A stretch of DNA of 57,304 nucleotides from a virus (taxonomy: Duplodnaviria; Caudoviricetes). The DNA lies in the IMG/VR virus record IMGVR_UViG_3300046001_004161, positions 1 through 57,304 of that record; one strand, written 5' to 3'. The position numbers and the translations under genes were made by a program. This document shows positions 1-57,304 of this stretch, in pieces. The notes under the pieces are model-generated. The model saw only the letters and a program-made list of their open reading frames with translations, was not told where the DNA came from and did not search any database. How positions within the stretch are numbered: position 1 is the first letter of the stretch; each line of letters begins with the position of its first letter.

Positions 1-1
1 G

Positions 2-256
2 GACTTTAGTGTCCTCAAATCAACAGACGAGAAGAAGATATTCTTAGAACTGGCTGAATCTTGGTGGTGGGAAAGCAACAGGATCATACCTATCAACGTG
101 TTCCTAAAACAAGAATGGGTTATGTTCAGACCAACGCTTAAAACGTTTAACTCAAAAGACGTTGAGATTAAGTGCGGACCTTGCGTTAGCTTAAAAGAGA
201 TGGCACTCAGTAGATCTAAGCGCAGATCGATTACGTTAGTTCGCAGGATACTTTAA
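2..256 (+). CDS. 5'-truncated phage hypothetical protein (...LELAESWWWESNRIIPINVFL...RRIL*)
   Basis: Open frame 2 from the window edge to TAA at 254-256, read manually. Confidence 0.7.
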   Translation, partial: DFSVLKSTDEKKIFLELAESWWWESNRIIPINVFLKQEWVMFRPTLKTFNSKDVEIKCGPCVSLKEMALSRSKRRSITLVRRIL

Positions 257-484
257 CAGCAGCATAGTAAGAGTCTGGTCGTCGCATTCTACGTATTCAA
301 TAACGTTAGTAGGCCCGGTTGAAACTACGTCTATGCTCCATTCGTCACGCAGCCATTGGTAAAACTTGTCGTCATACAAATACATGCCCGCCTCTTTCTT
401 TAATTCTCGCAGAATGTGCGACCAAGAGACAGGGACATACCAGCCGCGCGCACCGGGTATCGGGTTAGTCAGGTAGTGTCTCAT
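236..484 (-). CDS. hypothetical protein
   Basis: ORF track; overlaps the end of the upstream - strand gene. Confidence 0.55.
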   Translation of the reverse strand: MRHYLTNPIPGARGWYVPVSWSHILRELKKEAGMYLYDDKFYQWLRDEWSIDVVSTGPTNVIEYVECDDQTLTMLLLKYPAN

Positions 485-1052
485 TGAGAAGATTCATGTT
501 TACTACAACTAAGTGTGAATAGGCACAGGCGTGCGCTTGTTTAAATGCGTAACTTCCATCAGTTGGTTTCTCCCAAATCGTCTTAGCTACCTCTGACCAA
601 GATTTTCCTATTAGGTGCTTCTTGCTGGGACGAATCATCGCAATGAACATCATTAAGCGAGGAATGCTATCAATGACATCAGGTAAGCTAGAAATAACAT
701 CGAAGTAATTACCGATGTGTATTAACTTCTCGCAGAACTCTTGCTCGTATAACTTCTCCCACGGCGGTTCAGTTGTCATTAAATGAACGAGATGCTCTTC
801 CGACTTTACTTGCTCATATACAGATACGTTGAGCACATCGACTTTAAAGTATCCGCGTTCTTCAGCTTCCTTATAGTCCAAGGTTGATCGCAGATTATGA
901 TCGTGCGGGATTTCTGTAAAGTACACGCCAGATGCGTGATTAGTTAGCTTTCCATCGTTTCGCAGTATGCTTGCGGAATAGTGTTTGAAAGGTGCTAACG
1001 CTATCTCGCGAGATGCTACGTCAATGTCGATGTCACTGTTAAACTTTGTCAT
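465..1052 (-). CDS. stand-alone DNA polymerase III alpha (DnaE)-like palm fragment
   Basis: SDIDID, HASGVY, GYFKVDVL and FKQAHACAY resemble DnaE motifs; only 195 aa. Confidence 0.75.
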   Translation of the reverse strand: MTKFNSDIDIDVASREIALAPFKHYSASILRNDGKLTNHASGVYFTEIPHDHNLRSTLDYKEAEERGYFKVDVLNVSVYEQVKSEEHLVHLMTTEPPWEKLYEQEFCEKLIHIGNYFDVISSLPDVIDSIPRLMMFIAMIRPSKKHLIGKSWSEVAKTIWEKPTDGSYAFKQAHACAYSHLVVVNMNLLNETLPD

Positions 1053-1102
1053 TATTTATGATAACATAGCTGATGAAGAATATCAAAATTTCTGGCAGAA
1101 TA

Positions 1103-1175
1103 GATAAATAGTAGTGCGGGTCGCGATACTGATAATATCCACCCACTCTAATCGCTTATAGGAGCAACCAGCATG
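1103..1175 (+). promoter_or_regulatory. late-type promoter (GATAAATA) plus conserved structured 62-nt leader, copy 1
   Basis: Same length and near-identical to 5113-5185; nested hairpins; SD GGAG within a stem. Confidence 0.75.
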
Positions 1176-1874
1176 TCTATTTATAGTATCTACAGAATAA
1201 CTAATCTTTTAACGAATAAAGTATATATCGGGTTTACTTCCGATCCAGAGCAACGATGGGCAAAACATTGTTCGTGCAGTAAAAGGAAATCTTCTAAACT
1301 ATTATACAACTCTATTCGCAAACACGGATTAGAAAATTTTACATTTGACATTATATACCAGTCTCGAGATTTAACGCATACTAAAAATATTATGGAGAAT
1401 TATTTTATCAACGAATATAATTCTTATGTTGGACATAAAAATTCCAATGGTTATAATATGACCTTAGGCGGAGACGGAGGAGACACCTCGTCTAGCCCAA
1501 AATATAAATCAGGAATAATAAGAAGAGGCAATAGTGACTGGAGGTTAAAGTGTAGCATAAGTAAGCTCGGTAGAAATTTAAGGCCACAAACAAAAGAACA
1601 TATACAAAACCGAGTTCTTTCTCGGTCCGGAAAACCTAACATAAAAAGACTAACTAAAGAGCAATGCGTAAACATGGCGCGGGATGGAGACACAAATGGA
1701 CATGCTAAACAATGGTGCTTTATGTCTCCATTTAATGAGAAATTTATCATCCAAGGACAATTTCAGCAATTCTGTAAAGAGCACGACTTAGAATATTCCG
1801 GAATGAAGAAAATAGCAAAAGGCGGCCAAGCTAAGAAAGGCAAAAACTTAGGATGGTCTGTATTTGAATTATAA
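1173..1874 (+). CDS. GIY-YIG homing endonuclease
   Basis: SIYRITN...VYIGFT...RW..H, GYNMTLGGDG; antisense to its neighbours. Confidence 0.9.
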   Translation: MSIYSIYRITNLLTNKVYIGFTSDPEQRWAKHCSCSKRKSSKLLYNSIRKHGLENFTFDIIYQSRDLTHTKNIMENYFINEYNSYVGHKNSNGYNMTLGGDGGDTSSSPKYKSGIIRRGNSDWRLKCSISKLGRNLRPQTKEHIQNRVLSRSGKPNIKRLTKEQCVNMARDGDTNGHAKQWCFMSPFNEKFIIQGQFQQFCKEHDLEYSGMKKIAKGGQAKKGKNLGWSVFEL

Positions 1875-2540
1875 ATTTGCCTCTAAACACACCTCCTTTA
1901 TATACTCGGCGTCTGCTACATAATCAGTAAATTTCTTCCCCCAGTAAACAGGATCTATAAAACGATAGGTTAAACTTACTTGTTCTTCATTTAACGCTTC
2001 AATAAAAGCCACGCCCGAAGAACTAAGGTAGATGATCCAAGGGCTAATGCGACCATTTACTACCATGTTACACACTTTGTTTGCTGCGCCTTCGCGGAAG
2101 ATGTTGTTAAAGCTCTTACCGTTCTCATCTGCCCAGCGTTGCATTTCCATAAACGATCGCTCTAACGCAACCGTAGGATGCTCTTTCCGTAGCTGTTCAT
2201 AAAGGTACTCGTCGTAGAAAGCCTCTTTTGTCCATTGGTCGAGCTTCTTGTTGTTCTTTAGCAAAGAGTTCGTAAAGCCAACTGGATCAATTGCTCGTAT
2301 CTGAACAAGGTATTGCCCATACTTTACAAACGCTGAATAATACGGCGATTCAACAAAATCACCATACGTCTTTGTCTTGCTGCTACCTTGTGTCATTGTG
2401 TAGAATTGTAGGTACGAGTTAAAGCCGAGTCGAACACCGGCTTCGTTCTCTTGCTGCCAGCGGCGACGAGGTTCACAGAGGTGGGCAGAAAGTGTACTTT
2501 CTTTTCGGAACTCTTTCTGACAATATTTACAGGTTGCCAC
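1869..2540 (-). CDS. hypothetical protein with N-terminal zinc finger
   Basis: CKYCQKEF...HLC. Confidence 0.75.
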   Translation of the reverse strand: MATCKYCQKEFRKESTLSAHLCEPRRRWQQENEAGVRLGFNSYLQFYTMTQGSSKTKTYGDFVESPYYSAFVKYGQYLVQIRAIDPVGFTNSLLKNNKKLDQWTKEAFYDEYLYEQLRKEHPTVALERSFMEMQRWADENGKSFNNIFREGAANKVCNMVVNGRISPWIIYLSSSGVAFIEALNEEQVSLTYRFIDPVYWGKKFTDYVADAEYIKEVCLEANL

Positions 2541-2547
2541 TTAGTTT

Positions 2548-3021
2548 TTAACCCAACTCTTTTTTAATCTGTTCCTTCGTCCATCCAAGTTCTTCAGCTA
2601 ACTTCTTTACATCTTTTGCGTCGTTTAACGAAGCCAACAGGTCTACATCGCTTTCCTTCATGTCAGGATATAAGGTAGCTAAAAATTTTTCAACTTTGGC
2701 TGTTGTTCCGCCTTCTTTCTTCTTCATACCAAGCCACGGATGATACTGCTTACCCATCCCCGGTGATATCGTAGTTGCTGCTAACCAGTTCAGTTTGTCG
2801 TGCTTAGTTTTATTGATGTCAAAGTAGTGTTTGTTTAGCCGCAAGTTAGTAGACTGTAGGTAATACTCTTGTAAGTCTGCGGAGCCTTGAACCGATGCTC
2901 CCCAGCGTATCATCAAGTATGAACTAAACTTTTTCTTTTCTTCGTCAGACAGATTATCGTAGAACTCACGATCCTTTCTGTCCAAAGCTAACATTTCATT
3001 GGCGATATCAAGCTTACTCAT
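2548..3021 (-). CDS. probable clamp-loader small subunit (T4 gp62-like)
   Basis: Start reassigned to MSKLDI; size, FSSYLMIRW...YHPWL and replication context resemble gp62-like proteins (recalled, not searched). Confidence 0.5.
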   Translation of the reverse strand: MSKLDIANEMLALDRKDREFYDNLSDEEKKKFSSYLMIRWGASVQGSADLQEYYLQSTNLRLNKHYFDINKTKHDKLNWLAATTISPGMGKQYHPWLGMKKKEGGTTAKVEKFLATLYPDMKESDVDLLASLNDAKDVKKLAEELGWTKEQIKKELG

Positions 3022-3108
3022 CACTCGTCCTTCATTACCGTCGGCTTCTAAGAAAGGTAAAAAATACACATAGATCCAGTAACTGGTCGTCGTTATATGG
3101 CATAATGT

Positions 3109-3612
3109 CTACCAGCACTTCCCGTAATCTACAATCTCACTTTGTCGGCTAATGTCTTTAACAAAGTACGCACAAAGAGGTTTACTCCCATGTTCAGTTA
3201 ACGGTACTGCTAACATTTGTCCTGGCTTCAGCTTTGGGAAATACCATTTAACATCTTGGTAGATGTCGATTACTTCAACTGGATAAAACACAGGGCTAAA
3301 TCCTGTAAGTGGATTAAAACAAAACACCTTAAATCCCCTGTCATTCACACTCGTCAGCGGCACAACCTCAAGGTCACCTAAGTCCGGCTCTCCGATTAGA
3401 ATCTGCCAGTCAATAGGCATGCGGATTACTTCGTCGCCTATACGCAATACAAGAGCAGGACTGTTAAAGCTCTCAAGGAAAATAAGCGGAATGTAAAAGT
3501 AGTCTGGCTCTTTCGGATTGCTGTTGTCAAGTACGCAGAAGCGTAAGTCATCTACCTCATCTGGTATCTCGTTCATTTCGTGCGCTTTGTTGTCAAGCGT
3601 AAGTATTCTCAT
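3109..3612 (-). CDS. hypothetical protein
   Basis: ORF coupled (ATGA overlap) to the helicase. Confidence 0.75.
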   Translation of the reverse strand: MRILTLDNKAHEMNEIPDEVDDLRFCVLDNSNPKEPDYFYIPLIFLESFNSPALVLRIGDEVIRMPIDWQILIGEPDLGDLEVVPLTSVNDRGFKVFCFNPLTGFSPVFYPVEVIDIYQDVKWYFPKLKPGQMLAVPLTEHGSKPLCAYFVKDISRQSEIVDYGKCW

Positions 3613-5087
3613 TTGGTTCCTTTAGTGACTGGTTCCCATTCTACCTTTTCGATTGTGTAAGGATAGTTGGCTTCTGTATAAAACTGTTTGCGTTTTGTTA
3701 AATGTCTCTTGGCAAATTTACAAGTCGAAGTGACGTCGTATATATCAACGAAGTCTTTGTCTTCTGCTTTACGAATACCCCGACCAATGCTTTGGATAAC
3801 CCGTACGAAAGACTTACCAGGCTCAATAAGCACAAGGTTAAAAATGCGAGGCACGTTGATGCCAACAGCAGCGATACCATACGTACATACAGTGACGCCG
3901 TTGTCATTAGTTGCGATACTGTCATACTGGTCCTTTCGTTTATCTGACTTAGTTGCCCCACTTAGGAAGACCGCTCCAGGAATACAGTTGACCAAGGCTT
4001 TACCTGGATCAACTCGGTCAATGAGGACTAAGGTGTTTCCTGTTGTGCTAATTTGCTGAATCAGCTTTGCCATGTAATAAAGGCGACCTTCTGTTTCCAA
4101 CAGATACTTTAGCTCGTCCGGATACTTCTTAAACTCTGCGTAATCGATCATCTGTACAATATTGACATGACAGTTCGACAAGATACCTTTGTCCTGTAGC
4201 TCGCTTGCTCTAACTGTTCCTACTACTTCACCCACTGATACTCTCAGCGAATACTTCTCAAAGTCTTCTTTCGGGATAGTTCCAGTAATACCTAAACGAA
4301 TAGGAATGCGAGACATAGGACCTGTCATCATACCGAGCAAAGCATCAGCTTTAAGCCCGTGGCACTCGTCAATCATTACGCATACAACACCGTCAATGAA
4401 TTCGCTGAATGGTACCTGTGCTTCTCCTGATTTAGTTTTCTTAAACATAGAGTTCAAGCTTTGCCAAGTACAAATAGTGTGCGTCTTATCGTATTCTTTT
4501 CGTGTGCCAAAGAATACACCAACATCTAACCCCATGTTTATGTAATCGGCTTCGGTCTGAAGAACTAAGTCTTTACTCGGAACGACTACAACTGTGCGAC
4601 CATAAGGCTCGAACTTGTGGCTAAGAACTGCTGTTAGGATCGTTTTACCGAAGCCAGTTGCCAGGCACTGAATGCTTTGCGTATTGTTTAGGAAGATGTT
4701 TATTGCTTCGACTTGGTCGTCGCGCAGCTCAATTGGTTGTCCGGCGAACCGGTGTCCTTCTGGCCATTTAATATGCGAGTAACTATCTTCTGCTACTTCG
4801 ACGAACTCAAACTGTGAACCGTAATCTCGCAAATCCTCAAGTTCGATGTTGTAACCTTCGCTATCAAGGATCGGCAAGATTTCCGGCAAGAGATTGATGT
4901 AGGTTTGCAGTGAAAGAGAACAAAAAGATTTTTTCCCGTCCCAGCGGCCCAATTTTACAGCTGGCGTATATCTAGCTCCGGGTATCTCAAACTTAAACTT
5001 GTTAGATAACTTTTTTCTAACAGCAAGGTCTACCCCTGTGATCTGACAATTTGTCTCTGACTCAATGATAATCTTACACGTTGCCAT
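3609..5087 (-). CDS. uvsW: SF2 DNA helicase, UvsW-like
   Basis: LATGFGKT, DECH, GITGT, QSIGRGIR motifs; about 490 aa. Confidence 0.85.
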   Translation of the reverse strand: MATCKIIIESETNCQITGVDLAVRKKLSNKFKFEIPGARYTPAVKLGRWDGKKSFCSLSLQTYINLLPEILPILDSEGYNIELEDLRDYGSQFEFVEVAEDSYSHIKWPEGHRFAGQPIELRDDQVEAINIFLNNTQSIQCLATGFGKTILTAVLSHKFEPYGRTVVVVPSKDLVLQTEADYINMGLDVGVFFGTRKEYDKTHTICTWQSLNSMFKKTKSGEAQVPFSEFIDGVVCVMIDECHGLKADALLGMMTGPMSRIPIRLGITGTIPKEDFEKYSLRVSVGEVVGTVRASELQDKGILSNCHVNIVQMIDYAEFKKYPDELKYLLETEGRLYYMAKLIQQISTTGNTLVLIDRVDPGKALVNCIPGAVFLSGATKSDKRKDQYDSIATNDNGVTVCTYGIAAVGINVPRIFNLVLIEPGKSFVRVIQSIGRGIRKAEDKDFVDIYDVTSTCKFAKRHLTKRKQFYTEANYPYTIEKVEWEPVTKGTK

Positions 5088-5112
5088 AATATCCTAAAAG
5101 TAAATGAAACGA

Positions 5113-5185
5113 GATAAATAATAGTGTCGATCGCGATACTGGACATATCCACCGACTCTAACGCTTTCAAGGAGCAATCAGCATG
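5113..5185 (+). promoter_or_regulatory. late-type promoter plus conserved structured leader, copy 2
   Basis: Repeat of 1103-1175 with a compensatory base-pair change. Confidence 0.75.
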
Positions 5186-5881
5186 ATATTTATCACTAAC
5201 AAATACACTATATGGTATAATAGCATCATAGCCAATGCTAAAGCAAGAACTTTGGTAGATGAATATACCGAACGACATCATATTATTCCTAAATCTTTAG
5301 GTGGCGATAATTCAAAAGAGAACTTGGTCAAACTTACTGCTCGTGAACACTTTATTTGCCATTGGCTACTTATTAAAATGATTTCAAATAAGGTCTTACT
5401 ACATAAAATGCAGTTTGCGTTAAATTCGTTTAGACGAACAAGTAAAAATCAACACCGACATATTCTTTCTTCAAGACAATATGAAACAGTTCGGAAACAA
5501 GTCTCGATCGCTCGCAGTCAATCTCAATTAGGAAACACGTTTGCATTAGGATTTAAGCAGTCACCGGAAACTATAGCTAAACGTGTTGCTAAGGTCACCG
5601 GAATGAAAAAGAAGAAGTGGAGTGCCGGACAGTGTAAACGTCTAAGTGACGCCACTAAAGGAAAGCCAAAACCTCTGGGGTTTGCTGAGCAAGTATCTGC
5701 TCGACGCAAAGGAATGCCAAGTCCGTTAAAAGGAAGAAAAGTGGGCCCGTACCCAGAAGAACGAAAACAAAAATTACGCATTCCTAAAAAGAAACTAACA
5801 TGTCCGCATTGTAATAAAGAAGGCGGGTCCAGTAATATGAAAAGATATCACTTTAACAACTGTAAATCACTCATCGTCTAG
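5183..5881 (+). CDS. HNH homing endonuclease
   Basis: ERHHIIPKSLGG...NLVKLTAREHFICHWLL; C-terminal CPHC. Confidence 0.9.
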   Translation: MIFITNKYTIWYNSIIANAKARTLVDEYTERHHIIPKSLGGDNSKENLVKLTAREHFICHWLLIKMISNKVLLHKMQFALNSFRRTSKNQHRHILSSRQYETVRKQVSIARSQSQLGNTFALGFKQSPETIAKRVAKVTGMKKKKWSAGQCKRLSDATKGKPKPLGFAEQVSARRKGMPSPLKGRKVGPYPEERKQKLRIPKKKLTCPHCNKEGGSSNMKRYHFNNCKSLIV

Positions 5882-6998
5882 GAAGTGGAGCACATAGATA
5901 CACTATCTTCTCCGCCTTATTCATAAAGTCCTTCTTTCCTACAGAGTGCATCAAATTCGCATAGCTAACCAGAAGCGGTAATCTACCTTCCCAGTCGGTT
6001 AGCACTTTATTAGTGTATATGACTTTAGCTGAATAGTCAATGGCTGATTCAGGTGTTTTGAGGTTTATGAGGCTAATCTCTGACGGATCAAAAAACTGCT
6101 CGTATAGAGTAGTATCTGGGGTCAGGAAATTCGGATTATAAACTACAATTGGCAACCTGTTCACCGCAATCGCCCATTCAACTACTTTGCCTACTGTGTA
6201 TTTATTCGCATCATTGGCGAAGTCGATTACTTTACCTTGACACAGCTTCAAAAATTCTGGACTCTCGTTTGCTTTGACAATTTCCGAGATCTCGTCACTT
6301 ATCGTGTATCCAAGCGGGCCAGCAGAGTCGATAAGAGCCATTGCGTTATCGAATCCGATGTTGGCCTCAATGTACTCTCGCATTGAGTCTGGTGCGTTTT
6401 CAATATACAGCTTTTTGTCGGCGCTGAATTTTAGCTGTATAGCAAACGGTGTCTTCTCGACTTCGAGAATTGCGTCAAACAACACCTGAACGTCTGGACT
6501 AACAAAAATGCGATTAGCATTAGAGTATCCTACTAACCAGCTAACGTTAAATTCTGTAATGGCAGAACACCAGGCCCGTTCATCTTGAGACCACTGGATA
6601 CTGCCTTGTGCTTCTTGAACAAAGGTCTTTACATCGTTGATCATCTTCTCGTTGAATGGGAATCGAAGCATAAGCTTGTCGTCTTTTCGCGTGAGGCTTG
6701 AGGAACGATCGACTACACGCTGACCAAGCTTATACAGCTTTTGGTCTGGTTGGTCGATGCCTTGCTTCGTTAACTGTCGGGCATAAGTGGCAATGATCTT
6801 TTCTGCCAGCGTCGCCTGTCTGTCAGTAAGACCTTTGCCTTGCTGTATTTGCTCGCTTACACTTGTTAGGAACCCAACGTCGTAGTTAGCGAGAGAAAGG
6901 GGAGACTTCGGCATAAAAGTCCAAGACTTTTTTCCGGCCTTGTCCATGTATCCGGACATGTATTCGAGGTACTCCTCGATGTATTGGAACTTAATCAT
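5871..6998 (-). CDS. hypothetical protein
   Basis: 375-aa ORF in the - strand run. Confidence 0.8.
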   Translation of the reverse strand: MIKFQYIEEYLEYMSGYMDKAGKKSWTFMPKSPLSLANYDVGFLTSVSEQIQQGKGLTDRQATLAEKIIATYARQLTKQGIDQPDQKLYKLGQRVVDRSSSLTRKDDKLMLRFPFNEKMINDVKTFVQEAQGSIQWSQDERAWCSAITEFNVSWLVGYSNANRIFVSPDVQVLFDAILEVEKTPFAIQLKFSADKKLYIENAPDSMREYIEANIGFDNAMALIDSAGPLGYTISDEISEIVKANESPEFLKLCQGKVIDFANDANKYTVGKVVEWAIAVNRLPIVVYNPNFLTPDTTLYEQFFDPSEISLINLKTPESAIDYSAKVIYTNKVLTDWEGRLPLLVSYANLMHSVGKKDFMNKAEKIVYLCAPLPRR

Positions 6999-7275
6999 TT
7001 TTGTGTCCGTATTTGAGTAGGTACATGGTTAGGTTAGGACCATCAAGCAGAACTGATTCGCCGGGATAACGAAGCTTTCCTTGATTTTTAACTTCGTTAC
7101 CTTTCCAGTCAGTCACCCAGGCTGCTTCTTTCAGGTCAACTACTCGTATCTGTTTTTCACCCATGCCCGTAATTCGTCCAATCATGAGGGAGGTTATTCC
7201 TTTTGGTATTGCAACAGGATCTCCAATTTTAAGCGACCTGCCAATTGCGTCTACATGTTCGTATTCTTTAGCCAT
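6991..7275 (-). CDS. hypothetical protein
   Basis: Tightly packed ORF. Confidence 0.7.
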   Translation of the reverse strand: MAKEYEHVDAIGRSLKIGDPVAIPKGITSLMIGRITGMGEKQIRVVDLKEAAWVTDWKGNEVKNQGKLRYPGESVLLDGPNLTMYLLKYGHKND

Positions 7276-7502
7276 TATAGTAAGTCCGCCGGGTCGCCCG
7301 GTTCAGGTTCCATGTATCCAGAAGTTATTTCGCCACCAGCTAAGCCACCAAACCCTTCGACCTCGACGGACCCTTTAACTAGACCAAGCGGTTTTAGCGC
7401 CTTCTCTAGCGCAGCAATAAATTCCTTTTCGCTTATAGGTCGGGTAGCAGTAAAGAGAACCGCACCGTCACAGCGGTGATAGAACGGTTGTTTATTTGTC
7501 AT
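7275..7502 (-). CDS. hypothetical protein
   Basis: Tightly packed ORF. Confidence 0.65.
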   Translation of the reverse strand: MTNKQPFYHRCDGAVLFTATRPISEKEFIAALEKALKPLGLVKGSVEVEGFGGLAGGEITSGYMEPEPGDPADLL

Positions 7503-7689
7503 TTTTATTTTCTTTCTTCTTGTTAGGCGCTTCTTCGCATTTTGCGTATCCGTCTTTAATTCTTGCGTTGACTTTCTTCTCGTCTACCTGACAAGCCGCC
7601 ATGGTTTGGTATTCAAATTTTCGCACAACCTCACAATCGCCTCCCCAGAGGATTCCGACACAAACTACTAGAATGTAAGTTGCGTTCAT
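7492..7689 (-). CDS. small secreted/membrane protein
   Basis: Hydrophobic N-terminus, several Cys. Confidence 0.6.
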   Translation of the reverse strand: MNATYILVVCVGILWGGDCEVVRKFEYQTMAACQVDEKKVNARIKDGYAKCEEAPNKKKENKNDK

Positions 7690-7693
7690 TACC

Positions 7694-7897
7694 TTACCAC
7701 GGGTCCTTTCCTCGTTCTGCCGTTAGCCAACCGAGCTCCCACTGATACTTGCGACTGTAGTCTTTTAGCTCGTGGTCTGGCTCTGGGTTGTCTGCTAACG
7801 GTACGCCTGCTTTGAATGCTTCATACCCCTTGAGCCGACACGCCTTGTCGGAGGCCCGTAGGTAAGCTGCCTCTCCTTCATATGCTTGGCACATCAC
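7694..7897 (-). CDS. hypothetical protein
   Basis: GYEAF..G...NP...W..GW pattern. Confidence 0.6.
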   Translation of the reverse strand: MMCQAYEGEAAYLRASDKACRLKGYEAFKAGVPLADNPEPDHELKDYSRKYQWELGWLTAERGKDPW

Positions 7898-8121
7898 TTA
7901 TCCTCCGATAGTTTGTAGAGTGGTGTGCAAAGATGGTGGGGAGAAGTACCACAGTCACCATCAGGGTGTTGGTATGCAGAAGGCCCACCATCTTTGATAT
8001 GCTCCAGACAGGCTTGCCATCCATCAAAGGCGCATTGCTTGGCACCCTCCGAAGAAATGACCACTTGCATATACTTGCTGGCATTCCACCACCTCTCAAA
8101 CGCTTCACGCATCGCGCTCAC
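7894..8121 (-). CDS. hypothetical protein
   Basis: 4-nt overlaps with both neighbours. Confidence 0.6.
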   Translation of the reverse strand: MSAMREAFERWWNASKYMQVVISSEGAKQCAFDGWQACLEHIKDGGPSAYQHPDGDCGTSPHHLCTPLYKLSEDK

Positions 8122-8615
8122 TTCAACTCCTCTGGTATCTCAACCTCGTCGCCCAGCTTAGATGACACGTAGCAGCGCATGGCGGCGATGAGTGGGGTGG
8201 GGCCGTTGCCTGACACTCCATCAGGAGTTGATGCTCTCCACAAAGGTGAGCCATCCTTTGCACGATACTGGATACCTTCGGAAGAAGGTGCGCGAAGCGT
8301 AATCCCCTCCCGCTCAATGATCGGGCCTCCTTGCGCCCAGTCGGTTGAATAAGGTTCAGGGGCGAGTTCAGTAATGGGGCATTGCTCATGTGTTTCGTAG
8401 TCTGATGCCCATGTGCGAAGTGCGCCGCTTCCGTCTTCAAAATTCATCTTTGGATGATGGCAATACTGGATAGCATCATCCCTACCTTGACGCTCCTCGT
8501 AATACTTGCAGTCGAAACACCGCGACGGTTTTTGTCCGAGAGTGTTCATGCACTTCGCCACCAGATAGTCGATCATGAGCGGTGTTGCTTCACTGCTTTT
8601 GGTTTTCATTTTCAA
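8118..8615 (-). CDS. NinX-family (DUF2591-like) phage protein
   Basis: PYSTDWAQGGPIIERE...GPTPLIAAMRCYVSSKLG. Confidence 0.75.
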   Translation of the reverse strand: MKMKTKSSEATPLMIDYLVAKCMNTLGQKPSRCFDCKYYEERQGRDDAIQYCHHPKMNFEDGSGALRTWASDYETHEQCPITELAPEPYSTDWAQGGPIIEREGITLRAPSSEGIQYRAKDGSPLWRASTPDGVSGNGPTPLIAAMRCYVSSKLGDEVEIPEELK

Positions 8616-8880
8616 TACCCCTCACGTATTCGTTAAGTTGTTCTTGAAGGTTAGCTATGTCGTGACAGGCGGTATCCCAACTGGCTTTTGCTGTCCTCGC
8701 ATCCTCTTCCCATCGTGTCCGCTCCGCTGTCATGGCGGCGAGTTCAAGAAATAATTCCTGATTCTTACCACCAAGAGCGTGTCCAGTAGCTATATGAGCA
8801 TCCTTTTCCGTCATAAGCTCACGGCGCAAGGCTTCGATCTGTGCTTCTTGTCGCAACACAACTTCTTCAGGACTTGGCAT
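8590..8880 (-). CDS. coiled-coil hypothetical protein
   Basis: ORF track. Confidence 0.6.
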   Translation of the reverse strand: MPSPEEVVLRQEAQIEALRRELMTEKDAHIATGHALGGKNQELFLELAAMTAERTRWEEDARTAKASWDTACHDIANLQEQLNEYVRGIENENQKQ

Positions 8881-9388
8881 CGCTTTGCTCCTTCTCGTAG
8901 GCTGCGATCATAGCTTTATATACAAGCCCAATGTCTAGTGACGTGCCGCAATCAATCATTGCTTGAAGCATAATTTTTCCTTCCTCCCATTGCCTTTCAG
9001 TCGGCTCTCTCGGCACCATCACCATGTCAGCAGGGATAGGAGCGGGGTGGAGGTAGAGTTGAGCACCAAGTACCAGCCCATTCTCTCCTAGCGGTTCGTA
9101 ATTGCTAAGATACAAGTCGTCGGTTTGAAGTGTTGTGTAGTCTGATTGCTCCGTCCTTGTATCAACACAAGCCACCGGCTCCTGTTCCTTGCACAGTTCG
9201 TCACGGATGCGGGTGGCGAAGTCGGTTACAGCTACGACCTCATCCATGAAGGTTTCGATCTTTTCATCCAACCACATTATTTCGTTTAGCTTGGACTGCT
9301 TCGCCACTCTCAGCGCCATTGCTTCAAAGGTTTCCTTCTCGTTCAGGTCGTACTGGGTTTGTCCGTGCGGTAGGTCTTTCATTGTCAA
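8867..9388 (-). CDS. hypothetical protein
   Basis: QEPVA...LYLHPAP...VPREPT...YKAMIAA, typical of early phage ORFs. Confidence 0.65.
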   Translation of the reverse strand: MTMKDLPHGQTQYDLNEKETFEAMALRVAKQSKLNEIMWLDEKIETFMDEVVAVTDFATRIRDELCKEQEPVACVDTRTEQSDYTTLQTDDLYLSNYEPLGENGLVLGAQLYLHPAPIPADMVMVPREPTERQWEEGKIMLQAMIDCGTSLDIGLVYKAMIAAYEKEQSDAKS

Positions 9389-10293
9389 AACTCCTTGTAT
9401 GGGTTACCGACGTTGATAACCTTCATTCCCAGTTCCATCCAGCGGCGACACATAACAGGGCGGTCATCAACAACTGCGACCACGTTGTACTTGTGAGCAA
9501 CATGAGCCCAGAACAGTTCTTCCTTGATCTCGGCGTCCTTGCGCATATCACCTGCGGCGCGCATAAACAGCTCGTCGTAGAGGATGTTGAACTTCTTCTC
9601 CAGCCAATGTGCTGTATCGTTGCAGCACACCCCGTCGCGTCCAGACATCACGATCATCTTGTACCCTGCTCGCTTAAATCCGTTGAACATTTCTGCCACA
9701 ACAGGATCGAGATCGTCAAGGATAACCTTATCCCATTCGAACGGGCCGCGCTTTCCATTCATGTGCGCAAGTGTTCCGTCCACGTCAAAGATGACTGCGG
9801 TAGGGAGCTCGTCGTCAGGAACGTAAACCTTGCGGCCGATGTACTCGTTCCACTGCTCCATCTGCTTGAAGATGATGTCGTGTCCTACACCGTCGGCACG
9901 GCCAGCATCGCGCTTCCACGCTTCTTCAAGCGTAACAGGAAATTCCTTGATCTCGACCTCGTACTTCATCTTACGGAGGCGGTCGATCAATGCTGTTCGC
10001 GTCTTCGTAGAAAGATTGGTGTCAGCGAAAATGAGGTTGTGGCCCATCTGCGACTTGTGGTCAGCAAAGTCCCAGACGCGGTCAGTTACCTTATCCTCGT
10101 GCTTGAACTTCCACAGCTTCCACAGCTCACCAGGCTTTAACACCCGCTTATGGGTTTCCTCAAGTATCTCTCGACGGAAGTCGTCGCGGGAAACGATCGC
10201 CCACACTTCTGGCGATGACACGTGGGCGAAGTCCTTTGCCCACGTTGTCTTTCCCGAAGCCGAGACTCCGACTGTAACTATTGCCTTCTTCAT
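9385..10293 (-). CDS. pseT: polynucleotide 5'-kinase/3'-phosphatase (T4 PseT-like)
   Basis: GVSASGKTT P-loop, SRDD, HAD DVDGTLA, SGR, DDR. Confidence 0.92.
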   Translation of the reverse strand: MKKAIVTVGVSASGKTTWAKDFAHVSSPEVWAIVSRDDFRREILEETHKRVLKPGELWKLWKFKHEDKVTDRVWDFADHKSQMGHNLIFADTNLSTKTRTALIDRLRKMKYEVEIKEFPVTLEEAWKRDAGRADGVGHDIIFKQMEQWNEYIGRKVYVPDDELPTAVIFDVDGTLAHMNGKRGPFEWDKVILDDLDPVVAEMFNGFKRAGYKMIVMSGRDGVCCNDTAHWLEKKFNILYDELFMRAAGDMRKDAEIKEELFWAHVAHKYNVVAVVDDRPVMCRRWMELGMKVINVGNPYKEF

Positions 10294-10551
10294 TTACTTG
10301 CCTTTCTTTTCGTATTCCACACCGTCAATTACAACTGTCACCGCTGTGGTTTTACCTTGTTTGTAAGTTGCGGTTGTTGAGCTCATTGGACATCGAACAA
10401 CCTTAATGTTCGAAATGCCGTCAGAAACATTAAACACTTCGCAGTCCGACAACTCCTTGGGCCAGACCGGATAAGAGATTTTTGCGGCGCTTGGGTCTCC
10501 GCACCCGACGAGTCCAATTACTGCTGCTAATGCGATAATCTTAGTTTTCAT
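10294..10551 (-). CDS. lipoprotein
   Basis: Signal peptide with LVGC lipobox. Confidence 0.75.
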   Translation of the reverse strand: MKTKIIALAAVIGLVGCGDPSAAKISYPVWPKELSDCEVFNVSDGISNIKVVRCPMSSTTATYKQGKTTAVTVVIDGVEYEKKGK

Positions 10552-10570
10552 TTTGTCCCTGTTCTGTCAT

Positions 10571-10862
10571 TTAGAACACGATGTCGAAGTATTGCGGAGG
10601 AGCAACATGGGTGCGGACAAAATTACCGGCAGCGTCGTACTCGTGCACTTCCACGTTCGGAATGTTCTGGTAATACTTGTTCGGTCCGGGGTAGCCAGGC
10701 GGCACGTTGCGAGAAACGTTCATCAGACCTGCACCGCTTCCTGGGCTTTTCGCTGCGCCAAGCTTTTTATACTGCTTAGCGTCTTGCCAGTTGGGCACTG
10801 TCTTTACCCAGGACTTAATGTACTGGTTGACCATTGGATCAAACAAAACGTAGGTAGCCATC
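10571..10862 (-). CDS. hypothetical protein (start MATYV)
   Basis: SD GGAGG before the ATG at about 10862. Confidence 0.6.
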
Positions 10863-10872
10863 GCTGCCTCCT

Positions 10873-11925
10873 TTAAGCAGACTTCATTACAGTAGTCGAA
10901 GCCAGCGACTTCCACTTGAGCGGAAAGCTCTTGTACAGGTCGGCAATTTTGATCGCCGTGCGCAGCGACACTTCGCGCAGCTTCGCATGGTTCTCGAACA
11001 GGAACTCGATGATTTCGTCTTCCTGCGTCTTGCTGAAGTCGTACTCGCTAAACAGTTCGCCGGTAGCAGCAATCTGCTTGATACGGAGCAGCTTGTCGCG
11101 CACCGTATCCAGCGTCAGGTCCAGGTAGTGGCAGCGGCTTTCAAGCGCCGTCAAGTGGTCCTGGAGCTTCTTGGACTTGATGTTCTCGAACTTCAGGTTG
11201 GTAATGAAAATCACCGACCCCTTGAAGTCGAACGTGTTCGGGATGCCTTCGCGGTTCAGTGCACTGGACTCGCTGTTCCAGCAAATCTTGCGGCGCTTGG
11301 AAGTGTCCAGTGCGCTCTTCAGCAAGTTCAGGGACAGGTCGTCGTAAAACAGCATGTCGCAGTCGTCGAACACAAGGACGTTATCCTTGTCGCTGTACTT
11401 GTAAAGTACTTGGTACAGGCCGATCGGAGTAGCAGCACCTTTGATCACTTCGCTGCGCACACGGCGCCCGCTAACGCGATCGAACAGCGCAGCCTTTTCC
11501 AGGACAGCTTCCACACCAAACGACTTGCCAACGCCCGGAGGGCCAGTAACGATCATTGCGCGGATGTTGCCTTCGCAAGCCGCTTGCGTCATGTCATGCA
11601 GGATTTCGAATCGTTCGCCAATGCGCGACATCACTTGTTCGTCCGTTTCCTTGGACACCGCCTTGGGCGTCACGCCTACGGAAACAGCCTCAACGACGTT
11701 GCCTTGCGCAGTGTATGCGTCGGCGTCGGAGAATTCGTAATCGGTAATCTTGGCTACTTTGACGCGCACTTCGTCGGGGAAGCCCGGGAAGTAGCCACCG
11801 TTCGCCACTGTAACGTAGCCGCCTTTGGCCCCAGTCTTGAACTGCGCGACCAACGGAAATACCACGTTCTTTACTTCCTTGTTGCGGTATTGGCCTTTGA
11901 TCACGTTAATGTATGCTTGGGTCAT
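10873..11925 (-). CDS. AAA+ P-loop ATPase
   Basis: GPPGVGKS, LVFDDCD, FITN, SRC. Confidence 0.85.
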   Translation of the reverse strand: MTQAYINVIKGQYRNKEVKNVVFPLVAQFKTGAKGGYVTVANGGYFPGFPDEVRVKVAKITDYEFSDADAYTAQGNVVEAVSVGVTPKAVSKETDEQVMSRIGERFEILHDMTQAACEGNIRAMIVTGPPGVGKSFGVEAVLEKAALFDRVSGRRVRSEVIKGAATPIGLYQVLYKYSDKDNVLVFDDCDMLFYDDLSLNLLKSALDTSKRRKICWNSESSALNREGIPNTFDFKGSVIFITNLKFENIKSKKLQDHLTALESRCHYLDLTLDTVRDKLLRIKQIAATGELFSEYDFSKTQEDEIIEFLFENHAKLREVSLRTAIKIADLYKSFPLKWKSLASTTVMKSA

Positions 11926-11957
11926 TTATTTGCTCCGTTGCGTTATTCAATAAAGCT

Positions 11958-11985
11958 ATTATACAGCCTTTTAGGAAAAAGTCAA
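11958..11985 (-). promoter_or_regulatory. sigma70-type early promoter
   Basis: TTGACT-N16-TATAAT; AAAGGCTGTATAAT is shared with 54092 and 54186. Confidence 0.7.
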
Positions 11986-12165
11986 CCGTTTTCTGCCATT
12001 TTGTTCGCCAGTTCGTCGAGCTCAACTTCGACCAGTTCTTGCGTATGCTGGATGGAGCGTGTCACCGTGTCCATGCCGCCCAGGACGTCGCCTACCAAGT
12101 CTTGCGCATCGCGCAGCTTCCAGAGCGCCTGTTGCAGCTTCGAAATTCTGTCTCGCGTATTCATT
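11982..12165 (-). CDS. small hypothetical protein (start probably MNTRDR)
   Basis: TTGACT-N17-TATAAT at about 12199-12227 lies upstream. Confidence 0.55.
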
Positions 12166-12246
12166 TTGTCTCCGTCTTTCCTAACTTTCAATAACGCAAT
12201 TATACGCTGATCTGGTCCGAAAGTCAATCGAAATGATTCTCTTTAT

Positions 12247-12281
12247 AATCAACGACTTACGTGCGTTGTAAGTCATTGATT
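12247..12281. repeat. inverted GTAAGTCATTGATT motif pair
   Basis: AATCAACGACTTAC...GTAAGTCATTGATT; the same 14-mer occurs at 34120 and 34164. Confidence 0.7.
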
Positions 12282-13281
12282 ACGCTGGAATTTGTTTACA
12301 TTTAATGCCATGACATCTTACGTAAACTGCTTTAGGTATAACTTTTTTACAGTGCTCACATTCAACTCGAGAAGAAAGTGCAGCATCCCTTCTAATTTTT
12401 GATATTGCTTCTGTGTCTTCAATCGAACGACCTTTTATTGCATTACGAATTCCTTCGGCTATCTTTATTCTTGTTTCTTGAGTTGGGGCGCCGCGAATCT
12501 TACCAGTAATTGCTTTACTCATTTTCTTACGATATTCTTCAGTCCTAGGTCTTAGACGAGTTGCTTCTTTAATCCTTTCTCCTCGAAGTTTCAATTCTTC
12601 TAGCGAATACTTTTTTCCAAAATTTGGGTTACCTTCGCCTTTCATCCTGGTACTAATTGCGTTTTTGTGTTCCTCACTCAACGGCTTCCTTTTTAATCCT
12701 GTTTGAGCTGCAGACATATTCTTTTTAGCCTGGTCAGATTTTTTAACACCTTTAAACGCCCGCGATCTTGCAGCTCTCATCTCGTCGGTATAAACACGGT
12801 TCTTATTTGATTCAGAAACAGCATCGCTAATCTTTTTCTTAACTGCTGGGTCCATTGTTTTAAATGCTTCTTTAAAAGAAGCAACACGTTTGGCAATTGT
12901 CTCTGCAGATTGCTTTTTACCGGTGCGAGAAGCAATATGAATTTTAATAAATTCAGCTCGATATACCGCATATACCTTAGATGAGATTTTAGTTATGTAC
13001 CGAGGCATATGATCACCTCTTCCGGTGTGCATAAAATTCAATGCATACACCATACTTGCCTTTCCTTTTCCGGTTGTCATTTTAACCAGTAACCAATGAC
13101 AGATAAAATGTTCGCGGGCAGTTAAACTAACTAAGTTTTCTTTTTTGTTTCCCCCTCCCATACTGCGAGGAACTATATGATGCATCTCAATATATGTGTC
13201 GGATTTTTTTGTTAATCCTCTTTTTAAAGCACGAGCAACAATTTGATTGTACCATTTAGTGTATTTGTTACTTAAGAACAC
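12280..13281 (-). CDS. HNH homing endonuclease with NUMOD3-like repeats
   Basis: EMHHIVPRSMGGG...LTAREHFICHWLL; related to the 5183 ORF. Confidence 0.9.
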   Translation of the reverse strand: MFLSNKYTKWYNQIVARALKRGLTKKSDTYIEMHHIVPRSMGGGNKKENLVSLTAREHFICHWLLVKMTTGKGKASMVYALNFMHTGRGDHMPRYITKISSKVYAVYRAEFIKIHIASRTGKKQSAETIAKRVASFKEAFKTMDPAVKKKISDAVSESNKNRVYTDEMRAARSRAFKGVKKSDQAKKNMSAAQTGLKRKPLSEEHKNAISTRMKGEGNPNFGKKYSLEELKLRGERIKEATRLRPRTEEYRKKMSKAITGKIRGAPTQETRIKIAEGIRNAIKGRSIEDTEAISKIRRDAALSSRVECEHCKKVIPKAVYVRCHGIKCKQIPA

Positions 13282-13631
13282 TATACTGTCTCCTTTTCTT
13301 TAAGGTGGTCCCAGGGCGACATCAGCAAGTCGTCTGCTTCAAGGATTGCGCGGCGCTGGTCGTTAGTAAGGTCGATCCAGGCTTGCACCTTTTCATAAGA
13401 CCCCCAGCAGACGCTCGGTGCTCGTTGCTGTAGCCACTTCATCAGTTTAACGATTTCCTCCCACTGGTTAGAAGGATGAGTTCGATGAGCAGCACCACTT
13501 AGGTCATTTGCCAGAACAGACTCAAAGAAGCTGCCCGGGTGGTACCCGTTAACACAGTACCGTTCAAGGACACCGGCCCATTCTTCGTCAACTGGCCACA
13601 ACCTAAAACTATCTAGAAATTTCTTATCCAT
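13281..13631 (-). CDS. hypothetical protein
   Basis: PGSFFESVLANDL...CWGS. Confidence 0.7.
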   Translation of the reverse strand: MDKKFLDSFRLWPVDEEWAGVLERYCVNGYHPGSFFESVLANDLSGAAHRTHPSNQWEEIVKLMKWLQQRAPSVCWGSYEKVQAWIDLTNDQRRAILEADDLLMSPWDHLKEKETV

Positions 13632-14281
13632 TACATTATCGTCCTAATTCTGGTAATAAGTTTTGACATGTTTTCTTTTTCGAAAAACTCTGAGTATCCC
13701 CATTTTGAATGCGCAACTGCCTTCCGTAGGAATTCTATTTGACCTAAACCCATCTCGCTGCGAGTAATCTCCGCTTTTAATTTTACTTGCATCTCTTCTC
13801 GCAAGCCGTCAATGATCATTGCTTCCCACGTTTCAATAAAGAACCCTTGCATTAAATCAGCGTCACGAATAATACGGTGTTCAATACATACTGGCTCCAA
13901 CACATACGGATACTCGGTTACTCGAATAATCTCTTCAACTTCGTGAAGATAAACACCTTGAGTAACACCGCAGTTTTTCAATCCATTGATAGCACGAAAG
14001 ATATTGATCGAATCCTCTTCTTCCCCTCCCGAATGATTGTAGTCGTGGAACAATGCTGCTACAAACAAAGATCGCATGGATCGATACGGGAGGTTGTGAT
14101 AGTTTGCTCCGTCTAAGCATCGATTCACCATACACATCGTGTGGTACCAGTTATGGTACGGCAAGTCTTTTGATTTGTTGTAGTCGCGAACATGACGATA
14201 CTCATAGCTTACGTCAAAACGACGGGCTAGCTCTTCAGTTGTTGCTTCGCATTCTTGTAAGATTCCGTAAGGTATTTTCAT
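13631..14281 (-). CDS. HD-domain phosphohydrolase (PDEase-like)
   Basis: PYHNWYH, AALFHDYNH, IRDADL. Confidence 0.8.
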   Translation of the reverse strand: MKIPYGILQECEATTEELARRFDVSYEYRHVRDYNKSKDLPYHNWYHTMCMVNRCLDGANYHNLPYRSMRSLFVAALFHDYNHSGGEEEDSINIFRAINGLKNCGVTQGVYLHEVEEIIRVTEYPYVLEPVCIEHRIIRDADLMQGFFIETWEAMIIDGLREEMQVKLKAEITRSEMGLGQIEFLRKAVAHSKWGYSEFFEKENMSKLITRIRTIM

Positions 14282-14336
14282 AATATACTCATATTACACT
14301 CTTTTTATATTTTTGTCAACCTGATAAATACACATT

Positions 14337-15038
14337 ATGAAGATAAACGAAATCCTATCCGAAGACTACAAAACCGACCAACGGTACGATAACGAAACTG
14401 ATCACAACTCTCCGCAGTTTCAACCAAACAGCATAAAATCCCCGCATACTCCTGGGGCAACTCCAGTAAAGACAAACGAAGAAATAGTAGCTATCATCGA
14501 AGCTAACTGCTCAGAGGTTCTTGCTGCGTATAGAAAACAAGGCGAGTGTTTGTGGCGTGGCGTAAAGGAAGCCGGGGATCCTGTTATCATCTCGGACATT
14601 CGCCAGCACAGGCTTCCGGTTCAAATGTCACAAGAGGCTCACTATGCGTTAGAAAAAGCATTCACTAAGTTAGGTCTAAAAGCAAACAGATCTAACTCTA
14701 TCTTCTGTTCGGCGCGCACTTCAATCGCAATGGCCTGGGGAAGTGTTTATGCTGTGTTTCCTAAGAACGGATGGTCGGGCACTATCTTTAACACCCAAGT
14801 AGATGACTATAACTTTTACGAATTACAGTCAGCCGCCCGTCAATACATAGGTACTAAGAACTTCGGAATGTTAGTTGATCAAATAAAAGACATGGAACCC
14901 GAGGTTATTACTCCTGCTAACTTAGGCGGAGTCCTGAGCGAGCAGTTCGCCGATGTGCTAATAACCGGCTCTAGCTATATTGGAATCAAATATGGCAACA
15001 AGAAGCTATTTGAGATGCTTGGGATTAACCTTACTTAA
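14337..15038 (+). CDS. late protein with possible ADP-ribosyltransferase-like fold; paralog of 54663
   Basis: LWRG...NRSNSIFCS...WGSVYAVFPKNG is shared with the 54663 ORF; GATAAATA upstream. Confidence 0.6.
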   Translation: MKINEILSEDYKTDQRYDNETDHNSPQFQPNSIKSPHTPGATPVKTNEEIVAIIEANCSEVLAAYRKQGECLWRGVKEAGDPVIISDIRQHRLPVQMSQEAHYALEKAFTKLGLKANRSNSIFCSARTSIAMAWGSVYAVFPKNGWSGTIFNTQVDDYNFYELQSAARQYIGTKNFGMLVDQIKDMEPEVITPANLGGVLSEQFADVLITGSSYIGIKYGNKKLFEMLGINLT

Positions 15039-15200
15039 ATTTCAATGCGAAAAGTGTAGCGTCTTCGGATTTGTAAAAAGTAAAAGTAAAAAGTAATATT
15101 CTGCCATCGTGGAAAGAATCGTTATACCAGAGGCCACGTTCCGGCAAATTATCGAAACACCATGTAAGGGCATTCCAATAATTTGCCGGCGGTACGGTAA
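15031..15200 (-). CDS. small hypothetical protein (start uncertain)
   Basis: C-terminal EDATLFALKF resembles the EEDMAFMFALKW end of the 27859 ORF. Confidence 0.45.
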
Positions 15201-15202
15201 CA

Positions 15203-16603
15203 TTATGCGTTCGAGATAGCTCGGATTTCATCAAGCGTCTGATCCCTTAACAGAATGCCGTTCTCCCAAACAGTCTCAAGCACTTCTCTCCAGTCCGAAG
15301 TATCTTCGTAGCCCTTCAGGTCCTCAACACGGATGGTCTTGAAGTTAGGACCGGTTCCCTTGTAGTCTCGGATAAGGGTGAGACGACCACGCTTGCTAGT
15401 CTTGCCCTTGTCGCCAACTGGATCCTTGTACACGTCAATCCACTCTCCGTTGATTCGGATAGCCGAACACTTCATCGCAAACTGCTGCGTGTCCCGGTTC
15501 ATCTGTTGTAGAAGTGCGCCGCCCATTCCGAATGCTACGTTGTCTGCGCTGAATCCCGCAAACTTGAGGTTCATCAGGATACCACGGATGCTTTGCTCGT
15601 TAATGCCATCACCTTGAATAACGCGAATGTTGTTCAGCACCTTGAATCCCTTAGCGTTGGTCGTAGTGCCGAATCCTTCTGCCAACCTTTGAACTACCTC
15701 GAGAACAACAGTTTCGGGATGCCCAGAGTCAGGACGAACAACAACCATCGCACCTGAATCAACAATCTGCTCGCGCATCGAAGCCCACATATTACATGCT
15801 TCGAGAATGTCGTAGCTATCGCTTACACAGGCGAACATAGCACCTTGCTTGCCGAACTGCTTCAGCATGTTCTCGTATGCTGCCTTTTCGTTTTCGCGAC
15901 CCCAGCTAGTGATCGTGCTGTGCTCGCTGGCCGGGATGCTGTAGCCAGGCATCACAGTTGCGTTGTAGTACCGCTGTAGAGCGATGATGCCGCTGATCGT
16001 GTCTGAGCCCATGAAGTTGACTAAGTGAGCAGCGCCGCCGAGGCTTGCCGACTCGAACGAGCTAACGCCACGAGCACCAAAGTCGTGCAGCTTGAAGTTG
16101 ATGCCTGCCGGATCGCCAGTCTCTTCGAGGTAACCTTGGATCACCTTCTTAATGCTCTTGCTGATGGTTGCGACCGTAGTCGGGTACCATACTGCGCGAA
16201 GCAAAGCGGTTTCCAGATAACTGGTCATCCACATAAATTCCGGATCGGTGTTTTCCGCAGTGACAAGCACGTTGCGGATTGGAACAAGAGTTCCTTCCTT
16301 CACTGCGCGAATACGAATAGGGTAAACGCCGTTGTGCTTCTCGAGCAGCCGCTGCCAGCCTGCCTTGTTGAACGGTTCGCCGTGTTGCGACAGGAACAGT
16401 TCGGCATCGTCAATATCGTCTTGCGTTACTGCAATGCTCAGATACTGCTTGAGGAACATTTGGAGACCAAAGAACAAAGTCTCGTCGTAAGTGCCGCCAC
16501 GCGACTCAATGTATGAGTGCTGGTACTCTGAGCCTGCTGGCATTTGTAAAAAATGTGATGCTTTGTACGAATCAGTATTGAGAATCGGATTATAGTTACG
16601 CAT
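15203..16603 (-). CDS. nadV: nicotinamide phosphoribosyltransferase
   Basis: TDSYKASH, LHDFGARG, IPASEHS, SDSYD, VRPDSG, IQGDG. Confidence 0.95.
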   Translation of the reverse strand: MRNYNPILNTDSYKASHFLQMPAGSEYQHSYIESRGGTYDETLFFGLQMFLKQYLSIAVTQDDIDDAELFLSQHGEPFNKAGWQRLLEKHNGVYPIRIRAVKEGTLVPIRNVLVTAENTDPEFMWMTSYLETALLRAVWYPTTVATISKSIKKVIQGYLEETGDPAGINFKLHDFGARGVSSFESASLGGAAHLVNFMGSDTISGIIALQRYYNATVMPGYSIPASEHSTITSWGRENEKAAYENMLKQFGKQGAMFACVSDSYDILEACNMWASMREQIVDSGAMVVVRPDSGHPETVVLEVVQRLAEGFGTTTNAKGFKVLNNIRVIQGDGINEQSIRGILMNLKFAGFSADNVAFGMGGALLQQMNRDTQQFAMKCSAIRINGEWIDVYKDPVGDKGKTSKRGRLTLIRDYKGTGPNFKTIRVEDLKGYEDTSDWREVLETVWENGILLRDQTLDEIRAISNA

Positions 16604-16670
16604 GATAAATCTCCTTTATCGTTAATGCCCGGGATCTATTCCTAGGACTTGTCAGTTGCGCTGACCACGC

Positions 16671-17705
16671 TTACTTCAAATCTCCAACAAAGTGCTTCAA
16701 AATTGAGTAATGGTCTTCGAACATCTCTTCTTCTCTAACGTGCGATAGTGGAACCCACTTTGCACTAGCTGCATCGTCGCCGCCTTTTACAGCCGGCAAT
16801 TTGCCTGGCGCTAGCTCAATGTAGAACGCTTGTGTTACTGTTCTGCCGCGCAAGCTACGGTCAGGGCGATCAAATACTTCTTTAGCTTTGATGCTTCCCC
16901 TTAACACTGGCTCAGGGACTTTTAGCTTCGTTTCTTCACGCAGCTCGCGGAGCATACCATCTTCAATTCGCTCGTTCTGATTAACAAATCCACCAGGGAG
17001 AGCAAAAAGTCCTTTGCCCGGACTTGCGCCTCGCTTTACAAGCAAAACGTGTCCTGACTGCACAACCACTGCATCGCTAGTTAAAAAGGTCGGTGCGTAC
17101 GGTGCTGCTGCCCATGATCGCTTGTAGTCGTTAATAAACTTATATTCTTTTACCAGTGCGTTATAATCTGCACCGAAGGAAAAGGTCTGCAAAAATTTCC
17201 ACGTGCTCTCATCTACTACGCCATGCAAGTAGCGCAGGTTAGATTCAAACAATATTGAGCGGATATCGGTTGCGTGAACCTCTTCGTTAATAGCGTGGTC
17301 AATTAGTTCCCACTGAGGAAACAGGTTTAGGTAATAGCTTGAGTCGTCTTTGACGTGGCCAATAATGCCGCCTCGCCGCGGCTTGTCTGACCAACCCATC
17401 GAAGTTACATGGCTAGACACGATTGACTGAACTGATGCTGCCCACGCAGTGTCGTTGTATTTGTTGTCAGACAGTGGTTCAACTACAATCCGATCGTTCT
17501 CTTGCCGAAACGCATTCTGAATCATCTTCTTGCGCTCATCAAACGTAAACGGATTCTTAATAGTGCGTGGCTGGTTCGAGCTGCCTACCAGAACAATCAC
17601 TTTGTCTGCCAGGCCAAGGGCGCGATCAAGCACTTCCCAGTGACCAACGTGAAATGGTTGGAAACGGCCGATGAACACCAAGTAATCAAATTGACGTTGG
17701 CTCAT
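16671..17705 (-). CDS. nadM: bifunctional NMN adenylyltransferase/ADP-ribose Nudix hydrolase (NadM-Nudix)
   Basis: GRFQPFHVGH; Nudix box GGFV...RELREET. Confidence 0.95.
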   Translation of the reverse strand: MSQRQFDYLVFIGRFQPFHVGHWEVLDRALGLADKVIVLVGSSNQPRTIKNPFTFDERKKMIQNAFRQENDRIVVEPLSDNKYNDTAWAASVQSIVSSHVTSMGWSDKPRRGGIIGHVKDDSSYYLNLFPQWELIDHAINEEVHATDIRSILFESNLRYLHGVVDESTWKFLQTFSFGADYNALVKEYKFINDYKRSWAAAPYAPTFLTSDAVVVQSGHVLLVKRGASPGKGLFALPGGFVNQNERIEDGMLRELREETKLKVPEPVLRGSIKAKEVFDRPDRSLRGRTVTQAFYIELAPGKLPAVKGGDDAASAKWVPLSHVREEEMFEDHYSILKHFVGDLK

Positions 17706-18160
17706 GATGCGTCTCCTAGGCCAAGTAACTTCCTATCTTCTTCCGTTAGCTTCGCAAGGGCTTGCTTGCGCTTCAATTCGTTAGCCTTGCGTTCTTGTTC
17801 TTCGGGGGAGTCGCCGTCGATGAGGATGACAGAGGCATAGTATTGGCCTTCGACAACAGACACGTTTCTACCAGCAAGCATCTTCTTGAAATAATCGACC
17901 CGGTTCACACCATGTAAGTCCCAGGTGCCGCTGTCAATGTCAAGCGACACGCTAACCTTGGTGCCGGGCTTTGCGATTTGTTCTAGATCGTCTGCCGGTT
18001 GAAACCGGAGGCTGTAGAAGCTTTTCCCTGCTAGGGCAAAAGCAATCTCGTCAATGTAACCTTCAAACGTTCCGAGATGACTTACTGATCGACCTTCGCA
18101 GTCGCCTTCAGTAGTAACGGTCCAGATACCGTATGGCTTATAGAGCTTTAACTTAGACAT
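17702..18160 (-). CDS. hypothetical protein (start MSKLKL)
   Basis: SD GGAGG before the ATG at 18160; TTEGDCEGRS. Confidence 0.7.
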   Translation of the reverse strand: MSKLKLYKPYGIWTVTTEGDCEGRSVSHLGTFEGYIDEIAFALAGKSFYSLRFQPADDLEQIAKPGTKVSVSLDIDSGTWDLHGVNRVDYFKKMLAGRNVSVVEGQYYASVILIDGDSPEEQERKANELKRKQALAKLTEEDRKLLGLGDAS

Positions 18161-18227
18161 TTGGAAATCCTCCAAAAAATGTGATGTAAGCGGTCTATCC
18201 ACCTACAAACTTATTTATGTCTTAATA

Positions 18228-18599
18228 CTACACTACTTTTGATTTCTTGTCAACCGGATACTTAACCAAAACGGGCGGGTGAATTCCGTCGGGAACATTA
18301 GTCATTTTTCCTGGGTAAAAACTGTTTATGTCCTTGTTCACCGTAACAGTAAGAGGAGACTTCTTAACAGGTCGGGACAGAATATTCCACATCTGCGCCC
18401 TCTCGTCGGGGATAAAGTGTTGGCACTTTGTTGATCCTTGCGGGTAGCTAAAGCAAGCATATGACTGCCAGTGCGGGTGCGGGTCAGAGGTTACCCTAGC
18501 GCACATTTCTCGGCTTGGGCAAGAGCTGTTTGAACACATTGTGAAGCTAGGCATTTTTATCCTCGATAAGGTGACGGAGTTTATACTCAAGATTTCCAT
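18228..18599 (-). CDS. Cys-rich hypothetical protein
   Basis: ORF track; true start probably further downstream. Confidence 0.5.
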   Translation of the reverse strand: MEILSINSVTLSRIKMPSFTMCSNSSCPSREMCARVTSDPHPHWQSYACFSYPQGSTKCQHFIPDERAQMWNILSRPVKKSPLTVTVNKDINSFYPGKMTNVPDGIHPPVLVKYPVDKKSKVV

Positions 18600-18885
18600 C
18601 CAGACGCCATTCTAACCAGTTAGGTGCGCTTAGTGCTTCTACTATTTTTTTGTGCCCTGCTTCGGCGTCTTCTACGTTATGATAACGCATCATGTAACCG
18701 TCAAGCGGACCACCGAAGATCATAGTCTCGAACATTCCGCCATGGTGCTCCACCCCTAAGAACACCGTGTTAACGCGGGTGTCACGAATGGTCTTATCAC
18801 CTAACTGCTGCGGGCCGACCCAATCCTTATCATCTACTAGAACAATGCATCCGTCAACTAATTTATAAAACTGTATCCCAGTCAT
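18547..18885 (-). CDS. hypothetical protein
   Basis: TVFLG...FETMIFGG...AEAGH. Confidence 0.7.
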   Translation of the reverse strand: MTGIQFYKLVDGCIVLVDDKDWVGPQQLGDKTIRDTRVNTVFLGVEHHGGMFETMIFGGPLDGYMMRYHNVEDAEAGHKKIVEALSAPNWLEWRLDGNLEYKLRHLIEDKNA

Positions 18886-19172
18886 TTGAATCTCTTTCCT
18901 TTCCTGGTTGCGGACTCGTCAGTTCCTGAATAATAATCAGGAGATTTTTTAGAAACCCATTTAATGAATTTTTGTATTTCTTCTCGTTCGAGAATTCTCT
19001 CAATCGTGTTATAATAGTTCACCATCTCTCTCTCTGAGATTGTAGCATGAAGGAACCTGTGGCAAATCTTGTGTAGGGTAACAGTCTCTTTACCCTTAAA
19101 GGTTTTAGGAATAAGGTGGTGCTCGTCAATATTTGCCCCAAGCTCTCGCTTGCAGATCTTGCAGATTTCCAT
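18882..19172 (-). CDS. small HNH-family protein
   Basis: CKICKR...HHLIPK...ICHRFLH. Confidence 0.75.
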   Translation of the reverse strand: MEICKICKRELGANIDEHHLIPKTFKGKETVTLHKICHRFLHATISEREMVNYYNTIERILEREEIQKFIKWVSKKSPDYYSGTDESATRKGKRFK

Positions 19173-19822
19173 TATACATCTATCACCATTGGCGGGTTAG
19201 TGTGCATGTATTCCCTGTTACACATTGCGACATTGTAGAATCTGGTGTCGTCTACCTCAGCAGTTCCGTATCCTTCGTGGATGTGACCATTGATCCAAAT
19301 CTTTGGTGGTTTCTGTGAATTAAACTGGAAGTAATTACGGTATTCCGTTGAGCCTGCGTAGTGTCCTCTCATAGTAGTGTCGAGGATTCCATGTACCGGC
19401 ATGTGGCTAACGATGATGTCGTGGTAACCGCAGGCGTCGACATATTCGTACAGCTCATCTCCATCAACATTAAATGCCCACCGCGGCAAATCTGTTACGA
19501 ACGGTAGTCCGAGCAAAGTCATCTTGTTAGGCAGCATAAACGAACGGTAATGTGCGTTTCCTGGCAGTCCGATACACATAACTCCGGCGCTGCGCAGGTT
19601 TTGTAACGCCGGCCCCGGATATACTTGCATGTGGAAATCGTGATTGCCCGGAACATAAATTTTTACTTTGTGCGGCAATGATGCTAGCCATTCAACCCGC
19701 TCCCGCCATTCATCGGGATAACCGTCTTGCATCAAGTCGCCTGCGTGAATAAACACATCACCATCAGGGACAGGCATGGTTGGAACTCTGTGGGTGTCGC
19801 TAGTTGCTACTATTCTCATCAC
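19172..19822 (-). CDS. calcineurin-like metallophosphoesterase
   Basis: SDTH, HAGD, GNHD, GHIHE. Confidence 0.9.
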   Translation of the reverse strand: MMRIVATSDTHRVPTMPVPDGDVFIHAGDLMQDGYPDEWRERVEWLASLPHKVKIYVPGNHDFHMQVYPGPALQNLRSAGVMCIGLPGNAHYRSFMLPNKMTLLGLPFVTDLPRWAFNVDGDELYEYVDACGYHDIIVSHMPVHGILDTTMRGHYAGSTEYRNYFQFNSQKPPKIWINGHIHEGYGTAEVDDTRFYNVAMCNREYMHTNPPMVIDV

Positions 19823-20108
19823 TCAATAACTCCCAGACTATGTTATTTTCTAAGCAATACGCTTGGAACTCTTCGTCCGTCATCCATCCTTCGAAATCGT
19901 CTCTCTGCCACGGTTCTTCTAAAGTACCAAACACCTCTTTAGTAAAAACAGTGCGGCCAATCTTGTTAGGCGAGCAACCGAAACCTCCAGTTGCCCTGTA
20001 CACTAAGTTCTTAAATGTTCGGTACTGAGGTTGCAGGTTTTCTTCGTGCATGACCAAGATCTTACCGTTCAGATCAACGCCAGTTAACGGTCTACACGGA
20101 ATGTTCAC
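19800..20108 (-). CDS. hypothetical protein
   Basis: ATGGFGCSP. Confidence 0.65.
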   Translation of the reverse strand: MNIPCRPLTGVDLNGKILVMHEENLQPQYRTFKNLVYRATGGFGCSPNKIGRTVFTKEVFGTLEEPWQRDDFEGWMTDEEFQAYCLENNIVWELLSDENSSN

Positions 20109-20353
20109 AGTTCAACTTTCAGTTCAGTAGGAGGGTCAATGACCTCGCCGTGTATATCAATTTGCTTGCGCTCATCGAGCGTTGGCATGTTGTCACCGTA
20201 GAAGTGATGCGTTGTGATTACTTCGTCTGACGGTAAGTCGTATTTTACTTCACTAAGCAGGTCATTGACCTTCTCGATGTCGTAATAGTTAGGTAAGCGT
20301 ATTAGGTAAGTCTTCTCTTTATCTTTTTTCTTAGTTGTAAAGACCAGTTTCAT
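20105..20353 (-). CDS. hypothetical protein
   Basis: Tightly packed ORF. Confidence 0.6.
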   Translation of the reverse strand: MKLVFTTKKKDKEKTYLIRLPNYYDIEKVNDLLSEVKYDLPSDEVITTHHFYGDNMPTLDERKQIDIHGEVIDPPTELKVEL

Positions 20354-20549
20354 ATCGTGTTTTAATTTCTAAGTTGATTAATTTAATCGGCCAGTATTTG
20401 CTGCAAACTCTTTCTTCTAACCCCTTTAAGGTTGATTCAATTCTAACAGAGTCCCCTTTCTTCATTGCTGCTATCGGATCTGCTGTGTATCTAAAGCATG
20501 TTTCTTTATTACTGCACTCTTTATCTGCACACAGGTACAAAGCCGACAT
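20331..20549 (-). CDS. small Cys-rich protein
   Basis: C..C...C.RY pattern like the 18228 ORF. Confidence 0.55.
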   Translation of the reverse strand: MSALYLCADKECSNKETCFRYTADPIAAMKKGDSVRIESTLKGLEERVCSKYWPIKLINLEIKTRYETGLYN

Positions 20550-20564
20550 ATGAAATCTCCGAGG

Positions 20565-20840
20565 TTAGGTAATGCTTATCACGCTATCTATTCTGAAGCT
20601 CCGCCAGTCATTAATATCGGTTACGAATACGCGGAGGACATCTGTATTTACCTTCCGCTCTTTTTTCTCGGTGTTTTCACGCATCAAACTAGGTGGAAGC
20701 AAATTGCTCGTAAGCGTACAGGGCATTACCCTGCGCTCACCATTTACTTTCGTAAATTCCACCTGGCATACACCTTTGCTCAGCATCTCAATAAGTGCTA
20801 GCCGTTTTTCGTCGATTGTTTGGTTTACGTTGAATGTCAT
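20565..20840 (-). CDS. WYL-like/SH3-fold phage protein
   Basis: VEFTKVNGERRVMPCTL...WRSFRIDSV. Confidence 0.75.
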   Translation of the reverse strand: MTFNVNQTIDEKRLALIEMLSKGVCQVEFTKVNGERRVMPCTLTSNLLPPSLMRENTEKKERKVNTDVLRVFVTDINDWRSFRIDSVISIT

Positions 20841-20848
20841 ATTAGTCC

Positions 20849-21322
20849 TTAAAGTGAGTCCACGTTCCAAAATTCCACGCTCCACCCTTTGATACGGTGA
20901 GACCGAGTCATATCAGGTACGACATCGTCGATAAGCACCGCACGGGTAAAGTTGTATTGGTTGCAGACGAAGTTAAAAAATGCGTGTTCCTTGCCGCGCA
21001 GTTGAATAAACTCCGACACCTCGTGACCCTTCTCCCACCTGTCACCAGTATGGTCAAAGTCAGCTCGCATCATGTCCTGCACTGACGGCCAAGACATGAC
21101 AGGCAAGCCAAGAGCGTCTTCAATGCGAGGCTTTATGTCGTCGTTAAACCGATGCTTGTCTATTTCGTTCCAGATGGCGAAGCTGAAGATGCGAACCTCG
21201 TCTGCGTTGTTTTGCTCAAGGAACGACCTGATGCGTTGCACGTTAATCAGGTCAGGCGCTTGCCAGGACTCGATTATGGTCTGCTCAAGGTCAATAAAGA
21301 ATAGATTAGGTTTCGCGAACAT
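20849..21322 (-). CDS. HAD-like hypothetical protein
   Basis: FFIDLEQT...VLIDD. Confidence 0.6.
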   Translation of the reverse strand: MFAKPNLFFIDLEQTIIESWQAPDLINVQRIRSFLEQNNADEVRIFSFAIWNEIDKHRFNDDIKPRIEDALGLPVMSWPSVQDMMRADFDHTGDRWEKGHEVSEFIQLRGKEHAFFNFVCNQYNFTRAVLIDDVVPDMTRSHRIKGWSVEFWNVDSL

Positions 21323-21365
21323 AAAAACATTGTAGCATCAATTGCGATGCTTGTCAACCATTACT

Positions 21366-22019
21366 TTACCGCAGGTCTTGGGGCAAATACTGGTAGCTTG
21401 TTATGCTTTGAGCGCCGTATAAGATCACGTTAGATACGTCGGTTCTCGTTGGTGCTATCCTGTTAGGGTATCCAGACAGGTAGGTGCTGTCTTTAAGATA
21501 GACCGCGACAAAATCGTTCCACTTAGCGTCTGCTGGCACCCCGGTCTCTTGCGCGGAGGTATAAGACTCGAGCATTAGTAATTTAGGATTCCCGTTTACT
21601 TGCGACCACCTGGCGAGTGCGTTTCCGGAGTCAGGATAGAAGCGCCAGCAGTCAACTGGGTATCGATGGAACGCTCCGTTAGATGGTGCGTTTAGATAAA
21701 ACACGCCAGACGGTTTTAGGATTCTTATAACTTCTAAGAAGGACATCCAGAAGAACTCCGAATGTTCAAAACACGACGAGCTAACGACAACGTCTGTGCT
21801 GTTGTCATCAAATGGCAGCTTGTATGGGTTAGTGAGGATAACATCTACGCCTTTGCCTGCTGCGAAATCTACACCAACGTATTCCATGTTTGGTGAGCAC
21901 ACACTTTTTAGAGACCCGTTTATATCTTGTGCCCCGATGTCGATTACTTTGCCGCCTGGAAGATGATCAACATACTTTCTGAAAAAGTCGTTGCCGTTTG
22001 TCATTGCTGTTGTGTGCAC
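21366..22019 (-). CDS. class I SAM-dependent methyltransferase
   Basis: VIDIGA, LPFDDNS.DVV, RILKPSG. Confidence 0.85.
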   Translation of the reverse strand: MHTTAMTNGNDFFRKYVDHLPGGKVIDIGAQDINGSLKSVCSPNMEYVGVDFAAGKGVDVILTNPYKLPFDDNSTDVVVSSSCFEHSEFFWMSFLEVIRILKPSGVFYLNAPSNGAFHRYPVDCWRFYPDSGNALARWSQVNGNPKLLMLESYTSAQETGVPADAKWNDFVAVYLKDSTYLSGYPNRIAPTRTDVSNVILYGAQSITSYQYLPQDLR

Positions 22020-22020
22020 G

Positions 22021-22725
22021 TTAATCCTTTACGAAGTTTCCGTTAGGGCCAATGTTTCCTTCAACCCCAATCGTATCTAATTCTACTACCTTTGTCTGAT
22101 CTACTTTTGAGAATAACAAGTGCTCGATATCAATGTATCCGCCCGATTGAATACAATCTACCATTGTATTCCGCATTTCTTTAAACATCTGGGATACGCT
22201 ATGCAACTCTGACGTCGGGAAACTCCAACAGCGACTCATATATTGTTCTGTGACACCGCTAGTTGTCTGTGGGCTAAACTGTGATGTCCTGCGTTTAGCA
22301 AAAACCATCTTGTCTGGGTAAGCGTCGTACGCGTTAGGTAAGAAGTTCTCGTTTAGAAGATAGCGACCAGACACCTTAAAAATTCGATCACAGTTTCCAA
22401 CATATTGCTCAATGAGCGGCAGCGTCTCTCCAAAGCAGAGGATCTCGGTTAAGTTTTTAACTATGTCCCAGTTGTCGCTCGTGTAAATCTCTTTCACAGA
22501 ACCGTCGGCTGAGCAATCTACTACAGCATCAACGCTAGCCTGTAGTATATCTTTCTGCTCTTTAGTTAAAGGCTCGGCCGCCATCTCAACTAAGAAGATG
22601 ACAGGGTCTGGTACCCGTATCCTAATGCTTTTGATTGTGTCGAGAGTTTGTGCCAGGCGTTCTTCAGCTGAGAACACGCCGAACTTTGTGTTAATGGCTG
22701 AGGTTACTATAAACGCAGGTTTCAA
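22021..22725 (-). CDS. glycosyltransferase-like hypothetical protein
   Basis: FIVTSAI, IFKVSGRY, DIEH; next to the methyltransferase. Confidence 0.5.
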   Translation of the reverse strand: MKPAFIVTSAINTKFGVFSAEERLAQTLDTIKSIRIRVPDPVIFLVEMAAEPLTKEQKDILQASVDAVVDCSADGSVKEIYTSDNWDIVKNLTEILCFGETLPLIEQYVGNCDRIFKVSGRYLLNENFLPNAYDAYPDKMVFAKRRTSQFSPQTTSGVTEQYMSRCWSFPTSELHSVSQMFKEMRNTMVDCIQSGGYIDIEHLLFSKVDQTKVVELDTIGVEGNIGPNGNFVKD

Positions 22726-22880
22726 TTTGGTTCGACTTCCGGTTTAGCATCGATGAATTCTTTAATAAACTTAATCGCTTTGCGCGAGGTGTCAAACACG
22801 TATTCTTCGTTGCCGTCTTCAGTGTTAAGCGTACACACGAAGCCGTTCTTTACTTTTCGGATTTCAATGGATTCAAACAT
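22722..22880 (-). CDS. 52-aa protein (MFESIEIRKVKNGF...)
   Basis: Below the ORF-track cutoff; SD GGAGGAG. Confidence 0.65.
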   Translation of the reverse strand: MFESIEIRKVKNGFVCTLNTEDGNEEYVFDTSRKAIKFIKEFIDAKPEVEPN

Positions 22881-22945
22881 AAGGCTACTCCTCCAGGTTA
22901 TGAATTACTATAACACAAAGGAGTAGCCAAGGTCAAGCGGATCGG

Positions 22946-23773
22946 TTAGATGATTTCTAACGCGGTCCCACATTCAACACAGAACTTTGAATGCGCCTTG
23001 TTGTTACGACCGCAAGTTTGACATTTTGGCTTAGCTTTGACCGTAACGGGCACCTTCACAATCTCGCCCTTTGGATCTTCGCCGAGCAAACGAATTACCA
23101 TTACATGCTCTTCGGCTTCAGTCGGAAAACTTGCTACATAACTAAACTTTTGATCCGATACCGAACCTGGCACAGTAATGCCCGCATCTGAGAACGATCG
23201 CATCGGTGACGATACCGCATTAGCCGAAAATACCGACTGTGGCGTTATAGACTTAGACTTAGACTTAGTTGCTGCTGCATCGTTGGTGCAATTTACTGAC
23301 CCGATCATCGATGAACTGCTTCCATAAACCGGACTACCAGGGTAGTTGTAGTAAGGCCAGTGATACGGGTAATGATGGACAGTGTTATGGTAGACATGGT
23401 CAGTTACAACCGTAGTCTTTGGCAGCACTTTTTCATATTGGAAGGACACACGGATAAGACCGTCTTCCGCTTTGATGCCGCGTGGGCCATCTTCAATCTT
23501 TGCTGTGCGTTCGATGAACTTGAAACGGTTGCCTTTGTTCATGTCCTTCACAAAACGCTCGATATCGAGATCGCTATTTGCGTTGACGACAAAACCATCA
23601 GGGCAAACTTGAGTTCCGTCGATTTCTACCTTTACAATAGCACGACGCGAATCAAGATTCTTTACAAATATGCTATACTCTTGGCTGAAGGGGATGTACA
23701 CGACATCTTTAAATTCCCGCAAAACCTTGCCATTAGCTTTAAGGCAGCAAACCATTTTTTGATGATACATCAT
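22946..23773 (-). CDS. zinc-ribbon domain protein
   Basis: C-terminal CQTCG...FCVECG. Confidence 0.75.
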   Translation of the reverse strand: MMYHQKMVCCLKANGKVLREFKDVVYIPFSQEYSIFVKNLDSRRAIVKVEIDGTQVCPDGFVVNANSDLDIERFVKDMNKGNRFKFIERTAKIEDGPRGIKAEDGLIRVSFQYEKVLPKTTVVTDHVYHNTVHHYPYHWPYYNYPGSPVYGSSSSMIGSVNCTNDAAATKSKSKSITPQSVFSANAVSSPMRSFSDAGITVPGSVSDQKFSYVASFPTEAEEHVMVIRLLGEDPKGEIVKVPVTVKAKPKCQTCGRNNKAHSKFCVECGTALEII

Positions 23774-23860
23774 TTGTTTCTCCTTTTACGGTCCACGGAG
23801 TAAGGACCCATTTTATAACTCCGTTGATTTTTGTGTAATGTACCATTACACTACACAAAA

Positions 23861-24337
23861 TTATTTATGTTCTAATAATCTCCTTGCTTTCTTTTCGGCG
23901 TGTAGCTTTACTGCTGCTTGCCTCTTTTCTTCTCGTTCTTCAGGAGTAAAGTTTCCTCTAAGTTTCTGAACACGAACATGTGTTATTTTCTTACCATCAC
24001 GCAAATCTTGATCAATGTTTGAAAAAGTTTTAAAGATCGAGTCTGGACTATTCTCCGCTGGAAAAATTCTAACTGATCCTGGTAATGACTCAAACAGTGC
24101 CATTACTTCTTTCTTAGGAAAGTAAAACCATTCACCATTGATACGGTTTTCTTTGAACTGTTCGTGTAAGGTAGTCTCCATAAGAGAATGATTCTGCGCT
24201 TTCCATATTCCGATAACTTCAATCTTAAACGGTAACAGAATCCCTAAGTTCTGAATCCTTAGCTCAGGAGTCTTCGACTTTCCAATCTTATACCATCGGA
24301 AAGTTGGATTACCAATCAAATATACATAACCAGACAT
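23861..24337 (-). CDS. GIY-YIG (T5orf172/MUG113-like) nuclease
   Basis: GYVYLIG...YKIGKS...GEWF. Confidence 0.85.
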   Translation of the reverse strand: MSGYVYLIGNPTFRWYKIGKSKTPELRIQNLGILLPFKIEVIGIWKAQNHSLMETTLHEQFKENRINGEWFYFPKKEVMALFESLPGSVRIFPAENSPDSIFKTFSNIDQDLRDGKKITHVRVQKLRGNFTPEEREEKRQAAVKLHAEKKARRLLEHK

Positions 24338-24358
24338 ATTACCTTCTATTAGTTATAA

Positions 24359-24447
24359 CAGGATAGATTGGTGGATTCGACCACCTCGCATAAACTTGAA
24401 GTTATCTCTGTTCATCCTTTATCCATTTTGTTGCTGTAACTATCCTA
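24359..24447 (-). ncRNA. UAG-stem/CAGCA module RNA, copy 1 (encloses anticodon-arm and T-arm-like parts)
   Basis: TAGGATAG-TTACAGCAA...CTATCCTG; inner CTTCAAG loop and GGTGG-TCGAAT-CCACC. Confidence 0.65.
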
Positions 24448-24505
24448 AAACTTACTGCCACTACGGGGACAACCCACCACTTAGTGAAAATTAGCACTAA
24501 GACTA

Positions 24506-24781
24506 TTATTCTGCTGCTGGTTCAACTCTTGCTGCGCGGTTCTTATTCGCTTCGTTCCTTGCTGCATTACGCACTTTAGACGCTGCTTCGTGAATCGCAA
24601 TGCCCATCGCTCGCATCCAGGCTTTCTTAAATTCCTTCGTGCGACCTTTCATTAGCGCCGCCTGTGCTTTGATTGCGGTTGGCAGCTTCATTCCTTTTGG
24701 GCACTTCACACGACGTGGCTGCTCTACGCCAGGTTGCTTGTTAATGCTTGTGCTTTGGTCTACAACTGGTTGATCTGTCAT
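24506..24781 (-). CDS. basic hypothetical protein
   Basis: ORF track. Confidence 0.65.
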   Translation of the reverse strand: MTDQPVVDQSTSINKQPGVEQPRRVKCPKGMKLPTAIKAQAALMKGRTKEFKKAWMRAMGIAIHEAASKVRNAARNEANKNRAARVEPAAE

Positions 24782-24857
24782 TTTGGTTCTTTCTTAAAGT
24801 GTTTAATAATAATACTACCTACTAGGTAGACAATCAAGTTATTTGGCTAAATACGGT

Positions 24858-25871
24858 ATGGAAAGGCACATTTCAAAATTCATCATATTCTTAGTAATAC
24901 TCGGTATTATTTCTACTTCTGCCGCCGCGTATACTCTACTAGCAGGATTGACTACGTTTAGTTGGTTACCCTTAATCGTAAGTATCGTTACCTTTATTGC
25001 GCTAGTTTATCCTATCGTAAAATACGCTAGCCCTATGTTATACCATAGAAAAGGAAAAACGCTACGCTTGTTTAATATAGAAGAAGACGTAGTGCCTAAA
25101 TTACTAAATGAGGTTTCCGGTTCACTGGTATTAGGACATTTTGTACTATGGCTACAGCCTAAGAAGAATATTAAGACAGGAGAAATACATTCAGCTGAAT
25201 GTTTAGTACGGTGGGATCATCCCACCAGAGGACTACTTGGTCCAGACCATTTTATTCCAGTATTAGAAAAAGCCGGAGCGATCAATGACCTAACACGATA
25301 CGTCATTAAAGAAGCTACAAGACACTACAAGAAACTAATTGCTGCTAACATTGACATTTCGCTATCTATAAATGTTAGCCCAAATGACATTGTCGACCCT
25401 GCTACTATGACAACTATCATTAAGAGCATTGTAGCTGCGGATATGCTGCCTCATAAGCTAATACTCGAAGTAACCGAAACAGCAATTATGCTTGATCCCG
25501 ACGCATCCTTTAAGGTGTTAGTAGCGTTGGAATCCCTTGGTGTTAAGATTTCCATTGACGACTTTGGGGCTGGACATTCGTCGATGACTTATCTGAAGAA
25601 CTTCCCCATCCACGAAGTTAAGATTGACAAATCGTTTATTACTGAAATAGATTCACGTAAGGATGAATACAACATTGTGCGGACTATTATCGAACTGTCA
25701 CATTCGTTAGGTGCTACTGTAGTAGCCGAAGGGGTAGAAACAGAAAAGATTGCTAACCTCCTTGGACTACTACAATGCGACGACATACAAGGATATCACT
25801 TGTCCAAGCCGATGCAACTAGACAAGTTTATCGAATGGATTAATAACCGTACTTCTTTAGAAAGTCAGTGA
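24858..25871 (+). CDS. membrane-anchored EAL-domain c-di-GMP phosphodiesterase
   Basis: Two TM segments, then QPK, ECLVRW, NVS, EVTE, DDFGAGHSS, KIDKSF, EGVE, QGY. Confidence 0.9.
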   Translation: MERHISKFIIFLVILGIISTSAAAYTLLAGLTTFSWLPLIVSIVTFIALVYPIVKYASPMLYHRKGKTLRLFNIEEDVVPKLLNEVSGSLVLGHFVLWLQPKKNIKTGEIHSAECLVRWDHPTRGLLGPDHFIPVLEKAGAINDLTRYVIKEATRHYKKLIAANIDISLSINVSPNDIVDPATMTTIIKSIVAADMLPHKLILEVTETAIMLDPDASFKVLVALESLGVKISIDDFGAGHSSMTYLKNFPIHEVKIDKSFITEIDSRKDEYNIVRTIIELSHSLGATVVAEGVETEKIANLLGLLQCDDIQGYHLSKPMQLDKFIEWINNRTSLESQ

Positions 25872-27156
25872 ATTCCGGAGCATAGTCGAGTATTGAGTTT
25901 TTTCTTAAACTCTCGTAAGCCATAAGACTTTTAACTAAGTTGCGCCGCTCTTGCTCAACATTATCCGGAACAACAAAGTTAGTCAGCAAGTCAATAAATC
26001 CATACACTGTATTTGACTGAACCTGCTTTAGATTTTTCTTATCTCGTTGGTTTGCAACTACCTCTGCCCTAATCAACCCATTCCTTACTGCAACTGCGTT
26101 TAACTTATCTATTGCAATTTGCCTCAGGTTCGGTGGTAGTAATTCAACCCTTAACCAGGATGGACGATACAGTATGTGACACGTCTCGGCATGCAAGTTG
26201 TTGTCAAGTATAAATTGTATCAGTTCGTCAATGTAGTATATAGTAAAAATATTTGGTGTAATTCGTACCTGTAGCGCAAGTGATGGTGTTGTATCCTTTA
26301 ACTGTTTTACTGCGTTGATAGTTGCCAACACGTCGCCTATCATTGATGGGTACCTGACGTAGTCGTTAAGTGGACCGACCGCCTCTATGCTTAATCCTAA
26401 GTGGAATCCCTTAAACTCTGGTATAATCTTTAGAGCACGTTCTGTTAATATGCTGCAATTGATTGTAGTACCTATTATCATCTGCTTTGCCTTTCCGGTG
26501 CTAATAAGTTGCTCGCAGATGTCAAAGAAGCTATCTAGAATAAAAGGTTCACCTCCTAGTAGTTGCATGTAATCTAAGTTAGGGAACGTTGAGAGCTCGG
26601 AAGCGAATTTCGACAGCAGGTCCTGGTTAGCGGCCCAGTGGTAATCTTCTTTGCCTGGAAGTTCGATTAGCTCTGGGATTATCTTGTGTAGCTTGACGTG
26701 ATCTGCTTTAACTCGAGAGCTAGACTTAGGAACACACATTATACAAGAAGCGTTGCAAGTGTTCTCAAGATCAACCTGTAAGTCTATCGGTGTCTCTAAT
26801 GTGTGCCCGTCATTGGCATCGCTGTATTCGAACATGTTAATATGCGGGCTTGCAGTAAAGTCGCTGTCTGGAGAATCTAGCTTACTCCGGAACAATTGCA
26901 TTTTTCTTCCGCTCAAGTTGTTGTTTGCATCCTCATAGTGACAATTGCTGCAAAAGTCAACGGTCCTCCCTTCGAGAAGGTCTTTTCGTAGTGCTCGCAT
27001 TTCGTCAGAGTTAAAGTATTCTGCTATACTAGTGGTTCGTATGTTGTACTTCGGATCTGTCACTTTGCCCCATCGGCATTGTTTAAACCCACCGTCAGTA
27101 GCTATTTTGACATGGAGCCAGGGGCTTGAGCAAAAGGTATTCTTATCAGGGGTCAT
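25840..27156 (-). CDS. radical SAM protein with N-terminal SPASM/twitch-like Cys
   Basis: CNASCIMC, GGEP. Confidence 0.85.
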   Translation of the reverse strand: MTPDKNTFCSSPWLHVKIATDGGFKQCRWGKVTDPKYNIRTTSIAEYFNSDEMRALRKDLLEGRTVDFCSNCHYEDANNNLSGRKMQLFRSKLDSPDSDFTASPHINMFEYSDANDGHTLETPIDLQVDLENTCNASCIMCVPKSSSRVKADHVKLHKIIPELIELPGKEDYHWAANQDLLSKFASELSTFPNLDYMQLLGGEPFILDSFFDICEQLISTGKAKQMIIGTTINCSILTERALKIIPEFKGFHLGLSIEAVGPLNDYVRYPSMIGDVLATINAVKQLKDTTPSLALQVRITPNIFTIYYIDELIQFILDNNLHAETCHILYRPSWLRVELLPPNLRQIAIDKLNAVAVRNGLIRAEVVANQRDKKNLKQVQSNTVYGFIDLLTNFVVPDNVEQERRNLVKSLMAYESLRKNSILDYAPEFTDFLKKYGY

Positions 27157-27172
27157 CCGTTATTTATAGATC

Positions 27173-27844
27173 TTACCAAAGTAAGTCAATATTTCCTTTC
27201 AAATATTTGTCAGCTGGCGCACGTTTTCCGGTTAGATGATCTGTAACTGTGTTATCCTGGAATCGGATTGTCCTAATTTTGTCACCGCGCATGCCTGATC
27301 CAACCTGTGTTTTTCGAAGGTCTGCGGTCTTACCGTAATGCTCAGACTCGGCTCGCGATTGAACCCTGGACACAATCTCCTGCTTTGCTTGCTCAAGGCT
27401 ATTCTGTCGGCTACGACATTGCGCCGTGACAACTGTGCCAGATGGAACATGAGTTAGTCTACAACTGTTTTGATGCTTGTTTCTGTATTGGCCACCGCAC
27501 CCTGTTCCGCTGTACCATTCGATCCTAAGGTCAGAATCGTTGACAGAGAACTGTACCTGCGTTGGGTCAATGACTGCGACTGTTACTGTGGAAGTATGAA
27601 CGCGACCTTTACGTTCTGTAGGAGGGACACGTTGTATCCTGTGTCCGCCGGGCTCATTGTCGAGATGACTTAGGTCTGCTGCTTGAACCTCAATGTGTAT
27701 CTCGCCTAACCTTGAGGAGATTAGACGGTGAATTCAGCCAAGGCGACTGAACATTTTTTGATATGCTGCTGCTAAATCCTCGACGAAGAGCTTTGCGTCT
27801 TCGCCACCTTCTGCTGCCCGGATCTCTAAGATTCTTTTTTGCAT
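27173..27844 (-). CDS. peptide chain release factor 1-like protein (no domain 1) with in-frame TGA at codon 37
   Basis: MQKRILEIRAAEGGEDA...FSRLG*IHRL...GGHRIQRVPPTERKGRVHTS...GCGGQYRNK...KIRTIRF; one frame, TGA at 27734-27736. Confidence 0.9.
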
Positions 27845-27858
27845 TTTATTTTCCTCAA

Positions 27859-28185
27859 TTATTCGTAACATGTTGCTCTCTCCTTAGTTGGGTCTTTCCG
27901 TTTTACTCTCTTCTTGTGCTGCAATGCGCTCCACTTCAGCGCAAACATAAACGCCATGTCTTCTTCTACGATGAAGATAGCCCAGCAATCCTTGTAAGGC
28001 TTCCACAATGTTTTATCGTCGCAAGGTTCGTTCCAATGACCGTAGTGCTCAATGTCGGCGTCGATTTCCATTCCCCACAGCAGAATCTCGTCAACCCAAT
28101 CCTGATAAGGTCTGCGAGAATAACTTGCATGCCAGGTATTGGCGCTGTTATGCAGGTGTCTAGGGATACGGACTCGTAGTTTCAT
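27859..28185 (-). CDS. hypothetical protein (start probably MKLRVR)
   Basis: EEDMAFMFALKW motif. Confidence 0.55.
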   Translation of the reverse strand: MKLRVRIPRHLHNSANTWHASYSRRPYQDWVDEILLWGMEIDADIEHYGHWNEPCDDKTLWKPYKDCWAIFIVEEDMAFMFALKWSALQHKKRVKRKDPTKERATCYE

Positions 28186-28373
28186 TGTTCCCAGTAAATG
28201 AGTTCTTGATGCTCGCACTTAGTGCACTTGAACAGATCCCAGCGCCCGTAATGTGCAGAGTGGTCAAATTTCATTTGGTGCTCACATTCAACTTTAGTAT
28301 CAGGTTCGTCCATCATTCGGTCGAGGCTTTCGCCGAATGTGCTGCGGTTGTTATACTCTGGTCCAAAACTCAT
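28182..28373 (-). CDS. small Cys/His protein
   Basis: Tightly packed ORF. Confidence 0.55.
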   Translation of the reverse strand: MSFGPEYNNRSTFGESLDRMMDEPDTKVECEHQMKFDHSAHYGRWDLFKCTKCEHQELIYWEQ

Positions 28374-28799
28374 TATAGCGCGTCCTTTAAGGAGAGATAC
28401 ATTTCGTTGTACTTCTTCATCCTAGTAATATCTTTGTCGGTAATACCTTTTAGTCTGCGGATATCGCTGTTGTGACGAAGGGCTGCAAGCTTGACGGCAA
28501 TTGCGTCTTTGCTTGTTTTGATGCCGTCTACGTATTCCTGATGTGACTGGCCTTTTACTTTTGTAAGCAGGCGGAGCGTTTCGACAATCCGGGGAGTGAA
28601 TCCCATTGCGTACAAATCAGCAAAGGTAACATCGCTGTCTTCTACTACGTCATGCAATACAGCAATAGCCATCAGTTCCAAATCGTCGGACTTGAGATAA
28701 TGCATCACCTTCAGCGGGTGAAGGCATTCCGCCTTTATCATATTGTCCCATATGTTTTTCGGATGCTAGGGCAATTGCTTTTGCTAGAAGGTGTTTCAT
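28373..28799 (-). pseudogene. frameshifted RelA/SpoT-type HD (ppGpp hydrolase-like) gene
   Basis: MKHLLAKAIALASEKHMGQYDKGGM, then a frameshift into LHPLKVM...LHDVVED...KLAALRHN (Asp replaced by Ala). Confidence 0.75.
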
Positions 28800-28848
28800 T
28801 TGTGTTCCCTTTTTGATTATCAAAAAGCCCAGAAGTCAACCGAGCTAT

Positions 28849-29040
28849 TCACCAACAGCTATAATCGCTTATGTCCTTTTTCTTCTCGCATTGCGGGCAG
28901 AATGTTTCAACTTTTGTTCCGATGCCGGATTCAGTAAACATTGTAGTGACTGCTGAGTTACATTTCTTGTGATGCTTTCTCTTAAATTTTTCTAGCTTCT
29001 CATTCTCGATTTCATTGAGCTGAAAGGTGATTGTTGCCAT
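28849..29040 (-). CDS. small zinc-binding protein
   Basis: SGIG...CPQC...DISDY..W. Confidence 0.65.
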   Translation of the reverse strand: MATITFQLNEIENEKLEKFKRKHHKKCNSAVTTMFTESGIGTKVETFCPQCEKKKDISDYSCW

Positions 29041-29042
29041 CT

Positions 29043-29489
29043 TTACTCTCCTTGTTGGATAATATCGTATGCTTTCTGGACCAATGCTGCTTGGCTCTTT
29101 CTTCCTACCTTATTAAATTCTTCTATGCTTAGCCATACCCGCTTTCCTGTTTCAAAGTGCGGTTGAGCAAACTTGTTCGGCACCTTAACTTTAGCAACAA
29201 ACAAAGACAGATTATAACTTTCATCTAACCCCGTTATTCTTTCGGTTCCGATAGATCTTAATGCGACGATGTTACTACTCTGTAACCCTAGCTCTTCTTC
29301 GCCCTCTCGCATTGCCGCTGTTGCTGTGTCTTCACCTGGATCGATCGAGCCTTTAGCAATCTGCGGGAAAGATCCACCGTACGCCGGATTAGACGGGATC
29401 ATAAACAACATGCGAATCGCGCCGTCTTTATTCGTGTAGTAAGGGATTACGCCTGCTTTCTGTTTTTCTTCTACTTCAACTATCCTCAT
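29043..29489 (-). CDS. Nudix hydrolase
   Basis: KGSIDPGED...AAMREGEEELG. Confidence 0.85.
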   Translation of the reverse strand: MRIVEVEEKQKAGVIPYYTNKDGAIRMLFMIPSNPAYGGSFPQIAKGSIDPGEDTATAAMREGEEELGLQSSNIVALRSIGTERITGLDESYNLSLFVAKVKVPNKFAQPHFETGKRVWLSIEEFNKVGRKSQAALVQKAYDIIQQGE

Positions 29490-29634
29490 AGAATGAACAT
29501 TCCCCAGAAGAACGGAGGTATAAAGAAAAAGTGCAATTGAGGTGACCATATAACAACCTGACTAGGCAAAACTTGCTTACGCTTGTAATCGGCCAAACTT
29601 ATAACATTTGATTTCACTTGTTTTACCCCTTTAG

Positions 29635-30000
29635 CTATTTATTCTGCGAGTAAGACCTTGAAAAAAGTAAAGTCTCAATTTCAATGTGCACAGAAAGCCA
29701 ATTCTTTAAGATTCGAGCTACGTCAGGTATAAACGTTGTATCGAGTAGCATTGTGTTATACAGTTCTGCCGACATTCGTATAAAAGACGCATGAGTTTCT
29801 TTGTGTCCATCGTAGTCAGAGTATATCAGATCTTTCATCATTGACTCTTCGTGCGCAAAATGCCTCCGAATGGTGTCTAGTAGCTCTGAAATTGCTGAAA
29901 TTGACTCTGATTCAGACACTTTACCTATGTTTTCTGTAATGCTATCACACCTGCTGAATAAGTCCTTGTGTTCTTTGTCGATATCGGATAATGTGTACAT
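29635..30000 (-). CDS. hemerythrin-like protein
   Basis: IDKEH, HFAHEE, H..TH, WL..HI. Confidence 0.8.
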   Translation of the reverse strand: MYTLSDIDKEHKDLFSRCDSITENIGKVSESESISAISELLDTIRRHFAHEESMMKDLIYSDYDGHKETHASFIRMSAELYNTMLLDTTFIPDVARILKNWLSVHIEIETLLFSRSYSQNK

Positions 30001-30022
30001 AAAGCTATTTATTTGAATAGTC

Positions 30023-30052
30023 AAAAGAAAGCCCACCGAAGCGGGCTTTCCT
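30023..30052 (-). terminator. intrinsic terminator after tmRNA
   Basis: GAAAGCCCGC-TTCG-GTGGGCTTTC-TTTT. Confidence 0.85.
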
Positions 30053-30366
30053 GATCGATTTGGTTACAAGGAGATCAATCCCCGTGGTGTTCGGTTATTA
30101 AGCGAACGCTGCCGAAGTTGCAGCAACTTTGGAACCGCCGAAACGGAAACCTTTAGCTACTGTTACTTTGACACCAGATGCAGATGTTTTTGCATTTGTA
30201 GTTTTTGTTATTTTAACGTCTTCCCTGACGATTCTCCGCTCGGCTACTTATTACTCAATCGAATCCATAATCGAGCCCATTAGTAAAAATACTACTTAAT
30301 ACTTTTACTGGTGGACTCGCCGGGGTTCGAACCCGGGTCTTGAGCACCTTTGACCTAACATCAACG
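30053..30366 (-). ncRNA. ssrA: permuted (two-piece) tmRNA
   Basis: T-arm + CGAGTCC-A-CCA (ends 30309) precedes GGGCTCGA..GGATTCGA (starts 30278); G3:U70; tag frame 30193-30098. Confidence 0.88.
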
Positions 30367-30376
30367 AATTCTTTAC

Positions 30377-30514
30377 TTACCTATTAATTGCTCGTTTAAT
30401 TAACTCATGTGTCATTATTGCTAACTTTTCTCGAACTTTCAGCTCTTCTACTTCAATTTCTTTTAATCGATCATTTAGATGATCGACCGAGGCAAGTAGC
30501 TCCTCGGTCTTCAT
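30377..30514 (-). CDS. small coiled-coil protein (start MKTEELL)
   Basis: C-terminal part of the ORF-track ORF. Confidence 0.45.
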   Translation of the reverse strand: MKTEELLASVDHLNDRLKEIEVEELKVREKLAIMTHELIKRAINR

Positions 30515-30542
30515 CCGATCTAAAAACAGATCCTTCACAGCC

Positions 30543-31133
30543 TTATGGAAGGACGATGCCGCAATGTTCTTCAAGGTACTGAATAGCCCGGCTGTGCTTC
30601 GGCAGGAAGTCTGCAATGTACGCTGCCTGATCTGCCAAGATGTGACGGTTGGACAGGATCAGTGCTTCGTGGCGGCTAGGAACGTATGGTACCCAGAGCA
30701 GTTCCAGCCCAGCTTCAGCAAGAGTAAACGCCCCCTTCTTGTTGTTGCACTTCCAGCAAGCAGCAACACAGTTCTCCCAGATGTCCTTACCACCACGAGA
30801 TACAGGGTGGATGTGGTCACGTGTTAGCTTGCTTTCTGTGAAGTGCTTTCCACAGTAGGAGCAGGTGTGCAGGTCTCGACGGAACAGGTTCTGGTTAGTT
30901 AAAGCAGGCGTCTTACGGCTGTGCTTGAACTTGCCCTTGATGCTAACAATGGTTCCGACCTCAACATGAGACTGTAGTCCTGTCATGCGTGACATTCCGC
31001 CTAAGAACTGGTCTTCGTTACCCATTTCGAAGGACACAAGGCCCTTACACTTTAGGGTAATAGCGTCCTGCCAGTGGAGCCACTGGTGCGGCGTGCCGTC
31101 TGCGGTCAATGCCAAAATCTGCGGATGTCTCAT
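30543..31133 (-). CDS. HNH (McrA-like) endonuclease
   Basis: RRDLHTCSYCG...TRDHIHPVSRGG..WENCVAACWKCNNKK. Confidence 0.9.
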   Translation of the reverse strand: MRHPQILALTADGTPHQWLHWQDAITLKCKGLVSFEMGNEDQFLGGMSRMTGLQSHVEVGTIVSIKGKFKHSRKTPALTNQNLFRRDLHTCSYCGKHFTESKLTRDHIHPVSRGGKDIWENCVAACWKCNNKKGAFTLAEAGLELLWVPYVPSRHEALILSNRHILADQAAYIADFLPKHSRAIQYLEEHCGIVLP

Positions 31134-31265
31134 ATTGCCACCTTCATTTAACCTTTCTATTAGAGTATTTATGCTACTTGGACTTACCTATAACTATAAC
31201 ATAGATAAAAGAAAAGGTCAACCGAATTGTCGACCTTTTTAATCTATGCTTACTGCATAAAACTT

Positions 31266-31586
31266 TTAAATTGCGAAGCTTTCCCCACACCCGCACTCAG
31301 ATTTAAGATTTGGGTTATTGTAGCGGAACCCCTCTTGAAGACCTTCTAATACATAGTCGAGCTCGGTACCATCAATGTATAGTAAGCTCTTGGGATCAAC
31401 AAACACCTTTACGCCGTAGCTTTCAAAGACTAGATCGTCGTTGTTCGGAGTATCAACAAACTCCAAAGTGTACGACATTCCGTTACACCCAGAAGTCTTT
31501 ACACCGAAGCGTATTCCTGCTCCTCTGCCCCGACGTGTTATATATCTTAACACATGGCCTGCTGCTTTCTCAGTCAACGTGATCAT
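31266..31586 (-). CDS. iscA: Fe-S cluster assembly protein IscA
   Basis: [12 protein letters not shown]...CGCGESF. Confidence 0.9.
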
Positions 31587-31909
31587 GAAAACGAGCTCCC
31601 ACATCCGCAGGTAGACTGAGCCGAAGGATTTTTAATCGAAAACGACGACCCGTTTAAATCTTCTGTGTAACCAATCTCAGAGCCTACTAGGTATTGATAG
31701 CTTGCAGCATCAACTAAGAACTTAACTCCGTCCTTTTCGACTACGGTATCGTCTTCATTGATAGTCTCGTCAAAGGTAAAGCCATATTGAAAGCCCGAGC
31801 ATCCTCCACCAGTGACAAATGTACGAAGCATCAGTCCTGGGTTGCCTTCCTCGGCTATCAGTTCTTTTACTTTTGCTACTGCGCTATCTGTAAACGTAAA
31901 TGCGTCCAT
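31583..31909 (-). CDS. erpA: Fe-S insertion protein ErpA
   Basis: [19 protein letters not shown]...[11 protein letters not shown]...TCGCGSSFS. Confidence 0.9.
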
Positions 31910-31912
31910 GTA

Positions 31913-33322
31913 TTATTCTCCGTTTAGTAATGCATCTTTGTATCGCTGAACTGCTTGACTCAAAACTACTCTGATATTGTCACGTGGTAAATCTTTAATC
32001 AACGTTCTGTGCGGGAATTCTAACCCCACAGTTGCTAGTTCGAACTTTGGAGAGCACGTTAAACGTTGCAATGGATATCGCCTTTCTAGAAACGTGTCAG
32101 AAAAACCAACTGCCCACTCTCTGTCAATATCTCCGTTTGTCCAGTTGAGGTTATCAGTCCAGGTATAATATTTATCTGACTGCCTCGAGAACTCACTAGA
32201 CCCGTGTACTTTGTCACCTTGTGGGATATACAATGGGTTCATCCTGACTAAGTCAATCGGAAAGTCTATGTTTAATAGCTTTTCCGACCAATCTTGGATC
32301 GTTTCTTTAGTCTCAAACGGCAAGCCACAAATAAACGAACCAGTAGTTCCAACGTTTGGCATACAATCGGCAAACTTGTGCAGCTCTTCGATAATGTAGT
32401 CTGGTGATGTGCCTTTACCTATGGCTCTCGCCGACGGACCGAAGAACGACTCTAAGCCAAAATAAGCATCAGTAATGCCACCGTCTTTAAGAAGCTGGTA
32501 TTGTTCGGGCCTAGACCTAAGTAGATCTAGCCTAATATGAGCAAAGTATTCGAGGCGGAACGGCAAAGACTGTACTATGTCTGCCATCATCTGTAATTTT
32601 TCGATGCTGTCGTTGTGCGTGTCATCCATGTACCAGAACTTTGTTATACCAAATTCATAATATGACTTAAGGATTTCTTCCTTTACGATTGCAGCATGTT
32701 TTGTGTAGTCATTCTTCTTCCTACCTATTAGGTCAAACGTGCAAAACTTGCACTTGAACACGCATCCACGTGACACCTCAAATGGGCGCACCTTGGAAAT
32801 AAAATAGTCGTATTTTGAGTAGGTCAGTTGACTTCTGGTAAACTTAGCTATATCCATTTTACTTGTGCCGTCTACCGATTCGGTACCTGAATTTAAGTAC
32901 TCAATAAACGCATCTTCGCCGTATCCGAGTATTACTGCATCGACCTTATAAGAAACCAGAGTGTCAGCATTTGGGCCGCCTAACACAATCTTAATATTCG
33001 GGTTAATAGACTTAGCTAGTTGTACTGCGGTGGCAAAGATAGAAGAGGCTGCTGAGAATTTCTTGTAACCTTGCATCCAGGTTGTGCTAATCCCTAATAC
33101 TAAAGTATCTTTACCAACCGCCAGAGTTACCGCTCGGTGTAACTCTGGCTCTGTAAATGCCTGAACAGCGTCGATGACCTGGCAAGTATAGTTTGCGTTG
33201 CGAACTGCTGACGCAACGGTATAAACTCCTGCAACATTTAACGAGCCGAGCGAAAAGTTTCGGTCTTTGTCGTCTGCTGCGCTGCCGGACAGTAATAACA
33301 CATCAACATTACGTTGAATCAC
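31913..33322 (-). CDS. B12-binding-type radical SAM protein
   Basis: VLGGPNA, RGCVFKCKFC, FGLES, ICGLPFET. Confidence 0.85.
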   Translation of the reverse strand: MIQRNVDVLLLSGSAADDKDRNFSLGSLNVAGVYTVASAVRNANYTCQVIDAVQAFTEPELHRAVTLAVGKDTLVLGISTTWMQGYKKFSAASSIFATAVQLAKSINPNIKIVLGGPNADTLVSYKVDAVILGYGEDAFIEYLNSGTESVDGTSKMDIAKFTRSQLTYSKYDYFISKVRPFEVSRGCVFKCKFCTFDLIGRKKNDYTKHAAIVKEEILKSYYEFGITKFWYMDDTHNDSIEKLQMMADIVQSLPFRLEYFAHIRLDLLRSRPEQYQLLKDGGITDAYFGLESFFGPSARAIGKGTSPDYIIEELHKFADCMPNVGTTGSFICGLPFETKETIQDWSEKLLNIDFPIDLVRMNPLYIPQGDKVHGSSEFSRQSDKYYTWTDNLNWTNGDIDREWAVGFSDTFLERRYPLQRLTCSPKFELATVGLEFPHRTLIKDLPRDNIRVVLSQAVQRYKDALLNGE

Positions 33323-33701
33323 TGTGGTTCTTTTTGTAATCTGCTATAGCTGCTTTAATGGCATCTTCGGCGAGGATGGAACAGTGGATTTTGACCGGAG
33401 GGAGAGCAAGTTCCGCTGCAATAGCAGTATTATTAATCTCTGTTGCTTGGTCAAGTGTTCTACCTTTGAGCCACTCAGTAACCAATGAACTGCTCGCAAT
33501 AGCACTACCGCAACCGTAAGTCTTAAATTTGGCATCGGTTATCACCTTTGTATCTGAATCAACTTTGATCTGGAGTTTCAGTACATCTCCACACGCCGGG
33601 GCCCCTACCATACCTGTGCCAACCTCCGTGTCACCTTTTTCAAACGAGCCGACATTACGGGGATTCTCGTAATGGTCTAAAACTTGTGCTGAGTATGCCA
33701 T
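33309..33701 (-). CDS. iscU: Fe-S scaffold IscU
   Basis: DHYENPRNVG, APACGDV, GCGSAIASSS, LPPVKIHCS. Confidence 0.95.
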   Translation of the reverse strand: MAYSAQVLDHYENPRNVGSFEKGDTEVGTGMVGAPACGDVLKLQIKVDSDTKVITDAKFKTYGCGSAIASSSLVTEWLKGRTLDQATEINNTAIAAELALPPVKIHCSILAEDAIKAAIADYKKNHSDST

Positions 33702-33723
33702 ACCTTTACTCCTTTGTTAATAT

Positions 33724-33990
33724 TTACCGTTTCTCTCCGAAGAAGTATTCACGGTCAATCAGTCCTTGCTGAATTTCTAATACTGCTGTTACCGTCGGCT
33801 TGTGTACTTCTTTGATCCTCGAAGGAGACCCTTTACTGATCTCGTATGCGCGAAGCGAAGCAGCAAGAATCATTTCGTAGCAGTTCCCACCAAACATCTT
33901 CGTAGCCAAAGCAACATCTTCAGCAACTGGCTTTGACGAAAGCGTCTTACGGTAAGGTAGTTCAACTTTGGTTGCTTTTGTCTTTCGCAT
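33724..33990 (-). CDS. rpoZ: RNA polymerase omega subunit homolog
   Basis: GNCYEMILAASLRAYEI...KPTVTAVLEIQQGLI matches omega conserved regions. Confidence 0.7.
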   Translation of the reverse strand: MRKTKATKVELPYRKTLSSKPVAEDVALATKMFGGNCYEMILAASLRAYEISKGSPSRIKEVHKPTVTAVLEIQQGLIDREYFFGEKR

Positions 33991-34119
33991 TTTGACTCTC
34001 CTGTGTATGAGTAATAATTATACGCTCTCGAAGTTTAAAGTTCAACTAATTCGGTGATCCGCTGTGTTCAATTTGAGGTGTTAGCCAGTACAAGTACCCG
34101 CAAAACAAGCAGGTATTTT

Positions 34120-34177
34120 GTAAGTCATTGATTTTAAAGAGATCCGCAAAAACGTGCGGATCTGTAAGTCATTGATT
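34120..34177. repeat. direct repeat of GTAAGTCATTGATT flanking a hairpin
   Basis: Copies at 34120 and 34164 around AGATCCGCA...TGCGGATCT. Confidence 0.7.
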
Positions 34178-35048
34178 ATTCAATGGTTTTGTAGAGTTCG
34201 TCTAGCTTGCGTAGTGCTGTCTGCGCTTTGTCCTGTGTAAAACGTTGCGATACACTGGCAGGTGTTAGTCCCATCGTGACTAACTGCTCAGCAAAATCGT
34301 TGCTATTCACTGCGTCACGTAATGCGGTTGCGATCTTTGGCGAAAGCTGGTTGTTCGAAAAGGCAATAGCCTGTAACGATGTCTCTGGGAAGTTAGCCTG
34401 CGTAATCAGGGAGCCAATGAATGGAGCTTTAGCCCAGTTATCTTTCTTTGAAGATGCTAAACACTTAGCGCCATCAGTTACCATTTGTTTAGCTACTGTG
34501 CCACCGTAGAACATTTGTACTGTACCACTTACTACTGCGGTTTTTAGGTCACCTGCACCTTTAAAAGGTAGTATCTGAATGTTTAACTTTGAGTATTTCT
34601 TTAAGAGCTGCATTGTTTTCCAGTTGATGTCACTTGTAGGTGATCCAATTACTATTGGAGTCTGACTATCTTGTAAAGTCTTTAAAGTAATGTCTGGGCG
34701 ACTGGGTGTCGTACATAGCATAAACTCCGAATCGGAAAGCGTAGCTAAGAACTTTAGGTTAATGTAAATATCTACTCCTGGACAGATGCCAGTTGGCTCA
34801 CTACGAAGATCACTGTTTACACTTACTAAGACTGCGTCTTTGTTCTTGTTCGAATACTCTAATGCTTCTGCGCACGTCTTAAAGAACACTTTCTTATTCT
34901 CGATACCTTTGTCCAACAGTATCTTACCCAATACAGATACATGTTTGTCTGAACCACCACCCGGGGGATAATGCATGACAAATTCCAACTGTTGTGCTGT
35001 TGCCGATTGAGCAAATAGCATACCAGCAATAAGTAACCACTTTTTCAT
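34176..35048 (-). CDS. TctC/Bug-like periplasmic binding protein
   Basis: Signal peptide, YPPGGGSD, LPFKGAG..AVVSG. Confidence 0.75.
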   Translation of the reverse strand: MKKWLLIAGMLFAQSATAQQLEFVMHYPPGGGSDKHVSVLGKILLDKGIENKKVFFKTCAEALEYSNKNKDAVLVSVNSDLRSEPTGICPGVDIYINLKFLATLSDSEFMLCTTPSRPDITLKTLQDSQTPIVIGSPTSDINWKTMQLLKKYSKLNIQILPFKGAGDLKTAVVSGTVQMFYGGTVAKQMVTDGAKCLASSKKDNWAKAPFIGSLITQANFPETSLQAIAFSNNQLSPKIATALRDAVNSNDFAEQLVTMGLTPASVSQRFTQDKAQTALRKLDELYKTIE

Positions 35049-35059
35049 TTACTTCTCCT

Positions 35060-36385
35060 TTAGAAATTTAATAGATAGAACCTGTATAACTCGTCAATGG
35101 CTGAATCAGCAATGAAGAACGCAAACACTAACACGAGCTTCGAATCGTTTGCAGTTATCTTCCATCCTGCTAACACACATATCACAAAAACACTTAGTGA
35201 GAGCAGTAACTGGTTTCCTAAATACCCAAGCCAGGTAACCATTATTACCGCACTTAACAGCATTCCTTGGTAAAGGTACTTCTGAGTGTAATTGTAAAGC
35301 GTAATAACAGCTCGATACAGACTACCAGCTATTATCCATAATATAACATTTGACACAAACAAAGTCAACAAGATTGGTTTAATGTTGTCTGTTAAAAACG
35401 ACACGCTAGTTGTTATTCCAAACCCCATTCCTTCTGCTATCCCTAGCAGTATTGACTCAGAATAAACAATCGGAATAGCCAAAAAGAGCAAAGGAATTAG
35501 AACTGTAATGGCTGCGCTATTGTTAGCTGATTCAGCTGCTAGTAATCGAGCTAAGCCGGAATCATTAAATTTCTTTTCGATGCGGTCACAAATAGAGCTA
35601 CTTAAAGCGTAACTCGCTCCGGGTAGGATACCAATGAATCCCCCAAGGATACTTCCCCTAAGAACGCTTTTAATCTCTGTTAAACTAAAGAGCATTTTAA
35701 ATCTGTTTGCTATCGTTAGGTTTATCCCATCAATTGGATTAGACTCCATTGGTTGCTTGTCTGCTAGTAGTTTTATCAGAATTGGTACTGTAATGAATCC
35801 CAGGAACAAAGCGTAAAACGGAAGTCCTGCGCTTAGTACGCTATAAGCAGGTGCAAGAATGTTAGCTCGGAATAAGACATCGAAGCCGATCTTCCCTAAT
35901 GTCAATCCAGCAAGTAACATAACAAGACTCAGCGTCTTATTCTTAGTCAACATAACCATTGCTACCATAATGACTACATACATTGCTGTCAATACGGTAT
36001 TATGGTAAACCCAAAGTAAGCTAGGCAACTGGCTAAACACTAGCAGCAGCATACCAATGCCCAATGTAGCAGAGACGAAACTTGCTGTGCTAGTTAGTGA
36101 TAAAACCTCTGCCCCTCTGCCTTGCTGAAACAAAGGATGTCCGTGCGTGACTGCGGGCATACTCGATATCTCACCAGCTACTCCGTACACTATAGAAGAT
36201 ACGCTTCCGAAGTACTGTGATGCTGACACTAGTACCGCGTAGAAAATAAACAAAGACAGTAGATCGACGTTCTGTAACAGCGGAAATAGAATTAACAGCA
36301 CTGTCGCCGATCCAATTCCCGGCAAAAGACCTACTATTATTCCAGTTAACATTCCTAGCAATGATGCTAAAATAATTTCCATCAC
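35060..36385 (-). CDS. TctA-like tripartite tricarboxylate transporter permease
   Basis: GLLPGIG, GILPGA, AAESANNS; many TM segments. Confidence 0.85.
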   Translation of the reverse strand: MMEIILASLLGMLTGIIVGLLPGIGSATVLLILFPLLQNVDLLSLFIFYAVLVSASQYFGSVSSIVYGVAGEISSMPAVTHGHPLFQQGRGAEVLSLTSTASFVSATLGIGMLLLVFSQLPSLLWVYHNTVLTAMYVVIMVAMVMLTKNKTLSLVMLLAGLTLGKIGFDVLFRANILAPAYSVLSAGLPFYALFLGFITVPILIKLLADKQPMESNPIDGINLTIANRFKMLFSLTEIKSVLRGSILGGFIGILPGASYALSSSICDRIEKKFNDSGLARLLAAESANNSAAITVLIPLLFLAIPIVYSESILLGIAEGMGFGITTSVSFLTDNIKPILLTLFVSNVILWIIAGSLYRAVITLYNYTQKYLYQGMLLSAVIMVTWLGYLGNQLLLSLSVFVICVLAGWKITANDSKLVLVFAFFIADSAIDELYRFYLLNF

Positions 36386-37512
36386 GTTCCTAAGATGTAG
36401 GGCTTTCCAAGAAACCCTGCATAGTCACTTATGTCTTGCGTGGGGCTTGATAGCAAACTATGGCGCAGCATGTAAGATACTAACGTGTTATCGTTATGTA
36501 AACTTTGCCAGGCATTCACGTATCCTAATGCTTTTGTTTCTCCCGTCAACAAAAGACTTTTCAACTTAGTGTCAAACTTTGCTACGGAGTAATAATTCTT
36601 ATTCATTAGTTCCTTTATATCCATCTGTGCCAATCGTATAGACGTCGACTTCTGTAAGAAGCTAGCACTAGCAGTAAGTTCGGTGTCGCGCCCACATGCA
36701 CTAGCAAATGCTGTGTAGTCTAAATGAGTACTTTTACCTAGTTGACCAAAGCTACTCCATCCTTCATTGGCGGTTGGTACATAGCTCTTAATGAATTTTA
36801 GCAGAGCATGATTTTGTTTAATGTGTAACTCTGGAAGCGAAGACGAAACAAAAAAGTACTCTATTCTCGGCCATCCGATTCCGGGACGATATACTTTGTC
36901 TAAATGAACCGCACACCAATTGCCGTTTTGCCGAATGATGTGCGGCTTTTCGTGACCTGTTATTAAGCACCAGTTATCTCCTTTCCACGAATCTTCACAA
37001 TATCTGTATACTTTGTTACCATGGCTTGAAAACCTGTAACGGAATAGTCCGCCTTGATCCTTTAGGATCCAATTATCTTCAAAGTTGTCGTTCCACGTTT
37101 CGTCGTCACGATGTAGTATTGTAATCTTTGTGCGAGGGTCTGGGTGATTAGCTCTGATCCAATCGGCGTTTGCCTTAGGATAGGACAAAGACTCTAACTC
37201 CGAGTCGGAATAACTAATAATAATTTCGTCAATAAAAACATTGTTGCGAAGGAAAGCACTATAAACAGTAATGCTATCAGTGCCTCCACTAAACGCCAAT
37301 ACGATGCGATCGTATGTTGCTGCAATCTGTTTAACACGCAAGTCGACAAGTTCTCTCATTGACTGCACCGGTTCTTTTGACCAATCAATCGCGTCAAATA
37401 CAGGATCTTTAAATTCGAATCGAGGCAAAGCATCTGGACAATGCTCAGCTCCATATAAAAAAGCTAAAAACGGATTAAAGAAGGACCGGTCTCCGATCTT
37501 GTAAACAAACAT
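36382..37512 (-). CDS. PP-loop (adenine nucleotide alpha hydrolase-like) protein
   Basis: LAFSGGTDS. Confidence 0.7.
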   Translation of the reverse strand: MFVYKIGDRSFFNPFLAFLYGAEHCPDALPRFEFKDPVFDAIDWSKEPVQSMRELVDLRVKQIAATYDRIVLAFSGGTDSITVYSAFLRNNVFIDEIIISYSDSELESLSYPKANADWIRANHPDPRTKITILHRDDETWNDNFEDNWILKDQGGLFRYRFSSHGNKVYRYCEDSWKGDNWCLITGHEKPHIIRQNGNWCAVHLDKVYRPGIGWPRIEYFFVSSSLPELHIKQNHALLKFIKSYVPTANEGWSSFGQLGKSTHLDYTAFASACGRDTELTASASFLQKSTSIRLAQMDIKELMNKNYYSVAKFDTKLKSLLLTGETKALGYVNAWQSLHNDNTLVSYMLRHSLLSSPTQDISDYAGFLGKPYILGT

Positions 37513-37525
37513 CTAGATAACTCGT

Positions 37526-37939
37526 TTACTTACACCAACTTGCTTTGAAGCCACCGTTGTATGCGCGAGCGTACCCTGCTGCGATCAGCTTAGTTGCTAA
37601 ATCTTCACCTTGTGCGTTGCGCAATCTTGCTAATACTCTGCCACCATACTTGTCCCAAGCAATTACCTCTACTGTAGTCGGTTTGCCTTTAATCTCTGCG
37701 TTCAAAAAGTCCCTTGCTCTTATTGCGTCGGCTTTTTCTTTCTCGCATTTCCCTGTTCGTAGTTCTGGGGTGTCAATTCCTGATAGGCGGAACCGAATCG
37801 CCCTCAGTCCAGGGATCGGTTTGTAAGTGCTAACTACTGTATCACCGTCATAGGCTACTAAGTCGCTGTACACCAATGTTTCTGCGTGTACTGAAACTGT
37901 TAAGACCATTGCTGCTATTGCTGTGAAAAGTTTATTCAT
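37526..37939 (-). CDS. secreted thermonuclease (SNase-like)
   Basis: YDGDT, RLSGIDTPE, DKYGGRVLA. Confidence 0.9.
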   Translation of the reverse strand: MNKLFTAIAAMVLTVSVHAETLVYSDLVAYDGDTVVSTYKPIPGLRAIRFRLSGIDTPELRTGKCEKEKADAIRARDFLNAEIKGKPTTVEVIAWDKYGGRVLARLRNAQGEDLATKLIAAGYARAYNGGFKASWCK

Positions 37940-38099
37940 CTGTATATCTCCTGTCAGTATTTATTAGCTGGTCTTCCATGTCCTTAACTTCTTCAACCAT
38001 TGGGTCTTTGTTGGATGGAAAACGACCATACTGTTCCTTTACTAACAAGCAAATGTCACAATGCGTAATCTCTTTTCGGTGAAGGCAAATGGCTTCCAT
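37932..38099 (-). CDS. small hypothetical protein (MEAICLHR...)
   Basis: TAAATA 4 nt upstream of the ATG. Confidence 0.5.
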   Translation of the reverse strand: MEAICLHRKEITHCDICLLVKEQYGRFPSNKDPMVEEVKDMEDQLINTDRRYTDE

Positions 38100-38144
38100 A
38101 GCGTATTTACCGAATAAATACTTTGTAACATAAGGAGATATAAT

Positions 38145-38270
38145 ATGATTAATTTCGCAATCGGAGTAGCAGTCGGCACAGCATTTGCGCCGTTCTGGAT
38201 GGCTGTTTGGACCAACCAAATCAAGCCACTTGTTGTTAAAGTAAAGGCCAAACTCTTTAAGTCAGAGTAA
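38145..38270 (+). CDS. 41-aa single-TM late protein (MINFAIGVAVG...)
   Basis: AATAAATA plus AAGGAGA SD; not in the ORF track. Confidence 0.65.
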   Translation: MINFAIGVAVGTAFAPFWMAVWTNQIKPLVVKVKAKLFKSE

Positions 38271-38441
38271 TTACTTTCCAGGAGGTACTGTTAGCTTCAA
38301 CGTTACTAGGGAATTTTCATTCCCTAGTACCTCGATTATGGTACCTGTCGGCGCTAACGCAAAGGCGTAGATAGGATCTACGTCAATCATTTTACCGTTG
38401 AATATAATTTGTCTCGTTGAAGTATCTAATGTAACTATCAT
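38271..38441 (-). CDS. 56-aa late protein (MIVTLDTS...)
   Basis: TATAAATA 4 nt upstream; not in the ORF track. Confidence 0.55.
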   Translation of the reverse strand: MIVTLDTSTRQIIFNGKMIDVDPIYAFALAPTGTIIEVLGNENSLVTLKLTVPPGK

Positions 38442-38466
38442 TCAGTATTTATAACGCAGATAAGAG

Positions 38467-38488
38467 AATAGGGGCCGAAGCCCCTATT
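38467..38488. terminator. intrinsic terminator
   Basis: AATAGGGGC-CGAA-GCCCCTATT. Confidence 0.8.
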
Positions 38489-38506
38489 GTCTTGAAAGCT
38501 CAATTA

Positions 38507-39439
38507 TTAGGCGCTAGGAATACGAACAGTAGCGTTAATTGTTGCAGCAGTAGGTTCTAATACCCACGGAACACTGGCACCAGTTGCAAATTGCACGCCT
38601 GTTCCTTGAGTTAGTGTAGCCTTTCGAGCAGTTAGCTTAGTAACATAATACGTGCCACCTGCCGAATCGGTAGCAACAATTGCCATCTCACCAGCTACGG
38701 TCGGAACACTTGCTTTTAGTTTGCAAATTGCCGTACCGTCTTGCGTAGTAATCTTGTAACGGCTTCCACTGACTTGCTTAACTACGTCGTTGCCAGAAGT
38801 GCGGTTAGTTGCCCCAGCAGTAATACCTTGAACAACAATTGCGTTTGGGTTAGTTGTTGTCAATACTGCGGTTGCAGTTAAGGTACCTTGTGTGCCGCCG
38901 ACTAGTGTAACAGCCGGTACTGAAGTATACCCACTACCTGCGAGCACAACGTTAACAGCTGAAATTCTACCTGCCGGAGCAGTAGTGCCACCAAGTGTAA
39001 TAACTAAGTTATTGGCAGGACTTGTGCCGCCTAATGCTGTACCTAAAATCGTAATGGTTTCAGTAGGGATATAACCGGAACCGACGGAAGTTACTGCCTG
39101 AACAGCATAAACAGTCGCAGAGTGCGAAATTGTAAATACTGCACCGACGCCTGCTACGCTACCTGTAGCAACAATGCCAGGGTATTGTGCAGTACCAGCA
39201 ACCGCAGTGCCGACTGGAGCAAAAGTAGTTGTAGCTACGATTGCGCCGGTTGCGTACACCGAAAGAGTACCAGTTGCAGTAATGCCACCGACAGTAGACG
39301 GTGCTGCAAAAGTAACCGAACCTGCACCGTAACCGGACGAGTTGTTAGTACCGCCTAGAGTTACACTTCCAACGCTTTCGCCGCCGAGACCACCTACACC
39401 TGTGTTACCGAAATATTTCTTGCTTAATGGACGTCCCAT
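38507..39439 (-). CDS. probable virion structural protein (Gly/Thr/Val-rich)
   Basis: MGRPL start, GSGY repeats, strong SD, TAAATA upstream, own terminator. Confidence 0.65.
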   Translation of the reverse strand: MGRPLSKKYFGNTGVGGLGGESVGSVTLGGTNNSSGYGAGSVTFAAPSTVGGITATGTLSVYATGAIVATTTFAPVGTAVAGTAQYPGIVATGSVAGVGAVFTISHSATVYAVQAVTSVGSGYIPTETITILGTALGGTSPANNLVITLGGTTAPAGRISAVNVVLAGSGYTSVPAVTLVGGTQGTLTATAVLTTTNPNAIVVQGITAGATNRTSGNDVVKQVSGSRYKITTQDGTAICKLKASVPTVAGEMAIVATDSAGGTYYVTKLTARKATLTQGTGVQFATGASVPWVLEPTAATINATVRIPSA

Positions 39440-39551
39440 TTTGTTTCTCCTTTGTTTTGTATCTACTTCGACGTTCGAGGTCTACGCGGGGAATCCGCAT
39501 AAAGTCATACTGTCAATAGTATTTAGCCTCTAAACAAAGAATACTGCTATT

Positions 39552-39622
39552 TGGTACCCACGGAAGGAGTCGAACCTTCATAAACTGGTTTAGGAAACCT
39601 GTTTCCGTCCATCGGCGTGGAT
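39552..39622 (-). tRNA. tRNA-Arg(CCT)
   Basis: Loop TTCCTAA, CCA, short D-arm. Confidence 0.75.
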
Positions 39623-39626
39623 GTAA

Positions 39627-39797
39627 TTACTGGCCGCCACCTTTTAGTGCTTTAGCGTCTAGACACTCTTTAAGGTTAGGCTCTTTCTTGCACTTTTCTT
39701 CAAATGCTACTGCCTCTTTCTGTGGTTCTGTTAACTGATTACAGCCAACTGCAAATAACATTGTTGCTGCTAGTACTGCGGATAACGATAACTTCAT
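39627..39797 (-). CDS. 56-aa lipoprotein (possible exclusion lipoprotein)
   Basis: MKLSLSAVLAATMLFAVGC lipobox, C...C pair, SD AGGAG. Confidence 0.7.
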   Translation of the reverse strand: MKLSLSAVLAATMLFAVGCNQLTEPQKEAVAFEEKCKKEPNLKECLDAKALKGGGQ

Positions 39798-39855
39798 TTT
39801 TGAATCTCCTTTAATTTGTTTACTACTTATTCGCTCTTTAAAGCCTCAAAATTTT

Positions 39856-39932
39856 TGGTACCCGAGGCCGGATTCGAACCGGCAACCACTTACTTTTAAG
39901 GCAAGCCGTACTACCAATTATCGCACACGGGC
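39856..39932 (-). tRNA. tRNA-Leu(TAA), short variable loop
   Basis: Loop CTTAAAA, CCA. Confidence 0.85.
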
Positions 39933-39937
39933 ATTTA

Positions 39938-40063
39938 CAGGATAGCGCCTTTCGGCTTTTTGACTAGTGACTGAACCAATTCGTCTACGTTTAGCAAATT
40001 GCTAACCGACGGGACTCGAACCCGCATACCCCCAGTTTATTTTTAGTTGCTGTAACTATCCTA
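39938..40063 (-). ncRNA. UAG-stem/CAGCA module RNA enclosing a circularly permuted tRNA (YrlA-like)
   Basis: TAGGATAG-TTACAGCAA, T-arm, loop-closed acceptor, D-arm, CTATCCTG. Confidence 0.75.
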
Positions 40064-40069
40064 AATTTA

Positions 40070-40672
40070 TTACTCGCCGAACTGTTCCCAGTTGTTGCTA
40101 AACTTAGCCTTCAACTTGGCAATATAGTCCTGCGTTTTGATCTTTACCATGTAGTCATCGCCCTTGGCAACAACACCTTCATCTAACTGTTGGTATCGTC
40201 CCATTCTCACATCGCGAATAAACTCTGCTGTAAGATCACCTTCGTATATCACTTCTGCGCACTCGGCCATGTCACCGAATGTTTCTAGAAATTGGCGCGG
40301 CCTCATACGACCTTGCTTATACAGAAATACATCAATTAGCTTTAGTTCTTTAGGATCGCCAAGTACATGGCCTCCTGCGAAACTCTGCGCACCAAAGTAC
40401 TCAGTGAATACTGTAATGCGCTGCGGCTGTTTGACGAGTTGTTTGACACGATATTCGATCTCTTCTGCCATCTTGTCTTTAAACAAAGGGATAGCGTCTG
40501 CGAACTGCGAATCGTTTTCGTCAAACAAATGATTACGTGTTCCGTACTTAGTCCATCCTTGCTTCGGAGAATACTCCCAGCGTAGGTTAGAACCGTCATA
40601 CTTGAAAAAGGCGATACATGATTTCCTCAGAGGAGATCTTTTGCTCCCCGGAATGCTTGGGTATTGCAACAT
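40070..40672 (-). CDS. ATP-dependent RNA ligase-like nucleotidyltransferase
   Basis: KYDGSNLR, TEYFG, LIDV, EGVVAK, VKIK. Confidence 0.8.
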   Translation of the reverse strand: MLQYPSIPGSKRSPLRKSCIAFFKYDGSNLRWEYSPKQGWTKYGTRNHLFDENDSQFADAIPLFKDKMAEEIEYRVKQLVKQPQRITVFTEYFGAQSFAGGHVLGDPKELKLIDVFLYKQGRMRPRQFLETFGDMAECAEVIYEGDLTAEFIRDVRMGRYQQLDEGVVAKGDDYMVKIKTQDYIAKLKAKFSNNWEQFGE

Positions 40673-40798
40673 ACTTTAGTCCTTTATGTTAGGTCGAGCT
40701 AGAGCCAGACCAAAAGGCCTGGGCTCTTAAGTTGTGTATGATACCGATAAGCGTGAAAATACAGTCATGATGTGTTTCTCCTTTTTAGTTATAATAGT

Positions 40799-40870
40799 TG
40801 GTAGTGATCCCGGGTGTCGAGCCCGGTAGGTCAGCCTTATGAGAGCTAACTGTCTGCCGAGACGATCACT
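40799..40870 (-). tRNA. tRNA(CAT), Met or Ile2
   Basis: Loop CTCATAA, CCA. Confidence 0.75.
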
Positions 40871-40879
40871 ATTTGTTTC

Positions 40880-40954
40880 TGGAGTCAGCGGTAGGTATCG
40901 AGCCTACATCTTCGGTTTTGCAGACCGAGGCCCATCCATTTAGACCACGCCGAC
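40880..40954 (-). tRNA. tRNA-Cys(GCA)
   Basis: Loop CTGCAAA, U73, CCA. Confidence 0.9.
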
Positions 40955-40959
40955 ATGTT

Positions 40960-41035
40960 TGGCTTCCCATGACGGTGACGATCCGCCTCCTGCGGTTTTG
41001 GAGACCGCCGTTCTGCCAACTTGAACTAATGGGAA
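40960..41035 (-). tRNA. tRNA-Trp(CCA)
   Basis: Loop CTCCAAA; D-stem GTTC/GAAC. Confidence 0.9.
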
Positions 41036-41044
41036 ATTTGTTGC

Positions 41045-41118
41045 TGGTGCTCTTACCTGGAATCGAACCAGGGTTACATCCGTACCAAGGATGCGTAATA
41101 CCACTATACTATGAGAGC
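41045..41118 (-). tRNA. tRNA-Thr(GGT)
   Basis: Loop TTGGTAC, CCA. Confidence 0.9.
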
Positions 41119-41233
41119 AAAATCTTTACATACGAATCGAGCGTATCATCACCCAACTTCATGGCCTACCTTGCAATGGTCGACATATGCTCGGTTATCG
41201 GTGTTCCATTGTAGTGACAGTAAAGATAAAATT

Positions 41234-41322
41234 TGGCGGAGATGGTAGGATTCGAACCTACGGGCCGAATAAACGACCACTGCTTTCCAAGCAGCTCCAA
41301 TGGGCCTCTCTGGCACATCTCC
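41234..41322 (-). tRNA. tRNA-Ser(GGA)
   Basis: Long V-arm, G73. Confidence 0.9.
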
Positions 41323-41329
41323 AATTGTT

Positions 41330-41404
41330 TGGTAGTCCATGACGGATTCGAGCCGCCTTCTGTGCGATGTCGACGCACTGTTCTAACCAGTGAACTAATG
41401 GACT
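41330..41404 (-). tRNA. tRNA-Val(GAC)
   Basis: Loop TCGACAT; nt 8-10 form the endonuclease stop codon. Confidence 0.8.
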
Positions 41405-42030
41405 AATGTTCTGCGACCTTTCCTCCAACCGTCAGGAATAGGATCAATTTTTTTTATCTTCTTGCTTTCTATTTCATTCGTAATCCATATTGTTCCTGAT
41501 TGCGAATTTTTGTCACCTTGTTGATGACCAATTTCTTTGTATGTATTAATACGCTTTAATTTGGTAGACTCCGAATTCGCTTCAATTCTACCGTTTGTAT
41601 TCCAAGACAACCGTGTCTCATACGACACTTTTTCAAATCTGTTTTTGTGTATCTTGTGCCAATCTAAACTTTTCCTTGCAATTTCTGCTTTTTCTCGATC
41701 TAGATCGTTCCACCCAACTTTCCTGGTTGACAAGTTATTAGAGTTAATGTAATCGAACCCACCAAATCCACCTCGACGTAAATTATACACATCTTCTCTC
41801 AATAGAAACTCATCTGTTACCACTTCTTTTTCACGAGCGAACATAGCAGCCGAATCATCGAACTGCTCAAGTATCGTCTTCGTAAAGTTTTCGATCCCGT
41901 ACTTCTTCATTGCGGATCGAATGACTTTTCCAGAGCCCATATAACCATCGTCCATAGACTTGGTCTTATGCACTCCTACGTAAATTTTGCCATTCAGATT
42001 GTTTCTGATTTCATACAAGTAATAGAACAT
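41395..42030 (-). CDS. Seg-like GIY-YIG homing endonuclease (start MFYYLYE)
   Basis: YLYEIRNNLNGKIYVGVH...GYMGSG; SD AAGGAGG; CATAAATA upstream. Confidence 0.9.
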   Translation of the reverse strand: MFYYLYEIRNNLNGKIYVGVHKTKSMDDGYMGSGKVIRSAMKKYGIENFTKTILEQFDDSAAMFAREKEVVTDEFLLREDVYNLRRGGFGGFDYINSNNLSTRKVGWNDLDREKAEIARKSLDWHKIHKNRFEKVSYETRLSWNTNGRIEANSESTKLKRINTYKEIGHQQGDKNSQSGTIWITNEIESKKIKKIDPIPDGWRKGRRTLVH

Positions 42031-42072
42031 AATGTCCTCCTTACAAGTATTTATGCAAAATCTACTCTTGTG

Positions 42073-42154
42073 AGGAGAATAATGGACTCGAACCATTGCC
42101 CTTTCGGACAGGCCAGCTTTCGAAACTAGTTAATGCCCAGCACACCTACCTTCC
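42073..42154 (-). tRNA. tRNA-Ser(CGA), 3' end altered and no CCA
   Basis: Loop TTCGAAA, V-arm; abuts the endonuclease leader. Confidence 0.65.
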
Positions 42155-42236
42155 AAATTCTGTCTGCTTACGATTATGCAGCACTAGTATTGATGCTCAG
42201 TGACCACCGTTGGGTGGTTTAGCTCTAGTCGATTTC

Positions 42237-42327
42237 TGGCGGAAGTGGGCGGATTCGAACCCCCTAACCCCTTTCAGGGTCAAACAGCTTTCAAGGCTGT
42301 GTCGCGCTCCGAGACGATAGCACTTCC
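42237..42327 (-). tRNA. tRNA-Ser(TGA)
   Basis: Loop CTTGAAA, V-arm. Confidence 0.85.
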
Positions 42328-42332
42328 ATTGT

Positions 42333-42503
42333 TTATTTCAAGGCCGCAATTTCTGCCTTTAGTTTCTTGATTCGTTCAGTTAATGTTGGAACACTAACTT
42401 CTGCCGCACCGTGTTTCTTTTTGGTTAAAGCATTTAGCAATTCTGCCTCAGAAGCAGCGAGTTGTTCTTGCAATCGAATCTTCTTCTTTTCAACTTTACT
42501 CAT
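42333..42503 (-). CDS. 56-aa basic coiled-coil protein (MSKVEKKK...)
   Basis: SD AAGGAG; not in the ORF track. Confidence 0.65.
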   Translation of the reverse strand: MSKVEKKKIRLQEQLAASEAELLNALTKKKHGAAEVSVPTLTERIKKLKAEIAALK

Positions 42504-42522
42504 CTCTGCTCCTTTCTATGTT

Positions 42523-42598
42523 TGGTCCCTCCCGTTGGTTACGCTCCAACCTCTACGGATTTTCAGTCCGTCGCTTTCACTAGATTAGCTTGAGAGGG
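42523..42598 (-). tRNA. tRNA-Phe(GAA)
   Basis: Loop CTGAAAA; atypical T-loop. Confidence 0.8.
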
Positions 42599-42781
42599 AA
42601 TGTTCTTTGACAGACAATCATCATAAACGTACTCCGCCTGTCAGGGAGAGTGTTTATTGTTTCGCTGATAGTCTGGTAATTACTCCGTCCTATCGTCACC
42701 ATCCAAATCGTCGCTATGATCACTCACGATAGACCTCGGTGGCCATCCGTACCTTAAGGGGTCGTGACGGAAACAAATATT

Positions 42782-42855
42782 TGGCTGTCTAGTGAGGACT
42801 CGCACCTCTATCCACCCTTGCGCTGGGGTATGCTGATCTCTTACACTACTAGACA
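42782..42855 (-). tRNA. tRNA with atypical 8-nt anticodon loop (CAGCGCAA)
   Basis: Perfect acceptor stem, D/T arms and CCA; no U33. Confidence 0.65.
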
Positions 42856-42861
42856 ATTGTT

Positions 42862-42936
42862 TGGAAGCCCTGGGTGGAATTGAACCACCTTACCTGCTTT
42901 CAAAGAGCAGTATCTGATCCAGTCGATTTCAAGGCT
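42862..42936 (-). tRNA. tRNA-Gln(TTG)
   Basis: Loop CTTTGAA, CCA. Confidence 0.75.
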
Positions 42937-42943
42937 ATATTCT

Positions 42944-43017
42944 TGGCAGGGGAGTACGGGATCGAACCGTAACTTGAAGAGTCAGAGTCTTCTGTACTGC
43001 CATTATACTACTCCCCA
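42944..43017 (-). tRNA. tRNA-Gln(CTG)
   Basis: Loop CTCTGAC. Confidence 0.9.
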
Positions 43018-43120
43018 ACATTGTTCGTACAGCTAGGAGCGACCCTATATACCCAAGTCGGATCAAAGAGGTCTCGCTACTCTCATATGATCACTTTGGC
43101 TCTGGTACATTTGCTGTGTT

Positions 43121-43194
43121 TGGTGGGGGCACTGAGAATCGGACTCAGGTTGACTGGTTAAAAGCCAGATGTCCTACCACTGGACGATACCCCC
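43121..43194 (-). tRNA. tRNA-Lys(TTT)
   Basis: Loop CTTTTAA. Confidence 0.85.
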
Positions 43195-43199
43195 AAATT

Positions 43200-43445
43200 T
43201 TATTCTTTCGGAAATCTGAGTTCCGTTGTTCTACGCTTTGTCCAGTTGTAATCTGGGCCAGTTACATCAACACCTGGCTTACCTACGCTGTTTGGGTTCT
43301 CAGACACCATTGTCACGAAACGAACACCTTCTTCGTTGCGTAGTGACTCGCACTTGTTTAGCGCGGTCTTTAAGTCATGCACGATAGCCGCACACGGCCA
43401 ATGGTCATCATCTGGAAGAACTCTCGTCCAGTATACACAATACAT
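43200..43445 (-). CDS. hypothetical protein
   Basis: FVTMVSENPNSVGKPGVD...YNWTKRR. Confidence 0.7.
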   Translation of the reverse strand: MYCVYWTRVLPDDDHWPCAAIVHDLKTALNKCESLRNEEGVRFVTMVSENPNSVGKPGVDVTGPDYNWTKRRTTELRFPKE

Positions 43446-43464
43446 TATTATCTCTTTTCATTAG

Positions 43465-43656
43465 TTATACATCTGTTGGTTTCTTAGGAGTCCATACTCC
43501 CACTTTTTCACATGACGTTGTAATTGGTTTCTCTGCTTCTACTTGTGCCAATGCTGCCTGACATTCTTGTTCTGAATTAAAGAACACACTCATAAAAATA
43601 TAATCAGGTATTGCCGGCGATGTCATTGCTATAACCCAGGCTACAATAAAATTCAT
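43465..43656 (-). CDS. small secreted/membrane protein
   Basis: SD AAGGAG; F.SEQECQAA. Confidence 0.65.
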   Translation of the reverse strand: MNFIVAWVIAMTSPAIPDYIFMSVFFNSEQECQAALAQVEAEKPITTSCEKVGVWTPKKPTDV

Positions 43657-43700
43657 GTCGTGCTCCTTTAGATAAAGTATTTAACCTAAAGGAGCGAATT

Positions 43701-43774
43701 TGGTGCGGGTACTAGGAATCGAACCTAGGTGGACTGGGTAAGAGCCAGCTATTCTACCATTGAACTACACCCGC
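43701..43774 (-). tRNA. tRNA-Lys(CTT)
   Basis: Loop CTCTTAC. Confidence 0.85.
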
Positions 43775-43924
43775 TTAGAGCTTGCGACGCGTTGTATGAA
43801 GTGATACAAGGATAAGTCTGGCAGTCTTAGTGCCTGCGACTAGATTCAGTATCTAGCGGGTTGATTCGTCTTATGCTTCTACTGCGCAACTCTTCTCTCA
43901 CTAGAGACATCCACGCAGCACCTA

Positions 43925-44149
43925 TTACTTCATATTGTCAAGTTCGTCATTCTTTAACCACGGAAACTCTTTAGTAAAGAGCTCTGGCCTAGAAAGTACA
44001 AACCACCACAAACGAATATGATTGATTCTGTTGCTGCTATCCATTGGGTCTTTCTTACCTTTAACGAAAACAAACACTATAGTTACCAAACCTATTAGTG
44101 TCGCAAACGAACCCGATAGTAATAACAGAAACAAAAAAATATCTAGCAT
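43925..44149 (-). CDS. membrane protein (start MLDIFLF)
   Basis: TM helix plus SSNRINHIRLWWF. Confidence 0.65.
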   Translation of the reverse strand: MLDIFLFLLLLSGSFATLIGLVTIVFVFVKGKKDPMDSSNRINHIRLWWFVLSRPELFTKEFPWLKNDELDNMK

Positions 44150-44178
44150 ACTCGTCCTTGGTATTCTTGGTACTTGTT

Positions 44179-44252
44179 TGGTGGAGGTGGAGAGAATCGA
44201 ACTCTCACGAAAAGCTTGCAAAGCTTCCAGGCTCCCATTACATCACACCCCC
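44179..44252 (-). tRNA. tRNA-Ala(TGC)
   Basis: G3:U70, loop TTTGCAA. Confidence 0.9.
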
Positions 44253-44275
44253 AAATTTAAATCTGCTACTTGTTC

Positions 44276-44349
44276 TGGAGCGGCATGTCAGAATCGAACT
44301 GACGTCATCAGCTTGGAAGGCTGTCATAATACCATTATACTAATGCCGC
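44276..44349 (-). tRNA. tRNA-Gly(TCC)
   Basis: Loop CTTCCAA, U73. Confidence 0.9.
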
Positions 44350-44393
44350 GTTAAATTTATTTATCTGCTGTAAATCTGCTGCTAATAAAACTT

Positions 44394-44488
44394 TGGTAGT
44401 CCCCGAGGGTATCGAACCCTCCCGTCACCGCCTATCTAGCAGTTCTCACAAGTTTATAAAACTCGTCCGCTTCCCAGAGCTGAGGACC
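44394..44488 (-). tRNA. tRNA-Ile(TAT) with long variable arm
   Basis: Loop TTTATAA; about 26-nt V region. Confidence 0.75.
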
Positions 44489-44494
44489 ATATGT

Positions 44495-44570
44495 TACGAT
44501 GGAGCGTGGAATCGAACCACATCAATGCTATCGACTTATGAGTTAAGCACATCGATTTGCCGCTCCCATC
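44495..44570 (-). ncRNA. degenerate tRNA-like element (CAT loop, no CCA)
   Basis: GATGGGAGC/GCTCCATC, CTCATAA, GTGG-TTCGATT-CCAC. Confidence 0.45.
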
Positions 44571-44614
44571 GCTGGCCAGCTGCGCTATCATTGACTACCA
44601 TAAACCCCAAAGCT

Positions 44615-44686
44615 TGGCCTCCACGGAGAGAATCGAACTCCCACAAGCAAGGGTAGAAACCTCGCCGCTGCTCCATCAGCGTGGAG
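44615..44686 (-). tRNA. tRNA-Arg(TCT)
   Basis: Loop TTTCTAC. Confidence 0.8.
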
Positions 44687-44693
44687 AATAATT

Positions 44694-44769
44694 TGGTACC
44701 CAGGGTCAGACTCGAACTGACATACTCCCACTTGTAAGGAGGGCGCTAGAACCTCTCAGCTACCCGGGC
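44694..44769 (-). tRNA. tRNA-Val(TAC)
   Basis: Loop CTTACAA. Confidence 0.85.
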
Positions 44770-44776
44770 ATTATTC

Positions 44777-44864
44777 TGGAGCGACCTGAGAGAATCGAAC
44801 TCTCATCTGGGCTTTCGCCACGCTAGTTTGGAAGACTAGTGCCCAACCATTAGGCCAAGGCCGC
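44777..44864 (-). tRNA. tRNA-Gly(TCC) with long variable arm
   Basis: Loop CTTCCAA; GGC-GAAA-GCC V-arm; U73. Confidence 0.85.
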
Positions 44865-44874
44865 ATTTGTAAAA

Positions 44875-44935
44875 CAGGATACACATTGGTTTTTCAATTA
44901 AAAGTTGAATTTTGTAAGGTGCTGTAGGTATCCTA
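44875..44935 (-). ncRNA. UAG-stem/CAGCA module RNA enclosing a Lys(UUU)-like anticodon stem-loop
   Basis: TAGGATAC-CTACAGCA...TTCAA-CTTTTAA-TTGAA...GTATCCTG. Confidence 0.7.
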
Positions 44936-45094
44936 AAACTTAAATTCTTGCTCTGCCGTCCGTCTCGGCTCTAGATCGAAAGCTGATCGCCCTTCTGGAT
45001 GAGTTCCTAGCAGTCATATACTAACCTGCACATAAGTAGGCTCACGTTAATGCCAGTCAGTCCCAAGTGCCCGCTGGTCCGGTTTCTAAGTAAC

Positions 45095-45168
45095 TGGTCC
45101 CCGGTGCCGGAATCGAACCGTTCCTTTTCGTTCGAAGCGAAAGATGCATCCAATACACCTCACCGGAG
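45095..45168 (-). tRNA. tRNA-Arg(TCG)
   Basis: Loop CTTCGAA. Confidence 0.8.
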
Positions 45169-45169
45169 A

Positions 45170-45376
45170 TTATTTCTTGGCAGACAGTTTATTCAACGCC
45201 TCAATTAATTCAGCAATCGAAGCAGGATGAACAACATCTTTGTATTTTACTTTAAACTTATCGTGCGGCAATTTCTTAGGATCAGTTGTAGCAGGGAAGC
45301 CGTTCAGCATGGCCATCCACATGTTTAGCTTTTCTATCTCCTCTACTAACTTATCTAAGTTAGGAATGCCTAACAT
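45170..45376 (-). CDS. hypothetical protein
   Basis: ORF track. Confidence 0.55.
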   Translation of the reverse strand: MLGIPNLDKLVEEIEKLNMWMAMLNGFPATTDPKKLPHDKFKVKYKDVVHPASIAELIEALNKLSAKK

Positions 45377-45377
45377 G

Positions 45378-45737
45378 CTATCCTGCGTCCCGTATTAAAA
45401 AGTTTGGACGGATCTTTGCAGGATTGCAAAAGTCTTTAATGCATTGTTCAGCAACCTTCGGGTCAAAATTCTTACAACTGAATATGTCAATGTACACTTC
45501 ACCAGTGTTCATCAAGTGACCTGTTATATTGCTTGTTGAAATTAGCTGCACGAAACTGTATCCTTCTTTCGGATCACCTTCGCACAAGTATTCGATAATT
45601 GGTTCGCCAACTGCGACCATGTCAATTTTTACAATTACGTCTTTAATAAATGCTGCGATTGCATCTTTGCTGCGCACGGCATCTTTGTCGCACCCAGCGC
45701 AATCAAACATAGCATGATATCCAAAAAATGTGCTCAC
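45378..45737 (-). CDS. speD: S-adenosylmethionine decarboxylase-like proenzyme
   Basis: GYH..FDC..C, GYSFVQLISTSNITGH, YIDIFSCK. Confidence 0.8.
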   Translation of the reverse strand: MSTFFGYHAMFDCAGCDKDAVRSKDAIAAFIKDVIVKIDMVAVGEPIIEYLCEGDPKEGYSFVQLISTSNITGHLMNTGEVYIDIFSCKNFDPKVAEQCIKDFCNPAKIRPNFLIRDAG

Positions 45738-45773
45738 TTAATTCTCCAGTTATCATGATATTTATTCTAAGCT

Positions 45774-45847
45774 TGGAGCCCTATGTAGGAATCGAACCCA
45801 CGTATCCTGATTACAAAACAGGCAGTCTACCATTGAAATAATAGGGC
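45774..45847 (-). tRNA. tRNA-Thr(TGT)
   Basis: Loop TTTGTAA. Confidence 0.85.
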
Positions 45848-45853
45848 GTTGTT

Positions 45854-45941
45854 TGGCGGAGAGACTGGGATTCGAACCCAGGCGACCCTTGCGGGTCGGC
45901 GGTTTAGCAAACCGCTGCAATAGCCACTATGCGACCTCTCC
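45854..45941 (-). tRNA. tRNA-Ser(GCT)
   Basis: Loop TTGCTAA, V-arm. Confidence 0.9.
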
Positions 45942-45951
45942 ATAAATTGTT

Positions 45952-45987
45952 TGGTGCCCATGGTCGGACTCGAACCGACAAAAGTCT
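45952..45987 (-). pseudogene. orphan 3' half of a split tRNA (Leu-like)
   Basis: T-arm + CATGGGC-A-CCA; pairs with the 5' half at 46714-46752. Confidence 0.8.
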
Positions 45988-46065
45988 TGGTGGGAACGAT
46001 GAGATTCGAACTCACAAGCAAAACGTTCTCAACGTTTTAGGTTTACCGATTTCCGTCACGTTCCC
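45988..46065 (-). tRNA. tRNA-Leu(GAG), carried by the inserted element
   Basis: Loop TTGAGAA; first 23 nt overlap the endonuclease C-terminus. Confidence 0.85.
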
Positions 46066-46681
46066 AATTTTCAATTCTTTTCTGTAATTCATCTAAGGAC
46101 ACAGCGCACCGTCGTCCTTTTCTTGCGTTATCTAAATGCAAAATAAACCTGCAATTGGCAGGATGCGAAATTATCTTAGGGTCAATATTATTATCATAAC
46201 CATAAATGACAGATACAACATGATCTCTTACAACTCCGGCAAAATTTGGTCTGTAGCCATTGCTATACATTCCATGTTCAACCAATAGCGAATACCCCTC
46301 AATCTTGTCAATTATGCCAGATAAGTTAAACTGGCATTGTTCTCGATAGATAATCTTCCTTAGCACTTCTTCATCTGTGGTTTTTCTTTTCCCTCGTTTT
46401 GTATCTGCATGTTTCTTAATTCGAGGATCATTTTCTTTAGTTAGCCCCTTTGCCCATGAACGGTTTGACTTAGAGAAGCCAACATGCCGCCCTTCCGCAT
46501 GGCATTTAGCTACTTGCTGGCTATTCTTTTGTTTGTTGGCCGGGCATTTAGTTGAAGAAGAACAGCACATCTTTTTCCCGGTTCGATTCTGATACTGTGC
46601 AGTTTGACCACATCCATATGAGCATAACTCGTCGGTAATTATTTGGTCTGCTGGCTTTGGCCCTCTCTTATTCATAAACAT
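46043..46681 (-). CDS. HNH-like endonuclease inserted in a tRNA
   Basis: CSYGCG; RDHVVSV...HPANCRFI...N..K; TATAAATA at 46704-46711. Confidence 0.8.
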   Translation of the reverse strand: MFMNKRGPKPADQIITDELCSYGCGQTAQYQNRTGKKMCCSSSTKCPANKQKNSQQVAKCHAEGRHVGFSKSNRSWAKGLTKENDPRIKKHADTKRGKRKTTDEEVLRKIIYREQCQFNLSGIIDKIEGYSLLVEHGMYSNGYRPNFAGVVRDHVVSVIYGYDNNIDPKIISHPANCRFILHLDNARKGRRCAVSLDELQKRIENWERDGNR

Positions 46682-46713
46682 TCCCTTTTAATTGGTATAT
46701 GTTTATTTATATA

Positions 46714-46752
46714 AATCAAGTAGCTGTGCCAATTTGCATTTACCACACGGGC
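46714..46752 (-). pseudogene. orphan 5' half of the split tRNA (Leu-like)
   Basis: GCCCGTG...CTTGA-TT, stopping at the anticodon. Confidence 0.8.
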
Positions 46753-46758
46753 GTAACT

Positions 46759-46831
46759 TGGATTTCCTATGCGGAATCGAACCGCTTAAAATGTTTTGCA
46801 GGCACCTGCCTCTCCATCTGGCTCTAGGAAA
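46759..46831 (-). tRNA. tRNA-Cys(GCA), weak anticodon stem
   Basis: Loop CTGCAAA, U73. Confidence 0.65.
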
Positions 46832-46834
46832 TTC

Positions 46835-46910
46835 TGGTGCCCTCTGTCTGACTCGAACAGACCACCTGCGGTTTACAAAACCGCTGCTCTACCGGATGAG
46901 CTAAGAGGGC
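46835..46910 (-). tRNA. tRNA-Thr(TGT)
   Basis: Canonical cloverleaf. Confidence 0.9.
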
Positions 46911-46916
46911 GAAACT

Positions 46917-46990
46917 TGGTGCGGGGTGGGAGAATCGAACTCCCATCTTAACGTTGGCAACGTTAGGTCCTACCATTAAACGAACCACGC
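46917..46990 (-). tRNA. tRNA-Gly(GCC)
   Basis: Loop TTGCCAA. Confidence 0.85.
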
Positions 46991-47036
46991 ATGTAATTTA
47001 TTTATCACTTAGTGAATGCTGCGTTAAACTTATAAT

Positions 47037-47121
47037 TGGTGGATGCGGTTGGACTTGAACCAACAGTGCCAGAGGCGGAAGATTTACAGTCTCCTGGGGT
47101 TACCAATTTTCCTACACATCC
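47037..47121 (-). tRNA. tRNA-Tyr(GTA)
   Basis: Loop CTGTAAA, V-arm. Confidence 0.9.
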
Positions 47122-47126
47122 ATGTT

Positions 47127-47197
47127 TGGCACCCTCGACAGGAATCGAACCTGTCAACCAAGTTTCGCAAACTCAGTGCTATTCCATTAGCGAGGAT
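47127..47197 (-). tRNA. tRNA-Arg(GCG)
   Basis: Loop TTGCGAA, short D-arm. Confidence 0.75.
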
Positions 47198-47201
47198 GTT
47201 T

Positions 47202-47276
47202 TGGTGGCCTAGTTGGGAATCTGACCCACTAAACTGTCATGTAAAAACAGTATGAAAAACATTTCATGTCATGGCT
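47202..47276 (-). pseudogene. degenerate tRNA (possible TAC)
   Basis: CCA and hairpins present; poor acceptor stem and T-loop. Confidence 0.45.
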
Positions 47277-47283
47277 AATTGTT

Positions 47284-47376
47284 TGGTGGAGAAGATTGGA
47301 ATCGAACCAATTAGTTTAATTTTTGCTGAAAACATTCTAAGACAGAATGAGTGCCCCACCGTAGGGCATCTTCTCC
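47284..47376 (-). ncRNA. CCA-ended tRNA-like RNA with the UAG-stem/CAGCA module in place of the anticodon arm
   Basis: GGAGAAG/CTTCTCC-A-CCA; CATTCTG-TCT-TAGAATG-TTTTCAGCAAAAA; canonical T-arm. Confidence 0.75.
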
Positions 47377-47382
47377 GGTTAC

Positions 47383-47456
47383 TGGTGGTCCTGGATGGAA
47401 TCGAACCATCGTCTCTCGCCTATCAAGCAAGCAGTCTCCCATTGAAATACAGGACT
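47383..47456 (-). tRNA. tRNA-Ile(GAT)
   Basis: Loop TTGATAG. Confidence 0.8.
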
Positions 47457-47463
47457 AAATTTT

Positions 47464-47570
47464 TGGCTCCCCAACGTGGGATCGAACCACGGACCAAGTG
47501 ATTAACTTAAACACCCTCCTAGAAGGATGTTTCGTGTCAGTCACCTACTCTACCGCTGAGCTATTAGGGA
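47464..47570 (-). tRNA. tRNA-Asn(GTT) with 32-nt intron-like insertion (47507-47538)
   Basis: Removing the insert restores GGTGA-CTGTTAA-TCACT and a 75-nt canonical tRNA. Confidence 0.88.
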
Positions 47571-47587
47571 ACAGATACTTCTTTGTC

Positions 47588-47668
47588 TGGCTGACCGTGT
47601 AGGAATCGAACCTACCTAGTATCCGTTAACAGCGGATCGCGTATGCACCTTGCTCGCTTTTACGGTCA
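47588..47668 (-). tRNA. tRNA-Asn(GTT)
   Basis: Loop CTGTTAA, enlarged D region. Confidence 0.8.
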
Positions 47669-47675
47669 ATATGTT

Positions 47676-47810
47676 TGGTGCCGGTGGCGGGAGTCGAACC
47701 CGCAAGCCTTTGTTTCACAAAAGGTCTAACAACCGTTGAAACTCCGCCGTCTGGGACGTCACTCAGCGAGGGAGATCTTCTGTTCCCGCAGTAGCTTACT
47801 GCTTCCCGGC
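47676..47810 (-). ncRNA. 135-nt expanded tRNA-like RNA
   Basis: GCCGG/CCGGC-A-CCA, T-arm, extra hairpins, no standard anticodon arm. Confidence 0.6.
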
Positions 47811-47816
47811 ATTGTT

Positions 47817-47908
47817 TGGTGGAAGCGGTGAGATTCGAACTCACGAACCCCTTGCGGGGCCTCCAGTTTTCAAGACTGGCGCGTTCAGCCAGGCTCCGCC
47901 ACACTTCC
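47817..47908 (-). tRNA. tRNA-Ser(TGA)
   Basis: Loop CTTGAAA, V-arm. Confidence 0.9.
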
Positions 47909-47916
47909 GTTTTGTT

Positions 47917-47992
47917 TGGTGCAACCGCCCCGAATCGAACGGAGATATCCTGCTCTTCAGGCAGGCGCTCAGACCACATAAGCCACGGTTGC
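47917..47992 (-). tRNA. tRNA-Phe(GAA)
   Basis: Loop CTGAAGA. Confidence 0.85.
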
Positions 47993-48000
47993 GTATTGTT

Positions 48001-48079
48001 TGGTACCCGGGGTCGGAGTCGAACCGACAAAATCACTCCCTTTTGAGGAGAGCCGCTTTTCCAAATTGCGTACACGGGC
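48001..48079 (-). tRNA. tRNA-Leu(CAA)
   Basis: Loop CTCAAAA. Confidence 0.85.
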
Positions 48080-48089
48080 ATTGTTGTTT

Positions 48090-48164
48090 TGGCGCCTCGT
48101 ATGGGAATCGAACCCACTACCTCGACATTGACAGTGTCGCGATCTACCATTGAGCTAACGAAGC
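48090..48164 (-). tRNA. tRNA-Asp(GTC)
   Basis: Loop CTGTCAA, G73. Confidence 0.85.
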
Positions 48165-48172
48165 ATTTTGTT

Positions 48173-48259
48173 TGGTGCGCAAGGTCGGGTTCGAACCGAC
48201 ACGCCCTTTCGGACCCCGACTTCTGAGGACGGGAAGACTACCAATTCCATCACATGCGC
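48173..48259 (-). tRNA. tRNA-Leu(CAG)
   Basis: Loop CTCAGAA, V-arm. Confidence 0.85.
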
Positions 48260-48266
48260 AAATTTG

Positions 48267-48351
48267 TGGTGCCTCGGGTGAGAGTCGAACTCACAATCCT
48301 TTCGGCGCTGGCTTCTAAGACCAGAGTGTATTCCAGTTCCACCACCGAGGC
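48267..48351 (-). tRNA. tRNA-Leu(TAG)
   Basis: Loop CTTAGAA, V-arm. Confidence 0.9.
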
Positions 48352-48358
48352 GTATCTT

Positions 48359-48724
48359 TTAATGTTTTACGTATTGCTGAAACAATACTGCTTCAACGTT
48401 AATATGATTAATTAACCAATCCTCTGCAAAAGTAAGGATCTCGAAGGAAGGTTCTCCTGTTTTTTCGAGTTCCGCAATATGCTGTTGCACTGAATCTCTA
48501 AATCGTCGATGGCAAATTACGTGCTCATCGTATCCAGAAACGTTATTGTCCCGCATAAATTGCTCTTCGTCTCGGAAGTGAAAGCCAATGTACGCTTCCA
48601 ACTTACCAAGGAGAGTTAGTAGGGCATCAAACTGGTCGGCCTCTACAAGCATACGTGCATCCTTAATGGCGCTAAACAACATCGAATGTTGAGTGTCAAT
48701 TTTGACTATGCCGCTTAATTTCAT
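48359..48724 (-). CDS. bacteriohemerythrin-like protein
   Basis: GIVKIDTQH, HFRDEEQFM, H...H, WLINHINVE. Confidence 0.85.
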   Translation of the reverse strand: MKLSGIVKIDTQHSMLFSAIKDARMLVEADQFDALLTLLGKLEAYIGFHFRDEEQFMRDNNVSGYDEHVICHRRFRDSVQQHIAELEKTGEPSFEILTFAEDWLINHINVEAVLFQQYVKH

Positions 48725-48762
48725 ATTGTACCCTTTTGAATATTTATTCAAAATGCATATTT

Positions 48763-48836
48763 TGGTCACCGGTGAAGGAATCGAACCTTCGTCTTGTGGT
48801 TCCAGGCCACCTAGTCTACCATTGATTTAACCGGAG
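48763..48836 (-). tRNA. tRNA-Pro(TGG), C33
   Basis: Loop CCTGGAA. Confidence 0.75.
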
Positions 48837-48949
48837 ATATGACTGATACTGTTAGTGGTCGTCACTTCACTAAAGGATAACTGTCCCAGGACAAGGATAT
48901 GTTATCTAACTCTTGTGCGTCTGTCCTGCCATTGAATGGCGGTTAAAAC

Positions 48950-49034
48950 TGGTCTCTGCGGTAGGACTCGAACCTACATATGCCATTACAGCCCTGTTCC
49001 CAAAACAGGTGACCAACCTTTGGCCCACACAGAG
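48950..49034 (-). tRNA. tRNA-Pro(TGG) with long variable arm
   Basis: Loop TTTGGGA; V region GCTGTAATGGCATAT. Confidence 0.8.
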
Positions 49035-49041
49035 ATAATCT

Positions 49042-49080
49042 TGGTCGGCGTACAAGGATTCGAACCTTATATGCCTATGA
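49042..49080 (-). pseudogene. orphan 3' half of a split tRNA-Pro
   Basis: T-arm + TACGCCG-A-CCA; pairs with 49479-49511. Confidence 0.8.
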
Positions 49081-49081
49081 T

Positions 49082-49158
49082 TGGTCCGAGATGAGAGATT
49101 CGAACTCCCGACATCCTGCTCCCAAAGCAGGCGGTCTACCAGGCTGACCTAATCTCGG
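49082..49158 (-). tRNA. tRNA-Pro(TGG), carried by the inserted element
   Basis: Loop TTTGGGA; nt 8-10 form the ORF stop. Confidence 0.9.
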
Positions 49159-49466
49159 ATATTTAAGTACTTCAGCAACTTTTCTAAGTTGCTGTGATTC
49201 TCTATGCCGCCTACTACCGTGTTACACCTGTTACATAGGATGCCGCGCACTTGGTTAGTTTCGTGATCGTGATCAACGAAGCCGCCCTTGTGTCCAACAA
49301 ACATCTCTAACTCGGTGTCGCACAAGCAACATTTCTTTCCCTGCGATTCAAACAGTTTAACCTGTTCAACGCGGGTCATTCCGTACCTGTGTAAGCCATC
49401 TTTACAAACCCTACAGGATTTGCCAGGTAAATCGTGTTCTGCGGAGCAATAATTACATGTCTTCAT
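49149..49466 (-). CDS. endonuclease VII-like (HNH-fold) endonuclease inserted in tRNA-Pro
   Basis: RYGMT...QGKKCCLC...VDHDHETNQVRGILCNRCN. Confidence 0.85.
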   Translation of the reverse strand: MKTCNYCSAEHDLPGKSCRVCKDGLHRYGMTRVEQVKLFESQGKKCCLCDTELEMFVGHKGGFVDHDHETNQVRGILCNRCNTVVGGIENHSNLEKLLKYLNIRD

Positions 49467-49478
49467 ACATTTATTTAT

Positions 49479-49511
49479 GCCAGATGCGCTAAATCACTGC
49501 GCTACACGCCG
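49479..49511 (-). pseudogene. orphan 5' half of the split tRNA-Pro
   Basis: CGGCGTG-TA-GCGC..GCGC-A-TCTGG-C, then ATAAATA. Confidence 0.85.
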
Positions 49512-49518
49512 ATGAAAC

Positions 49519-49593
49519 TGGTATTCCGTAGGGGTTACGATCCCCTCTAGGTAGCTTGAAAGGCTACTGACCTCACCAGATGTCTAACGGAAT
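49519..49593 (-). tRNA. tRNA-Glu(TTC)
   Basis: Loop CTTTCAA. Confidence 0.85.
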
Positions 49594-49733
49594 ATAATCT
49601 TTATTTACTGCACCGCCTTCTCAGAGGTAAGTGCTAATTCGTGCTGCCACGAACTGCTACGGCCATCGAGTACATGCAATCGGGTCTGAGATTAGATCGC
49701 ATCACATAGGGTATCGCCGTACACACATAAATC

Positions 49734-49809
49734 TGGAACCACCAACCAGATTTGAACTGGTATCTCCTGCTTGAGGGGCAAGCGACCTAAGCCGTTAGTC
49801 GATGATGGT
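49734..49809 (-). tRNA. tRNA-Glu(CTC), C33
   Basis: Loop CCCTCAA. Confidence 0.8.
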
Positions 49810-49815
49810 AAAACT

Positions 49816-49891
49816 TGGTATCGCGTACGAGAATCGAACTCGTCTCTACAGGTTGAAGGCCTGTCGGTCTACCCAGAAACGCCAACGCGAT
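49816..49891 (-). tRNA. tRNA-Glu(TTC), C33
   Basis: ACAGG-CCTTCAA-CCTGT. Confidence 0.75.
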
Positions 49892-49896
49892 ATATT

Positions 49897-49972
49897 TGGA
49901 AGCGGATGATGGATTCGAACCAACGGTCTCCAGGTTATGAGCCTAGCGGGATGACCACTTCCCTAATCCGCA
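49897..49972 (-). tRNA. initiator-like tRNA-Met(CAT); 5' half encoded by the endonuclease ORF
   Basis: Loop CTCATAA, 1:72 mismatch; ORF stop TAA lies in the anticodon loop. Confidence 0.85.
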
Positions 49973-50510
49973 AATTTTGATCTAAATTGTCAATTTCTTT
50001 CTGTTTAATAATGATCAGCTTTTTATCCACTGATCCCCATTTACATCTATCTCGTTCTCTCTCATACCCTTTAACTTCAATGAGTATGTCTGAATCTATT
50101 AGGTAAAAGTCTGGAAAATATAAGTGCCATCCATTATTCCAAAAGTAACTATACGGTTTAATGTCGTTTGTCCATCTTACATTATTTTCGTTTAACCAAT
50201 TCGCTACTGATAACTCCCAACGACCTTTAACTTTTGTTAATCCAGTTGATGATTTAACCTCATATATCTTTACTCTACCAGATACATTGTTCTTAGAATA
50301 TGAATCTGGATTAGCCTCAACTATTTTCTTCATTTTTACAGAATGTGCTTTTCTCTTTTCGTCAGTCCATTGCTGCATTTTACTTATTTCACTTTGCGCT
50401 TTTCTCGCTTCATCCGTCCACTTTTTCATTTTTCTATCTGGATTCGATGAACATCGAATTTGATGATGGATGGTCGGGGTTTCTTTCTCACAAAATTTAC
50501 AAATAACCAT
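49935..50510 (-). CDS. PD-(D/E)XK (TnsA-like) endonuclease inserted in tRNA-Met
   Basis: GRWE...YFPDFYL...IEVKG; TATAAATA at 50534-50541. Confidence 0.8.
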   Translation of the reverse strand: MVICKFCEKETPTIHHQIRCSSNPDRKMKKWTDEARKAQSEISKMQQWTDEKRKAHSVKMKKIVEANPDSYSKNNVSGRVKIYEVKSSTGLTKVKGRWELSVANWLNENNVRWTNDIKPYSYFWNNGWHLYFPDFYLIDSDILIEVKGYERERDRCKWGSVDKKLIIIKQKEIDNLDQNLRIREVVIPLGS

Positions 50511-50553
50511 AATAGTAGTATCTCCTCTACTATTATTTATATAAATTCAGATT

Positions 50554-50587
50554 TTATAAGCCTGGAGTCTGACTATCAGAAGCCGCT
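50554..50587 (-). pseudogene. decayed 5' half of the former tRNA-Met
   Basis: AGCGGCT...CCAGG-CTTATAA; CCAGG pairs perfectly with CCTGG of the 49897 tRNA. Confidence 0.6.
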
Positions 50588-50666
50588 ATTGTTTGGCCCC
50601 GTTATTATCTTTCGATCATTTTAAGTCGGGAGAACGGGAGCACCGACATTAGTTGCAACACATCTT

Positions 50667-50742
50667 TGGTTGTCCCGGAAGGAATCGAACCTTACAGTCG
50701 ATCGGTTATCGGCCGATTGCTCTACCATTGAGCTACAGGACA
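50667..50742 (-). tRNA. tRNA-Ile(GAT), C33
   Basis: Loop CCGATAA. Confidence 0.85.
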
Positions 50743-50749
50743 ATTCTTC

Positions 50750-50834
50750 TGGTGCGAGCGGTGGGACTCGAACCCACATGCCCAAAGGCGGGAGATTTTA
50801 AGTCTCCTGAATATACCGATTTCTCCACGCTCGC
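50750..50834 (-). tRNA. tRNA-Leu(TAA)
   Basis: Loop CTTAAAA, V-arm; starts 1 nt after the endonuclease stop. Confidence 0.9.
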
Positions 50835-50835
50835 G

Positions 50836-51492
50836 TTATTTCTTAATCTTACGTCCTGTTCTCCAGCCCTCAGGAACAAGATCGGTTTTCTTTATCTTTT
50901 TGTTCTCTGTTTCGTTTGTGATCCACATCGTTCCATAGTTGGAATTCTTTTCACCTTGCTGATGTCCGATCTCTTTGAAAGTTTGTTTTCTTTTAAGAAT
51001 AGCCTCTGGGGAGCTTGCACGTAACCGCATTTCTTTTAATCCGTCAGGCGAAAATGCTCCACGAACAACTTGGCCATTCTCATAAGCAGTTCTCAAAGAA
51101 ACACTTATTCGGTCATTCTTAATTTTCCACCATTCTTCAGATTTGTTTTTCATCGAAAGGTTGCCTAGCTTACCACCTTTACTTGGTTGATCTAAGTTAT
51201 TACGAATGATATACTCAAACCCGCCAAAGCCACCTCGACGTAAATTATACACATCTTCACGCAATAAAAACTCATCTGTCACTATTTCTTTTTCTCTTGC
51301 ATACATAGCAGCCGAATCGTCGAACTGCTCCAATATGACTTTAGTGAAATTCGCAATTCCGTACTTTGTGATAGCACTACGAATCACTTTCCCAGAGCCC
51401 ATATAACCATCATCCATTGACTTGGTTTTATGAACCCCTACGTAAATTTTGCCATTCAGATTGTTTCTGATCTCATACAAGTAATAGAACAT
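50836..51492 (-). CDS. Seg-like GIY-YIG homing endonuclease, paralog of 41395
   Basis: Near-identical N-terminal about 95 aa and C-terminal WITNE..GWR. Confidence 0.9.
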   Translation of the reverse strand: MFYYLYEIRNNLNGKIYVGVHKTKSMDDGYMGSGKVIRSAITKYGIANFTKVILEQFDDSAAMYAREKEIVTDEFLLREDVYNLRRGGFGGFEYIIRNNLDQPSKGGKLGNLSMKNKSEEWWKIKNDRISVSLRTAYENGQVVRGAFSPDGLKEMRLRASSPEAILKRKQTFKEIGHQQGEKNSNYGTMWITNETENKKIKKTDLVPEGWRTGRKIKK

Positions 51493-51531
51493 AAAGTCCT
51501 CCTTACTTATATTTATGCAAAATCTACTTTG

Positions 51532-51604
51532 TGGGTGAAGCCGGGAATCGAACCCTGGTCCTCCGTTTCACAGACAGATATTCTGCCACTGAACTAGCCA
51601 CACC
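51532..51604 (-). tRNA. tRNA-His(GTG), 3' end irregular
   Basis: Loop CTGTGAA; abuts the endonuclease leader. Confidence 0.75.
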
Positions 51605-51610
51605 ATTGTT

Positions 51611-51684
51611 TGGCGAACCGTGTAGGAATCGAACCCACGTCAAGACGTTTGGAGTGTCTTGTTCTACCATTGAACTAACGGAAC
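51611..51684 (-). tRNA. tRNA-Trp(CCA)
   Basis: Loop CTCCAAA; D-stem GTTC/GAAC. Confidence 0.85.
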
Positions 51685-51791
51685 ATATTTGAATGCCGAA
51701 ACCCTGCGTCACCCTCCGGTGGTCAGGTTTTTCTGATCCGCATATTAGCAGGCAGGTTGCGATCCTAGCCACAGATATGTTTCAGCAAATT

Positions 51792-51867
51792 TGGCGACCT
51801 AGGCGGGTAACGATCCCGACTCCTCTTGCGTGACAGGCAAGTATGCGTCCATGAACACTTCTAGGCC
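51792..51867 (-). tRNA. tRNA-Asp(GTC)
   Basis: Loop CTGTCAC. Confidence 0.85.
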
Positions 51868-52473
51868 ATATTCTTTTTACAACTTCTACCAGCAAAGGTA
51901 TCAGTTTGCGTGTGACAGTTTGGGCATGTCACCACGCTTATTCTTAAGGACGTCAAGCCGCCCTTAAATTCTAAATTCTGTGTAGTCATTTTCATCGCTG
52001 ATTCAGTACAGCGGTGCGGTTGGTCGGTAGAAAGGCTACTTTCAAAGTTCCGCCGCTCATGGCACCCTCTTTCATTGCACCATGCACTTTGCCCTTAAAA
52101 TCTGAAACAAAAATCTTCTTGCTGGACAACCCTGAGTTTACATCAGGACCGACTGGCTAAGTCATTTCTATCACGAATCTGCTCGATCGAGCGTCTCTGC
52201 ACAGTTACTCCGGCCAAGGTATCACCGCACAGTCGTTAAGTCGGAATTCATCACCGACACATATCGTCCAGTAAAGCGACTTACTTTTGCATATCTCCAT
52301 CAAGCACTGATGGGCGGGAGCAAGCAAACCCTCCTACACTAAGTGACGCAGTTGCGCCTGTGGTTTCCTTGCAGTCCCTTGTTAGTCCAGGATGCTCATT
52401 CACGCCGCGACCTTCTTGGGTCGCACTCGGGTTCCACTACCGTTCGTGGGCTATACTTGCCACGACTCAAGTT

Positions 52474-52602
52474 TTAGATGCCGCCACCGTAGTTGAAACG
52501 GCAGTAGCGGCCAATCATCTTGCTGTAGCCATCAAGCAGGCCGCGGTTGAAACGCTTGCGAAGAATGCGCTTCCAGAAAGCCTTGTTCTTGCTCTTGGAC
52601 AT
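52474..52602 (-). CDS. 42-aa basic peptide (MSKSKNKAFWKRILRKRFNRG...)
   Basis: SD AAGGAG; sits inside a structured non-coding block. Confidence 0.55.
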   Translation of the reverse strand: MSKSKNKAFWKRILRKRFNRGLLDGYSKMIGRYCRFNYGGGI

Positions 52603-52801
52603 TTTGCTGCTCCTTGGTTGTTGCGAATAGGTGAGTCACCTTTTCTCGTCTTGTTACTCATTGGACGGATGATTTCCGCAAATCACCAAGCATAGGTTCG
52701 GGCTCACACTAGGCACATTCAGTGAGTATGTCGCGTCGCACCAGCTCTTTCGAGTCACGCGATTTGTCAGTAGAACTAGACTGACCGGCTAGTTTATTAC
52801 A

Positions 52802-52877
52802 TGGTGGACCAGCGGGGTAACGATCCCCGATCTTCGCATTGCAAGTGCGACGTGTAGCCCTCTATCACTACCAGCCC
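52802..52877 (-). tRNA. tRNA-Ala(TGC)
   Basis: G3:U70, loop CTTGCAA. Confidence 0.85.
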
Positions 52878-52942
52878 ATTGTTTGTGCTAGCCACGGTAC
52901 TCCTGCTAGCCCTGCTCTCATAACAGAGAACAGCATTTGAAT

Positions 52943-53100
52943 TGAGTTAAGAATGTCAGGAATCGAACCTGATCCAGCAGGCTTTCGTCACCCTACTTCG
53001 TGCGCTAACACTTTTCAAATAAGTACTCCCCCGCCCATGCTACCGTTACATCACATCAAATTGCCCGACCACGTTTAGCGACGCAGTCAAACAACCTCAA
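52943..53100 (-). ncRNA. tRNA-like RNA with expanded anticodon domain, no CCA
   Basis: D-arm ATGT-AACGGTA-GCAT, T-arm TCAGG-TTCGATT-CCTGA, about 60-nt middle. Confidence 0.5.
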
Positions 53101-53103
53101 ACT

Positions 53104-53204
53104 TGGTGCAGGGCGTGGGATTCGAACCCTACGGCATTGCTACCGTATTTTCGCATTCTCCTCTGGGTCATGACTCCCGTCAGACACACCATGTGAGACC
53201 CCGC
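53104..53204 (-). ncRNA. 101-nt atypical tRNA-like RNA
   Basis: GCGGGGT/GCCCTGC-A-CCA, T-loop, GGG-AGTCATGA-CCC, extra arm. Confidence 0.55.
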
Positions 53205-53210
53205 AATATT

Positions 53211-53297
53211 TGGTGCTGCTACTAGGAATCGAACCCAGCTGGCCCTTGGGGCGAAAGCTTTACAGGCTTCCCTGTCTCCATAACAGTCTATAACAGC
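53211..53297 (-). tRNA. tRNA-Tyr(GTA)
   Basis: Loop CTGTAAA, V-arm. Confidence 0.8.
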
Positions 53298-54091
53298 AAT
53301 ATTCTTCTTGGTTTTAATCCCTCTCAAGATTAGGTACCAAGGACCCGGAGCGTTTTTAGACGCCTAATTGAATTGTCTGAATTCCCAGGAACGTGTTCTC
53401 TGCCTTGATATTATCTCACCAGCACTTTCGGCGCGCTCTATGGCACCGCCCGCTACTATCTGATCCGCGTATCTCAGATACGCCTCCCGACGAGACCGAA
53501 ATACGTTTCCGACAAACCTTTGTATTTTTAAACAGACTGGCGGCAAGACCATATTCATATTGCCTTAAGGAATAGTCTGTTTAAAAATACAGTCCGCTAC
53601 GCCCTCTTCTTATTGTTAGCCACAGCGTTATGTTTCTATCAGTACAAGTTACGGACTCCTTGTACTGGCCGCGCTAGTGTACGGTCCATGCGCGACTACC
53701 GGACCATCCTTAAGTTCGATGCCACTTCATAATCTAACCTCCATTGCTGCTAGGGTTATGCTACGGGCGGAGTGGCCGGCGCCGTTATGGGGTCGCTGCC
53801 ACGCCTAAAGATTTGAAGCACTCTTTCGAATGCTAATATTTAAGAGCTCATCCTTTGGCTAGGTTTAACCCTCCGCTCTCATGTAATTACATGATGGCGG
53901 GACCAACTCTAAACTCTTAAATATCTCTGGATTTTTTTACTCACATAAGAGTAAGCCATCCCCAGATCCGCCCTTTCGAAGCATGTTTTGTCTGTGCGCT
54001 CCGAGGTCTACGTTACCTCATTTTAACACAGTCCTACAACTTTCTACATCTGCTTTATTTTTGCGTTCTCCTTATTGCTAAGTATGAACAC

Positions 54092-54213
54092 ATTATACAG
54101 CCTTTTTGCTACTTGTCAACCACTTTCTACATCTTTTTCTGCTGTACTTCGTGTTCTTCGTTACGTATTACTTACTACAGAACACATTATACAGCCTTTT
54201 GCGGAAAAGTCAA
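54092..54213 (-). promoter_or_regulatory. tandem sigma70 promoters facing the RNA array
   Basis: TTGACA-N16-TATAAT (54119-54092) and TTGACT-N16-TATAAT (54213-54186). Confidence 0.75.
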
Positions 54214-54662
54214 CTACTTTTTAAACTTTTTGTAACCTCTTGTTCTATAAAGCAAAAACCCCGGTCTTATTTCTAAGTCCCCGGGGTTTTGGAATCTTGC
54301 GTTGTTGCGTTGTTACATTTCCGCCCTCCCCGGGCATTGCTCTGTTTCACTTCTACGATCATTTTTACCTACTAGACTGTCTTGCCCAATGTTTGACCAT
54401 AAAGGTGACACGTCATAGGACATGGCCGATGTATGGAAACATATAGCAGTTGGTTGTCTTGTGATCATTTGCTTTGGTATTCTCTGTTAAATTTATTTAT
54501 GCTACAAATACAAGTGTACATTTATTTAGTCCACCTGTCAAGTGTTATTTTCTTTTTCTTACATTTATTTAGCCAAAAGTAAAAATATGGGTGATTTGCG
54601 CTTCAAAACGATCAATTCACTGTAAAGTATAAATACTACATTAGAAACGGAACCTTGTCAAC

Positions 54663-56075
54663 ATGCCATCTGCCCAAAAACCGACTCTTGCGTTAGTCAA
54701 AAAATATTTTAAATCAGTCATGGGAGAACCAACCCCGAGTGGAGCAGAAATTAACGCTCTGTTAAACCAATGGATGAATAATCCAGCTGCTTTTCTGAAG
54801 TCGCTAAATTCAATGAAGGCAGTTAGTAATGTTAAAAAGCTAGGACCTAAGAAACCTGCTGGTCCAAAAAAGCCAGCGACTGATCTTAAACCTGGACAGA
54901 CAGTAAAGCTTGGGTTGCCAGACGTTCCGTTATCAACTGCTGCGCAATCGTTTCTACCAAGTCCTGAAGCTAAAGCCAAGGCAGCAGAACTAAAGAAAAA
55001 GATTGCCGACTATGAAGCAGAGATAAAGCGATTAATAAACGCGCAAAATAAAGCAAGGGCAGCAAAGAGTAATGTTGAAGACGAGCAAGAAAGACTAGCT
55101 GGAATTGACGGGAAGACCTTAAAGTATTTCTCTTACATAGAAAAGCATTGTAGCCAGTTTCTTGCGGATGCTAGGTCAGTAAGGAAACTATTGTATCGTG
55201 GCCAAGAAGGTTCAAGCCAACCTATCTTTGTAGGTCGCCCGAGAGATGACCGAGAACCGAAAGACTCTAGCGCAGAAGCACAGAAGGTATTAGACGCGCA
55301 CTTAAAGTTATTAGGATTTAAAGCATTGCGAGGCAACAGCATATTCACTTCATCTGACTTTCACCAAGCCAGTGGATATGGTGACGTTTATGCTATTTTT
55401 CCTAAGAACGGGTTTAGCTTTACTTGGTCAACGAAACATGCTGACGTAGTATTACACCAGGCGTCAGATGTAGGTGGAGAAGATAGTAGCGACGTGTGGG
55501 AAGATCTCAACGACTACACCTACACTCCGGACAATCATTACTGGTTAGAAGATCACGAAGAGTTAGTCGAAACGGTAGCAGGATTTATGAACGTCGACTA
55601 TTATGATGACGACAACAAGGAAGGAATTAAAAAGGCAAAAGCAGCAGCAGCCGAAATGGAGAAACACCCAGCATTTAAATTACTTAAAAGTTCCGGGAAC
55701 AACTGGGATTATATTGATTCGTACGACTACACTATATCTGAGATGGAGAAAGTGTTCGTAAAGAACGCAACAGCACAGTTAGAATTTATAAAAGCCTATC
55801 CTAAGTTTTCCAAGTATATGGGTGACTGGCATGGTCAACTAGCTAAAAAGCTTGCTAGTGTCCAATCTGGCAAAAGCGACAAAAACAAAGAATTGAAAAC
55901 AGCACAGGGAGTTATCAAGAGCTGGGGATTCACAAAAGAGAATCTGCCTGCTGCGATGAAGTCAGGTTACGAAATTTGTATATTCGGTGAGTATATTGCT
56001 GTGGATGCTGGGGAATACAGAGCGGCGTTAGAAACGTTCTTTATACCGCCTAAGCCGAAGAAGAAGAAACCTTAG
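54663..56075 (+). CDS. late protein with possible ADP-ribosyltransferase-like domain
   Basis: TATAAATA upstream; LYRG...SIFTSS...YGDVYAIFPKNG...YEICI. Confidence 0.6.
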   Translation: MPSAQKPTLALVKKYFKSVMGEPTPSGAEINALLNQWMNNPAAFLKSLNSMKAVSNVKKLGPKKPAGPKKPATDLKPGQTVKLGLPDVPLSTAAQSFLPSPEAKAKAAELKKKIADYEAEIKRLINAQNKARAAKSNVEDEQERLAGIDGKTLKYFSYIEKHCSQFLADARSVRKLLYRGQEGSSQPIFVGRPRDDREPKDSSAEAQKVLDAHLKLLGFKALRGNSIFTSSDFHQASGYGDVYAIFPKNGFSFTWSTKHADVVLHQASDVGGEDSSDVWEDLNDYTYTPDNHYWLEDHEELVETVAGFMNVDYYDDDNKEGIKKAKAAAAEMEKHPAFKLLKSSGNNWDYIDSYDYTISEMEKVFVKNATAQLEFIKAYPKFSKYMGDWHGQLAKKLASVQSGKSDKNKELKTAQGVIKSWGFTKENLPAAMKSGYEICIFGEYIAVDAGEYRAALETFFIPPKPKKKKP

Positions 56076-56760
56076 CAATAATTTCTTGCGCCGTTGGCGT
56101 AAGTGGTTTCTTTAGGAACCTGTTTACCTTTTTGGAAGCAATAAGCAACGACTGTTGATACTCTGACGTTGTCTCTTCGTCTTCAGTAACTAAAGCGTCG
56201 TCCATAACGTTATTAGTGATGTACGAAAACTGGTTACTAAACATCAACGCATAAAACTCTGCGTTTTCTTTTGCGCTATCGTAAGCTTTTTCAAAGTAGT
56301 CAAAATCTACTTCTCTTTTATCGGCCGGATCAGTAGCATGTTTAGGTCGATCTTTAATTCGATGAAATGCTACATCGTAATTAACATCAACGAACAACAT
56401 AAATGTATCGTATCCTACTTGCTTTAGTTGTTTGTTTAACGACATTAACGGCTCGTAGTCTCTACCTGTCGTATTAATAAGTAATCCTAGCATTTCTTTC
56501 TGGAGTCCAGGAAGTCGCTTCATTGTGACGTCTAGTCCTCGCTTGTAGTCTGGATTAGCAAGGGGTTGATTCTTAGATAAGTAAGACAGAGTTTTGTCGA
56601 TGTCTAACAGTTTTAGTCCAGTAGCACTTAGACCTAAGTCTTGGATTACTCTGTTTTTACCTGCTCCTGGCGGGCCGGCCATAAAGATGGCCTTAAAAAT
56701 ATGGGGATCGTGTATCCCTTCATCTAAGGCCAGCTCAAATTCTTCTAGTAAATTCTTCAT
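56050..56760 (-). CDS. P-loop kinase (zeta-toxin/AAA_33-like)
   Basis: KAIFMAGPPGAGKN; MLFVDV. Confidence 0.75.
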   Translation of the reverse strand: MKNLLEEFELALDEGIHDPHIFKAIFMAGPPGAGKNRVIQDLGLSATGLKLLDIDKTLSYLSKNQPLANPDYKRGLDVTMKRLPGLQKEMLGLLINTTGRDYEPLMSLNKQLKQVGYDTFMLFVDVNYDVAFHRIKDRPKHATDPADKREVDFDYFEKAYDSAKENAEFYALMFSNQFSYITNNVMDDALVTEDEETTSEYQQSLLIASKKVNRFLKKPLTPTAQEIIAKVSSSSA

Positions 56761-57042
56761 TCAGTATTTATCTGAGTTGCCGTTCTTTAGTAGCTCAAAC
56801 GTTATTCTGTCTTTGTAAATGCGTAAATGGTCTTCGAGAGATCGTGTGCGGAAGCTTAGTTCGGACTCCGACACTTCAGGTTTTAACAACTCATGCATTA
56901 CATCTTCAGCAAGTTGTTGACAAGCTGATTTTTCTATCTCAATGTCAACTGCTGGCCCAAAGTCAGTCTTTTGACTGTAATGGATTCCTCTGTACGTTCT
57001 CCACTCTGACAGAAGCTCTCTTGCCTTATTTTCAGTGTTCAT
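56761..57042 (-). CDS. hypothetical protein
   Basis: ORF track. Confidence 0.6.
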   Translation of the reverse strand: MNTENKARELLSEWRTYRGIHYSQKTDFGPAVDIEIEKSACQQLAEDVMHELLKPEVSESELSFRTRSLEDHLRIYKDRITFELLKNGNSDKY

Positions 57043-57304
57043 TTCTTTGCCCTCATTTCGGGCTCTGGGGGTGCCTTCATCTTACGATTTACTGACCCCG
57101 GAGGTGCTATCTTAACACGCGGTGCTATGGCTGCTTTTACCTTTTCTTCTGTGTCTTGGTCAATGTCAGCCAACGATTGTTGCGGTGCTGCGTCTACTGT
57201 TTCTTCTTTATTGTTGTTAATCTTAAAAGTAAAGTTGCCTTTACATCCGCTACTGAAGTATGTCTTACTTGCTGAGAACTTTATGTCAGCATACGCAGTA
57301 GATC
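57039..57304 (-). CDS. 3' end of a CDS truncated by the window edge (...KMKAPPEPEMRAKK*)
   Basis: Stop overlaps the next ATG; only the last codons were read manually. Confidence 0.5.
   Translation of the reverse strand, partial: STAYADIKFSASKTYFSSGCKGNFTFKINNNKEETVDAAPQQSLADIDQDTEEKVKAAIAPRVKIAPPGSVNRKMKAPPEPEMRAKK

Follow-up and report, generated by a model that had tools for sequence, protein, structure and literature searches.

One portable leader cassette, with hairpins selected in antisense-strand RNA, heads unrelated homing endonuclease genes of uncultured lake phages

The cis-antisense RNAs RNA-OUT (of IS10) and art200 (of IS200) are made from an outward promoter just inside the transposase gene, and T4-type phages possess mobile regulatory cassettes known as PeSL (promoter-early stem-loop). 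In the T-even phages and Aeh1, control by a late promoter and a hairpin sequestering the ribosome-binding site is described for the homing endonuclease genes I-TevI, I-TevII, I-TevIII, segB and mobE (PMC2988022). For 'fractured gene' loci in metagenomes from the ocean and from Lake Gatun, Dassa et al. 2009 reported that 5' UTRs of free-standing endonuclease genes (GIY-YIG and Vsr-like) contain hairpins bearing a TATAAATA element and a pair of conserved motifs complementary to each other (the hairpin lying just before the start codon in 15 of 16 UTRs and the late-promoter element being present in 10), and one such hairpin was retained at a locus devoid of its nuclease gene (PMC2677866). Furthermore, CfrI, a ~225-nt RNA of cyanophage S-PM2, is antisense to a homing endonuclease gene and to psbA (Millard et al. 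2010, summarised in PMC2984593).

Here we report that one cassette heads many unrelated nuclease genes of uncultured lake phages. Two copies of it lie in the window (i.e. the whole stretch of 57,304 bp that was analysed, the source of which is an uncultured giant lake phage), in front of a GIY-YIG and an HNH gene that, as noticed earlier, run antisense to the replication module (all flanking ORFs are on the minus strand). The features are as follows:

465-1052, minus strand: ORF195 (195 aa), with a match to a 'DNA polymerase' PHROG
1053..1868: insertion 1 (cassette and GIY-YIG gene), between ORF 465-1052(-) and ORF 1869-2540(-)
1103..1110, plus strand: copy 1 outer TAAATA box (GATAAATA), resembling a T4-late-type promoter facing the GIY-YIG gene
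1104..1172, minus strand: copy 1 predicted cis-antisense RNA (~69 nt), which would begin with the G opposite C1172 and extend into the U-rich tail
1116..1146, minus strand (where the fold is best supported): copy 1 hairpin 1, with an outer stem (1116-1121 with 1141-1146), a middle consisting of the conserved TCGCG/CCACC segment with two bulges, and an inner helix (1125-1128 with 1136-1139; loop 1129-1135)
1148..1171, minus strand: copy 1 hairpin 2, with conserved outer pairs (CUA with CAG) and a variable inner stem (GCT 1154-1156 with AGC 1163-1165)
1160-1164: copy 1 SD AGGAG, within hairpin 2 on the sense strand
1173..1874, plus strand: GIY-YIG homing endonuclease gene, 233 aa (Pfam E 1e-9; PHROG homing endonuclease 4.4e-35)
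1178..1183, minus strand: copy 1 inner box, inverted (reading TATTTA in plus and TAAATA in minus) and situated within GIY-YIG codons 2-4, a candidate for the promoter that starts the antisense RNA
3609-5087, minus strand: UvsW-like helicase gene, flank of the HNH insertion
5088..5870: insertion 2 (cassette and HNH gene), between the helicase gene 3609-5087(-) and ORF 5871-6998(-)
5113..5120, plus strand: copy 2 outer TAAATA box (GATAAATA)
5114..5182, minus strand: copy 2 predicted cis-antisense RNA
5126..5156, minus strand: copy 2 hairpin 1 (outer stem 5126-5131 with 5151-5156; loop 5139-5145)
5158..5181, minus strand: copy 2 hairpin 2 (CUA with CAG outer pairs; sense-strand SD AGGAG inside)
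5183..5881, plus strand: HNH homing endonuclease gene, 232 aa (Pfam 1.5e-5; PHROG 7.3e-51)
5187..5192, minus strand: copy 2 inverted inner box (TATTTA on plus) in codons 2-4 of the HNH gene

The two leaders (1103-1175 and 5113-5185) are 83% identical over 74 nt (E 2.4e-15) and are the sole two leader matches within the 57,304-bp record. The earlier note had described a spacing of exactly 62 nt between GATAAATA (1103-1110 and 5113-5120) and the ATG (1173 and 5183), which we found in both copies together with other likenesses that it listed: the GATA/TATC helix, a hairpin (GCT/AGC) covering the SD, and a G-C to C-G compensation in which G1118-C1144 of copy 1 corresponds to C5128-G5154 of copy 2. 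Both copies also have two bulged C in a TCGCG/CCACC segment. Among relatives, 10 related loci have the ORF223 and ORF195 homologues (flanks of insertion 1) within 12 nt of each other; for insertion 2, the helicase gene and the ORF375 homologue are separated by at most 42 nt in 21 of 80 related helicase loci, and no cassette was found in any of the 80. As the sites are empty and the flanking genes abut in these relatives, the inserted unit at both free-standing homing endonuclease loci comprises the cassette and the nuclease gene together.

By means of two pattern scans (the first, with 19 specified bases, yielding 61 loci and the second at least 116 stretches; pooled, 97 unique leaders among the matches listed), nhmmer (10 further divergent copies) and a covariance-model and nhmmer follow-up (5 further copies), we recovered more than 110 distinct cassette copies from uncultured phage contigs. 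The conserved cassette (~80 nt) is composed, from its 5' end, of an (N)ATAAATA box, 5 nt, the bulged hairpin 1, UCUAA, a short hairpin 2 containing the SD, CAGC, the start codon and an inverted box (TATTTA/TACTTA) 4-5 nt after CAGC; the outer box occupied its expected position in 31 of 34 unique copies retrieved by a pattern in which it was not specified. An ORF of at least 100 aa follows 102 of 106 copies, and the Pfam matches of the cassette-headed ORFs are to homing-endonuclease domains (among 103 downstream ORFs: NUMOD3 35, HNH 15, HNH_5 9, SegE_GIY-YIG 8, GIY-YIG 6, HNH_3 5), the genes belonging to several GIY-YIG subfamilies, to HNH of at least two architectures and to other ORFs. This range of downstream genes, together with the empty sites, upholds the earlier suggestion of a portable element travelling with different nucleases; of the checks proposed with it, the covariance-model search added copies to a family whose stems covary, the downstream-gene listing showed homing-endonuclease domains, the Rfam scan returned zero match for the element, and we found nothing pointing to a ribozyme. 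PeSL likewise consist of a repeated promoter-plus-stem-loop module, which borders the mobile gene cassettes of T4-type genomes, but with early sigma-70-type promoters and beside many kinds of small ORFs, whereas the present cassette has late-type boxes and is tied to nuclease genes. It resembles the arrangement at the T-even and Aeh1 genes in that a late promoter of the TATAAATA type immediately precedes a homing endonuclease gene, that the SD is surrounded by RNA structure, and that the logic is to keep a potentially harmful nuclease low or late; the T4 genes, however, have each their own hairpin acting on sense read-through (PMC2988022), where here one conserved cassette serves many unrelated nuclease genes.

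Both hairpins are maintained by compensatory changes. In hairpin 1, two-sided changes were observed at 8 of 12 pairs, the covariation score (0.385 vs 0.125 in shuffles) was reached by 0 of 500 shuffles, and divergent copies swap more pairs (e.g. T-A at 25/47, C-G at 24/48 and 26/46), these counts, as well as the strand counts below, being taken over related sequences and not over independent events. A pseudoknot between the loop CTG and the CAG before the ATG, proposed in the earlier note, is not reflected in the family, as 53 of 105 related copies lack the loop CTG yet have CAGY, and the loop/CAG pairing shows no covariation.

The structured leader had been read on the sense strand, an interpretation that our data do not support: according to both the wobble-pair pattern and the folding energies, it is in antisense-strand RNA that selection acts on the fold. 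On the sense strand hairpin 1 contains zero G.U variants at any pair and A.C in 64, 13, 3, 2, 1 and 1 cells, and since every one of its non-Watson-Crick cells is A.C in sense and G.U in antisense, an antisense-strand fold is indicated (97.2% of hairpin-1 cells being paired in that orientation); both search patterns fixed CCACC and TCGCG, where G.U variants needing a C-to-T change were unrecoverable, and the smaller, unbiased strand evidence consists of the free pairs (6 A.C vs 0 G.U cells) plus the 15 divergent copies. The A.C at pair 25/47 occurs in 19 different stem backgrounds, 6 of them common to G-C. For hairpin 2, the third pair is G.U in 41 of 41 sequences in the antisense orientation, and strand-neutral pairing of 77 unique segments gave 486 Watson-Crick, 132 sense A.C, 36 sense G.U and 8 mismatched cells. 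As for the energies, the two window leaders by themselves, in the sense orientation, do not exceed shuffles in stability (z between +0.42 and -0.93); across the family only the antisense RNA surpasses shuffles, with a mean MFE of -20.6 vs -14.6 kcal/mol in sense (lower in 77 of 80), a mean z vs dinucleotide shuffles of -1.7 (sense -0.3 to -0.5), z < -2 in 33-38 of 103 copies (sense 4-6 of 103) and an RNAalifold value of -13.2 (sense -5.0). Moreover, the lower fold is antisense in 31 of 31 copies with a co-oriented upstream neighbour and in 62 of 62 with an opposed one, and A.C is present in 21 of 31 and 40 of 63, respectively; the likeness of the two contexts argues that the strand preference is intrinsic and not a product of host read-through.

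Of 106 copies, 99 possess a TAYTTA inner box; its distance from the start of CAGY is exactly 9 nt in 80 copies and 8 nt in 9 others. As its offset from the start codon varies (5, 3 or 4 in 57, 15 and 7 of 80 copies), it is conserved as nucleotides in three reading frames, its frame differing between the two window copies. It is kept equally beside co-oriented (25 of 31) and opposed (48 of 63) neighbours, and 20 of 80 copies have it in the form TACTTA (antisense TAAGTA), perhaps a poor promoter. Within the window, TAAATA lies 15-35 nt upstream of the SD and ATG of many minus-strand genes (35 minus vs 10 plus sites), and GATAAATA occurs 8 times vs 2.38 expected (8 being reached in 0 of 100 shuffles). 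Furthermore, the two complete genomes that bear the cassette each contain a T4 gp55 homologue (E 3.9e-18 and 4.4e-5).

We give about an even chance to the explanation we prefer, namely that two facing late-type promoters make a ~70-nt cis-antisense RNA that restrains the nuclease mRNA. On this assumption the two boxes would be facing late-type (gp55-like) promoters, the outer one starting the nuclease mRNA at the foot of hairpin 1 and the inner one, within the first codons, starting the antisense RNA at the G opposite CAGC. This RNA would form first hairpin 2' and then hairpin 1', in which two G are bulged, and would probably end in the U-rich tail ACUUUUAUUUAU that is complementary to the outer box (UAUUUAUC in copy 1), although hairpin 1' was not flagged by a simple terminator scan (its U-tract is interrupted and begins 2 nt after the stem). 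The antisense RNA, with its full complementarity to the leader, SD and start codon of the nuclease mRNA, would repress translation of that message or bring about its cleavage, in the manner of RNA-OUT with the IS10 transposase; the mode of action here might, speculatively, be a translation block, RNase III cleavage or promoter interference. If true, the cassette would constitute a self-contained, orientation-independent dosage control that moves with the nuclease gene. As in RNA-OUT and art200, the nuclease-type gene of a mobile element would have, at its 5' edge, promoters facing each other a few tens of bp apart that give a small, stable stem-loop RNA complementary to SD and start codon, and bulged stems such as those predicted here are found in other antisense RNAs; unlike in those systems, the promoters are phage late-type and not sigma-70, the gene is a homing endonuclease gene of a lytic phage, and the RNA is a predicted one. 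CfrI, likened here by description, is an experimentally observed antisense RNA over a homing endonuclease gene in a T4-like phage, but it has a greater length, connects the nuclease gene with psbA, and is not presented in that summary as a portable cassette that nuclease families share (PMC2984593).

A translational mask of the T4 type, which we consider unlikely, would instead act on the sense strand: the outer box of read-through transcripts (AUAAAUA) would pair with the inner UAUUUAU after the AUG, the SD and start codon being concealed in the three-way junction so closed, and transcripts from the outer late promoter, without the 5' arm, would be translatable, as for I-TevI, segB and mobE. 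This is the T4 paradigm (PMC2988022), and Dassa et al. 2009 read similar hairpins likewise, as sense-strand translational attenuators; their hairpins fit the present cassette by description (two conserved motifs pair in a stem), and an inverted inner box, an antisense wobble pattern and an antisense RNA go unmentioned in the sections concerned (PMC2677866). The junction does enclose SD and AUG, and the box/anti-box helix is part of the sense MFE in 50 of 80 copies, but this helix is without any two-sided pair change, the TACTTA of 20 of 80 copies places a mismatch in the middle of its 6 A-U pairs, conserved A.C mismatches weaken all sense helices, and the sense folds are not more stable than shuffles. 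A long co-oriented ORF immediately precedes 31 of 97 copies, often by 8 nt or less, an arrangement that may be set beside the 'fractured gene' loci (PMC2677866). Sense read-through exists in these copies; it is not expected in the 63 of 97, both window copies included, whose upstream neighbour is divergent. In this the cassette departs from T4, as most copies lack sense read-through, the sense fold does not surpass shuffles and the selected fold is antisense.

It is rather improbable that the inner box is an outward promoter that restores transcription to a host gene (helicase, ORF195) cut off by the antisense insertion, the antisense hairpins being a stabilising 5' leader or processing site of the host mRNA. 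The abutting flanks of relatives imply that the insertion places ~0.8 kb of antisense DNA between the downstream gene and the partner upstream of it, the first minus-strand TAAATA encountered ahead of the helicase gene is the inner box itself (99 nt off), and T4 endonuclease genes embed promoters for downstream genes (PMC2988022); co-oriented copies need no such promoter, yet they keep box and antisense fold as often as the others, and the hairpin with its U-rich tail would impede read-out into the host gene. Less probable still is an antisense terminator or insulator, i.e. hairpin 1' and the U-rich outer-box complement stopping transcription that enters the cassette from within or beyond the nuclease gene, with no dedicated antisense RNA gene: the antisense strand does present a stable G+C-based stem followed by ACUUUUAUUUAU, but it escaped the terminator scan, neither the conserved hairpin 2' nor the invariant CAGC nor the fixed-distance inner box would be accounted for, and the helicase and ORF195 genes of the window would lose upstream transcription. 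Least credible, and by a long way from being probable, is a DNA-level element (a homology patch for swapping cassettes between nuclease genes, or a minus-strand ssDNA hairpin in repair or replication), since, even though the conserved block ends sharply at two inverted boxes, the hairpin top occurs inverted (a DNA-level event typical of inverted repeats) and leader remnants outlast gene loss (L036 and L043; gp41-7 in PMC2677866), three helices show compensatory changes, which homology by itself does not produce, no protein that could read a DNA hairpin is linked to the cassette, and the downstream nucleases come from unrelated families.

With regard to sequence variation within the cassette, the TACTTA form of the inner box would alternatively fit a G.U pair in the box/anti-box helix. 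The loop of hairpin 1 was found in both orientations (e.g. CTGGTAA and TTACCAG); such an inversion exchanges the loops of the sense and antisense RNAs but does not alter a sense/antisense pair, which speaks for the preferred explanation.

The window, a complete IMG/VR contig of 57,304 bp (estimated to represent 11% of a genome), carries at 236-6998 an array of minus-strand genes (a 195-aa ORF with a 'DNA polymerase' PHROG match, three conserved ORFs of unknown function, a helicase and a 375-aa ORF). The UvsW-like helicase shares ~48-53% identity with jumbo phage homologues (e.g. Sinorhizobium phage Phosso, Agrobacterium phage Atu_ph07 and Pseudomonas phage PA5oct), and the DNA of positions 1-6000 gave no megablast match among 50,697 deposited phage records. 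Two plus-strand nuclease genes break into this array, each headed by one copy of a putative control element of ~80 nt (hereafter the cassette).

Nuclease genes, cassettes and flanking genes in the window
465-1052, minus: 195-aa ORF (ORF195)
1103-1175: leader stretch of cassette copy 1
1173-1874, plus: GIY-YIG gene breaking into the minus-strand array (homing-endonuclease PHROG, E 4.4e-35)
1869-2540, minus: conserved ORF (ORF223)
3609-5087, minus: UvsW-like helicase
5113-5185: leader stretch of cassette copy 2
5183-5881, plus: HNH gene breaking into the minus-strand array (homing-endonuclease PHROG, E 7.3e-51)
5871-6998, minus: 375-aa ORF (ORF375)

Among 80 loci that encode relatives of the helicase, in none of which the cassette was found, the ORF375 homologue ends 0-42 nt short of the helicase start in 21, 171 nt short of it in 3 and 809 nt short of it in 1 (it was undetected in 55); the two genes are 783 nt apart in the window. 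Likewise, the homologues of ORF223 and ORF195 are at most 12 nt apart in 10 loci, ~230 nt in 27 and 0.9-1.4 kb in 6, as compared to 816 nt in the window. Since the flanking genes abut in relatives and are separated here, we conclude that each insertion consists of the cassette together with its nuclease gene, placed antisense between them. The six loci with 0.9-1.4 kb between the ORF223 and ORF195 homologues (L175, L176, L183, L189, L190 and L209) are devoid of this cassette, and the site appears to be used by other inserts too. The GIY-YIG insertion is situated directly upstream of ORF195, which matches a 197-position 'DNA polymerase' PHROG over its full length (E 6.8e-56) and may, judging by this match, be one piece of a split polymerase; between ORF195 and the cassette (1058-1086, minus strand) there is a sigma-70-like promoter match (TTGATA, 17 nt, TATCAT, with TG; 10/12).

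The two copies are the only ones in the contig and are 83% identical over 74 nt (E 2.4e-15), which bears out the earlier note in its description of a common leader with identical spacing: GATAAATA is found at 1103-1110 and at 5113-5120, in both cases exactly 62 nt from the ATG, and all of the stems named there (including a G-C to C-G swap) were recovered. The consensus of 105 copies has the following anatomy.

Anatomy of the cassette, sense strand (that of the nuclease gene), consensus of 105 copies
Order, 5' to 3': (N)ATAAATA box (outer box), 5 nt (AAAGU), hairpin 1, UCUAA, hairpin 2, CAGC(A), start codon, TAYTTA (inner box)
Hairpin 1: 6-bp variable outer stem; conserved UCGCG/CCACC with two bulged C; 4-bp inner helix; 5-7-nt loop
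Hairpin 2: conserved CUA-CAG outer pairs; variable 3-5-bp inner stem; Shine-Dalgarno (SD) sequence within the loop and 3' arm

The outer box occupied its expected position in 31 of the 34 unique copies retrieved by a pattern that did not require it. A pseudoknot between a loop CTG and the CAG preceding the start codon, regarded earlier as possible, did not withstand the comparison, as 53 of the 105 copies keep CAGY and yet have no CTG in the loop; the partner of CAG is the CUA at the foot of hairpin 2. The top of hairpin 1 is seen in both orientations (CTGGTAA / TTACCAG, GATGTTGGAAGCATC / GATGCTACCAACATC), which is a small inversion exchanging loops between the two strands.

A first pattern (hairpin core, 19 specified bases) retrieved 61 loci from viral contigs and a second one, with inner helix and loop unspecified, at least 116 stretches; combined, they yielded at least 148 instances with at least 97 unique 105-nt leaders. 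A profile search (nhmmer) of the fetched loci contributed 10 divergent copies (a match at L124:5584-5611, E 0.25, was set aside as noise), and a covariance-model search of five whole records, among them complete genomes of 524 kb and 198 kb, returned 2, 2, 2, 6 and 2 copies and thereby 5 more divergent ones. The genomes of cassette-bearing phages range from ~200 kb to 524 kb. By blastn, the leader of copy 2 found no match among the 50,697 deposited phage records, and the genomes of 185,579 prokaryote species held one cassette match, on a 1.8-kb MAG contig that we take as a mis-binned phage piece. No Rfam 15 family reached its gathering threshold over either copy (1040-1200 or 5100-5200) in a scan of the whole window, and in E-value mode the best scores over 1040-1200 were at noise level (6.8-14.4 bits vs thresholds of 36-150).

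The genes downstream support the proposal that the cassette travels with different nucleases. An ORF of at least 100 aa follows 102 of the 106 unique copies recovered, the exceptions being one ORF cut by the contig end (L042), a 45-aa ORF (L092) and two decayed genes (L036 and L043). At L036:9735-9900 the leader is intact and the nuclease ORF stops after 7 codons, and L043:3100-3257 has kept the box, hairpin 1 and half of hairpin 2, directly followed by the neighbouring gene. The Pfam families that recur among 103 downstream ORFs are exclusively nuclease-type or nuclease-associated (NUMOD3 35, HNH 15, HNH_5 9, SegE_GIY-YIG 8, GIY-YIG 6, HNH_3 5, DUF7487 2), and many divergent ORFs have GIY-YIG-like N-termini that fall below Pfam thresholds.

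The stems covary strongly in these homologues, with both sides changed at 8 of the 12 pairs of hairpin 1 (e.g. outer-stem pair 22/50: CG 44, UA 33, AU 26; inner pair 31/43: AU 75, GC 28), and in hairpin 2 at pair 59/81 (GC 61, AU 29). The covariation score of hairpin 1 in the sense alignment was 0.385 as compared to 0.125 in shuffles (equalled by 0/500) and 0.03-0.10 in slid controls. Furthermore, divergent copies show flips at pairs that the patterns had fixed (T-A at 25/47, A-T and C-G at 24/48, C-G at 26/46).

The assignment of this structure to the sense strand, as a leader of the nuclease mRNA, is not supported by the way in which the pairs depart from Watson-Crick geometry. All departures in hairpin 1 are A.C on the sense strand, hence G.U on the antisense one (64 at 25/47, 13 at 24/48, 3 at 23/49, 2 at 22/50 and 1 each at 28/45 and 31/43), and there is no sense G.U. 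At pair 25/47 we found A.C on 19 stem backgrounds and G-C on 16, with 6 common to both, and therefore consider that the two states have toggled repeatedly. Both patterns fixed TCGCG and CCACC, so that C-to-T variants within these motifs are hidden; the pairs left free by the patterns had 6 A.C vs 0 G.U on the sense strand, and the 15 copies found independently of the patterns had A.C (three at 28/45) and no G.U. A possible outer pair (18/54), located upstream of the presumed mRNA start, has 33 sense G.U and no compensatory change. In 41 representatives (<86% identity; L036, L043, L077 and L106 were dropped before clustering, and L013, L066, L088 and L025:5213-5308, of 45 representatives, before alignment), 97.2% of hairpin-1 cells pair in the antisense orientation, the third pair of hairpin 2 is an antisense G.U in 41/41, and the antisense fold as a whole pairs in 95.1% of cells vs 84.7% in shuffles (reached by 0/500). 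As MAFFT misplaces indels in the inner stem of hairpin 2, each sequence was aligned there with a strand-neutral purine-pyrimidine hairpin alignment; in 77 unique segments, 486 pairs were Watson-Crick, 132 were A.C and 36 G.U on the sense strand (the G.U mainly at the loop end), and 8 were mismatched.

Folding energies point in the same direction. The mean MFE is -20.6 kcal/mol for the antisense strand vs -14.6 for the sense one (antisense lower in 77/80), the mean z against dinucleotide shuffles -1.7 vs -0.3 to -0.5, and z below -2 is reached by 33-38 of 103 antisense and 4-6 of 103 sense sequences; RNAalifold gave -13.2 and -5.0, respectively. Taken alone, the sense leaders of the two window copies fold no better than shuffles (z +0.42 to -0.93); the antisense strand folds better than shuffles in copy 1 (z -2.19) and not in copy 2 (z -0.06).

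A second box, the reverse complement of the outer one, is located within the first codons of the nuclease gene in 99 of 106 copies, as TATTTA in 60 of 80 and as TACTTA (TAAGTA on the antisense strand) in 20 of 80. The distance from the start of CAGY to this box is exactly 9 nt in 80 copies and 8 nt in 9 (including window copy 2), while its offset from the start codon varies (57 of 80 copies have 5 nt, 15 have 3 nt and 7 have 4 nt), which indicates that it is conserved as nucleotides over three reading frames (M-x-I-Y, M-Y-L-H and M-I-F-I). The window has 35 TAAATA sites on the coding (minus) strand as compared to 10 on the plus strand, many of which precede an SD and ATG by 15-35 nt, and it is plausible from this distribution that TAAATA is its general promoter box; both complete cassette-bearing genomes encode a homologue of T4 gp55. 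The outer box, of the TATAAATA class and directly upstream of the nuclease gene, is thus a putative late-type promoter, and the inner box, which points outward on the opposite strand from just inside the 5' end of the gene, is a putative second one that faces it.

T4 late promoters start transcription ~6 nt past the box. By this rule the nuclease mRNA would start at the first base of hairpin 1, and an antisense RNA would begin with the first base of hairpin 2' (the antisense form of hairpin 2), a G that lies opposite CAGC, and would continue through hairpin 1' and on into ACUUUUAUUUAU, which is complementary to the outer box. The reading that we rank first, and regard as evenly poised between right and wrong, is that a cis-antisense RNA of ~70 nt, made between the two facing promoters, acts on the leader of the nuclease mRNA. 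Bulged stems and loops of 5-7 nt are typical of cis-antisense RNAs, and as in the RNA-OUT type, a conserved stable antisense stem-loop covers the SD and start codon. More tentatively, we propose that every cassette is a complete sense/antisense gene pair: because the core is conserved over unrelated nuclease genes and phages, an antisense RNA from one copy might base-pair with other copies' leaders, in the same or a co-infecting genome, and would then constitute a family-wide, copy-number-dependent brake carried by selfish genes (by analogy with IS10 multicopy inhibition or a type I antitoxin), in which the variable outer stem and loop would determine which copies cross-talk.

The alternative that survives best, though we consider it unlikely, is a T4-style mask on the sense strand, in which the outer box would pair with the inner one. 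Such a helix closes a three-way junction in the sense MFE structure of 50 of 80 copies; against it, the helix has no change on both sides, A.C breaks it in 20 of 80 copies, sense folds are no more stable than shuffles (as reflected by their mean z), and the upstream neighbour of the nuclease gene is on the opposite strand in both window copies and in 63 of the 97 unique copies listed, an arrangement at odds with a nuclease gene lying within a longer sense transcript. That the cassette serves the displaced host gene, as its outward-facing promoter and its leader, is less probable still. Crude ORF calling places the upstream neighbour on the opposite strand in those 63 copies and on the same strand in 31, with no neighbour in the other 3, and the antisense fold is the more stable one in both settings (62/62 and 31/31, together 93/93); A.C at 25/47 occurs in 40/63 and 21/31, and the inner box is kept in 48/63 and 25/31, respectively. 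The antisense bias is equal in both neighbour orientations and therefore independent of host read-through transcripts, which speaks for a transcript that originates in the cassette itself rather than for a leader or processing site of the flanking host gene. We give little credence to an antisense terminator as the sole function (a terminator scan did not flag the antisense hairpin), and a role at the DNA level is barely credible.

The 31 copies of the 97 listed that follow a co-oriented upstream ORF (L004, L008-L010, L012, L014, L017, L051, L061 and others) have their TAAATA box at a median of 8 nt after the upstream stop codon, or overlapping by 3-7 nt, and the upstream ORFs are often long (~773-783 aa); this layout resembles the 'fractured gene' arrangement described in PMC2677866.

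With regard to transcription, four freshwater metatranscriptome runs of one study contained 10-21% of the sampled words of the window, and contigs with 100% identity, which are unstranded, devoid of end information and open to DNA carry-over, cover both nuclease genes and their flanks (e.g. 1130-1395, 5177-5362 and 4912-5082); none of them spans 5083-5176.

Dassa et al. 2009 (PMC2677866) report hairpins in 15 of 16 endonuclease 5' UTRs from metagenomic fractured-gene loci, with TATAAATA in ten of those UTRs and with stem pairing between two conserved motifs, and interpret them as sense attenuators. Going by that verbal description, all of these features (a hairpin directly before the start codon of a free-standing endonuclease gene, TATAAATA and two stem-pairing motifs, here TCGCG(A/G)UA.. 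with ..UA(U/C)CCACC) are present in the cassette, and very probably the two elements are identical or sisters. The T4 review (PMC2988022) describes late promoters, hairpins that sequester the ribosome-binding site and promoters embedded in endonuclease genes, and PMC2984593 reports an observed antisense RNA (CfrI, cyanophage S-PM2) over a homing endonuclease gene. Our literature search found no paper on a cassette at homing endonuclease genes that folds on the antisense strand and has two late promoters facing each other, and the main text of the 2023 catalogue of viral structured RNAs (PMC10690425) discusses no such motif and names homing endonucleases only in a reference.

Among the selfish elements of large phages, free-standing homing endonuclease genes are the most common. 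What is known of how they avoid harm to their carrier comes from just a few T-even cases, in each of which the gene has a sense-strand hairpin of its own. Here, one portable module is common to several GIY-YIG lineages, HNH genes and other ORFs, and its regulator appears to be encoded on the opposite strand. Were the antisense RNA real, antisense control would be added to the known regulation of homing endonucleases, the landing of these genes in either orientation between tightly packed essential genes would be explained, the hairpins published in 2009 as sense-strand attenuators would receive a new interpretation, and phage engineering would gain a compact late-promoter/antisense-RNA switch.

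Elsewhere in the window, an Rfam tmRNA_permuted match (30152-30369, minus strand; 85.2 bits vs a gathering threshold of 47) suggests a candidate phage-borne two-piece tmRNA gene, beside which there is a marginal isrB match (30026-30091, minus strand; 35.6 vs 35 bits). A cluster of 38 Rfam tRNA matches, on the minus strand throughout (39500-53300), accounts for most direct-repeat families of the window. Within it, the 300-nt direct repeat D8 (41732-42031 and 51194-51493, 83% identity) has a promoter-like/SD stretch, TGCATAAATA...GTAAGGAGG, near each copy (42053 and 51515). The repeat family D16 comprises three 52-nt copies (11952-12003, 54086-54137 and 54180-54231) with the common ATTATACAGCCTTTT...GTCAAC, and may represent a regulatory site.

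Follow-up and report, generated by a model that had tools for sequence, protein, structure and literature searches.

A 32-nt hairpin insert beside the wobble base of a huge-phage tRNA-Asn gene: a possible protein-spliced mini-intron

To our knowledge, the only kind of tRNA intron known from bacteria and their viruses is the group I ribozyme, which splices itself. Splicing of tRNA by enzymes is regarded as an archaeal and eukaryal trait; introns of the bulge-helix-bulge (BHB) class are excised by the EndA/Sen endonuclease, after which a ligase joins the exons, and in fungi and plants this route includes healing by a kinase/phosphatase. In the collaborative homing of T4-like phages, an intron is paired with an adjacent free-standing homing endonuclease, and the known cases are self-splicing group I introns. 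The Lak megaphages offer one of the closest parallels to the present locus. In its account of their tRNAs, the Lak report describes conserved "enigmatic" introns of unexplained nature and states that introns in phage tRNAs were previously unreported (Devoto et al. 2019, PMC6784885). Apart from this report, our full-text literature search found no description of hairpin mini-introns in phage tRNAs or of their splicing. Here we analyse a phage tRNA-Asn gene whose anticodon is interrupted by a 32-nt hairpin. The reading that we prefer, at somewhat below even odds (a probability of roughly 0.45), is that the insert is a mini-intron at the wobble position which is spliced by proteins and sealed by the repair enzymes of the phage. 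No tRNA intron of this small, protein-dependent kind is known to have been described in bacteria or phages.

The DNA analysed, called the window throughout, is a 57,304-base IMG/VR record, a fragment of a huge lake phage with a CheckV completeness of 11%. No close DNA-level match to the window was found in the GenBank phage collection. A tRNA array lies on the minus strand of the window between about 39.8 and 53.3 kb; ARAGORN counts 46 tRNA genes by default and 48 when introns are allowed. Several endonuclease genes are interspersed with the tRNA genes (Table 1). Intron-mode ARAGORN further placed a tRNA-Pro(agg), containing a 109-nt intron, at 40001-40193, where it overlaps with the ORF of the ligase, and it proposed 31-nt "introns" in the loci L031 and L033, whose stems are mismatched; these predictions are doubtful and were left out.

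Table 1. Features of the window discussed in the text.
Feature	Position	Strand	Evidence
Polynucleotide kinase-phosphatase (PNKP), T4 PseT type	9385..10293	minus	Pfam, PHROG
Staphylococcal-nuclease-like protein, 137 aa	37526..37939	minus	Pfam SNase 9.3e-10
Putative minimal RNA ligase, 200 aa, nucleotidyltransferase domain only, KYDG motif	40070..40672	minus	PHROG, Foldseek
GIY-YIG endonuclease genes between array tRNAs	41395-42096 and 50836-51492		
Three further tRNA genes	42526-42598, 45777-45847, 48766-48836		Rfam only
Zinc-finger/HNH-like ORF, 212 aa, between array tRNAs	46043-46681		
Interrupted tRNA-Asn(GUU), 75 nt exons + 32-nt insert, CCA encoded	47464..47570	minus	Rfam RF00005, ARAGORN with introns
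5' exon, nt 1-33 (register after U33)	47539..47570	minus	alignment to intronless L005-L008 genes
32-nt insert (register after U33)	47507..47538	minus	alignment gap, ARAGORN intron
10-bp hairpin AAACAUCCUU-CUAG-GAGGGUGUUU, two U-G wobbles	47509..47532	minus	folds
3' exon, G34 to CCA	47464..47506	minus	
Second tRNA-Asn(GUU), 81 nt, 17 nt upstream of interrupted gene	47588..47668	minus	ARAGORN, Rfam
EndoVII-like gene between array tRNAs	49149-49466		
PHROG "endonuclease" between array tRNAs	49935-50510		

An earlier note on this DNA had described a canonical tRNA-Asn with a 32-nt hairpin inserted at the anticodon, and the minus-strand sequence, Rfam and intron-mode ARAGORN all confirm it. The acceptor stem (UCCCUAA/UUGGGGA), D arm (GCUC-AGCGGUA-GAGU), anticodon stem (GGUGA/UCACU) and T arm (CGUGG-UUCGAUC-CCACG) are all in place, G73 follows, and CCA is encoded. 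Within the anticodon loop, CU|GUUAA, lies the interruption GACACG-AAACAUCCUU-CUAG-GAGGGUGUUU-AA. Positions 1-71 of the Rfam tRNA model align end to end to 47467-47570 (48.6 bits, E 5.9e-8), leaving one unaligned 34-nt block within the anticodon loop. ARAGORN misses the gene by default; in intron mode it reports a tRNA-Asn(gtt) of 75 bases with a 32-nt intron, "gactg-Intron-ttaat". Annotated cyanophage tRNA-Asn genes match the 3' exon.

Four viral contigs (L005-L008) carry an intronless 75-nt tRNA-Asn, the 3' part of which is identical to the window. L007 and L008 agree with the window exons at 73 of 75 positions, the two differing positions forming one compensatory pair (G28:C42 versus A28:U42). 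Since these intronless homologues align to the exons, the borders of the insert are exact except for one repeated G, and the ambiguity recognised earlier thus holds: the insert spans 47507-47538 when it follows U33, and 47506-47537 when it follows G34. In a DNA run of a different study (X10, record 2), 47459-47845 is covered, insert included, with no differing letter. The insert-bearing form therefore recurs exactly in an independent DNA run, and the insert is real DNA and not an assembly artefact.

The predicted precursor has an extended anticodon arm with a folding energy of -18.5 kcal/mol (z -3.8), and an equally good fold was obtained in 1 of 200 shuffles. The anticodon stem is followed by a 1x1 loop, in which C32 lies opposite A38, and then by a 4-bp helix in which U33 and the insert bases G-A-C pair with A37-U36-U35-G34; the anticodon is thereby masked. 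A 3x2 internal loop (ACG opposite AA) separates this helix from the hairpin. We considered a kink-turn at the ACG/AA loop, and by hand on this fold the tandem G-A pairs and the 3-nt bulge could not both be placed. The hairpin occurs once in the 57-kb window at up to three mismatches and its flank pattern occurs once; a mobile palindrome of the REP or MITE type would be expected in many copies per genome, of which the window covers some 11%.

Scanning metagenomes with the two exons and any 20-50-nt filler found one contig, L018. Its tRNA-Asn (1987-2097, 46.2 bits) has a 36-nt insert at the position of the window insert, and no non-standard exon pair was flagged in either gene. The first 10 bases (GACACGAAAC) and the last 6 (GUUUAA) of the two inserts are identical, as are exon positions 1-48, which together make 64 identical positions. 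The 20-nt distal stem between these flanks differs by 6 substitutions and a 4-nt indel. Both hairpins are nevertheless fully paired, with 10 bp and a CUAG loop in the window and 12 bp and a UUCG loop in L018, whose fold has a z-score of -5.5. When the stems are aligned from their base, two of the six comparable distal pairs show double changes, four show one-sided changes that keep the pairing, and none is broken. The same holds for the nine exon differences, which comprise four double compensatory pairs (7:66, 49:65, 51:63, 52:62) and one change from G-C to G-U, again with no break. All four wobble pairs in the window and L018 hairpins are G-U on the tRNA strand; the opposite strand would give A-C mismatches. 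This orientation points to selection that would act on the RNA and not on a DNA palindrome.

Taken together, the identical flanks, the re-paired stem, the compensatory exon changes and the wobble orientation speak for selection on the RNA hairpin, on its base and on the body of the tRNA. A neutral pseudogene or a scar would not be expected to show such a pattern. The scar of a deleted endonuclease insert, proposed earlier as one origin of the hairpin, is accordingly disfavoured: a paired stem was kept through 6 substitutions and a 4-nt indel beside 64 identical neighbours. We note that the identical exon positions 1-48 next to a diverged T arm may represent a co-conversion tract, and that the exon covariation may predate the insert. 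Whether relatives keep the insert has a divided answer, as one of five carries it (L018) and four do not (L005-L008). After scans of viral contigs, metagenomes and genomes, the family of Asn inserts has two members, the window and L018. The viral-contig scans gave no match to the exon-plus-gap, flank-plus-gap or second-tRNA-Asn patterns; the genome-contig scan gave two, both by chance outside tRNAs, and the flank pattern added only chance matches over 33 loci.

The insert does not fit the group I, BHB or RNase III geometry. It was judged earlier to be too short for a group I or group II intron, and this is borne out: at 32 nt it compares with a catalytic core (P3-P9) that in group I introns usually exceeds 200 nt, and Rfam gives no intron or ribozyme family at E<=1. 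Over 47270-47680 the only matches at this threshold are to the tRNA clan or are weak and unrelated, and small self-cleaving ribozymes (hammerhead, twister, pistol, hatchet, HDV-like) were rejected on the same search. The group I rule of U(-1) and a terminal G also fails in both registers, as an insert after U33 ends in A and one after G34 has a G preceding the 5' site. The statement that there is no clear bulge-helix-bulge holds as well. With all bulge shifts enumerated, none can be built in either register; the best cases have 4/4 central pairs with flanks of only 1/3 and 1/3, or 3/4 central pairs. In place of the two 3-nt bulges and 4-bp helix of a BHB, the minimum free energy fold shows 1x1 and 3x2 internal loops. 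An RNase III substrate was rejected on two grounds. Excision would leave on the tRNA body a 5' overhang, 1 nt long at 34/35 or 3 nt at 33/34, instead of a 2-nt 3' overhang, and the distance from junction to loop differs by 2 bp between the window and L018. No common cleavage motif was seen by eye at both junctions, MazF-type ACA and RNase E-like sites included. The RegB motif GGAG is present in the window stem and absent from L018.

A second, unrelated case shows that hairpin inserts recur in phage tRNAs. A viral scan that allowed any anticodon stem led to G007, a complete phage of 340 kb. Its tRNA-Lys(UUU) gene (62.2 bits) contains a hairpin insert of 30 nt and has a consensus promoter of its own, TTGACA-17-TATAAT, directly upstream. 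When the gene is aligned to the tRNA-Lys annotated in Stenotrophomonas phage RAS14, the insert falls unambiguously between U34 and U35. There is no sequence likeness to the Asn insert. The two share a plan in which a short helix at the junction and a small internal loop lead to a 10-bp hairpin, and the single wobble of the Lys insert is likewise G-U on the tRNA strand. They also share their junction pairing: U35 pairs with the first intron base, and the second intron base pairs with the last. The Asn insert obeys this pairing rule in the 34/35 register, which is therefore preferred. G007 also holds an intact tRNA-Lys, and it encodes a T4 Rnl1-type ligase (PF09511, 70.4 bits); a search for PNKP gave a weak kinase-domain match only (E 5.4e-4). 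Long inserts in the anticodon region are also seen in a 115-nt tRNA of G006 and in a 123-nt tRNA of G007.

The earlier note had drawn attention to a PseT-like polynucleotide kinase and an RNA ligase in the window. The first is solidly identified from its predicted protein, with matches to Pfam HAD_PNKP (1.8e-42), to the AAA_33 kinase domain (2.7e-15) and to PHROG 505 "polynucleotide kinase" (9.7e-84, residues 1-298 of 302). The second stands in a weaker form, as a lone nucleotidyltransferase domain that is a putative RNA ligase by fold and motif. Its gene lies inside the array, between tRNA-Leu and tRNA-Cys. The protein matches the RNA-ligase families PHROG 562 and 548 (E 5e-7 and 1.5e-6), and K24-x-D26-G27 is invariant across 26 sequences. 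Its AF2 model (pLDDT 89) gives as top Foldseek matches T. brucei REL1, the Naegleria RNA ligase and T4 Rnl1/Rnl2 (E 3e-7 to 3e-5; TM 0.65 on the query for the match at 3e-7). It matched none of the Pfam ligase models, and a sequence search of the PDB gave nothing meaningful (best E 0.55). The family comprises at least 434 homologues of about 199 aa, nearly all without a name. In two of three GenBank huge-phage loci the homologue lies 2-3 kb from a tRNA cluster, and in the third it is far from any tRNA; none was found in G007, G006, G005, G002 or G001 (0 of 5).

Candidates for the cutting step are fewer. Among the 50 window ORFs scanned, in a window that represents some 11% of the genome, Pfam (E<=0.01) detected neither RNase III nor RtcB nor any tRNA-splicing endonuclease. 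An ORF that resembles staphylococcal nuclease is found 2 kb away from the tRNA array. Enzymes of the staphylococcal-nuclease class leave 3'-phosphate and 5'-OH ends, and as pure conjecture we offer this protein as a candidate for the cutting step, whose ends PNKP could heal.

A 32-nt hairpin is incapable of self-splicing. If the tRNA is functional, a protein pathway that cuts and rejoins it must therefore exist in the phage-infected bacterium. We infer transcription, excision, a nuclease and ligation in the following order. The interrupted gene would be transcribed with the array. The first bases of the insert would pair with the anticodon, and the rest would form a hairpin of 10-12 bp on a conserved base (the ACG/AA loop and AAAC/GUUU). 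An endonuclease would then cut both junctions beside the wobble base, 34/35 being the simplest site. The phage PNKP would, if necessary, heal the ends of the exons, and the minimal RNA ligase of the phage would join them. T4 repairs breaks in the anticodon loop with the same heal-and-seal chemistry, and 33/34 or 34/35 is where T4-type repair enzymes seal tRNA. Three readings had been offered for the insert when it was first noticed, and a protein-spliced mini-intron is the best fit among them, given the conserved site, the re-paired hairpin, the perfect exons and the presence of both PNKP and ligase.

Sequencing runs were also considered. Of 23 runs, 20 contain the stretch in part or in whole and 4 of these are recorded as RNA; two RNA and two DNA runs were compared. 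No contig of the RNA runs spanned the insert, an outcome that is neutral with regard to splicing. A joint that skips 32 nt (47505 to 47538, with one ambiguous letter) is found in the RNA runs X15 and X16. We rejected it as a sign of splicing. The joint is also present in the DNA run X13, its sides are short (24-26 nt) and differ by 0-4 letters among the pieces listed, and the flanks are unlike. It is thus ascribed to intronless tRNA-Asn genes of other phages.

Splicing has to be weighed against the idea that the gene is simply disabled: the insert would have landed, or been selected, because it destroys a homing-endonuclease site, and the second tRNA-Asn would do the decoding. We consider this unlikely, although it is the strongest of the alternatives. 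Both carriers own a second tRNA-Asn, and the interrupted gene may thus be dispensable. This second gene scores 29.3 bits with Rfam, barely above the 29-bit cut-off, and has an atypical D arm (a 3-bp stem, a long loop and a 4-nt connector), with G73 and CCA present. The L018 copy is 100% identical over all 81 nt and also lies just upstream of the interrupted gene. Copies that are 100% identical, with different flanks, occur in contigs from the RNA libraries X15 and X16. The second gene is absent from the examined regions of all four intronless relatives, which hold 22, 4, 22 and 9 tRNAs with one Asn each. In L018, an ORF for a 147-aa HNH endonuclease lies between the two tRNA-Asn genes, and the window array is full of endonuclease genes. 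There is also a precedent in T4, where SegB, a homing endonuclease of the tRNA cluster, recognises conserved tRNA motifs (PMC2330249). No excision route is known, which again suits a disabled gene. A disabled gene should, however, decay, yet 64 positions are identical and the distal stem has changed while remaining fully paired. The wobbles are all oriented for the RNA strand and the exon changes all keep pairing, and the HNH protein of L018 has no homologue in the window (tblastn, E<=0.01). The conservation pattern favours rescue by splicing, whereas the spare tRNA-Asn favours dispensability. Under the splicing reading too, the reason for the insert at the level of the DNA is probably endonuclease conflict: the insert would disrupt the site at which a tRNA-directed homing endonuclease cuts, and this would account for its persistence. 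The arrangement would also suit collaborative homing, with the insert shielding the genome against an adjacent endonuclease.

It is more doubtful still that the RNA works without being spliced, either as a decoy for a host anticodon nuclease that attacks tRNA-Asn or as a scaffold in which the tRNA body would stabilise the hairpin for another role. Sequestration of the anticodon in the 4-bp helix would suit such a role, as would the conservation of the tRNA body and of the hairpin base, and the 50 window ORFs scanned give no sign of an excision enzyme. An unspliced RNA would, however, have no reason to keep the exact CU/GUUAA, G73 and CCA of a decoding tRNA-Asn. The hairpin sequence is moreover not conserved, and the hairpin thus carries no specific target; no partner for it is known.

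The precursor might instead lie inert, as the second idea of the earlier note has it, until a host anticodon nuclease that cuts beside the wobble base of tRNA-Asn also cut the precursor at both junctions, after which PNKP and ligase would make fresh tRNA-Asn. PNKP and ligase are at hand, and the insert sits where the known anticodon nucleases PrrC, RloC and colicin E5 cut. We nevertheless regard this route as very improbable. At 34/35 the two junctions are dissimilar, UG|AC and AG|UU in the Asn gene and UU|AU and UA|UU in the Lys gene of G007. Both lie in or adjoin a helix and not an open loop, and no nuclease is known to cut both.

That the hairpin is a transcription terminator or processing signal which lies by chance inside a tRNA gene is hardly credible: a simple scan flagged 47526-47514 as terminator-like, and where the hairpin recurs in degenerate form in viral contigs it is an ordinary terminator at nine of nine loci (A-tract, stem, T-run) with none in a tRNA, but the scan found 3 such sites against 2.1 in shuffles, the tail UGUUUAAGUU is a poor U-tract, and nothing would lead a terminator to lie precisely at the wobble base of an otherwise perfect tRNA in two phages.

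The mini-intron reading can be extended to a tentative proposal, which we hold with less conviction than the reading of this one gene. Beside group I and BHB introns, huge phages may own a third route of tRNA splicing. Its introns would be hairpins of about 30 nt at the wobble base (34/35), recognised by their shared junction geometry (intron base 1 with N35, intron base 2 with the last), cut by a nuclease and sealed by PNKP and the 200-aa ligase, and they would persist or spread as protection from homing endonucleases. If the tRNA is functional and a protein pathway splices it, the widespread PNKP and RNA ligase genes of phages gain a role beyond the repair of damage from host defence, the "enigmatic" introns of megaphages are explained and a new endonuclease is exposed. 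For biochemistry, the two natural variants, with the same base and different stems, and the unrelated tRNA-Lys insert with the same junction geometry provide ready substrates. If the gene is instead dead, it is an example of tRNA genes in phage arrays being disabled and replaced as a result of homing-endonuclease conflict.

The Lak introns are among the closest of the described systems. In the Lak account they too are inserts in tRNAs of huge phages that need intron-aware prediction, are exactly absent from some genomes and have no assigned class (PMC6784885). The window insert is likewise absent from the same gene in relatives, with four intronless and one that carries an insert. One Lak intron is said to hold a possible tRNA and so is larger than the window insert, a comparison made by description only; this account also gives no hairpin class, no wobble-position rule and no link to ligase or PNKP (PMC6784885). 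The archaeal and eukaryal BHB introns resemble the insert in being tens of nucleotides long, in not being self-splicing and in pairing with the anticodon. They differ in that the window has no 3-4-3 BHB, in the site (33/34 or 34/35 versus 37/38) and in the host, here a bacterial virus. Cuts in the window precursor would also leave a 5' overhang on the tRNA body, opposite to the BHB geometry.

Group I tRNA introns share with the insert a place in the anticodon loop of a bacterial-type tRNA gene, often with homing endonucleases, but 32 nt is far below the size of a catalytic core and no Rfam intron matches. The repair system of T4 (PrrC cut, PseT/Pnkp healing, Rnl1 sealing) is similar in its wobble-adjacent site and in its phage-encoded enzyme types, and we liken the ligase gene among the tRNA genes of the window to the T4 repair set. 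T4, however, mends a single break in the host tRNA-Lys, whereas the window would need 32 nt removed by two cuts from a phage tRNA, and the window ligase, a core of 200 aa, lacks the C-terminal domain of T4 Rnl1. With collaborative homing, finally, the likeness lies in the endonuclease gene that adjoins the interrupted gene in L018 and in the position of the insert within a highly conserved stretch, predicted to be a good nuclease target.

Interruption of the anticodon region is also found in two other phages. In the complete 340-kb phage G007, a hairpin sits in tRNA-Lys(UUU) exactly at 34/35, as judged against the tRNA-Lys of Stenotrophomonas phage RAS14, and this split gene has a consensus sigma-70 promoter of its own. 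G007 carries a further tRNA gene with an insert in this region; so does phage G006.

The window holds a second tRNA-Asn(GUU), with a 3-bp D stem, a long D loop and a 4-nt connector. Together with about 10 nt of flank, it is 100% identical across the window, L018 (a metagenomic contig whose other tRNA-Asn is interrupted) and two contigs from RNA library runs; in these last two, its neighbours differ. The second tRNA-Asn behaves as a discrete module and is possibly mobile. Two HNH endonuclease ORFs of L018 fall within a 2.4-kb stretch of tRNA genes, and one of them separates the two tRNA-Asn genes.

Locations of the tRNA, HNH endonuclease and RNA-ligase-fold genes
Feature	Location	Strand
HNH endonuclease ORF	L018 1533-1976	
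HNH endonuclease ORF	L018 231-806	
Second tRNA-Asn(GUU), 81 nt	window 47588-47668	-
Second tRNA-Asn(GUU), L018 copy	L018 1396-1476	
Split tRNA-Lys(UUU), 30-nt hairpin	L023 305-410 = G007:C1:181704-181809	
tRNA gene, 123 nt, ~52-nt anticodon-region insert	L024 836-958 (G007)	
tRNA gene, 115 nt, ~38-nt anticodon-region insert	L019 6079-6193 (G006)	
tRNA-Ile(UAU), 95 nt, hairpin-like long variable arm	window 44394-44488	-
tRNA-Gly(UCC), 88 nt, hairpin-like long variable arm	window 44777-44864	-
tRNA-Pro(UGG), 85 nt, hairpin-like long variable arm	window 48950-49034	-
tRNA-like gene, 93 nt, tRNA-Gln(CUG) per ARAGORN	window 47284-47376	-
RNA-ligase-fold gene	window 40070-40672	-

The RNA-ligase-fold gene product belongs to a large family of stand-alone proteins of ~199 aa (434 hits), nearly all of them unnamed. 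Its members occur in huge phages, often close to tRNA clusters. At 39437-39523 (-), the 'freshwater-2' RNA motif of Rfam scores 47.6 bits, just short of the cut-off of 49.9 bits; this match sits directly upstream of a 310-aa Gly/Thr/Ala-rich ORF (38507-39439). Auxiliary genes atypical of phages are located at 15203-17705, 24843-25871, 31913-36385, 45378-45737 and 48359-48769. The auxiliary genes of the window include NAMPT and NMNAT-Nudix for NAD salvage, as well as an EAL domain protein, a B12-radical SAM protein, NifU, TctA/TctC transporter parts and AdoMet decarboxylase. There are also two hemerythrins, the second at 29635-30036.

The array contains further unusual tRNAs. In the tRNA-like gene the anticodon stem is weak, the extra region is long and rich in A/U, and the 3′ end is ACCA; its Rfam scores are weak only, and are tmRNA- and tRNA-Sec-like. 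Gly and Pro tRNA copies of normal length are found close to the long-arm forms. Long variable arms are normally confined to the Leu, Ser and Tyr tRNAs; here they are carried by tRNAs for Ile, Gly and Pro.
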